A stretch of 55,424 nt of DNA, counting the filler, from Trichosphaerium sp. ATCC 40318 (Eukaryota > Protista > Tubulinea), in the NCBI GenBank assembly GCA_038496445.1. It is 3 parts of 3 records of this genome, joined end to end, with 100 filler letters (N's around TTAATTAATTAA, not from the genome) between each part and the next. Parts side by side here need not be neighbours in the genome. Positions count along the whole stretch, not along the records: positions 34,156 to 55,424 come from JALMLS010000286.1; 2 more parts are not named here. One strand, written 5' to 3'. The notes under the pieces were generated by a model that searched no databases, was not told where the DNA came from, and saw nothing but the letters and a program-made list of their open reading frames with translations. Each line of letters starts with the position of its first letter. Within the stretch, counting starts at the first letter, position 1. Below, in pieces: positions 1-55,424 of this stretch. The translations under genes were made by a program, and so were the position numbers.

Positions 1-444
1 CGTGCTATGGAGAATTTAGTAAAATAGAAATTGCCTTGATACATAAGCTTCTGTCAACACCCTTTTTGAAATTTTATTTGTTTTTTTTTGGGTTTTCTTT
101 ATGCACCCATGAAAGTTGTACTGAAGATAGTTAAATTCTTTTAGTTTACTTTATTTCTCTACATGCTTTAATAAACAGAGCACTCGGTCCTCGTCTTTTA
201 GCAGTTCTAAAAACAAAAGCGTGGATAGCAGTGTCGTTTTACCAACCTCACAGCGAAACTACTATGTAAAGATGTATCGTCGTGAGCATATAATGAGCAC
301 AGTGCTTATTAGACCTTGGTTTTATATCTAAATTGGCGCAGGTACTACTTAGTCTAGCGCTCAATAGTATAGCGCCTAAGAGTATTAATTTGGTCAACCT
401 AGATTCTTGAAGGAGTAACTTTTTTTGTGTTTTTAACTAACAAG

Positions 445-2830
445 ATGCAAAGAATTGCGCTTCAACTTTTCTTTGTAGTTGTTTTTACTGCTTCCTTTGG
501 TTACGCATGGAACGTAACAAATGGCAAATTAATGGATCCAAACGGAAATCACGTGCGCGTACAAGGCGTTTCTTTATCTTGTACAGAGTTTGACTCTCCT
601 ATTGACACCGTACGTTCTTTCCTTTTTTTCTTTTTGTAGGTACCTTTCGGCTCTAACTATCGTACCAGAACGCCGATGGTTCCCTTGTTTGTCCTATGAT
701 AGCCAACCGAACGGCTTCACCTTATTTAAAGGAGCTACTCAGCTGGAACACTCAAATTATCCGTATTCCCGTAAGTTGGGCTTGTTGTTGTTTCTACTTT
801 TGTTTTTTGGTATCATTTCGTTGTTTGACGTGATTTTCGAAGGTTAACTCACAATGGTACATGTGGGATTTGGATACAGGGTATCCTGCAGGTCCTTCAG
901 GGTGCAAGTTCGCAAGTACATGGGCGGGAAAGCCCTCACCTTATGGTACAATACATCAGTGTACATAACAGTTTAGTTCGCTAAAGTATTTTCTTTAGGC
1001 GCTTACAGTCCTTCTGGATACAGAGATTGGATAGATGATCATGTAAACGCAATAACAGGACTTGGTATGATAGCTATGATAGACTTACATTGGTCAGACA
1101 TGGCACGTGAATGAACAGTCAATAAATCATTGTTGATTTTCTTTTAGGAAGGCACAGCGTGTTGTGATAACGGCGCAGGCGGCTGCTATGCAGGTGAATA
1201 ACTTATAACAATTCATGAGCGCGTAATTTACTTTTGAAGGGTGCCAGCAAACTATGGCAGATAGAAAGAGCGTCAAGTTTTGGGAATATGTAGCGAAGGT
1301 ACAAAAAAAATCATTAGTGCAATCATTGACTGTTGATCAAATAGAAATACAGAAATCGTATGGATGTATGGTTTGAGTTATACAATGAACCAGCTTACTG
1401 GCTCCAAAATCGTACGATTTATCGAACTACTGTCAAGGTTTACTAAATGTTGTTTATTTAGAAGGAGGAACAAATATTCCAACTCTTATGAAAGGTGGAA
1501 CAATGACAGCATCTTTCAAGGTGAGACTTTTGGATGTACGATAATTAACATACACTAGAATGGTTGTCCTGAGTCTCCAGAGACTACTTTCACTTTTGTT
1601 GGTATGCAAGACTTATACAACGCAGTTAGAGATACGGTGAGTATTACAAGTCTTCACGAGCTCATTTTTTTAAATTTCCTTTTGGTCCAAAATCTCTTTT
1701 CACACGTGCTTTTTTAATGTAAATTGAATCGTTTTAAGTTCTTGTGTTTAGAGCAATGCTGATAACATTGTTGTCATTGGTGGCGCTGATTTCAGGCATG
1801 CATCAGAATTCTATATGTGGTAGTACATTTATTAATAGTCGTTGATAATAGTTGGTCTGTAAATGGTATCATTGTTGAACCAAAAAAGCCAGCACCAGGA
1901 AAAGAATGGTGTCATAATCAAATATGTCAAGAAGGTTGTGGTATTTCTCCAGGAATAGATAACATGGTAAGCTATTAATAACATACAGTCTATTCAACAT
2001 GAATCTCATTAATTCCACTAGCTTGAGGGTTCACCTCGAGGAGAAGGATACCCATCACCTCTTTCTTGGTCAAACAAAACTTGGGGATTAAATGTAATTT
2101 ACGCAACACATCCATACCAAGGCAAAGGTTTGTATTAGAAAGGATCTATCAGCTTGAATCACAATAATCTATAGGCGGTCAGAGGCCTACAAGTGGTGAG
2201 GCTTGTAGTGCTTGGGTAGACACTGCAATAAATGGAACTAGTATGTTGCGAACTGTCGATTACTTAGTAACTTACTTGTTTTTAAGATCAGTTGTGCTCC
2301 GAGGAATGTGGATGGGAGAAGGCGTTTGGATTTCTTACTGACTATGCTCCTGTTATAGCAACTGAAATGGGTCCATGGAGCGGTAAGTCAAGAGAAATCG
2401 TTGTTGGAATTGTTGTTGACTGAGAGTTTTTCTTGAAGGCTTTTCATGTGATGGTTCGTATATTTCTTGTCAATTAGATTGGTTTAAAGGAAAAGGCATA
2501 TCTAGCACTCCTTGGGCGTACGTAGAACTATAATACACCAACCGAAAATAGTTTGAGAGGTCGTAGACGTGTTTGCTTCTTTTTTAGACAAAAAAAAGTT
2601 GTTTCTGACATTATTGTGACATGCCTCAATTACCACGTGATACCCTTTCACAATTTTTTAAGACGGTTAGTTTGTGTTGACTTGACATGTTCCGTAGGTA
2701 CTGGGGTAACCATGCTGCTCAATGTAATACTTTCCCTACTCTTGTAGACGAAAACTGGAAAGCGAATGGATATGGTGATGCTGTAAAAGCGTATATGACT
2801 CAAAGTGCTCCGCCGTATTTAGCTAAATAA
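445..2830 (+). CDS. Secreted glycoside hydrolase family 5 (cellulase-like), multi-exon
   Basis: Signal peptide MQRIALQLFFVVVFTASFGYA; spliced exons give NGKLMDPNGNHVRVQGVS, NTQIIRIP, IDLHWSD, QQTMADRKSVKFWEYVAKKY..VWFELYNEP (acid/base Glu), YATHPY, PVIATEMG (nucleophile Glu); many short introns; stop TAA 2828-2830. Confidence 0.88.
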
Positions 2831-3415
2831 ATACCAATCCTCTTAACATGTGTACTAATGTTTCTGACACAAAAATTAAAGCATTTACTTGCCAATGGTT
2901 ATTGGCGAGAATCCTAGCATTTGGCTATACTGAGAGGAAGTTAAGAAATACCTAACTACGCTTTATTGTGACTTTATGTTATTCCGAGAAGTTAAGTATT
3001 ATCAATAGTCCTTTACAGTATTAGCACCTATATATTTGCCATTGAATATAATTGTATGAGCACCAGTATATGCTTTGACGCCTTCATCTGTTAATGCAAC
3101 ATTGCGAATAAGGTATTTCAGCATTGGCTGGAGTTCATACTATAAAGAGGGAAGACACAGTTACTGATTCAGGTATTCTTGCTATTGCTTAAGGTATACA
3201 TACACTTGATATTCCAGTTACAAATGCAACAGTTTATTTCTGGTAGTGCCTTGGACTTACAATCAATCAGGTTATATTTCGAAATTCAGAGTAGATTTAC
3301 AATTAATCATTATCGACTAATACAGACCTTCCTGCAGTTTGTTTTAAGAAATAACAATGTCATGGGTTTTTTTTATTGTTCAAAAAATCTTATCTACTTT
3401 ATTGTTACGCTCTCT

Positions 3416-6197
3416 TCAAGACTTTTTTGAAGTTACTAATACAGGTGCAATACAAGGGCCAATTATAGCTATCCAATCATCAAAGTTTGGAGCTTGTGAC
3501 GATAGACCGTCGACCTCAAGCCAACCACTTTCAAAAAAAAAGTCAGAAGCAAATCCAAAAAACCAGTCGCGGTTTCTTTGTTTAAACGCACGTGAGTGTA
3601 AATCCAGGATCACTTCCTAGCTGTCTTTCTATTACAAAAGCTCTAGAAGGTGGAGCTAAACAGTCATATAGTCAGAAGAAACAACATAGAAGCGGCTGAC
3701 GTACAAGATCGAGCTACAGTCAACTCAAACTCTTGACCAGTGGAAGATACCCTATTGCGTGATTACTCGAGTTTATCACTAAGGTGAGGTCGTACTTTAT
3801 AGTACCACGCGAAATACGCTCATTTGGATTCTCCACAGCTGTTGCAATGCCAGTACTTGGAACCCTTCGAACAAACCTATTTTGAAGAAAAAAAAGAGAA
3901 TGAGACTGCTAAGTCGTTTTTGCATGGCATTTTAATTTGTAAGTACCTGTACGTGAAGTCTACCTCATACTTTGCGAAGTTGGAAGGATCATTTATTGGG
4001 AATCCACGAACTGTACCGAAAATACGAATAGTATCAATACCATCGTAAGATATAAGAAGGTTGTTATCTTCACATGAAAAAACAACTTGCTACAAAAACA
4101 CCGTTACATCAGCAAAGAGACTTCTATTAGGATTTCTTATTATGAAATATATAAGTACCATGTCTGTAGGGAATAAAGGAAGTGCATCCAATCGAAGACA
4201 GTATTCAGGTGGAGCTAATAAAACGCTTAATTCTTTGAACGAAAAAACGTGTTTCAAAAGGTGTTTCATTTGTTGCTTAGTCACAAACATAGATTGTACC
4301 TAAATCTCCTCTAGGATGATTTTCTAGTATCCATGTACCTCTGCGATTCAAATCATCACTTAAAAAAGCTGTTAGAGAACCAAGAAATCCCAGAAAAAAA
4401 CCGAAAAAAAAAAGCATTTGAGAACTTTTGTGAACACGTGATATTTTCTTAAACGCGTACGCTGAAAAACGTTCAGATATTACACATTGGTCTATTTCAA
4501 CAACATCAACTATTGTTGCGTTCGGACAAGTACACCTTAAATCACCTTCTCTGTTGAAACTACTAGTCAAAACGGGTACTGAATCAAAAGGTGTTGTGAA
4601 TAACTCTCCTTGTAATGAGAGTTGCCCAGGTGCTATCAATCGAAGATGGAATGTTATCGTAACATCCTCTCCATCAGCCATAGGTCCAATAGCGATCCAT
4701 ATTTGATCATCCGAAGGTGCATTTCCAAGCTTGATTTCTCCCTATTGGTGAAAATGAGAAGGTTTCGTTTCAGTTTTTTTTTCTTGTTGGAATTTCTTCT
4801 GAGCACGTGCCTTTGAAGTGATTACAGATCCTGTTTCTAAAACAGCAATAGATGTATCGAAAGGTGGATGAAAGAAAGCAACGTCATCAACACCAAGATT
4901 AGGAACAGAAATTGGATTAAAGACGACAACCTCAACAAGCAATAGATCGCCTTTTGATACAGAAAGTAAGAAAAAAAACCGTCACGAGTTTTGATCTTAA
5001 AATAACTTACCAACTGATGGCCCTGTTGGTGCTGTATCTGATATAACATCTGTAAATAAAAGAGCTTCGATAGTTGGTACAACACAGAATTGAGAAATCG
5101 TCACATCAACCTCTACAGTCAAAAAAAAAAACCAGTTAATATTTCAATAATTGATTATGTGCATTCTTGTTAACTACTCGAAGAAATTATACAGGTTTGA
5201 TTTTTCAAGGCGCCATAGGTGAAGAAACTACTAAAATAAAAGTGGAAACAAGAGTCTTAGAGTGGATTACGCTAAGCGAGGTTCTGTAAGAACGAAAAGC
5301 GTAAAATCTACTCTGAGAACTGCACAGCTCCACGCAAGCATTTTAAGGCATTTGATAGAAAATAAGAACCAGCGAAGGTGATAAAGTGTACCTGGGTCCA
5401 TATCCACTCGGAACACTAATTGAGTAACGTTTCGATAAGCAGTGATGAGATTTGGTACAAACGGAATTATAACTTCCGCTATACCAGGAGCAACCATCTC
5501 TAAGCGTGTAGAACTTTGTATTAACCCTTCAGCTATTGTTGTGACATCGAAATCGAACGTTACAGCCAAATCATTAGCCCGAACAACCACCAAAAAAGCG
5601 TCTAATTAGCGCTTAGTTAATTGTCAAAAAAATTACCTAATTGAGGCGTTTACACGTGTATTTACGTTGTCACGTGATTTTTTTCTACAAACATATACTT
5701 ATTAACTGCGTACCTCCGTTATTAAATAAATCAGCGTTCAGTCCCTCAGCGTCATTAAGAGCATCACCATCAGCGCCATCGTATACAATTTCAATAGCAC
5801 CTGCTGTCCTCGCGCCGTTCTCAAAGAATAGATCTCCTGTTCTCACCATAGCTGTTACGGGCCTCGTACCCATTGATGGTAATAAACGCATGTCTCGCTC
5901 TCCACCAAATATGGTTCCAACTACAGCTGTTGTTGTAACTTCGAATGGACCATCTGGCCTCCTTAGTCCTTTTATAAAAGTAAATTAAAACAAAAACAAC
6001 TTTATTGTTGTTTTTGAAAAAAAACTATTTCCGAAGCTTCTTTGAGATCACGTGATATTATTACGCTACATCAAATACTAACCAGGTAATTCTGTATCAA
6101 GAAAATCATCTAAGATTGTATCTCGAGCGGCTATAAGGTGTAAAAACGCAACTAAACATATTATGGCCAAATTAGTGCGACATGCAGGCTTTAGCAT
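3416..6197 (-). CDS. Secreted/surface hypothetical protein, multi-exon
   Basis: ATG at 6197 followed by hydrophobic signal-like stretch (NLAIICLVAFLHLIAA); ORF pieces 5685-5891, 5267-5593, 4742-4942, 4277-4681, 4090-4290 join through plausible introns; beta-rich segments such as GGERDMRLL and IVYDGADG; 3' end uncertain. Confidence 0.6.
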
Positions 6198-7813
6198 CTT
6201 GAGAGCGAGATTCTGACTTAAGGCTTCTTTTCTAAGGCGCCTTTTTTTTTGTTTCGCTTGACAGCTGATGATGTTGTGTTCTCCTGCTTGTGAAGCTTCA
6301 ATCTGTGTTTATCAGTTTCCTCGTTAGTGATGAGGTGGATCAATTACACATTGCATTGTTTGTGGGTTGTATCACAGCATTAATAGTCAACGTTCTTGCT
6401 GTTGATCAAGAACGGGTGCAAAACACACTAATATAAAGACACTGGTGGCTTCTGAAGCTTGCTATTTTATTGGACGATATTGTCTAGAAGCACACTTATA
6501 TCGCAATAAGTGTATTCCATAATGTCAATATATTGATTACCCATTGACTTAACAGCCTCTTGTAACTTTAGAAAACATTAATGCGATACTTTTCAGAGAT
6601 TTTAAGTATTTCAAACATTTGTATCTTTTTAAACAATCTTAGTTGCTCAAGTTAAGCAATCTGCAATCCAAAGTCTGTAATTGTATTACCAAGATTACAA
6701 GTCTATTTATTCTGCAAACCGTTTGCAACATCAAACGTGCAGACGACACATTTTCCACAAAAAAGTGGATTCTTTGTATTCCTAGTTTTGGTGTAACACT
6801 ATTCAAGTATGGGACAGCGAATACAAGCTAATATAGCACTGTTCGTTTTCGGTCGGGCCCATCGCTTCGCTCGGGGCAAGAACCCGACCTTCGCTCACAA
6901 AATGTCATCCATTGGTGGGTATGGCAGCACAGGTTAATATGTGACTAGGTATCAAAATCCACTTGAGTGATTTTGCTTCAGATTTAGTAGAAAATCTCTT
7001 CCCTGCCACCTTTGCCACTGTGAGTTTTGAGAATTACACCAAGAAAGTTTCTAATGTACAGATACATTACCACAACTTGCCCAAAGACCCGAATTCGCCA
7101 AGAATTACTGTCTATTCTCCGAGTTTCGCCAAAAGCTGTTTGAAGTAACCAATTACAAAAGCAAGGACTATCCAAATAAAATGTTAAATGTATTGGGAAA
7201 TTACAATGTTCCGTTACATGGGCGCCCACAACTTTATCCAACATCTCCGAAAAGTTATATTATAATATCTGCTTGTACAATCACGTGAGTGGTAGAATGA
7301 CTCAAGGTTGTTTTTAGCCTCCATGTCTTTTTCGAAAGTATTACATCATTTTTGGTCCATGTTAGGCTTAGTTTTGAACAGCTTGAGCTGGCTTTTATGG
7401 CGTACATTTTTGTTTTTAAGATCAAAAAGCCAAGTTGTTTCACCGCATGCCAACAAAAAACAACAGTAGTTAGTCATCAATCACTAAGCTAAAGTTTGTT
7501 TAACATTTTCGCATTTGGCTTTTATGCCTTTGACACGTTGAGTGGCAATGAATCCAAGTACTTTGGAAAAAGGAGTCACGCAAGTATGTTTGGTGGATAC
7601 AAAGGTAATTTCAAATCATAAACGTTTTACGAAGAAATGCATAAGTGGATAAACATAATCCCAAACAGAAGGTTTTTGTGAACTGTGTTGTTTGCTTTGA
7701 AACAGATTGAATAGTTGTCGGATGGAAGCGGAGTATGATTTTACCGACAAAGTAGTGGACATTTTTCGATCGTGGCATTGCTGAAATACAATACCGCGTT
7801 CACCAACTTAGCA

Positions 7814-10144
7814 ATGAATCATTGTCAAGTGCTTACGTTAACAATTTTGATTCTCGTAGTGTCTTCAACCAAAGCGACATACAACACGGCCAATGAAGTG
7901 CCACAAGGATCGTCTTTGATCGTTAAAACAACGTATGGCCCTGTCGAAGGCTTCACTGGTACATACACAGTCTTTGTAACAACTAGAACTTATTTCAGGC
8001 GTAGATTCTACAGGGGGACTTCCATACGCGTATTTTAAAGGTATTACATGATATACCGCAAACACGTGATATATTTTGCTAGGAATACCTTTCGCTTCGC
8101 CTCCAGTAGGATCACTACGCTTCAAGTCACCTCAGAAGCCTCAAGAATGGACCACAACTTTGAAGGCATCAAAGCACGTGATTTTTTTTGCGATTCCATT
8201 TTCGATATTTTCTCCAGTAACAACAACTGATCATTCTCTAACTTGTTCTTGCAACAGTTTTAAACCTCAGTGTTTACAAGATGAGCAAAAACCTGGTAAA
8301 GTATACTCAGAGGACTGCTTGTACTTGAACGTATTTGAACCAGCATCAGAAAGAGAAATGCTTCCAGTTCTCGTTTTCAGTACGTTGCTAAAGAAAAGTT
8401 TTAGGACATGTCCATGGATTATTTTGTCTAACGCTTTGCCAAGTACATGGGGGAACATTTCTCCATGCTGGTACTTCAGACTTTCCCTCAGGACAACTTG
8501 CGGCATACACCAACTCTGTGATTGTCACAATCCCGTACGTTTGTTATTCAAGCCACAAAGAGCGATTAGGATTTATTTTGGTAACAGGTATCGGCTTGGT
8601 ATCTTTGGTTTTTATTTTAACAAAGACAACGCTGATCACGAGAATGTTGGGTTGTTAGATCAAGCAATGGCTATACAATGGGTTTATGATAATATTAAAA
8701 ACTTCGGAGGAGATCCATCTTCAATAACTCTATTCGGAGAGTCAGCAGGAGGAATGAGCGTGTTGATGCAAGGATTAATGCCAACTGTATCAAACTTCAA
8801 TACACCTTTAAGGTCAGTACAACACAGCCTTACACAAACGAGTTACTTAACACCATTGTGTAGAGCTGTTATTGCGGAAAGTCCTGCTCCTTGGATTCTG
8901 CTAAACACTACTCAAGCAAGCTTATATGGAGAGCAAATCGCAAACATTGTTGGGTGCACAGAATACTCAACAAGGTGAGTCGAAACTTGACTTGACATGT
9001 TCCTATATCAGTAACTCTCTACAGCTGCTTGCAGAGTGTCAATGGGTCTGATCTTGTTCAGGCTGGACATCCGACACAAAAGGCTTTACCGTATATAGGT
9101 GGTAAATCTTTGCCCAAACAACCTTTGGCCATCATTGAAAGTGGCGAATACAACAAAATACCGTCTATTATTGGCACTAATCAGTAAGTTTCTAGGTTTA
9201 CTTAACGCTTTGGATTTTACATATGATTTTTCGAACCGCTATGTTAGCATTGAGAGAACAATTCCATCCTAGCAAACCTCAAAAACCAACCTAAAAAATG
9301 AACAATTCTTTGAGAAAGCTTCCAGAAAAAAAAAAGAAAAAAGAAGGAAAAGTTTGTTAGTTTATTAACTTATTGTAGGTATGAGGGCAACTTCTTTATC
9401 TACCATAGTATCGGTGCACCAAAGATATGTACGTAATACATTGTACCATTGTAAAGCTAACCATAAACACACTTCTAGTGACCTATGAAGAATACGTGGA
9501 AGTAACTGCACAAGGTTTGGGAAGACTATCTGATACCCTGGACTATAAAACAGTCCTACAATGGCACGTTCTTGTTTAATCTCATTTCTTTCGCCCCTTT
9601 CTAAACAATATAAGGTACACTGATTATACAGAACAAGTTGGATACTGGAGAGGTTTGGCTAAGATTGTTGGTGACGGAGGTGTTCGATGTGGTGCTCATT
9701 TTGCATCGCTTAAGATTAGTTCGTATCAAGTGAACACTCATTGGCGATACTTATTTACACGTGTACCTAAAAGTCCTGCATCATTCCTCAACGCAACACA
9801 TACTTCAGAGTGTAAGTCGGTTTGAGTCTTGCTTTTTTTTCTCTTCATAGTTTACTAGTTTGCCTAACACGTGTTTAGTGCCGTATGTATTTCAGAATCC
9901 AGATCTTTTTTCCAATGCAACCGTATTCAATGAAGATGATGTAACGGTTGAGCATGCATTTGCTACTTTATGGAAGTCAATGTCTGCTTTGGCAAAACCT
10001 CAAGGTACCACTGCATCATGGGCGAGCTATGGGACAAGCCAAAAAGTTCTTGAATTTAATGTACCTCTTCAAATGATTCCTCTGGACCAACAGTATTGGT
10101 CTTATTGCGATAACTGGCATCATACCCTGATATCATCACAATAG
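7814..10144 (+). CDS. Type-B carboxylesterase (alpha/beta hydrolase, cholinesterase-like), secreted, multi-exon
   Basis: Signal peptide; [28 protein letters not shown] (spliced), [32 protein letters not shown] (catalytic Ser), ATHTSE (catalytic His region). Confidence 0.93.
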
Positions 10145-10439
10145 CTCAGTAATAAACTGTACCTTAAACGATTCTCAATGTTCTCTGTGCTGCTGAAAAC
10201 TGAGTGCGATTTGTCTAATAAAAACAATGGTACAGCTTTTCTTTTTAAACCTCACGTGTAATTTTCCTATGATATTCCGTGATAGAAAAGGTTTTTACTA
10301 GGTACTACATACTATTTATGTATGCGAGAGTGAGAGTGTCCAACTGAGGAAGTCAAAGTTGGCGTGAGACGTTCTCCTAAATTAAGAGAGCTCGAACCCC
10401 CAAAGAAAACAAAAAAACTGTTCTCTCCTCAAACATGAG

Positions 10440-11800
10440 ATGCTTACAAACGTAGGGTCTAACAACAAAATAGTTTACTTGTTTGTACAAACATGGTTTA
10501 AATGGTCTTGTTAACTACTGCCTTGGAAAACAAGATGCGTTCATCTTGACTTAATTCAAGCAGATCAAAAGTATCTGGAGTAATCTTGCTAACTTGGAAA
10601 CAAGTCAAGTTCATAATATCCCCAACTGTCTCTGCTCTTTCAGGTTTAAAACCCAACCCCTTCAGAATTACCTTCCAACATTTGTCGAGAGTAACAACAG
10701 GCAAAGTCTCTTGAGAGAGTTCTGTCCTTGTAGTACTGGAAGGCACCTTCATAACGAGTGAGTCTTAGAAGTTGATTTCAAAAAAAGTGGTGCTAGCGTG
10801 CATTTGTAATGTCATAATCCGAAAGGCTTAGCATTTGATCTAATACAGAATTCGTTGTTTCTAAATCTGAATCAACTTGTGGTTCACAGAATGGAGCCTG
10901 TTCCAGTGTAGGATCTACAACGCTCATTAGTGTATTGTTGTTCAAACTCTATGAGCAAATTACTATGGAGTACCGAAACCTGGGTCGTTGTTGTAGGCGG
11001 GCCGTTGAACATGATGCCTATGTAACTCGCCATCGGCAATATCTTGGCTAGAGATGGTAAGAAAAGGTAAAAAAACGCTAGCTTACCTTGTCATCTCTGG
11101 CTCCGACTCAGATTCTGATTCTTCAGCTTCGTGACCCGGACTTGTGTGCCTATGATGCTGAAGCCGTTCAAAACTGGCTTCGGGTTGGTTTGAGACCTAG
11201 GCAACGTTAAAAGGTATTGAGTACTAGCGCGTACATCTTTGTCAAGGGGACCAGGTTTTCTTTGTTCTGTTGTGTTTGCTGGATGAGAAGCATACCACCA
11301 GGGTGGAAAATCTTTGATTGATATGAGTGTTAATTCGTCAAATACTAAAACGTGCCTCCTTCAATAACAGTATCAGGGCTGCTTAAGAATTCTCCATAGA
11401 TGTATTTCAAGTTATCTTGCCCGTTGATCCATAAATCGTCACCCAGCTGCCTCCAATAACTCTCCTCGATCTAATTGGAGTTAAACAACCTTGTTAAACA
11501 AACACGTGCTTCTCTATTCTTCGAGCGTTTAGTTTCCTCGCTTTGTATTTACGCTTTCTTCGAGCTAGCGTTGGATGAGTACAACAGTTTTGTAGAAAAG
11601 GCGCACGTTTTGGTCTGTCACGTTGCAGTGATTGGTGAGCAGCTAGGGTGCCTATGTTTCCTTAGCTTCGTCCATACTCGATTACATACCTCGATTACGA
11701 GCACGTGGTTGCTTCTCCTCTATTCCAAAACCGATACGTGGTTGTGAACTTGGTTTATAACCAAACTGGGAATGAGATCACCAGTTGGTTTTTCAGACAA
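10440..11800 (-). CDS. Hypothetical protein, paralog of the gene at 13672; possibly 5'-disrupted
   Basis: Exons PRIGFGIEEKQPRARNR and LWINGQDNLKYIYGEFLSSPDTVIEGG align with the + strand paralog with matching intron positions; the position matching the paralog ATG reads TTG and is out of frame; ends approximate. Confidence 0.5.
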
Positions 11801-11869
11801 AATTGAGTTTTTAGTTTGGTTACTTTATGTTTGTTGCTGTGCTGAGGTGTTGTTGAGGTTGTTGTTGTT

Positions 11870-13600
11870 GGTTTAGAATGACCAGAATTAGGTTTAAGCG
11901 AACAAAAACTACGAAGTATCGCACATTGGTTGTATGTTGGTAACATTGAAAATACAGACGATACTGGGCGTTTCATGAGGTTTTAAGATGAAAAATATAT
12001 TCATCAAAAAAGTGTGAATCGTTTTTAAGAATATAATACTAACTCACTGTATTACTCCAGACACTCTGAAAAGTGTTTTTAGCAATATCACTTTTTGTAA
12101 ATACTCATGTAGTGTAACACAAAAAATACCATTACTGTTTTGAGACAACACGTGATAATGGCGACTGGGAATGTGTACAACTTGTTTTTATTGAGTCGGC
12201 TTGTTTTTCTTTTTTCGGTAAACTACTCGTTACCGTACAACTACAGACTAACTCCGTTATTCAAAATACTCTGGCTATTATGCGTGTCACTACTTGAACG
12301 CCTTATTATGATACCTATCTTCTTCGAGTACTGTAGATCAATCGGAAGGAGTTGAAGTCCCAAATTTGATGGAATTTTTTTAACATTAACTATTTTTATC
12401 ACGTGTAGAATTCGTTTACACTCTCCGTTTTTATAACGTACATACATGTAGTTGTTTTGAGACCTGAAATGGCACGTGATAAAAATAGTTCATCCCAAAA
12501 ACTAAATGTAAATAAATTCTGGTTTCGGCAATTGATAAAATAAAAAAGTACAACTCACGAGAATATCCAGACTCGCCCGCATTAGGCTAATTGTACAATT
12601 GCAGACTGGCTCTGATATTAATAAACAAACATAAGATACCAACATAGTATTGATAGGTGAATCTGGACATCTAGTGAGTACGATGAAGTATTATCGAAAT
12701 AAAAAGAGACTGTTTCAAAATAAGTTGTTACATGTGTTGAGTTCAAGTGTTTAAACAGTCACCGGACTATGTAAAGCGATTAAGAGCTTCTAAACAGTTG
12801 TATTATATTGTATTAATGTTGTTACTTGCTCTATTTGGCATAACCAGAATATGTTAAAATGACTACAGTAATAAAACTACTACATCACAAAAGTTCCACG
12901 TACTAACTTTCGTTGTACCCAAGCTAGCTTTTTATTTTGTCAATTGTGAGTTGAAAACAGAATTGATTAACACTGTAGTTTTTTATAACGTACAATACAC
13001 TATAGTTGTTTTGAGACCTGAACTGGCACGTGATAAAAAAGTTAATGTTAAAAAAAAATCTATCGAATTTGGGACTTCAACTCCTTCCCTATTGATCTAC
13101 ATTTGAAGGAGATAGGTAACATATACAAACCGTACACGCAGTAACACGTATAATAGGCAGACCATTTTTAATAATGGAATTGGTCTGTAGTTGTACGGTA
13201 ACGAGTAGTTTACCGAAAAAAGAAAAAACAAGCCGACTCAATAAAATCAAGTTGTACACATTCCCTGTCGCCATTATCACGTGTTGTCTCAAAACAGTTA
13301 ATGGTATTTTTTGTGTTACACTACACAAGTATTCACAAGAAAGTGATATTGTTAAAACATATTTCAGAGCGTCGGGAGGTGAATACAGTGAGTTTGTATT
13401 ATTTTCATTCAACCACGTTTTAGTAATGATACTTTCCTTATTTGATTGATTCACACTTTTTTGATGAATATATTTTCATCTTAAAACCTCATGAAACGCT
13501 CAGTATCGTCTGTATTTTCAATGTTACCAACATACAACCAATGTGCGATACTTCGTAGTTTTTGTTCGCTTAAACCTAATTCTGGTCATTCTAAACAACA
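11870..13600. repeat. Long imperfect inverted repeat (arms about 11870-12407 and 13027-13600) between divergent paralogs
   Basis: 11873-12020 is near-identical to the reverse complement of 13447-13596; similarity continues inward (e.g. GGAGTTGAAGTCCCAAATT / AATTTGGGACTTCAACTCC); extra direct repeat about 12427-12490 vs 12979-13043. Confidence 0.92.
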
Positions 13601-13671
13601 AAACAACCCAACCTCTATCACAACTACAAAAGTAAATTAACAACCTTGAAAAACCAAAACCAAAATACATC

Positions 13672-14494
13672 ATGTCGAAACAAGCAAATGGTGATGGCTC
13701 ATGCGGAACTGAGTCAACTTCAAAGCCACGCATTAGCTTTGGAGGGGAAGAGAAGCAACCTTTTGCTGGTATTCAAGGTACATAAGAACTTGTCTGTAGC
13801 CTCTAAACAAAGATTCGATGTAGCAGCTCAACAGTCACTAAGCAGGGATACAAGAAAATGTACGCTTGTGTTGACGTAACTATTCAATAGCTCATTAGTT
13901 AGGCCCTAGAAAGCGTAAAGCTAAAAGTGCATGGATAGCACTTGCGCAAAGCGCAGAAAAACTACACGTAGTTAACGACTGCTGAAAACACCAGATATCA
14001 AATCCGAAGAGAGCCCTTACAGAGACTTGTCCAACCACAGCCTGTGGCTCAATGGGTTGGATAATATTATGTTAGAATACAGCGATCTTATAGAAAATCT
14101 GGATGGGCTCCAAGGAGGCACGTTTGTTGCTTGAGGCTTTAATATTAATATCAATCAAAGGTCGAAAATCGTTTTTCTACACTCCTTATCACCTAAATAA
14201 CACGTGGGACCATGATACTGCCTCAAATGACGTACAATTCAATAGTATTTTATACCTCTTAACACTCTCTATAGGATGCTTATGAAGATAAACCTTACTT
14301 TGAACCGTTCCAGGCTCATTGTCGACGTAGCCCAAGCTATGTCCCCAACCCAGTACCTCAACTTGTGGACGAATATACCAGGTACCCTTTTGTTGTAATC
14401 TGTTTCTTATGATCTTTAGCGCTGACATTACAGAAAGTGAACGTCAGAGACTCAACTTTGAAGAAAATATAGACGAGAATGATCCCGTTACTTA
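13672..14494 (+). CDS. Hypothetical protein, 3'-truncated by the gap
   Basis: ATG TCG AAA CAA at 13672; exons PRISFGGEEKQPFAGIQ and LWLNGLDNIMLEYSDLIENLDGLQGG; paralogous to 10440-11800. Confidence 0.55.
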
Positions 14495-14594
14495 NNNNNN
14501 NNNNNNNNNNNNNNNNNNNNNNNNNNNNNNNNNNNNNNTTAATTAATTAANNNNNNNNNNNNNNNNNNNNNNNNNNNNNNNNNNNNNNNNNNNN
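14495..14594. other. Assembly gap with artificial TTAATTAATTAA linker
   Basis: N-run, TTAATTAATTAA, N-run; 100 nt total. Confidence 0.97.
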
Positions 14595-15784
14595 AGGCGA
14601 AACCAATGGCACTCTTTGTACGATCGAAGGTAATGCGTCGCTCAACACAGCCCCAGCAGTGTCGGTAATCCTTGGAGGCATATTTCTCCGTACACACCTC
14701 TCACAACGAGCTTCTGTTTTCTAAACAGCTTTTTATTACTAGTCATATCAGCATACACGTGTTGGCAGCTTTTTGCCAGAAAACGTGAAAACAAAAGAGT
14801 ATTCTTTTTATTGGCTTTTATAATCCGTCGCTTGCCTTGGTAATACTATCATTACGCACGTATTGTTAACTTTATCGTAGCAAGGGCAGCTTTCTTCATT
14901 GTTACAGCTTTGGTTAATAATTCTGCCTGACAAATGGGACGCCAACACTACTGTGCATAATAAGCTGCACTATCGTACGTTATTTTTTGAAAAAAGTCTA
15001 AAGGTTGTTTAAACGAATATTCGCACGTGGCTGCATCCTATTGCAATACCAATCGTTTATCCATAATTAAAATACGCGGTTTTTTATCAGCATAGTAAAA
15101 AAATGAGAATTTGGAATTGAATTCTTAAACTTTTCTGCAAGTTATACCTCTTTGGAGTCTACCACAAATCCTCATGTTTGTGCCTTATGTCTGTTTTACT
15201 TCATTACTGGTGCGTTTTTTTGGCAGGTACTGTTGGAACTAACGAAGCAAATAAGGGCCGATATTTTTATGTCACGGAGAAACATATTCTTCTTCAGTAA
15301 CCCATCAACCAACACCAATTTGCTTGGGTTGAAATTATTGTCGTATCTACAGTATCAACTGCAATAATTGTACGTTGAAGATATGTTTATAATCATTAAC
15401 AATATCGATAATGATTTGTTTGAGAAGATTTGTTTAGTTGTTTTCAGCGCAGTATTGGATGACCTAAGTATGGCAATCTATTACAGGCTTATTCTAGGTA
15501 CGATACTATTTGTATGTTCCCATTAACAAGTGTGAAGGCAGTGTACAGTTTGGATGTTTGTTTTCACCATTGCTGTTATATCTTTCATGCGTTGTACTGT
15601 CAGAGGAGAGAAAGTATGTGATTCTCTTTTACTTTTTTTTTCATTAATATGTGTTAGTCCAAACTTGGTCATACTGCGAAGATGAAAAGACTGCACGTGC
15701 GTTAGTTACAATAGCAACATGGTTTTAATCCTTATGACGTTAGTTTACGATAGTATTCTGGACATGGGTTTTCGCAATAGTTTG

Positions 15785-18700
15785 TCACATGGTGCTCAAC
15801 ATTGTACCGGCTGCAGCACTGTACAAATCCTCGGGTATTAAGCGCTTTGTGTTTAACTCAAATTTTTTAGACTGGAAGGAGCAGTCGTAGGATTCGATAG
15901 TGATGAAATTTATAGAAGCTGTTATTCTTTTCACTATATATGTTCTAAAAAATTAAATCAGCCCGCAAACCAGACAACCTGTTGTCTAGTACTCATCGTG
16001 TGGTGCTTTCATCTCAATTACACCACCAAGAGGGTATCTACTGATTTTTTGGTTGTCATGGAAGAGAGTACCAGTGTACCATCCATCTCCAATTTTTCTA
16101 AGTAAGGGTAAGTTCAAGTGCATGTAGGCACTGTGTACCTCATATTGGTCCATAGTGAAAACGATTTTGGTTGGATGAGACCGAGTTTGTGCCAAATTAG
16201 TAACTTCAATTCGTATGTCTTAAAAACAACTAGAGTTAGCTTAACATCCACACTAAGTCACGTACCGTTAAGCTTGTTGATACTGTGACATCAAACATTG
16301 TACCATGCATGCTCTTAATCTTGAGTTTCTTTTTGGATTGGCTGAAGCCACCAAAGCTCATGAGATGGTGAATGGTTGCGTTCCTTGAGATATTATAATC
16401 CGTCAATACATTTTCGTCAATCATTTGACGACCAGCGTATATTAAACGCATAGGCATATTAGGCATTGAGCTCATTTTTTTGTTTACCAAAGATTTCAGC
16501 TACGCGTTCTTTAGTATTTCTCATTTATTTTGAGATTGGCTACGTACCTGTGCAACTGTCCAACTCAAATCTACTTCAACAGTTATTGTTTTACCTGTTA
16601 GGGTTCTTATGAAGATTTGAATAGGATTTTCTGGTACAAGATCTTCTCCAGCGTCTTCTTGTTCTTCCTCTTCATCTACAAAACGAATAAGCTACACGTT
16701 ATTTGTGACGTGATGATACTTACCATCTTCTTGAAGGAATTTAATAGTTTTGGTTGGATCTTCTTTAATTATCTCTAACACACGCGTTCTATATGTTTTA
16801 ACCAAGTGTGCAAGGAAAACAGAGCGAGAAGCGATTTCGCTTAATATTTTGCTAGAACTCCACTAATACGAACGTAAGCAACCCTATCACAATGTAACAA
16901 AGGGTAACGTACTTGGCGTTTAGCTATTATTCTCCAATGGTCAATGTATTCATGGCTTCTAAGACGAGCAATCTCAGTCTCGATCTCATCCTTAGCAAAC
17001 GTTATACCAGAATCAACTTCATCTTGATCCCAAGCTTTTCCGTTCATTGAAGAGCTGATATCAAGGCACACAAGAATAGCTTCCTTTACTTCACGGTCAT
17101 CAATAAATTCCATATCATCAACATTAGAGTTCGTTAGCTTCTAAAGAAACCAGCTTAACAAGATTCAAAAAAAACTAGCGATATCATACCTTGGCGATCA
17201 TATTAGCATTTGCGCCAGTGCTGTCTCCAGTCTCAGGATCGAAAAGAAGGATTGTACCAACACTGCACGGCTCAGGGCCAGTGTAGACCTGAAAAAAACT
17301 GTTAATGTAAAAAGCTCGAGACCTGTCTACTCACGTTCACATAGCCTTCCTTGTTTCGTGACAAACAAGGTGGCCTCGCACGTTTAAGTGATAGAGGAGG
17401 TATTATACGCATGGTTGTGACCTCTTTGTTTACACGACGCTGTAATTTTCCCCAATCGTACTGAAGACCGGTAGGAATGTCTTCGTCCATGTCATCTTTA
17501 TCATCGCCCTCTTTTTCCTCTGAATTAAAGCATAAGTCAGGTTATGATTCAGTTAATCAAAAAACAGATTCCATACCAACTTCAGGAGGAGATAAAACAA
17601 AAATATCATCGCCAAGAGGATGGCATAGTAGTAATGTGCAGTAGTATGTGTCAGGAATAAGATCTTCTTTCGCGAGTTTGGAATAAGGAGACCTGAAAAA
17701 AATCGTCAGAAAAAAAAAGGGTATCGAAAAAAAATTACTAACCCGCTTATGAACATGCTACCACCTTCCATACGTTCTAGTAAACTTGGTCTATTGTACA
17801 ACTTGTTTTTAGTTGATTCCTTAATTCGGACAGGATCTGTCATTCTGGCGTAGGTTATGCTATCAGCAAGAGACACTAGTACCCAAATTTCAGCAAGGAA
17901 AAAAATTATACTCCACTTTTACCTTGCGTAAATTTACTGCATCTCTTCTTGTCATTTGACTCAGCGTAAGTGTCAAAGAAACCCCAAAGTGTAGCACTTC
18001 TTTCAAAGAGTTTTTCATCAGAAACTAAATGCGAGTGTAAGTAGAAACATAAAAAAGAGAAAGGAAGGAACTAACAAATAGGAACTAGAATTGAAAATAG
18101 AGTAAAAAACAAAAATAGAAACGAAGCCACGTGCTCTTGGATGGAACTAATTTTCTTGCAAAATTATAAAAAGCAGAAGCAAGGGCAGCCTTTTGCTCAG
18201 CGTATAGCTTTTTCTTTTGGATGAGATACCTAGGAAATAGACGTTAAAACAAACGGAAAAAGTAGCAACTTTTTTTTTTATATTCACTTACTTTAAGGCA
18301 AGGATGGCTGGAGGGAACTGAATTCTCCTAGCAAAGTGGCCCAAAAACGATTTTGCACCATCAAGATGAGCTGTAAGTACATAGAGAGAAGATAGGAAAC
18401 AAATCATTCCAGATTTTGATTGCTCAACAAGAGCTGGTTGCCAAGCTACATCAGCTTGGAATCTATGACCTTGAGGAGTTTGTACATGTCTGAAATTATC
18501 CGCGCTCTCGCCAGTGTATCTAAAACGAAGTATAAGCCCAAAACAAGTAAGCTTGTGGTCTTTTTACCGTACCTTCGGAAAGATACAAAAAGTATACTTG
18601 GGTCATCCCAAGGAGCAGCTGGGTTTAATTCTTCCTTGCTTTGAAGCAAACGCGCAAATCCGAACTGACCCAAAGTCATCTGTTCAGTTTTATCGGTTAC

Positions 18701-19507
18701 AAGTATAGGATGTGCAGCGAGGTGCAAGTCAACAACTAAATCAGTTCCCTTTCGTAAAAAAGTGAGTACAAAAAAAGACTACTGTTCGCGTGTACTTCGA
18801 ATCTAGCCTGTTCAGCTGTTTGGATTGCATCTTTCAGAGCTCGTAGTGTATGGCCCAAGGTTACAGTTATCTCTTGGACAGTCTCATGGTATGAACAACG
18901 ATATTTGATGGTAATGGGTTCGTTGGATGGCTGGGAAGCAAGAATTTGCAATTCTGTGAAAAGGTTAATGATAAATTGCTCCAATGGTGATGTTGTAATG
19001 TTGTTTGTACCTGGTTCTAGTTCGGGCGCGTTTGGGTCAACTTCACATGAGGTCTGTTCCTCTTTTTTAGGCTCTGCGGTTGCGCCTGGTGTGATTAGTT
19101 TCCGTTTTGACGTAACAGAAATGTAAGTTGGTTTGTTTTATTTGTACCTTCGTCGAAAACTGCTACAACCTCGTCAGCCTCCATAATAGCGTCTTCCAAG
19201 ATATCTTCGTTGAAAAGAAAGGCGTCATCAGCTTTTAACTTCAGTTCTGTAATTTTCACGTTTAATCCGGCGTCTGTAGCAAGTCTACGTGCCACGTAAA
19301 CGGTTGAGTTCAAAGAAATTTTTGCTTTTTTTTTGGTTACTGACAGCGTTCACGTACTTTTGAATGGAGGTCTCCAAATCTCCAACGGTTGACTCAGGAG
19401 ACAAATCACACGAAAATTTTGACGACCCAACCTAGAAAAGTTACAAACTTGTATTTACACGCGTATTTCAATACCTCGACTGTGTAAGTAGTTGTTGTGT
19501 TGGCCAT
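15785..19507 (-). CDS. Multi-domain protein with ubiquitin-like domains and a vWA MIDAS-type motif, multi-exon
   Basis: ATG at 19507 (MANTTTTYTVE); ILVCLDISSSMNG (DxSxS); clear ubiquitin domain IQIFIRTLTGKTITVEVDLSWTVAQ/LKSLV..MRLIYAGRQMIDENVLTDYNISRNATIHHLMSFGG; further Ubl-like stretches; 3' end either 15986 or 15785. Confidence 0.72.
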
Positions 19508-19677
19508 GGTATTCTGCGTGCCGTTTAGACAGATTTACGCTAGGAAACCAACTTAAACATAGCTCTTAAGGCATTAACGCACGTAAACAATGAACAGCTA
19601 TTTGCTAGAGCAACCACAAGAAGGCTGAATTCAATTGTACGTCAAATCGTGCAACATAAACAAAACCAGCCTGTCAA

Positions 19678-22600
19678 ATGACAGAAGCTTCTAACGGTAC
19701 GCTTGTTAACAATACCACCGCCCATAACGTTCAAACGGCACGTTAAATGAGTTGGTGTCGGCCAAACTACAAATGGCGTTTCGACGAGAATCATATCCTA
19801 TCTAGAGACTTACCACAGCACTTTAGGTGACCCGTTGGAGTACAAGATTGTTTGCGTAGGCCAAACATTTTTAAAAACGTCATTGGTCAGCTCTTTCGTA
19901 ACGGAGACGCAACAAGTACAGGTCAGCCGCGTCGTTTCGTTTCAAAACAAAAATATTATTTCGGCGCTTTTTTTCAAAAAAACTAACTTGACGAGCAGTA
20001 TGACCCTATAATAGAAGAAAACTATACCAAATCTATAAAAGTAGATGATAAACTTTGTAATTTGATAATAACGGACACAGCCGAACAGGTATGAACCAAG
20101 TTTTTTAGTGTAAAACAAGAAAAGTTATTTTTGGAACAACCCTTTTTTTCTTTTTTTATGTTCAGCTAATTCTGACTTTTCTTTCATTTCAGGATGAATT
20201 CTCGTACGTCTGAGTATCTTTTATATCTTTAATATGAAAGATTATGATATATTTCTTACTCACAGCGAAAGGTCAATGCGAGAAATGTGGTTTAAGAACG
20301 GTGAAGGTTTTATTTTTTTCTACAATGTGAGGTCAAGGACAAGCCTTGAAGGACTTAAGTTTCAGTTGAACATGATGTTTAATTGTAAAGACAGTAGGGA
20401 TATACCAGTTGTACGTTATAACGCTTACGTGACCTACAAGTGTTTTTATTTCTCTTGAACAACACGCCGTAAAAACCCGATATTTTATTAATTTAATTAG
20501 ACTCTTTCGTTGATTTTTACGTAGGTCATTGTCGGTTGCTGTTACTCTCGTAGTGAAGTAGGCGACAGAGAAGTATCAAAGCAAGAAGGTAAAGCATTTG
20601 CTGCAGGTGTTTGCGATAGAGGTATTCCGTATTTTGAGGCTGACGGCGACACTTGGGTACTTTTTTCTTTCGAATATTACACCTTTTGTTCACTTCTTTT
20701 GATCTTTAGACTAATGTGGAAGAACCCTTCGAGGCTATTGTCAAACAAATAAACACTAGAAGAAGTCAACCAGCTATAAAGAAGATAGAGAACCCCAAAC
20801 TACGGTTAAAGATATCAAAGAGAAATCTTCTGAGGATGGAAATCACAGACAAAGCTCAGAAACAAGGGCTGAAGCGTCTTCCAAAACCACTGATTCCTTA
20901 CGAAAACAGCGTGGCTCATCGTATTTTGAAGCACTTGCGAGGACGTACGCGGTGACCTTCCAAAATATCGTTGCGAACTGACAATTGGTTTCTGTAGCGT
21001 TGGCAGAAGAAACCTCATTGCCGCCAAAGGTAAACGAAAAGATAATGACAGATGCTATGGCTCAGGTGTTTGTGTTCACGGACAAGCCTACCAAGATTGC
21101 TGACCTGTGTTATCATGCTGAGAGCGAGTTCAAGAGCCTTAGGTTTCCTTTCGGAAACAATAACAATCGGCCTCAGAGTCATGTTCGTGTTATAAATTTG
21201 AACTCTGGAACAGCAAAGTTTCAATATTCTAAAGCTGATATAATCATTCTTCATATATCATCTGTAGAGTATCAGTGGGTATACGGTTATGTACAACATA
21301 CGTTTTCATCGTCGTCTCCAATATTTATTATGCTACGGGAACCTAATAGCAAGATTCCTATTTTACAAGGTAAGCCAAAGATTTTTTTCAGTTCTGATGC
21401 ACTTTCTTAAGCTCCTTTTTATTTAGAGATATCGATGGCACGTTGGTTGTCTGGACATATTATTGATTGGCCTAATAAGTCAATAAAGTCTGTGAGAACT
21501 CAGATAATAGGCGTTATTCTTTATGAATCCAATTTGAAGCACGAGGCAGACTTCCTTGATTATTACAGAAATTGGGTTGAATCTAAACCGAAATTGTATC
21601 CTCCATTGACGACAACACGGCATCATACGCTCAAATTACTTGGTACTACACTTCTAGATGTTTTTTTTAAAGTTTACAGTGCTAAATGGCTGACATGAAT
21701 CATTTTAGTTCTTGGTCATGGCGGTTGTGGTAAAACCTCACTTATCAACTTTTTGAAAAAAAAAAAGAATACAATTACACAGTCTACTATTGGTTTTGAT
21801 AGTAGTTTTCTAAGGTAAACGTTGTTTTGACTTTTTGATGAACTAAATCTGTTCTTTGCCTGTCTGCATGTTCGGTTAGATTAATGGTTTGTTGTAGCAT
21901 ACGATCCAATAAATTCACTGTTTATGACTTTGCTGGACAGCTTGAGTATTTATCTGTCCATAAGCACTTTATATCCGCAGAGTACTCAATCTACATCATA
22001 GTGGTACGCATAGAAACTCTAGCATCTATTGTCACGTGCTTGATCAAGAGTGGATCGCATTTTTATCCAAAATCTGTTTTGTTCATCATTTTCCTCTTCG
22101 CCAACTCATGGTATTCTTAGTTCGATTCATCACAACAATTTGAGGTTGCTATGAAACAAATTAAGCATTGGCTTGCTTTATTACGTGGTAAACTACCTAG
22201 CACAACACTCAATGCTATTTTTTTTGTTGGAACAAAGATAGACGAAGTCAATAATCGCAATACAATCGATACCCTCCGCACTGATCTAAAAGCATTCTTG
22301 AGTCAAGAGACAGAATTTACAAACCATACAATTTCGTTTGTCTCTTCAATAACTGGTACTGCGCTTCACCTTTTGGTAACATCTTGATTAACATGCTGTA
22401 GGTGAGGGAGTTACACAAATGAAGGGACACATAGCTGAAGTGTATAAAAGTATGAAGCCATTTCCTAAGGTATGTAAAAAAATGGCGGTAGAAACCGTGA
22501 CGGTTTTTTATTGGAATGGAAAAAACTGAGATCTCACTTCTCAAATAGGTTGCAAACTTATGTCAAGTCATTGCAGATACTGCTTCACAAGGAAATCATT

Positions 22601-25600
22601 GTAGAGTATTTACGAGTGTGTACGTGTTTGGCAAGACCGGTTGTAGTTCGCCTCAGCGTCTTGTTGTTTTGATTGCTTTTCTAAGTTCTCTTTTTAGCTC
22701 CGACTTTAAAGACATCTGCAAGAAAGAGTTCAAAAAGAGCCATACTGATTGGAACAGGTTAACTAAACTCGAGTTTGCGACATACCTTGAGTACTTGCAT
22801 AACACTGGAGTGCTAATGCTAGATACTGTACGGATTAACTGTTTTGTTTTTGGTTCATCCCTCCTTCTCATTTTTTTGGTTTTAGACGACTGCTATAATT
22901 TGTACAAAGCCAGCTATCATGTCTAAAATCTTGAGCAGTTTTATTGGACCTGATACACATATCAATCGACTTCAGGAGCAGAAAGGAGGCTGTGGTGGTA
23001 TGAGGAATCCAATAGTATCTTTAGAGGATGCTGTAAAACGTTTGCAACGTGTTCCTACTACTGATGGAGAACCATACAGCCGGCTCATTTGCTTATCGAT
23101 TCTCAACTTTATGGAGCAGCTCAAGATCTGTTATATGCTGTCACCGCAAGAGGAGGTACGCTTGAAGTGATAAGAGTGGAATCGTGTACTTATTGATCGA
23201 TAGATATGTTACGGAAGACCTGGATACATGTTTCCAATGCTCCGACCAAAAGCTGAAATGGCCTATCTACCTCCTGTAGTAGGTGATCGTGAGGGGTTAC
23301 GTCTTTGGACGGCTAGACTTAAGTCCAGCGAAGATGTTAGTATTACCAGCGATTTTTTTAACTCGATGCAAGTTGAACTGAGAGGTAAGCAAAAGGATTG
23401 AAAGCGTTTTTTGCAGAGATTTACTTTTTTTCCTCGCAGATTTTCACGACTTCAAGTACAAGCTTTTCTTGAACTCTATGGTCCTCGCAGATAAACAAGG
23501 TAATATGGTGTTATTATACCACTCAGTAGATTCCATCATTATGATGGTGCGGGGTACTGATCCAACAACTTGGGTACTTCCTATTTTTCTCATTTTCTTC
23601 CTCTTTTTTATTGTTCTTTTTTATTCTTAACTTTGGTTTTGTTTTAGCTTTCTACGCTATATGCATTTATTCCTCAATTGAAGAAAGCATCTTTTGATGT
23701 ACTTTGCCCTTCGTGTACGGTATCAGGGACGTTCCAGTCATTCGATAGAAGCCATGTTTGTAAATCTTCTACAACAACGCTTACAGAACAGACTGTTGAT
23801 CAAGGTGTTCCTATTGAAACTCTTGAAGGAGTTGTACCTAAATTATGGAGTCCAAAAGGAGGTATTACATTGTTTTCTTTTCAAACAGACTGTAGTTTAA
23901 GTCATTAATGTCATTTCAATTAAGGCGTCTCTTTCTTTGAAAAAGGAGTATGGCAGCAACAGCCTCAGTTGAAGTATACTGTTCTAGAGCAGTGCGAAGC
24001 TATAAAAGAGAGAAAAAGCGAGTACTTACGTGCTCGGGATATGTTCTACCAGTTTGTTGGTGTTGACAATGCATCATTCTTTAAGCTTGATAAGGTTGTG
24101 TTCTTTCACAATCCTACGCTTGAAAATAAGTTTCATGCTTTTTATCAACGTGTTATATCACGTGTTGTTGACCAACATGATCCAAATGATATTGAGGATT
24201 CGACGGATGATGGTATGTACTAGCTTCCAAGGTGTGACGATGCTAAGCAAAGTTTAGGTGCAAAGAAGGCTTGGAAACAATGGTTCTTAGAAACTGTCTA
24301 AACAACGCCAGTACTCAAATTGTTTTTTATTTAGGATACTTGAAAAGTTAGATAGTTACGCTATGCGCGGGTCTGGGAATGAACAAGTGAATTTATTGCC
24401 AGGGTGCGTAACTTTGTTCGTTTTGATTTTTTTCTTACTTTTTTCTTACTTTTTTCTTTGTTTAGGTTTCATGGCACCACAGAGGTATTTTTTCGCTTTT
24501 TCTTCGTTTCATAAGGCTTTACTAATAAAGAGGTTATAGGAATCATCGTTTAAAATCGCTGAGAATAATTTTTTGGAGCCTCGAGAGCTCAATAATCAGA
24601 CAGATCCTGGTTATTTTGGTACTTATTAATTGGCAGAATGTCAAACATGTCACTGATAGTCTTGGTAGGTAAAGGCATATACTTTACGCAATCGCCAACG
24701 TATGGTATGGTTATATTCTTTCAAGTTATTCTAAGCCCTAAATCACGTGTAGGATCCAAATACGCTGAACTAAAGCAAAAGACAGGTCAACACTGTCTCC
24801 TCATATCTGTACGACGACTTTTATCGAAAAACAAAAAAAGACACCCTCCCTCCCTTTCTTAGCTAATGCTGTTCTTTAGTGGTTGATTATGGGTAAACCG
24901 TATCCTGTCATTGAGACACCGGATCCTAATGATCCAAACACGTTACTTGGAAAGCCATGCAAGGCTGGCTATGACTCTCATTATGTTGTTGTTAAAAAGG
25001 CTGGTAATGATATGATGTATATGCCATGTCGTCCTGCTGAAGAACCTGACGCAGATGAAGTTGTAGTATTCAACAAAGACCAAGTAAGAAATAGTTAAAC
25101 GCACACCTTCTTGGAATTAATGGCTATTTAGATACTGCCGCGATACTTGGTGTACTACACTAGGAGTGGCACCAATACGTTTGATACATTCGAACTTAGC
25201 TGGCGAGATTGTAGAAACTTGGTTTTGTGGGTACGTACAGCAAGAAGAGATGGTCTTGATCGAATACTGGCCACACTTTTTGCCACGACTTTGTGTTGAA
25301 CTGCTTTTTTAGGTGGATGATAATCTAGCTGATGAGAATAAGTTCACTGTAAAAATGTTGGAGAAGGATCCTAAAGCGAGTGTCAAGGTGAGCCCCTGAT
25401 ATGAACATAAGTTGATTAGTAATGTATTTGTATGTAGGTCATACCCATGACGTCAATCACGGAATTGATAGCATTTTTGAAGCAGTATGCTGCCAGTAAT
25501 ATTAAAAAAATTAAGGTCATTACAAATCAGTATAGAGCGAATGATGGAAAGCAAGATGCTGCCAATAATCTTGTCAAGTACGTTTACCCATCAATTTTTA

Positions 25601-25811
25601 TATGCGTTCTTGATTCAAAAAAAGAGCGCACAAAGAGCTGGTTGCTTATTTTCCGTTTTTTAGAGTTGTCAGGGAGAAAAAGAAGTGGAAGAAAATTCCA
25701 ATATTGATATACGGCAACAATGTTGACAGCGCTGGTTTTCTTGTCAAGAAATATTCAAAGGTTAAGGCCACTACTAAGGCAGTTGACTTGCTTCACTTTT
25801 GTTCAAAGTAA
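19678..25811 (+). CDS. Roco-family protein: degenerate Ras-like domain + Roc GTPase + COR + PARP-like ADP-ribosyltransferase + receiver-like C-terminus
   Basis: Ras-like EYKIVCVG, YDPIIEENYTKSIKVD, DTAEQ, NGEGFIFFY; Roc VLGHGGCGKTSL, STIG, VYDFAGQLEY, FVGTKID; COR-like LEYLHNTGVL; ART FHGT, GYFGKGIYFTQ, GYDSHYVVV, DEVVVFNKDQ/ILPRYLV; LVLW/VDDN; stop TAA 25809-25811. Single-gene continuity inferred from short GT-AG introns. Confidence 0.8.
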
Positions 25812-26208
25812 TCCATTTTCCTTCGCTGGTGTGTCGGTTCATTGTACAAAGAAAAAAATGAGAAATCAAGAAACAGATTAAAAACTATTGTCCAATAAAA
25901 CAACGTGTGAAAAAGAACATTATCTTGTATTCAACTACGTATGTTACATCATATATATAGTGTGAGATTGGCGCCATCATGTCCAGCAAAGAAGACTATA
26001 TTTTTTGGAGGGCAGTATGCCCATTGAGATCAAAAGTTGTAAAAGCTAAATGGTTGTGTTTCAAGTTCAACAACCAAGGAAAACTCATGTGTTGACAAGC
26101 TAGCTTTGGTACAAGCAGATAGGGACTCAATATATAACATCAATACTAAACATGGCCCCAATGTGGCATTTCAGTTCCTTCAAAGGGGTACATCTCATGT
26201 CGTACTCT

Positions 26209-27647
26209 GGAATTGACTGGGATTAGTGACAAAAAAATTTTTGATAATCCCAATTTTGAGCTCGGTATTGTATCACTGTGAGCATGTACTTCTTGTAACA
26301 AACCAAAACATGTTTAAATACTTGCTAGCACCCATTTTATAAAATAAGAGATGAAAAAGGTTTGCTTATGAGTAATGACGAACTCAAAATTGGAATTATG
26401 CTTCATTGTCCTGCGTAGCAGTGACTATTGAAGTTATTGTTACAAGACTTAAAATGCGAAATTGTATTTCTCTTTTAAGCCCTTTTATTGTTTGATTGCA
26501 TCGTCTCTTCGGATCACCCACCATCCCGACTAAATTACAACTATACAATAACAGAAAAAACAAAACAAAAAACTTAAAATCAAACGGGATTGTAAAGTCA
26601 CGTGCCAAGATGTCTGTTTACATCTCGAATTACTCTAAACAGTTTTATTCTTTGTATTGTCTGTTTCATTCAAGTTTTGAGACAGACTGACTTTTAGCAA
26701 AAAAAATCCAGTTTCTGCCCGATCTGTCAAATTGTCATTTTTTTAAATGTGATCTACCCTCACGCCTGTCCAGTGAATCCAACCGTTTCAAACCCACGTG
26801 ATTTAACAAACCCCAGAGCAAACTTTTTTATTTACATATTTGACGCCTAGCGGCGTTACAAAGCCTACAGCAACGCTGGCGGTGTTTTGGGGCGGTTTTG
26901 ATGTTGTTACACCTTCATTGCTGCTTGGATGCTACCATAGCGCTTCTGTTAGCGTGGGGTAGGCGCTAGCGTAGCGCTAGTAAGTTATACACGTACGTTG
27001 ATTTTTTGAAGCAAAACATACAGCAAACAGTGTTTTGAGGCATTCATACCGTGTTTGGTAATGCGATAGCTTTGTAGGACATCATACCTTTTTAATTCGC
27101 TTTTAGCGCATTGAACACCTCTGTGGTTTGATCGTACCGTGTACAGCGATCATCTTCCATGGTCTGTTGAAACTTACATTGAAAATTTTGCTATCACTTA
27201 CCGTAAGGTACCTAAGTCATACAATGAAGGCAATATTGTAACACAAATAGTTCACATTGTGATAGATCTACACCATTTGACAGAAGTGTCAGATCTTGCT
27301 AGATCTGCTAAAAGTGCTAAAAACTCACTTTCTAGAAAGTATTAGTAAAACTTGAATGAAACATACAATAAGTGGCTATAATTGTATGACGGTAGAATAA
27401 ATAAGGGGCGGCCCAATTATACCCTTATACACCTCGTCCTAATAAGGATAAATATTAGTTTTATCACCAATACCCAAATCAATCTAAAGATGCGACAATT
27501 TTTTTATAACTAATACCCGATTTAGACATAAATAGTCCTGATTTAGATATAAATTAGCTAGTGGTGACAAACCCTACAATAGAGTATTTTGTAACGCAGT
27601 ACAATAATGATGATAATTTTTTTTTGTCACTAATCCGCGTCAATTCC
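26209..27647. mobile_element. Non-autonomous DNA transposon / MITE-like element (about 1.44 kb)
   Basis: 29-bp terminal inverted repeat GGAATTGACTGGGATTAGTGACAAAAAAA vs TTTTTTTGTCACTAATCCGCGTCAATTCC (2 mismatches); no transposase ORF and no clear target duplication. Confidence 0.65.
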
Positions 27648-28844
27648 TGTTAGAGTTCAGTAGAAAATGGAAGCCTTCATTCATTGTTTATCGGGAAACC
27701 TAAGTGTTTGACCTTAAATAACGCTAAATTAGCTATTTGTTAGCGCTAAATGTAGTTTTTCGAGATGGTTTGTGAGCACGTGTAACCCCACCATAGCACG
27801 TGCTTGCTTCGTATAGGGAGTTGCCTTTTGAAAGTACTTTTATGATATTCAGGGTGAAGTTAAATTATTTCTCCGTATGCGGAATTTTGCAGATTACGCC
27901 CTTTGACTACCCGCTAGCATCGCCGAGTCTTCACAATTTGTGGACGATGTTGATACGGGGCTCTATGAAGTGCGCTTTTGTCGCAGATGTATGCTTTGTA
28001 TCTCACACTGGTAAAAAAATTCGTGCCCGCGCTTTTGAGCTCCAAACCCTTACCAGAAACGTTTATTTCCCCAATAAGGGCTGCTCCTTCAAGAAAGTAG
28101 CAGGGCTCGGTACAGCGAGGCGAGAAAAAGTAGTTTATTTGATGGCGTACATTGCGAGGAATGTAAAGCTCATTTTACGTGATTAAACACATAAGCAGTA
28201 TTTGTGTCAATAAAATAGTGACACCGTAAAAAAGGCAAACATGTGCTAAAATGCAATAAACAAGCTGTATGTACCGCTTCCGAGCATTTTCGAACCGGTT
28301 GACTTATATTGATTGTGGTTATTTTATCGGGCTTGGCAAAGAGGTGACTTAATTAATTAAGCCACATCCCAAAGCAACGTTGCTCATCCAATAAAACAAT
28401 ACCCAGGCATTTTGTGATGCTAGAGTACTAGGCGATAATTTATTGCCCGTTTGAGATCAGTTCGAAACGTACGAATTTTCGAACAACTTGTTCGAAAAAA
28501 CTTGAGTTTAAAAAAAAACGACTTTTAAACCACACTTTCCGCCACAGTCGTAGTTGGCGCTTCGGGCAAAGGTTGTAGAGTTATCACGTGATAAACAAGC
28601 GTAAAAGGCACGTAAAATAGCTTTTTCTAGAATTTACTTATCACGTGGAAAGTGCTAGCGGAGCGAAAGCCACAAATACGTGAACCAAAAAAAAACCCGT
28701 GAACATCAATTTTTTATATCAAGGACGGAAGAATGTCTTGAGATGGTTTATTTGATTAACTTTTTTTTAAGCGAACCGTTCAACACTCACATAATCCTGA
28801 GGATACCTAAACTCTTCAAGTATCTACGCCTGTAGCCACATATC

Positions 28845-31800
28845 ATGTCAAACCAGCACCAAGAACATGCGCTAACATTGGCAGGTATTAGCAAACCCTT
28901 CTTTAATACAATTACTAACGATGTTACAATAGCTGAACTGAAACTTCTTCAAACCTCCTATGATACTTCTATCATGTGCATGTACTTTGATTCAAAACAA
29001 CTTATAAGCAAAATAAAGGATACCACAACAGGTACAATTTTATCTGAGGTAGCAAAGTTCACATGATTGTAGTATATAAACTGAAAAAGAAGCTACGTTG
29101 CCTCAAAACAGCTGATCAAATTCTATTGTGTTCAGGTTTGTGTATAAATAGTTGTACATACATAGTAACCAATTTAGTTTATACCAATTTACCTATTATC
29201 AAATCAATGTGTTTAAAGGCAGGGGCAGATATCAGTGCTCCAGATAAATACGGAAGAACAGCTTTACACAAAGCAGGTACTATGTTGCGAAAAATACAAT
29301 GTATGGTCTAACATTTCCCAGTATTTCATGGATACAACCATATTGTTGAATTGTTGCTCAATGCAAACACAAATATCAATGCTGCTGATAAAGATGGGCA
29401 GACAGCTTTACATATAGCTGGTAGGCTTGTAAATAATATACAACGTAAGTTCTCACTTTCCAGCACGCCATGGACGCAATAATACCGCTAAATTATTGAT
29501 CAATGCAAATGCAAATGTCAATGCTACAGATAGCAATGGAAAGACAGCTTTACATAAAGCAGGTACTTTCATAAACATACAATGTATGGTCTCACACTTT
29601 TTAGCATGCCATGGACACAACAATACTGTTGACTTATTGATCAATTCAAACGCAGATATCAATGCCGGAGATAAAAACGGTCAGACAGCTTTACATAAAG
29701 CAGGTACTGTCATAAACAAACACTATATGTCCTCACACTTTCCAGTAAACCGCAGACACCACAATACTGTTAAATTATTGATTAATAGAAACGCAAGTAT
29801 CAATGCTACGTTTAGAGATGGATGCACAGCTTTATACAAAGCGGGTACTGTTTTGTAATAATTTATGTTCTCACATTTCCCAGCCTTTAATGGGCATAAT
29901 GATATTGTTCAATTATTGATCAATGCATTTGCAAAAATCAATGCTACTAATAAAGATGGACACACAGCTTTACACGCTGCAGGTATTGTGTTGTAAGATA
30001 TATAATGTATGGTCTAACACCTTTTAGTGTTTCATGGGCACAATGACACTGTTCAAGTATTGATCAAATCAGATGCAAATATCAATGCTAGAGATAAATA
30101 TGAACGGACAGCTTTACACCTAGCAGGTACTGTTGTACATATACCAATTGTGGCCTAATCTTTCCAGCATATCGTGGACATTATGGCACTGCTAAATTAT
30201 TGATCAATGCGAATGCAAATGTCAATGCTACAGATAGCAATGGAAAGACAGCTTTACATAAAGCAGGTACTTTCATAAACATACAATGTATGGTCTCACA
30301 CTTTTTAGCATGCCATGGACACAACAATGCTGTTAACTTATTGATCAATTCAAACGCAGATATCAATGCCGGAGATAAAAACGGTCAGACAGCTTTACAT
30401 AAAGCAGGTACTGTTGTACTGTTGTAAACATAAAATGCTAACACTATGTAGTATGCTGTGGACATGATGATACTGCTAAATTATTGCTCAATGCAAACAC
30501 AAATATCAATGCTGCAGATAAAGATGGTGAGACAGCTTTACATAAAGCAGGTACTGTTGTACTATTATAAGCATGCAATGTATGTTCTCACACTCTCCAG
30601 TATGTCACGGACACAGCGATACTGTTGATTTGTTGATCAATACAGATGTAGACCTCACTGCCACAAACAAAGATGGACAAACAGCATTACATATTGCTGG
30701 TTCTATAAACATTTTTGAGTTATAAAATATCTAACGCTTGCCTAGTTGAATATTGCCACAGTGGAATAGCTGAGAACTTAATTAAAGCAGGTGCAAATGT
30801 TGAAGCAGTAAATAATAAAGGATGGACACCTTTATATTTTGCAGGTGATACCAGGATACCAGAAGACTACGCAGTATTTTAACTCTCTATGTAGCACAAT
30901 ATAGACCTACTGAAGTATTTCTGAGCTTATTACCTGAAAGAGATATTTTTCCACGTGCCATGACTGAACAGAGGTTTGATTTCAAAACAGTATTTTTGAA
31001 GGTGGTTGACAATGATCCTGCATACACCAAAGTGTTTGAGACTCTATTGGCGCACCTTCCAATCAATCAACAAGGTCATTCACTATGGACTTCATATGCC
31101 TATATGACAAGTCAGAAATACATTTTTGCAACTAAATTTCCAGAGTGGAGATCCAAGCTTGCAAAATGGTTACAATACTTGGTACAACTTTCAAGTCAAA
31201 ACTATTGTACTAATCGCATACCAAGCCAACACGTTCTTATTTTAAACTTGCAATACAAAAGGGTATTTGTTCATTAATCTGTACTTACAATCCCATCTTT
31301 GTGCAATCCCCAGTACTAACACATGTGTTTCAAGTTCAAAATGCTCATCATTTTGTTAATAGAGCTTTTGGGTTCAGCAAGGAGACCTAATGGAAGGTAT
31401 TTTGTATGATTTACCACATAATATGTGGAGCGAAAAACAAAATGTAACTGGTACTATTGCTCAAATGTGTGAAGAGGATGGGCTGTGTATAAACTCCATT
31501 CAACAAGATAAACAACATTGTGCGTGGTTTAATACAAGAATCAAAGGGTGGTGTTTACTGTTATTATAGCATTTATAGACCCTTCCATGTGCAGATATTG
31601 TATTGCACACCAACCTACCAGAAGTACTGCATGTCAAAAAGTTGTTTTAAATACTTTTTTAAAGCGTATTGATGCTGTCGGGAGTAATCTCAAGTGTAAG
31701 ATTGGTGCATATGCTATTCAGCCTTTTATACCCAATAGAGTTTTATGTGACACTGCAGCTGGTACAATCAATACTTTTCTCCAAATCGTTTGATTTTCAA

Positions 31801-33337
31801 CAAGGATTAAGAAGTAAGACATCATGGGACCTAAACCCTCGATTGGAGTATGCACGTGCCTGGGACAGATCAAACAACAAGTAGAGTTTTAATATTTTAC
31901 TTCATTTTTATTTTAACAGTTCCTAAAGAGGTTTTGTGGAAAAAGCAACTCATTACAGACTATTGGACCTTTTTGACAAAACCGACACTGTAGCCAACAG
32001 AGAGCTAAAGGTTCTTCGTAAACAGATGTCAAAAATGCATGGATATGACCAAGTCACTGTTAAATCAGCATATCTTGTTTGCAATGATGTCTTGCTTCAG
32101 AACTTTGGCATGTACAATACAATAGTTAAGCATAGGCACCAGTATGTAGACATAAATGTTTACGGCTATTGATTGTTACCTAGAGAACTGCCCAAGTTGT
32201 TTTATACGAATGATTGGAAGCATGATGCCCATAACACTGAACGGACAAGTGTTTATAGCAAGTTTTCATCTTTGATTGCTGGATCAACCAACGCAGAACA
32301 GGTGCTGTTGTAATAACAACCCTTATATGACTTATTTATTGTTCAGTTACCTGTTTTGTTAATGGCACATGGAACACGTGCAAAAGCAGCTTATAGTATT
32401 GTAAAAGCTGGATTTGGAACTGTAAGTGCATTGGATGCTGGATATTATGGACAAGGAATCTACTTTACAGTACTATTGTGTTCACTTGGTTTTTTCCTCT
32501 AACATGTTACCACAGAGTAGTCTCACATATGCTGCCTCATATGACGAATCTCAAGGTGAAAAAACACTTATTCTGAGTTTAGTCACACCTGGAAATGTGT
32601 ATCCTGTACGTACATGGGTTTGTTTGTTTATTTACAGCTTTGCTAGGTAATAGAAAAACCTACAGATCCTATTAATTTTCAGGGTAAGCCTATTAAACCT
32701 GGATACCAAAGTCATTATGCAGTTGTAAACAAATTGGGGCAAGCCGTGAAAGAAAACATTGACAAATGCAAATGGGATGAGTTGGTTGTAGCTCAAGGTA
32801 AGTAGTCATACGCCAACCATTATTGGTTTTATTCTGTTAATTTAGATGTACAAGCTGTTGCACGTTATGTCATAACAGTTGTAAAGAAGCCACGGAAACG
32901 AGTACTACAGAACAAAAGCAAAGGAGCAAAAAAGAAAGCAAACAAACCAAAGCAGGCAAAGATTATCAAAACGATTGGAAGTGAAAACCTAGAAAACAAA
33001 GAGGTTTCAAAATTGGAAGATGATAGCGAGTCAGATGAGTTGTCTGATGAAGACTCATTTAAAACTAAACGGTAAGACTAACAAGACATACTAGCTTAGT
33101 ACTTATTTACTACAAAGAAAATTATGGGCAGCTGCAAATCCAAATCAACTTGATCAACCGAGTGCACAAGATCAGCTTGTAATATCGTTAACACAAGAAG
33201 TCACAAAACTCAATCAAGAAAACAAGGAAGCAAATACCAGAATCACGAAATTGGAGGAAGATAATGCAAATAAATGCAATCAAATTGCTGAACTACAAGC
33301 CCGAATTGCAATGCTTGAGAGCAATATGAGTTCATAA
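28845..33337 (+). CDS. Ankyrin-repeat protein with PARP-like ADP-ribosyltransferase domain and C-terminal coiled coil, multi-exon
   Basis: About 12 ankyrin repeats (e.g. HGHNNTVDLLINSNADINAGDKNGQTALHKA); ART motifs LLMAHGT, LDAGYYGQGIYFT, PGNVYP, PGYQSHYAVV, WDELVV; acidic/basic linker then heptad-rich tail; stop TAA 33335-33337. Confidence 0.88.
29221..30844 (+). repeat. Tandem exon-intron units of about 141 bp, one ankyrin repeat per exon
   Basis: Recurring ACAGCTTTACA..AAGCAG|GTAC junctions; about 29485-29710 is near-identical to 30189-30414 including the intron. Confidence 0.9.
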
Positions 33338-33741
33338 CGATTTTGTGCTTGCTTCCTTCTGTATAATAAAAATTCCATTAGTTTCTGATAAGCGTCACTG
33401 TATGCAAAGTTGCAACAGATACCACGAATGTATCCTTATGGAGTACTGAACAGAAAGTCACGTGCATGCTATAAATCGGCTTAGCGCTACATAACATAGC
33501 ACTATTTCAGGCCAAATCCACTGGCAGGGTATGAGAATATAGTAACTGTTAATAGATTCAAGAACTCCGTGGTACGCTATAAGCCACATGTGGAACAAAG
33601 CTAGACCAATGTTCTTCATTTAGAACGGATACACATTGAGCCTTGTAGAAGGCTTTGCATTGTAGTTATGTGGGCATACTTTTCCACCATGGAATCGCTT
33701 CTAAGCAGTCTTTTTTTGATATTTATTATTGTACATCATGG

Positions 33742-34055
33742 TTAGCGTTTTCCTCTATTTTTTGTAGAGCCACTGCTTTTGCGGGTATTTTTCTTATTAC
33801 GTGATCCACCTGTATTGTTTGTACGTACAGGGGCGCTTCTATTTTTTCTAAATATTAGCTTGAGTGGTGTTCCCAAGAATGAGAACTCATCACGAATTTG
33901 ACGTTGTAAGAAGCTAATATATTGATTTGAAACAAGCTCTGGATGGTTCACAAAGAAAACAAAAGCAGGACCCTAATAAGGTACCCAGGTCATTAGTAAT
34001 CGTATCAAAGATGGTTATGTAACGTACAGCCATATTTCCTTGTGTCACGTGACGA
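33742..34055 (-). CDS. der: Ribosome biogenesis GTPase Der/EngA, C-terminal KH-like domain (partial, truncated by gap)
   Basis: RHVTQGNMA/GPAFVFFVNHPELVSNQYISFLQRQIRDEFSFLGTPLKLIFRK matches the Der C-terminal signature (TQ..PPTFVFFVN.PE....Y.RYL.NQ.R..F.F.GTP....R); contains a spliceosomal intron, so a nuclear gene. Confidence 0.85.
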
Positions 34056-34155
34056 NNNNNNNNNNNNNNNNNNNNNNNNNNNNNNNNNNNNNNNNNNNNT
34101 TAATTAATTAANNNNNNNNNNNNNNNNNNNNNNNNNNNNNNNNNNNNNNNNNNNN
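34056..34155. other. Assembly gap with artificial TTAATTAATTAA linker
   Basis: Same format as the first gap. Confidence 0.97.
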
Positions 34156-34474
34156 AAAGTAGTCCTTTAAAGACACAACCCTATGCTGTTGTGGCAATGT
34201 GCTCTATGAGCATCTCTTGCCATAAAAACCATAACCAAGACACATCAGCTTCTTCTCCAACAGAAAGGCTGATGTTGTCCGGCACCAGGTATTTGTGATG
34301 TTCATCAAAAAGACCTTCATTTATATATCCTCTTGAAAGAGAATAGGATGTAGATTGAATGGTTTCTTATGAAGTTCATTCTTCAAAAAACCACCTAAAA
34401 ACCTCAACCACCTTTGGTCTGATGAGAAATTATTTTAAATGCAGCTATCTGCTTTAAAACTCTGATGCAAAAGG

Positions 34475-37126
34475 TACCTGGTTGAGCCTGCCAGGAGTGA
34501 TAAGCTTTCTCGAAGGATTAAGCCATGCAAGCTCAGCAAAGAGGTATCCTCGGAGCCGCAAACGGCTCCTTAAAACGGTCGTAACCCACCCGACAAGACT
34601 AATAATGGTCACGTCATTTTGCACACAGGAACTTGTTTCCTAAACGCACTATAACCAAAACTCGTGGCCTCCCCGCGGATAACCGGGATTAAAGGAAACC
34701 TGCGGCTAATACGTAATGCGCCTAGCGCTGCCGATGGGCCCCTCTGCTGCAAGGACCCATCGGTCGCATCCAACGCTCAGGAGCGGACGATCACCCGATC
34801 CCATCTTGGTTCGCCAAGGGAAGCAGCCTCCCTTAGGAAGCGGCGTCCGTACTCCGTCGGGAAGAGCGGCGTTGGGGCATGCGATGGAGTTATGAGGAGT
34901 TCTCTCTAACTAGACATGTTTCAAAAACAATGTTAAAGCTACACACAAGTGAAAATTAGGTGAAAGAAAAATGAACATTGTTTCAAATCTGATCCTTCGC
35001 TGAATGTGTGCTTTTTCATAAAGATCATATCGATATAAAGTTGAGAGTTCTCCCCCTCCACGAGTCGGAAGGGCGGCCGACCTATCAGCCAGGCGGTAGG
35101 GTAACGGCCTACCGCGGCAGTGACGGGTAACGGGGAACTAGGGTTCGGTTCCCGGAGAAGGGGCATTAGATACGGCCCCTGTACTTACGGGTAACAGCAG
35201 GCGCGTAACTTGGCCATTGATTGCAAATCGAGCCAGCGACTGAGTGTAACGAGGCCGGCATTTAAACCGGTCGTCGCAATGAGGGGCAACTGAATGTCGC
35301 CCTGAGAAACTATTGGAGGACAAGTTGGGTGCCAGCACCCGCGGTAACACCCACTCCGAAAGCTTATACTTTTGCTGTTGCTGTTAAAGCGCTCGCAGTC
35401 CAAACAACGACACAGCTGAGAGGGACAAGGTTTAGATAGGAGTTTACTCCTTGACAAAACCCCCCGACTCTTTTTCATCGCCCGACCAGGCATAAATGGC
35501 TTCGCTCAAACGCAAGGTCAGTTTAGGCTTCGGCCGCTATGCCACCCACCAGCATCCTGGAATTGGGCTTTAAAAAAAACAAAAACAACACTTTACCAAG
35601 TGCGACGCTCAAGTCTCATTTTTTTACTAAGTATGAACAATATCCTAAGATGCAAGTCAGAGTGAAAACTCATGTTCTTCATTAAGGGAATAAAAACATT
35701 GTGAACTACAAAAAAGTATTTTTTGAGATAAACTTGAGTTAGTCTTCACACTAATAAAGAACACACGATTACTAGGTGCGTACGGGGTAGAGAGTGTGGT
35801 ATCAGCGAGGAGTGAAATCTTTTGACCTGATCCAAACTACCCGAAGCGAAGGCGCTCTGCAAGGGCGTGGCCGGTGATCTAGAACGATGGTGGAGGGAGC
35901 GAAGCGGATTAGAGACCCGTGTAGTCTCCACAGTAAACGATGCCGACTGAATGGGCGCCGGGCAAACCAAGGCTCGGGGCCCGTTCCCACGGGAAACCGA
36001 AGTAATCGGGCCCAGGGGGGAAGTATGGTCGCAAGGCTGAAACTTAAAGGCATTGACGGAGCAACACCACCAGGCTCTGGAGGCTGCGGCTCAATTTGAC
36101 TCAACGCGCGACAACTTACCGGGATCGGACGCTCTAAGGGGACGAACAGACTGAAGGGTCTTTTCCGAGTTAGCTAACGGTGGTGCATGGTCGTTTTAGG
36201 CTCGTGGACTTATCTGTCAGGTTTATTCCGATAACGGGCGAGATCGCTACTGTCACATTGATCCCCCGCCTCGTGCGGGACCCCTGTGCAGGACTGACGG
36301 CGAAAAGTCGTAAGAAGCGGCGGCTATAACAGATCCGGGATGCCCCCAGATATTCCGGGCCGCACGCGGCCTACACTGCTTAGTTCAACGGGTTCCTGGG
36401 CCGAACAGGCATCCGGGCAAGCCCTGAAACCGCCAGAACACTTCTTCACGACAGCGAGTTAAACCTCAGATTTAATTATCTAAATACGACTACACTTAAA
36501 CGCACCTTCGGAAACTACCACCTTCAAAAAACAAGTCTGTCCTGAACCTAATATAAAGAGTTAACCCCCTCGTCGAGGCTTTTTAGGAAGTTAAATTCCT
36601 TTAATGTTAAGACGAGAAGCGCTGTTAGATGAAAACTTACATCTTTGGACTTTGTTCCTTAGTGTAAACATTGAAAGAGCTGTGGATCGTTTCAATTAAC
36701 AAATAAGGTTTCTTCTTCACTTAAATGCTTTGACTTGGAAGATTATATCTTTACCAAGGCAAACTTTATTATGAAGTAAGTTTCTGCAATGTTCATAAAA
36801 AAATACATGAAAGCGCACCGTGTGGTCGATTTGGATGTTAAGTGTGCTCAATGCTGCTTCTCCGAAAAGACACATGCGTGCTTAGGGACTGGTTGCTGTA
36901 ACTGTAGCCACGAACGCGGAATGCCTCGTACAGGTGTGTCATCAACGCACCTGGAATCTGTCCCTGTTGCTTGTACACACCGCCCGTCGCATCGACCGAT
37001 GTGGGTGCGAGTGAGACCAGGGGGGACGACCGGCTTGCCGGTTATCGAACCTGCTCGAACTTGCGCTCATAAAGGATGATGAAGTCGTAACAAGGTTTCA
37101 GTAGGTGAACCTGCTGAAGGATCAAT
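34475..37126 (+). rRNA. 18S (SSU) rRNA, highly divergent and expanded (about 2.65 kb)
   Basis: TACCTGGTTGAGCCTGCCAG start, GATTAAGCCATGCAAG, GTGCCAGCACCCGCGGTAA, GGCTGAAACTTAAAGGCATTGACGG, TTGTACACACCGCCCGTC, GAAGTCGTAACAAGGTTTCAGTAGGTGAACCTGCTGAAGGATCA end. Confidence 0.97.
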
Positions 37127-37361
37127 ACTATTGGTATTTAACCCTTAGAAGCAATTAAACCAACTTTTAACCAAGTTTAAAAGAAATTGGAGTATCAGTT
37201 TTGGTCTGGCAAGTCCAAGCTTACTTCGGTAAGTGAAGATATAGCCTCCTCTACTGTGGTGATATCTTGTATATCTGCCAGCTCCACAACCGCCTATTTT
37301 GGCAAACCAAAACACAGTCGTGGCACGACTATAAAGAACGTCAAGATTTTCGAAAGAAACC

Positions 37362-37527
37362 AAACCTTGTCGGTGAACGGTTAGGCACCTCCCCCGAAGA
37401 AGGCCATGGATCACTATGAAACCAGCCACCGGAATCGCTCTCATCTGAAGGTGGCATTGCCGAATGCCTCAGGCCGCGTTCTGTATTCTCACGAATCACA
37501 GGCAAAGGAGCGTGACTCAGCGACGCC
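37362..37527 (+). rRNA. 5.8S rRNA (divergent)
   Basis: GC-rich block of about 165 nt between AT-rich ITS1 and ITS2; AACCTTGTCGGTGAACGGTTAGGC..CGAAGAAGGCCA corresponds to the canonical 5.8S 5' part ending CGATGAAGAACGCA. Confidence 0.78.
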
Positions 37528-37723
37528 AGCAAAACAAACACTAAATTTATTTGGTGCTGCGTATGGTGTACACACTTAATCTTCTAAAAAAAGAAAGTGG
37601 TTGCCACAACTAATTAATAAATTGCCGGAAGTGATGTTCCTCCAGAACTCATGCCTAGCTTACTTAAGCGAAGCTTCAGAGGGAAGGTTGGTTCTATATA
37701 CAGAAAGCATTAAAAACCACAAC

Positions 37724-40344
37724 TTGCGTCCTGAGTTACACTTGGCGACCTGCCTAAGTTAAGCATATCATTGGGGCAGAGGAAAGGAAACCAAAAGGGA
37801 CTCCCTGAGTAGCGGCGAGCGAAAGGGGACAAGCTCAAGCCTGAATCCGAGCCTAGCATCGGAGTTGTGGGCTAAGGCGTGGTGGCTCTTCCAGACGTTG
37901 ACGGGAATTACGCACGAGTCGTAGCCGTAGAGGGTGCGAGCCCCGTACGCTGTCAACTGAGGAAATAGAGTCCCATCGTCCAGGAGTAGTATGGTTTGGC
38001 CGTGCCATACGAAGTTACCGGGAGGTTACCCGGCAAGGCTAAGTATCGGGAGGTGGCCGATAGCGCACCAGTACCGTGAGGGAAGACTGAAACAGCACTC
38101 CTCGATAGAGGGTTAAAAGACCCGAAGCCGGCAAGGGTACAAATGGCACGGAGTACGTAGGTGCCCTGCACCTAATCTGCACATGGCAGACGCTCTTGTA
38201 GCGAGGGAAAAGCGACCGGGGCCTTGTGCCCTGGAAGATTATAATGAAACAAAACGTCGAGGGGAAGGTAACATAGAAGTGACTAACACAAAAAAGTCAT
38301 ACTGGCTAATTGTGCTGTCCACACCATCCTACAAGCTGAAAAGCATAAAAACGTGGGTTTGGTTGAAAGGACATCAAAAAGCACTTTTAAACCTTTAAAT
38401 GATGTTGGTTCACTGAAATTACTGGAACCTCCGAATGTACGTCTTCTTCCGAAAGGAACGAAGCTCGTCATTCATCGTCCACAACCTCAATGAGGCTCTA
38501 TGCCCTTATTGGGCCATGGCCTCCGTGTATCCCGTCTTGAAACACGGATCAAGGAGTTCGCCGAGCGTGCGAGGGTGAGAGATCAAACCTCCAACCCGCA
38601 CAGAAATGAAGCCAAGGATAAGCTCCTAGGCCGTCAAGTTCTTTATAAAAAAAACAAACGTATTACATTTTACATGTTTAAGTTTGCAAAGATCGACATA
38701 AAAAACCGACTATGCTATTATCATGTTTTTATGTTACGCAAGTAATTAAAAACACGTCATACCGAAGTAGATACACTTTGCCATCTCCGGCGTTGTTCTC
38801 TTGGCAGGCGATAGTACGTTGGGCGATACCCGAAAGGTAGCGATCTATACCCGAAAAGGGGGAAGGCGGGAGAAATCCCGCTGGACGCCCGTAGCGTTGC
38901 TGACGTGCAAATCGCTCGCCGGACATTGGGTATAGGGGCGAGAGACCAAACGAGCTGCCAACGTAGCTGGTACCGTTCGAAGTATCCCTAAGGATAGAGG
39001 GGGTCCGTGACGCCGGTCTCGTCTCGTAGAGCCACTGGAAAGAGGTATCGGAGGCCAAAGTTGCCATCGACCTATTATCAAACACATAAGAGGCGACCGA
39101 CCACAGGCCGAATGGCTGTGGTCACCGAGACGGTGGACCCCTATTGGGCCGGTCTTGATAAGCAGGACTGACGAGACGGTTTTAAACGCGAGCAGCAGCA
39201 AAGGCGCCCGAATAGGCAGTAACCAAGACAACGAAGGCGGTGTTCCAGTTTAGACAGCTGGAAGGTGGACATGGAAGTCGTCATCCTCTAAGGAGTGAGT
39301 AACTTCTCACCAGCCGAATTGGGACGCGCCGAAAATGGATGGCGCTAAACTGCCTTAGCCGCCGCTGCGCGATCGCCCCGGCTCGGCCCAGGGTGCGGTA
39401 GGACGGCGTGCTGGTGGCGTAGAAGGGGGGCGGTGGCGTCCACCCGGAGCCACCAGCAGTGATGATCTTGGTGGTAGTAGCAATTGGAGCCTGGTGAAAC
39501 AGTGTTTATCACAGCCAGGTCGCCCAAGTGGGGAAGGGTTTCGCGGTGATGGCATTCAGCTGCGAGTTAGCCGGTCCTAAGCCAGCTCCTAATAGAGTAT
39601 ACTGTTTGATGCTGGCAGACGACACTAAGTTTTGATAGACTTTCACAAGTCTTGAAATTGGTGGAAGTCTGCGATGCTTTCAACTCGGCGAAAGGCAACC
39701 TGGTGAGTAATCCAGGGCATGGGTAAGGAGGATGCATTTGCTTTAGAAGTGGCAACACTGAGAGAGAGAGCGCACGCGAGCAACCACACTTCTGCGGGGC
39801 CTTCTCCCGCGCCTAAGCTATTCGAGGGAAACTCCCCGGAGCCACGTAAAGCGGCGAAGGGAAAGAGTCGAGGGTAGCTAATGGGAAAGCACTTTTGCTT
39901 TCTAGGGGTGTTGGTGAGCTCGTTCTCACGAGGCTGCTCCTCTCCGAAGCCGACATTTTCGGATGTTCAGTGTCCTCCAGGCTCATACCGTACCGAAAAC
40001 CGCATCAGGTCCCCTAGGTTAGTCACCTCTGGCGCTGCACGGTGTAAACGGCGTAAGGGAAGTCGGCATACGCGGCCCGTAACTTCGGGAAAAGGGCTGG
40101 CTCTGCTGACCGGGACCCGGGACGACGTGCGTCTGCGCTACTTCAGTGTAGCCCCTTCGGGAATGGCGCACAGTCCCTGCAAAGAGGTCCACAAGCGGAT
40201 CATGGCGGAACTCTCAGAAGCTTAGAGAACCCAACTGTTTACTTAAAACTTAGCCCTTTGATACCTCCTCTGAGGTCTGACAAAGGGTGACTCCTGCCCA
40301 GTGCTTTGAAAGTTGCGGTGCTTAATTTCACCCAAGCACGGGTT

Positions 40345-40394
<50 letters not shown>

Positions 40395-41111
40395 GTAACT
40401 AATGACGCGCATGAATGGATGAATGAGGTTCTCGCTGTCCCTACGCCGACCGTGGCGAAACCACAGAGTCGCGAACGGGCGACTTTTCTACCAGCGGGGA
40501 AAGAAGACCCTGTTGAGTTTGACTCTCACCACGCTTAGGGGCTTGGCACTGGAGGTATAGGGTAGGAAGTAGTTTTTTACGAAAGGTGTAACACTTCTAC
40601 TCCGGAGGTCGGGCCCCAGACGCATTCAAAACGGGCGAAAGCGCCTGCCTCTTCGGAGGACGTGGCGCTGCTCGAACCATACAAGTCGGTTCTTAGGATG
40701 AGGCGGGCCCAATCGAAAGTGCGGATTACCTTCCAATTTCGGAACTTTGACAAGCATTAAGGCGGACAGCGCGTGGCCGGGAGTTTGGCTGGGGCGGCAC
40801 ATCCGCTATAGGGTAACACGGATGACCTAAGGGGAGCTCAGTGGGGACAGAAACCCCACGTAGAGGCCAAGGCTAAAAGCCCCCTTGAGCAAGAGTGGAG
40901 CCATCGCTCTTGCACCCTAACGGGAGGCCTAGAGATCCCTCGTGACTAGTCATGTAACCTGACACTGGGGTGACAGAAAAATTACCATAGGGATAACTGG
41001 CTTGTGGTCGCCAAGCGCTCAGAGCGACGCGACTTTTTGATTCTTCGATGTCGGCTCTTCCTATCCAGGTGTAGCAGAATGCTCCAAGGGTTGGATTGTT
41101 CACCCACTTAC

Positions 41112-41155
<44 letters not shown>

Positions 41156-41553
41156 TTACCCTACTGGTGGGCCTATTTTATTAACATGCGCGTCGTCGGT
41201 AGCGATGCCTCAGTACGAGAGGAACGGGCATCGGTGGCCTCTAGTGTCCGCGGACGTCCGAGAGGGCGGTTCGCGAAGCCACGCCATTGGGAGTACGGCT
41301 GAAGGCCTCTAAAGTCGGAAACCCAGCCGCCAAGAGCCGCGCGGCGACATTGTCGTTGCTGCGCCTCCTCGAACGAAAGGCTTCGGCCCGCAAAGGTTCT
41401 ACACTATGGCACAAGTAGCACGTCTTAGCAAACGCCCGCAGGGGCCCCGTAAACCACGGGAACTCGAACAGGGTCTTAGGGCATTTACTGTTGTAAGCTA
41501 GGGAGTCGCTCAAGCCTTCGGGTGCGACGACCTGCTGAGGCAGAGGCCCGACT
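37724..41553 (+). rRNA. 28S (LSU) rRNA, divergent
   Basis: TTAAGCATATCA, CCCGTCTTGAAACACGGA, GGGAGTAACTATGACTCTCTTAAGGTAGCCAAATGCCTCGTC, GGGATAACTGGCTTGTGG, GAGCTGGGTTTAGACCGTCGTGAGACAGGTT, sarcin-ricin loop CTCAGTACGAGAGGAAC; ends approximate. Confidence 0.97.
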
Positions 41554-42494
41554 AAATTGTATTCTGATATCTTCAATGTATTCATTCTTGTCCCTTTTCA
41601 TCTTCGTGCCCCTCCGTGTGTTGACATGTGATTTTTTATCTACACAAAAGAAAACAATAGCTAACCATGTCATATATTTTTTGACAATACCACCTGCTAT
41701 TGTAGCATCCTGTAGATAACAACCATTAGTAATACTACAACCACACAAAATACAACATACCTCTTTGAATTTATTCCAAAACTGCTTTTCCTCCAAACAA
41801 GTTGTTAAATCCTTACTAAACTGGATACACCAAGCATATATCCTGTGAAGGGACACGCTTTTTCTGGTGGAGGGACACGCACTTAATGACACCATATTTT
41901 CACGTCTATATACTTAAACATGCTATAAAGTTAGCCACATATCTACCGTCTATACTTCTCTATATATGCGTATTGAGGGTTAATCAAAATGATTGGGGTG
42001 CTCGCTAGAGCTTTTTTTTGCAAAGTTAAAATTTTCGATGAGTCAACTTCAAGTGTATGTTGTGGGCCATCTGAATAATGTTTTTTTTTTGGTGTACCAT
42101 ATACACTTTATAAGACCATGTTTGATGTGTTTAAAAGGTCTTCAGTTAAAAAATATATAGAGGGTCACTTGGGAACAAGGTTTCAAATAGGTGGAAAAGC
42201 ACTTTTTTGACACGTTTTTCACCACTTGTACTAATATGTAATTAAATGATAGACGTCTAGGTTTGTTATCATTTATCACTGCTATAACATACATGATGGG
42301 TAGCAGAAAAAATACTTGTGCAAAGCAGGAATAGTACTGTAAAAATCATGTTTTGGCATGTTTTTTTTCTTCTCTGTGACACCACCAAATTTAACAAAAG
42401 TGCTTGACTAAATGGTGAGTGTATAAAATAAACATTTAAATACCAAAAAAGTTTATTAAAGCTCAAAAATACATGTTTTTGGAGCATCACATCA

Positions 42495-45327
42495 TTAAAG
42501 CTGTATTATCAATCTTTTTACAAAAACAGGTAAATCTACTTTTTTTCCATTAAGCTCTTGAAAAGCTACCCAAGCATTAATAAGAGTGGTTTTCAATAGA
42601 GCCCATATGTAATAGCTTTTCCTTTTTTTTTTTTAGAACAAGAGGCAGCGCGCTAGCGCCTACTTTATTACATATAGGGGGGTTTACATGGAAGACGACT
42701 TACAGATTGACATGCGTGTACAGAAAGTTACAGGAGGACATCATGTCATGGAACAGAACCAATCGTACAGATGAGAATAAAACTTGTTGTCCGGCATATG
42801 CGTATGTTCTATTAATGGTCAGCAATTTGATTATGGTTCTGAGGTTAACGGTTTTCATGGACAATTTGTTGCTATCCGTTTAATTACTGTATTGCTCAAG
42901 TGCATATAGAAATGGTCCAGTCTCAGCTAAAAAAGAAATGTTCCTCATAGCAAAGCTATCTACACTTGTGGAAACATATTCATTGCGCACGTGATTATAC
43001 GAAAAGGAAGTACCAAAAAAAAAAAAAAAAATTATTTCAAAAATCTGACCTTGCTATCTTCATTGACATCTAGTTTCATTACCTGCTAATAATGTTTGAG
43101 TTACAAGCATGTTCAATGGCCATAGACGTAGAAATAGTGAGGTGTTCCTTTAGGAAGTTAGTTTGTTGCTAAAAAGCGGTGAGAAAGGTAAAATCGAGTT
43201 AGTGTAGTTGATTTTAGCGTGTAAAAGCAGAATAGAGAATTAAATCAGATTACCAACGAAATACAAAAGAAAGGCCAGCGGTGTGACTAAAAGTACTTTA
43301 GCATGTCAAACAGAGCTATAACATTAAACTGTGCGCAGTAGTGCTTTGGTCCCGTCATGGGCGTAAAGGGCTCTGGAGAGTGTAGAGATAACCTAAAGGT
43401 GTAAAATAAAAGATATGCTGAAGAGAAGCTGCATTCACCGGGCAGTTAAGCCGGCCTCATATGTAATAGCTTTTCCATGATCGTTCAGCATGATTATATG
43501 TGATTTTGTACCACAATGAGTCGAAATCATCCACAGCAGCAAATTGTTCTTTGTAAGTGGTAATGAATGGTGGAATTCTGGCTTTCTTAACATTTTGAGT
43601 GGGCTTTAAAAACTTAGCAGCATCTCGAAGATCTTTTTCTTTTTGGTTTTGTGGTTCATGACTATGAGTACGCTTCATGATTCGTTCAATTAGCTTTTGT
43701 TTTTTACCTCCAAGTTTTATTCCATACTGTCTGCATAAATCTCTTAATTGTGACACTTTCAACTCTCTAAGATCTTCTTCAGAGTGTTGTGGTAGTTCAA
43801 TATCAGGGATTGATATTGAATGAATGACAGAAGAAGCTGATAAGTTATGTCCCGTTATTTGTTGGATAATATGTCTTTTTCCCCCTTCTGGTGAAATAGA
43901 CATTTGCATTGCAATTGCTTTTAAATCACGTACATCAAACTCTTCAAAAAGAGTTGCTGCTTTTCTGCTAATAACAGCTGTTTTGGATGCTTTAACAGGA
44001 GTCTTTGAGTTTGAAAATCCAGTAGACAACACACACACCTACAAAACGTCAACAGTAGACAGCGCAATATACATACTTGGTCATTATCATTGTAAAAGCC
44101 AGCCAACATATTTGTTTTAATATTTTTAAAAACACGCCAATCTCCATGCCCAGAACCCCGTTTAATAAAACTCCAAAAATTTTTGGGCCTAAACTTGCTG
44201 CATGCAAGTGTACATGTAATGTTGAGCATATTCAAATTAGCTGCTAAGTCAAACTGTCCAAAAGCAGAATCTCCTATAATATGAGGTTCAAACCCATGGT
44301 TAGCCTCTTTCCATCTTAGTGAAAAGCGTTGAACCACAGCAATAGGAGCAGGTTGAGGAGTTTTAATGTATGGTTCCACATCAATGACATATGGCAAGTC
44401 AGTATGTTTTCCACGAACAACAAACAAATAGTTCACCAAACCATCTGTGTGAGGTTTTTGGGGCAGATGCAGTTTGACAAAACAGCTACCATCAAAAGCA
44501 TAGAGGGCTTCATCCACCACAACAAAAGTACCTACAATGTGGTTACCATTTAGATAAATAAACAACCAAACCTGGCTTTAATGCAAGACTCCATGTACTT
44601 CTGAGTATTCCAATAAACGTTGACCAATTACAACACAAGTGGTTATTAATAACTGAAAAACGTTTTTTCTCCAAAGGCATATCAATAGTTTCTTGTTTTT
44701 TGTAGTACCTACTAAGGTAAGTTGTTGTCTAATTGAACCACAGTACCAAGAAATATCTTTTTTTTGTTCTAAATAAGCCATTGATAATTTTTGCTTGAAC
44801 CACAGTATTAAATCTGCACGAGTAACTGGTTTGTTACGTCGATTTAAATCAGATAACTTGTTATTGTTCTTTAGCTTGGAAATTGTGTAATTTGTTGATT
44901 GCACCAGGTGATTCCACAACCTTGTTGGAGCATGCTGCATTGCAAACATGTTAGGGAAAAAACACAGTTAAATAACAAAAATGATTGATTTATTATGTAC
45001 TTTTTCAAATACATCTTTTTCTGTTGCATTTCTCCCTCCCAAATACCTAACGTTGACTTCTGCAAAGTGGAGGGTGTCTTTAACACTTAATACAGCGTCA
45101 TTTGTAATATTTTCCCATCCTTCCCCTTTAATACGGGCAAACCCCTCTAAAACACTTACATATTATCAGTATATGCGTAGAAATACAAAAAAACACCTCA
45201 ATTCTGCTTTTCCGTCTTTTTTAGCTTTTTTTATTTTCCGAATTTTTTCTTTTGTAACTTCCACCTCTCGCTTTCTTTTTTGTGTAAGGTTATGAGATTC
45301 TGCATTTTCACGCAGCAGCTTACTCAT
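42495..45327 (-). pseudogene. Intron-containing piggyBac-family (DDD) transposase with two SAP-like domains, interrupted by a retro-insertion
   Basis: LWNHLVQSTNY, VVVDEALYAFDG..LHLPQKPHTDGL, IIGDSAFG, PPFITTYKEQFAAVDDFD; after removing 42623-43457 plus one duplication copy the frame reads WKSYYIWALLKTTLINAWVAFQELNGKKVDLPVFVKRLIIQL-stop; basic NLS-like N-terminus (QKRKR..KKAKK); start codon inferred. Confidence 0.88.
42623..43457 (-). mobile_element. Non-LTR retro-insertion (SINE-like, truncated LINE or retrocopy), 835 bp
   Basis: Exact 19-bp direct repeat CATATGTAATAGCTTTTCC at 42604-42622 and 43458-43476; T12 tract at 42623-42634 = 3' poly(A) on the minus strand; no long ORF. Confidence 0.9.
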
Positions 45328-46010
45328 AGTATAGTTTAAACATGAATTAGACATAGTTAAGTGTGTCCTCCCACTTAAAAAATTGTGTCCCTTCACGGGA
45401 TATTCAGCCTTGTTCTTTTCTCCACCCAACCCACATTTCATACAGTTCCTTTTATCTTTTATTAAGCCCATCCAATATTAGTTCCCTTAGATACAACAAG
45501 GCCAACAGCTTTCAACCAATACATTAATGTTTATTTTCAAAAAAAATAAGTATTTATTACAATTATAATTATGGAAGCATTTTTTACAGCAAATAAAATA
45601 TTAATAGCCTAAACAGCAATTAAATACTTTAAAAACACCTTGCTACACACAATTGTCTTTTTAGACTCTTTTTTTTTATAATTTGTTTGAATTTCATGTT
45701 CAATGGAATATTTCAACTTAAAGTACTTTATTGAATTTGAAGTGCATCCAAAAACATGTTTTACACTTATACCATGTCATCTTTAGTTATTTCATGTTAC
45801 TCTTAGTAAGGTACATTGTGTTCAGTGGTAAATTTAAATTAGAGTTTTTAAGGAATTTTGTTTAAAAACTAAGAATTTATAAACAGAAAATCTCTTCCTT
45901 TATTCCTATCCAAACAAAATTTCTTAAGGATTAATGTCAAAATTCCATAAAGATTAACAATGAAATTCTCAATGCATTTTTTATGAAACTCCAAACAAAT
46001 TACCTTGAAA

Positions 46011-46738
46011 CAGAGCTAAAACTGGAGTTGGCATTACCTATCAAATGCTGGTATTTGGTTAAAATCAGGCATAATGAAGCATAAAATAGGCATTTCATGG
46101 AGCACAAGTAACAACTGCTTATGAAATGCCTGCATTTTTTTGGCATGGCATTAATCAAGCATTTCAAAACATGCCACCCTTGGCATATATAGGCAATGCC
46201 AAAACCCTTTTAGTTCAATGAAGGGATGTTCATGTTTGTATACTTTAAGGTAGGTTTATAGAAAAAGTACAATCTCCAAACATCAACAGCAAAAAAACCA
46301 CTGAACGAAAATGGCGGTCCTATTTTAAATGGCACGTAGAGCTCTTAGTATTTCATTAATTCTAACGAAACCTAGCTCATTCGAACCGCAGCACCCAAAT
46401 ACACCTGCACATACAGCGAAAGTAAATTACATATAATACACAGGTGATCGAAATCATAACAATACTTTGGAACTTTTTTTTGTAATTATACATTGTTGTA
46501 ACACAGGTATAATACAGGCATAAAATAGGCATTTATAAGGCATCAAACTTGTATTTATTGTGTTGGGCATAAATCAAGCATAATTCAGGTATAATACAGG
46601 CATAAAATAGGCATTTATAAGGCATCAAACTTGTATTTATTTCTTGGCATCTACCAGGCATTTAGCCATAAAAACAGGCATTTAAACAAGCATTTAGTAG
46701 GCATTTGCTTTCAAATGCCAACTCCAGTTTTAGCTCTG
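46011..46738. mobile_element. MITE-like unit 1 with perfect 25-bp TIRs
   Basis: CAGAGCTAAAACTGGAGTTGGCATT (46011-46035) and its exact reverse complement (46714-46738); many AGGCAT/ATGCC subterminal motifs; 56-bp internal direct repeat 46504-46559 / 46586-46641; no clear TSD. Confidence 0.75.
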
Positions 46739-46778
46739 AATACTTTACAATATTTACATCAAGTCTTCCAGCACAAAC

Positions 46779-48498
46779 AAGGCTGAAACTAAACAAGGCT
46801 TTGCCTTAAATATGAAGGCATTTTTTTAAAATCAGGCATTAATGGCAAAAATCAGACATGCAAAGTGGCAATGCCTGATTTTGCAAAGACAATGGCAACA
46901 AAAGCAAAAATCAGGCATTGAAATAAGGCTTTGTTGGGCAATGCCTTAATTGTTGCAATGCCTTGTTTTTTTTAGGCAATGCCTGCCCTAGTTTTTTTAT
47001 GCATTGCCAGCCTTAAATTTACTGGCACCAATTAGGCATTGGTTGTGTACACATTGTACATTAAGGATACATTGGTTTAAGGTAAGTCTCCACCACACCA
47101 ACACTTCCTAAACATTTTTTTTCATTTACTACTGACGTTTTATATAGACGCCGTCACCACGCTTTTAGTATTTTATGGATTCTAACGAAACCACCGCCAT
47201 TCGAACCGCAGCACCCAAATGCACCTACAACAGGAGTATAGGTACCTTAAACCATTTTTCCAGTCCGCGAAAATTATACCAATAATTTGTTAATTTTTTT
47301 TTCTAGCTTAAGGTTTTTTTTCACATGGAGGACATTGAAGTTTTTTGTGTTTTGTGTATTGTACTTTAATAAATGAATCACTATTGTATGTCTATATAAA
47401 GCCTTGTTTTATGAGTATATGGCGCCTGGGTTATGCCCAAAAATTGAGGGCAAAAATGCCTTATTGTTGCACTAAAAATGAGGCATTATTGGACCAACAA
47501 TGCAGGCTATTTTAAGGCTAATTAGTGAATCAGTTGTTTGCTATTTGGCCCAAATATGAGGCTGCAAAGCCCAAAATTACAAGGCAATGCCTCATATTTG
47601 CTCATTTTTTTTGGCAAAAACAAAGCAATTTGGTGAAAAATAAGGCTGTATTTGGTGGCAACAGGGCTGAAACTCAACAAAGCATTTTTGGACAATGCTT
47701 AGGCATTTTCATTCAAATAATGCCTTATTTTTTACAAAAATGCCTAGTTTTTGCCTTATTCAAAAAGGCAAATACAGGGCAATGCCTTATTTTGAAGGCA
47801 AAAAAAAAGCATTATCATAGTCTACAATGCCTAATAAACCAAAGCATTTTCAGGTAATAACACAATTATTTAATTTATAATACAGTACACATACAATACA
47901 CAAAACTCCTAAGTCCACATTTGAAAAAACCTTAAAGACAATATGAGATGGAGGGAAAAAAACAAAAAAAAAAAAAACTTACCTTGTAGTGTTAGAATTC
48001 CGCGGTCCTGGAAATATCGCAAAGTTCACTCCTACTACTGGTATAGGTGAAATAGGGTGCTGCGGTTCGTTTGGCAGTGGTTTCGTCTAATTTCATGAAT
48101 TACTAAGAGCGCTAGGTGCCTGTCTATATAAAACGTCAGTAGGTGATGTGGAAAAAAAGTGTAAAAGTTGTTTGACTGTTACTTACCTTAAACCACTTCC
48201 TTAATGTGATCAGTCCTATGATATAGTATAAGCAATGCCTTATATATGAATTAAAATATAAGGCATATATTGTTTAAAAAAATAAGGCATAATAAAGGCA
48301 TAAAGTACTTGCAATACAGGGCATTACTTGATTTTATGCAATGCCAAAAAATGCAATACAAGGCATTACCTGATTTTATGCAATGCCAAAAGATGTCCAA
48401 AAATGCCTGGTATTAATGCAAGAAATTCCTTATGTTAATGGAATATTGCAAAATATGCATCATTTTTTAAAACAATGTGTAGTTGACTTTCAACTCTG
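46779..48498. repeat. Related units 2 (+, about 46779-47660) and 3 (-, about 47662-48498), mutually inverted
   Basis: Ends resemble unit 1 (CAAGGCTGAAACT, CAGGGCTGAAACTCAAC, GTTGACTTTCAACTCTG); shared core ..TTAGTA..ACGAAACC..CGAACCGCAGCACCC..CACCT at about 46340-46410, 47160-47230 and (reverse) 48045-48110; AGGCA-rich flanks. Confidence 0.75.
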
Positions 48499-49790
48499 TT
48501 AACAGAGTTTTTAATTCGTGATTTGAGTGAAGAATGGAATAGTTTTTTTTTTAAGCAAGAAAACCAATTTGTGACTCAACCGATGTAATCTTCTTCAAGG
48601 TCATATGAGATGACAGTAAGGGACAAGTATTGAATATAACACATGTACCTTTTGATATTAATAAATAATATTTGTACCAAGTTAATGGTTAAAATTACTG
48701 TCTTGTTGTCACTCATTTTTCTTAATGTTAAACAATAACTTTGAATAAAATACACAATGCTATGATAACAACGTCACAGGCTTTATTCAGGGGCAAAAAA
48801 CAAATATAAATTATTTTTGTCCTTTTTTCAAAAACTACACTTTAAAATTTATTTTTTCTTTCTCATATCATCACTTTGTCATCATAACAGCTAAAATGCT
48901 TTTATTTGACCACAATACAGGTGTTTTATCTGTCATGTTGAGTATTTAGATGTTTTAAATTTTATGACAATTGTTATTGTAGGTTTTATAAAATAACAAA
49001 ATTGTAAAAACTAAACCTTCAACAATCCAAACAAAGTTTATTTTCTCAACCATAATATACAATCTGATAAATATGTTCAGTTTCATTGTTTATAAGCATA
49101 TAAATCACCTTTAAGAAAAAAAAAAGCCTGTCAAATCATTTTCTCTGTATACAATGTACTGTTCAGTTTTTAAATGTTATGTGACACTCTTGTGTGACGT
49201 GTCTAATGACTTGATAGACTGATATACACTTTTTAGATAAAGCCATGTAATGCAATTATCAGTATGCTCAGTTTTCATTGCTTACATGTATATATACTCT
49301 TTGTAGTGGTTTGAGTATTACTCACATAATTTTTTACATATTCTCTCAAAAAAATTATTGCATATTTCTTGTAGAATTCACTTAATATTTTAGAAAGACT
49401 TTTTGTGAAAATAACATCAAAATACATTATTTCAATAATTCTGGAAATTCCATATTTTCAAAAATATTATGGTAATTTATCAAAAATCCTGCTGTAAACT
49501 ATAAACATTTTGTGACATGATTTGCTCATACTACACAATGCAAGTAAATGGGTTTGATCACATGGTAAACTATGTCAATTGAAGTTTTGTTCTAAAAATA
49601 TGGCAACACTGAATAGATTTACAAATCAGTTGCTTGTTTTCAGATTTATGCAAACTATTTTGTTTTAAAAACTGGCGGCTAGAATAAAAAAAAAAAGAGT
49701 GTAGATAAAAAATCACATGTCAACACACGGAGGGGCACGAAGATGAAAAGGGACAAGAATGAATACATTGAAGATATCAGAATACAATTT

Positions 49791-50188
49791 AGTCGGGCCT
49801 CTGCCTCAGCAGGTCGTCGCACCCGAAGGCTTGAGCGACTCCCTAGCTTACAACAGTAAATGCCCTAAGACCCTGTTCGAGTTCCCGTGGTTTACGGGGC
49901 CCCTGCGGGCGTTTGCTAAGACGTGCTACTTGTGCCATAGTGTAGAACCTTTGCGGGCCGAAGCCTTTCGTTCGAGGAGGCGCAGCAACGACAATGTCGC
50001 CGCGCGGCTCTTGGCGGCTGGGTTTCCGACTTTAGAGGCCTTCAGCCGTACTCCCAATGGCGTGGCTTCGCGAACCGCCCTCTCGGACGTCCGCGGACAC
50101 TAGAGGCCACCGATGCCCGTTCCTCTCGTACTGAGGCATCGCTACCGACGACGCGCATGTTAATAAAATAGGCCCACCAGTAGGGTAA

Positions 50189-50232
<44 letters not shown>

Positions 50233-50948
50233 GTAAGTGGGTGAACAATCCAACCCTTGGAGCATTCTGCTACACCTGGATAGGAAGAGCCGACATCGAA
50301 GAATCAAAAAGTCGCGTCGCTCTGAGCGCTTGGCGACCACAAGCCAGTTATCCCTATGGTAATTTTTCTGTCACCCCAGTGTCAGGTTACATGACTAGTC
50401 ACGAGGGATCTCTAGGCCTCCCGTTAGGGTGCAAGAGCGATGGCTCCACTCTTGCTCAAGGGGGCTTTTAGCCTTGGCCTCTACGTGGGGTTTCTGTCCC
50501 CACTGAGCTCCCCTTAGGTCATCCGTGTTACCCTATAGCGGATGTGCCGCCCCAGCCAAACTCCCGGCCACGCGCTGTCCGCCTTAATGCTTGTCAAAGT
50601 CCGAAATCGGAAGGTAATCCGCACTTTCGATTGGGCCCGCCTCATCCTAAGAACCGACTTGTATGGTTCGAGCAGCGCCACGTCCTCCGAAGAGGCAGGC
50701 GCTTTCGCCCGTTTTGAATGCGTCTGGGGCCCGACCTCCGGAGTAGAAGTGTTACACCTTTCGTAAAAAACTACTTCCTACCCTATACCTCCAGTGCCAA
50801 GCCCCTAAGCGTGGTGAGAGTCAAACTCAACAGGGTCTTCTTTCCCCGCTGGTAGAAAAGTCGCCCGTTCGCGACTCTGTGGTTTCGCCACGGTCGGCGT
50901 AGGGACAGCGAGAACCTCATTCATCCATTCATGCGCGTCATTAGTTAC

Positions 50949-50998
<50 letters not shown>

Positions 50999-53614
50999 AA
51001 CCCGTGCTTGGGTGAAATTAAGCACCGCAACTTTCAAAGCACTGGGCAGGAGTCACCCTTTGTCAGACCTCAGAGGAGGTATCAAAGGGCTAAGTTTTAA
51101 GTAAACAGTTGGGTTCTCTAAGCTTCTGAGAGTTCCGCCATGATCCGCTTGTGGACCTCTTTGCAGGGACTGTGCGCCATTCCCGAAGGGGCTACACTGA
51201 AGTAGCGCAGACGCACGTCGTCCCGGGTCCCGGTCAGCAGAGCCAGCCCTTTTCCCGAAGTTACGGGCCGCGTATGCCGACTTCCCTTACGCCGTTTACA
51301 CCGTGCAGCGCCAGAGGTGACTAACCTAGGGGACCTGATGCGGTTTTCGGTACGGTATGAGCCTGGAGGACACTGAACACCCGAAAGTGTCGGCTTCGGA
51401 GAGGAGCAGCCTCGTGAGAACGAGCTCACCAACACCCCTAGAAAGCAAAAGTGCTTTCCCATTAGCTACCCTCGACTCTTTCCCTTCGCCGCTTTACGTG
51501 GCTCCGGGGAGTTTCCCTCGAATAGCTTAGGCGCGGGAGAAGGCCCCGCAGAAGTGTGGTTGCTCGCGTGCGCTCTCTCTCTCAGTGTTGCCACTTCTAA
51601 AGCAAATGCATCCTCCTTACCCATGCCCTGGATTACTCACCAGGTTGCCTTTCGCCGAGTTGAAAGCATCGCAGACTTCCACCAGTTTCAGACAGTAAAG
51701 TCTATCAAAACTAGTGTCGTCTGCCAGCATCAAACAGTATACTCTATTAGGAGCTGGCTTAGGACCGGCTAACTCGCAGCTGAATGCCATCACCGCGAAA
51801 CCCTTCCCCACTTGGGCGACCTGGCTGTGATAAACACTGTTTCACCAGGCTCCAATTGCTACTACCACCAAGATCATCACTGCTGGTGGCTCCGGGTGGA
51901 CGCCACCGCCCCCCTTCTACGCCACCAGCACGCCGTCCTACCGCACCCTGGGCCGAGCCGGGGCGATCGCGCAGCGGCGGCTAAGGCAGTTTAGCGCCAT
52001 CCATTTTCGGCGCGTCCCAATTCGGCTGGTGAGAAGTTACTCACTCCTTAGAGGATGACGACTTCCATGTCCACCTTCCAGCTGTCTAAACTGGAACACC
52101 GCCTTCGTTGTCTTGGTTACTGCCTATTCGGGCGCCTTTGCTGCTGCTCGCGTTTAAAACCGTCTCGTCAGTCCTGCTTATCAAGACCGGCCCAATAGGG
52201 GTCCACCGTCTCGGTGACCACAGCCATTCGGCCTGTGGTCGGTCGCCTCTTATGTGTTTGATAATAGGTCGATGGCAACTTTGGCCTCCGATACCTCTTT
52301 CCAGTGGCTCTACGAGACGAGACCGGCGTCACGGACCCCCTCTATCCTTAGGGATACTTCGAACGGTACCAGCTACGTTGGCAGCTCGTTTGGTCTCTCG
52401 CCCCTATACCCAATGTCCGGCGAGCGATTTGCACGTCAGCAACGCTACGGGCGTCCAGCGGGATTTCTCCCGCCTTCCCCCTTTTCGGGTATAGATCGCT
52501 ACCTTTCGGGTATCGCCCAACGTACTATCGCCTGCCAAGAGAACAACGCCGGAGATGGCAAAGTGTATCTACTTCGGTATGACGTGTTTTTAATTACTTG
52601 CGTAACATAAAAACATGATAATAGCATAGTCGGTTTTTTATGTCGATCTTTGCAAACTTATACATGTAAAATGTAATACGTTTGTTTTTTTATAAAGAAC
52701 TTGACGGCCTAGGAGCTTATCCTTGGCTTCATTTCTGTGCGGGTTGGAGGTTTGATCTCTCACCCTCGCACGCTCGGCGAACTCCTTGATCCGTGTTTCA
52801 AGACGGGATACACGGAGGCCATGGCCCAATAAGGGCATAGAGCCTCATTGAGGTTGTGGACGATGAATGACGAGCTTCGTTCCTTTCGGAAGAAGACGTA
52901 CATTCGGAGGTTCCAGTAATTTCAGTGAACCAACATCATTTAAAGGTTTAAAAGTGCTTTTTGATGTCCTTTCAACCAAACCCACGTTTTTATGCTTTTC
53001 AGCTTGTAGGATGGTGTGGACAGCACAATTAGCCAGTATGACTTTTTTGTGTTAGTCACTTCTATGTTACCTTCCCCTCGACGTTTTGTTTCATTATAAT
53101 CTTCCAGGGCACAAGGCCCCGGTCGCTTTTCCCTCGCTACAAGAGCGTCTGCCATGTGCAGATTAGGTGCAGGGCACCTACGTACTCCGTGCCATTTGTA
53201 CCCTTGCCGGCTTCGGGTCTTTTAACCCTCTATCGAGGAGTGCTGTTTCAGTCTTCCCTCACGGTACTGGTGCGCTATCGGCCACCTCCCGATACTTAGC
53301 CTTGCCGGGTAACCTCCCGGTAACTTCGTATGGCACGGCCAAACCATACTACTCCTGGACGATGGGACTCTATTTCCTCGGTTGACAGCGTACGGGGCTC
53401 GCACCCTCTACGGCTACGACTCGTGCGTAATTCCCGTCAACGTCTGGAAGAGCCACCACGCCTTAGCCCACAACTCCGATGCTAGGCTCGGATTCAGGCT
53501 TGAGCTTGTCCCCTTTCGCTCGCCGCTACTCAGGGAGTCCCTTTTGGTTTCCTTTCCTCTGCCCCAATGATATGCTTAACTTAGGCAGGTCGCCAAGTGT
53601 AACTCAGGACGCAA
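49791..53614 (-). rRNA. 28S (LSU) rRNA, second copy
   Basis: Reverse complement of 37724-41553 with a few substitutions and indels. Confidence 0.97.
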
Positions 53615-53810
53615 GTTGTGTTTTTTAATGCTTTCTGTATATAGAACCAACCTTCCCTCTGAAGCTTCGCTTAAGTAAGCTAGGCATGAGTTCTGGAGGA
53701 ACATCACTTCCGGCAATTTATTAATTAGTTGTGGCAACCACTTTCTTTTTTTAGAAGATTAAGTGTGTACACCATACGCAGCACCAAATAAATTTAGTGT
53801 TTGTTTTGCT

Positions 53811-53976
53811 GGCGTCGCTGAGTCACGCTCCTTTGCCTGTGATTCGTGAGAATACAGAACGCGGCCTGAGGCATTCGGCAATGCCACCTTCAGATGAGAG
53901 CGATTCCGGTGGCTGGTTTCATAGTGATCCATGGCCTTCTTCGGGGGAGGTGCCTAACCGTTCACCGACAAGGTTT
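53811..53976 (-). rRNA. 5.8S rRNA, second copy
   Basis: Reverse complement of 37362-37527. Confidence 0.78.
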
Positions 53977-54210
53977 GGTTTCTTTCGAAAATCTTGACGT
54001 TCTTTATAGTCGTGCCACGACTGTGTTTTGGTTTGCCAAAATGGCGGTTGTGGAGCTGGCAGATATACAAGATATCACCACAGCAGAGGATGATATATCT
54101 TCACTTACCGAGGTAAGATTGGATTTACCAAACCAGAGCTGATACTCCAATTTCTTTTAAACTTGGTTAAAAGTTGGTTTAATTGCTTCTAAGGGTTAAA
54201 TACCAATAGT

Positions 54211-55424
54211 ATTGATCCTTCAGCAGGTTCACCTACTGAAACCTTGTTACGACTTCATCATCCTTTATGAGCGCAAGTTCGAGCAGGTTCGATAACCGGC
54301 AAGCCGGTCGTCCCCCCTGGTCTCACTCGCACCCACATCGGTCGATGCGACGGGCGGTGTGTACAAGCAACAGGGACAGATTCCAGGTGCGTTGATGACA
54401 CACCTGTACGAGGCATTCCGCGTTCGTGGCTACAGTTACAGCAACCAGTCCCTAAGCACGCATGTGTCTTTTCGGAGAAGCAGCATTGAGCACACTTAAC
54501 ATCCAAATCGACCACACGGTGCGCTTTCATGTATTTTTTTATGAACATTGCAGAAACTTACTTCATAATAAAGTTTGCCTTGGTAAAGATATAATCTTCC
54601 AAGTCAAAGCATTTAAGTGAAGAAGAAACCTTATTTGTTAATTTGAAACGATCCACAGCTCTTTCAATGTTTACACTAAGGAACAAAGTCCAAAGATGTA
54701 AGTTTTCATCTAACAGCGCTTCTCATCTTAACATTAAAGGAATTTAACTTCCTAAAAAGCCTCGACGAGGGGGTTAACTCTTTATATTAGGTTCAGGACA
54801 GACTTTGTTTTTGAAGGTGGTAGTTTCCGAAGGTGCGTTTAAGTGTAGTCGTATTTAGATAATTAAATCTGAGGTTTAACTCGCTGTCGTGAAGAAGTGT
54901 TCTGGCGGTTTCAGGGCTTGCCCGGATGCCTGTTCGGCCCAGGAACCCGTTGAACTAAGCAGTGTAGGCCGCGTGCGGCCCGGAATATCTGGGGGCATCC
55001 CGGATCTGTTATAGCCGCCGCTTCTTACGACTTTTCGCCGTCAGTCCTGCACAGGGGTCCCGCACGAGGCGGGGGAATCAATGTGACAGTAGCGATCTCG
55101 CCCGTTATCGGAATAAACCTGACAGATAAGTCCACGAGCCTAAAACGACCATGCACCACCGTTAGCTAACTCGGAAAAGACCCTTCAGTCTGTTCGTCCC
55201 CTTAGAGCGTCCGATCCCGGTAAGTTGTCGCGCGTTGAGTCAAATTGAGCCGCAGCCTCCAGAGCCTGGTGGTGTTGCTCCGTCAATGCCTTTAAGTTTC
55301 AGCCTTGCGACCATACTTCCCCCCTGGGCCCGATTACTTCGGTTTCCCGTGGGAACGGGCCCCGAGCCTTGGTTTGCCCGGCGCCCATTCAGTCGGCATC
55401 GTTTACTGTGGAGACTACACGGGT
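54211..55424 (-). rRNA. 18S (SSU) rRNA, second copy, 3' part only (runs off the window)
   Basis: TGATCCTTCAGCAGGTTCACCTAC, GACGGGCGGTGTGTACAA, CCGTCAATGCCTTTAAGTTTCAGCC. Confidence 0.97.

Follow-up and report, generated by a model that had tools for sequence, protein, structure and literature searches.

The window, a 55,424-nucleotide stretch of DNA from Trichosphaerium sp. ATCC 40318, holds a degenerate copy of a cut-and-paste transposon of the piggyBac superfamily. Its transposase represents a divergent, unnamed piggyBac lineage that is widespread in protists, mostly in environmental eukaryote assemblies. We are highly confident of its identity and architecture, a SAP-bearing piggyBac lineage without the cysteine-rich domain. 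The best explanation overall is a decayed copy from a lineage in which SAP provides auxiliary DNA binding, to which we give a probability of about 0.65.

Genomic setting and ends of the element

The element is encoded on the minus strand (Table 1) and lies in an AT-rich spacer between two converging (inverted) rDNA units, 275 bp beyond the 3' end of the LSU. The spacer has a GC content of 31-35%, against 50-57% in the adjoining rDNA. From end to end the element measures 3558 bp, or about 2.72 kb minus a retroposon-like insert. Its inverted ends are 45-47 bp long, and a global alignment of about 49 nt, flanking ATAT included, puts their identity at about 80%. Paired GGGACAC motifs 22 bp apart are found in both ends; in the 5' repeat the second of the pair is given as GGACAC. 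The element has CCC termini, and in the other end a single G>A change. ATAT, not TTAA, flanks this one copy on both sides (41838-41841 and 45400-45403); the flank is palindromic and a single observation, and could belong to the inverted repeat.

Table 1. Features of the piggyBac-like element, in window coordinates.
Feature	Position	Strand	Basis and remarks
Whole piggyBac-like element	41842..45399	-	CCC... to ...GG termini; inverted repeat I10, end alignment, flanks
5' terminal inverted repeat	45355..45399	-	Global alignment of both ends; begins CCCGTGAAGGGACAC
Putative first exon	45197..45327	-	MSKLL..., Lys/Glu-rich N-terminus; translation and frame test of intron candidates
Main exon: N-terminal DNA-binding region and catalytic core	44077..44934	-	Family HMM, alignment to 6x67
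First catalytic Asp (D1)	44512-44514	-	VVDEAL; aligns with D268 of Trichoplusia ni piggyBac
Second catalytic Asp (D2)	44269-44271	-	IIGDSAFG; aligns with D346 of Trichoplusia ni piggyBac
38-nt intron	44039..44076	-	GTATGT...TTGTAG; joins ...NDNDQ to VCVLSTGF
SAP-like module 1	43841..43972	-	Residues 23-66 of the 193-aa frame; divergent/pseudo-SAP repeat
SAP module 2	43661..43792	-	Residues 83-126 of the 193-aa frame; bona fide SAP domain
Third catalytic Asp (D3)	43529..43531	-	AAVDDFD; invariant column D170 in alignment A4
Retroposon-like insertion	42623..43457	-	835 bp, A12 tail; splits last exon; exact flanking duplicate
Coding-sequence end	42495..42622	-	…KSYYIWALLKTTLINAWV…RLIIQL; family HMM positions 489-515
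3' terminal inverted repeat	41842..41888	-	Plus strand = CCTGTGAAGGGACAC...; inverted repeat search and end alignment

Coding sequence and decay

Toward the boundary of the putative first exon with the next, an in-frame TGA TAA lies inside a possible 42-nt GT..AG interval. Ahead of the main exon is a 66-nt in-frame GT..AG intron (44935-45000), a model that restores the spacing found in relatives; a 50-nt model of intron 1 was dropped as it gave the wrong frame. Within the main exon the frame changes twice, near 44700 (at an A6 run) and near 44575, and the family HMM matches are collinear across the frames (positions 65-140, 141-167, and 215-339). The second catalytic motif is in an upstream frame of 43924-44577. 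A 40-nt intron at about 44527-44566 was also considered and rejected, since the stretch aligns as coding with piggyBac residues 250-270. Nor is a ciliate code, with TAA read as Gln, needed for the in-frame TAA at 44578-44580, as the family HMM runs on from position 140 to 141 in another frame. Across the 38-nt intron, a 2-nt frame change brings back collinearity with relatives. The 193-aa open frame that follows (43460-44038, minus strand) opens at VCVLSTGF, the last strand of the insertion domain, and closes in AAVDDFD.

The last exon is split by the retroposon-like insertion, which is bounded by 19-bp target duplications, exact copies of GGAAAAGCTATTACATATG at 43458-43476 and 42604-42622 with the poly(A) before the second copy. 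An Rfam scan of the spacer and the retroposon gave no SINE-like, tRNA or 5S signal. An earlier note on this DNA had the protein end at RLIIQL; this is correct only once the 835-bp insert is removed. The stop codon is then TAA at 42495-42497, and full-length relatives terminate at the aligned position. With its last exon split by a poly(A) retroposon and at least two frame breaks, the window copy is dead and therefore tells nothing about activity. Both frame breaks could be homopolymer sequencing errors.

Catalytic core

The earlier note had taken the protein for a piggyBac-superfamily transposase, and the alignment of the Asp residues to 6x67, the family profile, and the fold of a relative, P0082, agree with it. 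The DDD triad is present in the window in conserved motifs, with D2 and D3 invariant or nearly so in alignments A1 and A4. For D3, the family profile puts the VD of FNxVD on D447 of 6x67 (E 1e-10). The best window piece, a fragment of the split gene, scores 19.1 bits with DDE_Tnp_1_7 against a cut-off of 22.4. P0082 reaches 33.5 bits, 25 of 40 alignment rows match at E<=0.01, and 98 of 100 Atlas feature matches carry the domain. The fold was tested with P0082, not the window protein. Its model (pLDDT 89, pTM 0.82) matches 6x67_C at E 1.1e-12 (TM 0.55/0.65) and piggyBat 9c0f at E 1.9e-8.

Like Trichoplusia ni piggyBac (6x67/6x68) and piggyBat (9c0f), the transposase has a DDD triad in the motifs TIDE/VVDE, CDN/GDS, and GGVD/AVDD. 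It also shares with piggyBac an N-terminal helical DNA-binding region, a beta-rich insertion domain situated between D2 and D3, ends starting with CCC, and a 4-bp palindromic A/T flank. Unlike piggyBac, to which it is at most 13% identical, it has SAP modules, one or two, spanning about 60-150 residues where piggyBac has a linker of about 12 residues before D447. It further differs in having no C-terminal cysteine-rich domain and in a flank of ATAT rather than TTAA (n=1).

The lack of a Cys-rich tail had been pointed out before and is seen throughout the set examined. In a Pfam scan, zf-Tnp_2 (PF13842), the PHD-like cysteine-rich domain, was matched by none of 40 alignment rows (37 relatives and three window pieces), while SAP was matched in 18 of the 37 relatives. 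No cysteine-rich-domain match was found in any tested window frame downstream of the third Asp. The relatives terminate about 60-70 residues after that residue.

SAP modules

Two SAP-like peptides had been reported at 43679-43948, between the second and third catalytic Asp. Both are minus-strand translations (43856-43948 and 43679-43771) in one open frame, and their placement between D2 and D3 is as described. They do not stand in place of the beta-rich insertion domain: the insertion domain is retained (strands 314-352 in the P0082 model), and the SAP modules come after it, within the linker leading to the D3-bearing helix.

That both peptides are SAP domains is upheld for module 2, which passes the profile and structural checks proposed earlier; module 1 is divergent. 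Module 2 scores 42.2 bits with Pfam SAP PF02037 (cut-off 23.9, E 5.7e-11), well past anything expected by chance, and its best sequence match is the SAP of Ku70 (E 6.8e-10). It superposes on the Tho1 SAP structure with a TM of 0.75 and an rmsd of 1.0, and on that of Ku70 with an rmsd of 1.6 at 33% identity. FAN1 and SLX4 are further SAP matches, in sequence and structure. Module 1 has no separate Pfam SAP match. The profile of its subfamily aligns in register with that of module 2 (hhalign 94%, E 1.2e-7), its best solved matches, although weak, are SAP domains (Tho1, E 0.1), and it is kept in the tandem subfamily. AlphaFold2 predicts helices at residues 36-45 and 54-62 with an 8-residue loop (pLDDT 94-96), the helix-loop-helix layout of SAP.

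The linker between the modules (residues 70-76) has a pLDDT below 50 and is predicted to be disordered. In the P0082 model, module 2 has a pLDDT of 88-96 and its second helix carries on toward the third Asp to form a helix of 31 residues, while module 1 has a pLDDT of 46-71. These models suggest that module 2 may be held rigidly beside the catalytic helix with module 1 on a flexible tether.

Like the SAPs of Ku70, Tho1, FAN1, and SLX4, module 2 is a helix-extended loop-helix with the consensus L..L...L....G.K..LI.R. Those SAPs are at protein termini, unlike here, where the SAP is inside a catalytic domain with its second helix prolonged toward the active-site Asp. DEK-nucleosome structures are also among the Foldseek matches, with about 100 aligned columns. 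Like the pseudo-SAP/SAP tandem of DEK, the window has two successive SAP-type units of which the first is divergent; unlike in DEK, the linker is predicted to be disordered, and the predicted relative orientation differs (rmsd about 19). Foldseek superposition gave no evidence that the tandems are homologous as a unit.

The lineage

To determine whether the layout is a one-off, as the earlier note had proposed to check, it was sought among environmental relatives. Of those retrieved, all 53 whose sequence spans the region have a SAP-like module, as do 54 of 54 such family sequences, counts open to ascertainment bias because the query already contained the SAP and third-Asp region. In 52 of the 53 relatives (53 of the 54 family sequences) the SAP is about 35 residues before the third-Asp motif. 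Seven of the 54 have two SAP modules. A distinct lineage thus stands, but not the tandem as its mark: one SAP module is lineage-wide and the tandem is confined to a sub-branch including the window. The SAP consensus is conserved to the same degree as the catalytic residues, the nearly invariant columns being catalytic D271 and D508 together with L432, L440, and K457 of the SAP (L90, L98, and K113 in A4). A homologue search with profile A1 returned five matches and almost nothing new, and the 340-499 region of P0130 matched only itself. P0075 and P0082 are examples of intact members, and AlphaFold DB holds the relatives D2W581, F0Z8A3, and A0A151Z4K5.

In the relative L007 the inverted ends are 33 nt long and accompanied by subterminal repeats, and the contig stops 7 nt past one of these ends. 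Next to CCTCG... its two flanks are TTAA and TTGA. No inverted ends or target duplications were found around the relatives L001, L002, and L003.

A literature search on piggyBac with SAP turned up no description of this architecture; what it yielded were unrelated applications of piggyBac vectors or words beginning with 'sap'. Automatic annotation labels clusters 'Transposase IS4/SAP domain-containing', so the architecture is already visible in databases.

Other members of the superfamily carry lineage-specific accessory domains on a piggyBac core, such as the SCAN of PGBD1 and the coiled coil of PiggyMac, and PGBD1-like clusters are among the structural neighbours. The transposase resembles PiggyMac, Tpb2p, and PGBD1-5 in this respect. 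It is unlike them in that their accessory domains are terminal and most of them keep the cysteine-rich domain. Pokey of Daphnia, of the piggyBac family, is rDNA-associated and goes into a specific TTAA within the 28S gene. The window copy is likewise rDNA-associated, and is set apart from Pokey by lying in the spacer and not in the 28S.

Possible roles of the SAP modules

The lineage keeps the DDD RNase-H-like core with the beta-rich insertion domain and has gained a SAP module, placed in the linker from that domain to the third-Asp helix, with two in tandem in the sub-branch of the window. It does without the C-terminal cysteine-rich domain, and in the reading that we favor SAP would in active members supply the auxiliary double-stranded DNA binding that this domain gives in canonical piggyBac. 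The likely SAP substrates would be the paired GGGACAC motifs of the inverted ends or AT-rich target DNA beside the active site. A SAP role in binding the DNA ends is quite possible, if short of an even chance; the proposal made at the outset, of SAP taking over from the cysteine-rich domain or guiding the choice of target, is plausible.

The sequence specificity of SAP domains for DNA is usually low, a property as compatible with tethering to targets or chromatin as with recognition of the ends. SAP could then act mainly as a tether that directs integration to DNA that is AT-rich, bent or matrix-attachment-like, rDNA spacers for instance, with the N-terminal and core regions alone recognizing the ends. 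The closest structural matches, the SAPs of Ku70, Tho1, DEK, FAN1, and SLX4, do bind with little sequence specificity, the copy is in a low-GC spacer next to GC-richer rDNA, and its flanks are ATAT and not TTAA. This is however a single insertion site, and L007 has TTAA adjoining its inverted end. With the cysteine-rich domain lost from the lineage, end binding must fall to some module, and each end has paired repeated motifs as expected of a dedicated binding module. On balance we consider the tether on the unlikely side.

A host function for SAP would follow if many family members were domesticated genes, nucleases or chromatin proteins like PiggyMac of ciliates, with the window as a decayed paralogue. 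P0170 is flanked by the same genes in three assemblies, where the intergenic distances are short and no inverted ends could be detected, consistent with domestication, although the three assemblies may share organism or data. Most relatives are single intron-less ORFs on contigs of about 2 kb, which may be transcripts. Domestication is nevertheless improbable, as L007 has inverted ends with subterminal repeats and there is little or no variation in the catalytic Asp residues across the family. The window copy itself is unlike domesticated piggyBac proteins, being no host gene: it has CCC-terminal inverted ends, matching 4-bp flanks, and an interrupted ORF. Even less can be said for the SAP-like helices resembling SAP by chance, or forming a linker peculiar to the lineage that lacks any domain identity. 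Module 1 alone, below any Pfam threshold and at E 0.1 against solved SAPs, might suggest it. For module 2 it is refuted by the Pfam match, the Ku70 sequence match, and the superpositions on Tho1 and Ku70, and the SAP consensus residues are nearly invariant in more than 50 relatives; we regard it as hardly conceivable.

Significance

Among eukaryotic transposons piggyBac is a major superfamily, and it is in wide use for genome engineering; recognition of its ends is thought to rely on the C-terminal cysteine-rich domain. Being dead, the window copy matters only as a pointer to its lineage. More speculative, and rather unlikely, is that the lineage forms a separate mechanistic class, in which a built-in SAP reads the ends in place of a zinc-finger tail and target choice is relaxed or shifted from TTAA to A/T tetranucleotides with a central TA, e.g. 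ATAT. Such a class, if real, would offer a piggyBac scaffold found in nature whose internal DNA-binding module can be exchanged.

An entire lineage has given up the cysteine-rich domain and carries a conserved SAP wired into its catalytic domain, suggesting, from sequence, that the superfamily can solve DNA recognition a second way. What SAP binds, and whether specificity for ends or for targets depends on it, is directly testable, and in its environmental assemblies the lineage supplies intact natural ORFs for such tests.

A divergent piggyBac transposase with SAP modules in its catalytic core

The upstream frame of the transposase gene (43924-44577) aligns with the Trichoplusia ni piggyBac structure (6x67), VVVDEALYAFDGSC...LPQKP with LTIDEQLLGFRGRC...IPNKP (D268) and IIGDSAFG with ITCDNWFT (D346). 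DDE_Tnp_1_7 is present in 98 of the 100 nearest ESM-Atlas clusters. A 38-nt GT..AG intron links ...NDNDQ to VCVLSTGF, the start of a 193-aa stop-to-stop frame ending in ...AAVDDFDSLWYKITYNHAERSWKSYYI. When HMMER was run exhaustively with the 193-aa frame as query, many proteins matched in one continuous alignment across both the SAP module and the region of the third Asp, among them the relatives P0082, P0075, P0046, P0101, P0129 and P0130. The window core frame finds those same proteins (P0075, E 2e-21). A family HMM built from 26 near-full-length relatives (532 positions) is collinear with five window frames, at positions 65-140, 141-167, 215-339, 355-492 and 489-515. The family profile also matches 6x67 (E 1e-10), with ...YkenFNlVDlaDrrW aligned to YYNQTKGGVDTLDQ, which contains D447. 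The best solved match of the AlphaFold2 model of P0082 (pLDDT 89, pTM 0.82) is 6x67_C (E 1.1e-12), followed by piggyBat 9c0f and Tn5. From these alignments, profile matches and model, the window protein is a divergent piggyBac-superfamily transposase. They also bear out the earlier note's claim that SAP domains lie inside the catalytic core, between the second and third Asp; the modules come after the beta-rich insertion domain, which in P0082 comprises strands 314-352. The equivalent position in T. ni piggyBac is a linker of about 12 residues, whereas the window lineage carries one or two SAP modules there.

One canonical and one divergent SAP module

Both peptides that the earlier note had placed at 43679-43948 were found in the 193-aa frame on the minus strand, at 43856-43948 and 43679-43771. 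The second (residues 90-122, module 2) matches Pfam SAP (PF02037) with 42.2 bits and E 5.7e-11 (cut-off 23.9); SAP_new25 and Rho_N are weaker matches in this frame. In the same profile check the upstream frame, a fragment of a split gene, matched DDE_Tnp_1_7 at 19.1 bits, under the cut-off. Among solved structures searched by sequence, the Ku70 C-terminal SAP region came first (1jjr, E 6.8e-10), then the SAP domains of Tho1, SIZ1 and Hcc-1. In Foldseek and VIA-align comparisons module 2 superposed on the Tho1 SAP (TM 0.75, rmsd 1.0) and the Ku70 SAP (rmsd 1.6, 33% identity), with further matches to the Rho N-terminal domain and the SAPs of Hcc-1, MKL1, FAN1, SLX4 and DEK.

The proposal of two SAP-like domains stood in full for the second peptide only, as the first (module 1) gave no separate Pfam match in the scan of the 193-aa frame. 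In the tandem sub-group its pattern is L..L.....LK.IA...G.S.SG.K....RI.G. Among solved structures it comes closest to SAP or SAP-like domains, those of Tho1, a rice SAP protein and MANF, though with E values of only 0.1-0.2. The module 1 and module 2 profiles align in register (hhalign probability 94%, E 1.2e-7). AlphaFold2 modeled both confidently in the window frame (pLDDT 94-98) with identical layout, helices at 25-33, 36-45 and 54-62 in module 1 and 87-92, 95-104 and 113-125 in module 2, and a disordered linker between them. Because of the profile alignment, the SAP-type best matches and the shared layout, we interpret module 1 as a SAP repeat that has diverged, much like a pseudo-SAP.

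The 193-aa frame matches most strongly not transposases but a set of multi-SAP repeat proteins of environmental eukaryotes, P0001 (685 aa), P0002 (1462 aa), P0004 and P0005, with 5-9 SAP-like stretches each.

A lineage of SAP-bearing relatives

The 30 relatives of P0075 all come from metagenome or run assemblies, and their precomputed Pfam matches are to DDE_Tnp_1_7, SAP, or both. In alignment A1 (40 rows: 37 relatives and three window pieces), a Pfam scan found DDE_Tnp_1_7 in 25 rows and SAP in 19, the window frame and 18 relatives; no row matched the cysteine-rich zf-Tnp_2. HMMs of the two modules placed a SAP-like module in 54 of the 54 family sequences covering the region (53 relatives and the window), a count among sequences retrieved with SAP-containing queries; in 53 of them about 35 residues separate it from the third-Asp motif downstream. 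A distinct lineage, as the earlier note inferred, is supported. So is the end at RLIIQL without a Cys-rich tail, as full-length members all stop at that position, 60-70 residues past the third Asp. The nearly invariant A1 columns are catalytic D271 and D508 and SAP consensus L432, L440 and K457 (P0082 numbering); F166, D170, L90, L98 and K113 (window-frame numbering) are invariant or nearly so in alignment A4.

Two modules are present in seven of the 54 (the window, P0018, P0032, P0038, P0052, P0082 and P0130). The true share of this tandem state may be higher, since N-terminal truncation has left several of the single-module rows as fragments. In a tree of the region from SAP2 to the C-terminus, the window joins three other tandem sequences, P0032, P0038 and P0052 (support 86/88). 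The group falls within the family's more divergent portion, set off by a branch supported at 97/91, and 30 sequences with one module each form a well-supported clade.

Full-text literature searches that combined piggyBac and SAP turned up no description of such an architecture. Automatic annotation has already met it, since one ESM-Atlas cluster, 'Transposase IS4/SAP domain-containing protein' (58 members), has DDE_Tnp_1_7 in 100% and SAP in 55%, and another, with Chlorophyta among its members, in 98% and 81%. The AlphaFold DB clusters nearest to P0082 are D2W581, A0A151Z4K5 and F0Z8A3; the alignments with A0A151Z4K5 and F0Z8A3 run over lengths that take in the SAP region. Judging by their accession series, the three probably belong to Naegleria gruberi and dictyostelids. 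The architecture is real and conserved, undescribed in the searchable literature yet visible in databases.

A dead copy between inverted rDNA units

The inverted ends of the window element are imperfect and about 45-47 bp long; inward from the tips their sequences are CCCGTGAAGGGACAC and CCTGTGAAGGGACAC, with a second GGGACAC-type motif 22 bp further inward. In this one copy ATAT occurs on both flanks and, being palindromic, may be a 4-bp target duplication (like the piggyBac TTAA) or part of the inverted repeat. An 835-bp insertion with A12 at its end divides the last exon and is bounded by an exact 19-bp duplication, a retroposon signature. Taking it out restores ...SWKSYYIWALLKTTLINAWV..., a match to the family. 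The insert gave no ORF and no Rfam match; an A17 run in opposite orientation within it suggests a nested second insertion. Two changes of reading frame fall within the main exon, one at an A6 run near 44700 and the other near 44575; they are either real frameshifts or homopolymer errors, and the family HMM stays collinear across the change. A 66-nt in-frame GT..AG intron restores the 43-residue distance that relatives show from the conserved W motif to the conserved LW motif. The copy carried by the window is dead.

Coordinates of the window element, its rDNA setting and a relative's ends
Feature	Position	Strand or remark
193-aa frame	43460-44038	minus
38-nt intron	44039-44076	
66-nt intron	44935-45000	
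Inverted ends	45355-45399; 41842-41888	
835-bp insertion	42623-43457	
19-bp duplication	43458-43476; 42604-42622	
A17 run	43010-43031	
Left SSU	34475-37127	plus
Left 5.8S	37362-37525	27.8 bits, under Rfam cut-off 42
Left LSU	37726-41567	plus
Right LSU	49777-53612	minus
Right SSU	54210-55424	minus
Spacer 42-bp tandem repeat	48310-48395	
Spacer 11-bp array	46566-46625	
Spacer dispersed direct repeats, 60-80 nt	46008/46775, 46341/47161, 46499/46581	
Spacer inverted pairs	47160/48033, 46331/48045, 46011/46701, 47115/48122	
L007 ends (relative's element)	3409-3480; 5285-5324	TTAA adjoins one end; 7 nt of contig past the other

The piece 34156-55424 consists of two rDNA units, inverted and tail to tail. 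Their arms end at 41645 and 49699 and are 97-100% complementary (97% for 36694-37311 against 54026-54643, the SSU 3' end and ITS1; 99-100% elsewhere). The asymmetric 8-kb centre has 26-37% GC versus 50-57% in the rDNA, and the SAP-bearing transposase sits in it on the minus strand. The converging units may reflect a genuine palindromic junction of rDNA, or else arise from the assembly. The SSU is 2653 nt long where its model has 1831 positions, and its score is just 1036 bits; that of the LSU is 1728 bits. Such divergent rRNAs point to a protist host on a long branch. Elsewhere the spacer (45600-49700) is rich in GGCAT/ATGCC repeats, and its repeats are candidate spacer promoter, terminator or replication elements.

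Among relatives, the L007 element is bounded by inverted ends of 33 nt that open with CCTCGTAAC, followed by repeated TTTTTATTCTCGTAAAA motifs in the subterminal region, with TTAA beside one side and TTGA beside the other. P0170 (624 aa; contig L003, 1647-3521, the same gene in L004 and L005) has an identical neighbour-gene pair in three assemblies, with intergenic gaps of 56 bp and 291 bp. Inverted ends were looked for at this locus and not found, and P0170 is possibly a copy that has become fixed or domesticated.

Possible role of the SAP module

The conserved SAP module adjoins the helix bearing the third Asp, and the cysteine-rich domain is lost lineage-wide. SAP consensus residues are as conserved as catalytic ones. 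In the P0082 model, module 2 is predicted with high confidence and its second helix runs without a break into a 31-residue helix that heads for the active site; the module-1 tether has low confidence. Each inverted end of the window element carries paired repeated motifs. We tentatively propose, at a probability of about 0.4, that the SAP module is a putative end-binding module. The structural neighbours of module 2 include SAPs of DNA-end-binding and structure-specific nuclease proteins (Ku70, FAN1, SLX4), a likeness that fits end binding and tethering alike; a putative action in target or chromatin tethering appears rather unlikely, and protein-protein roles still less likely. The SAP module would supply the accessory DNA binding given by the cysteine-rich domain in canonical piggyBac. 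Its likeliest substrate would be the subterminal repeats, or alternatively flanking or target AT-rich DNA.
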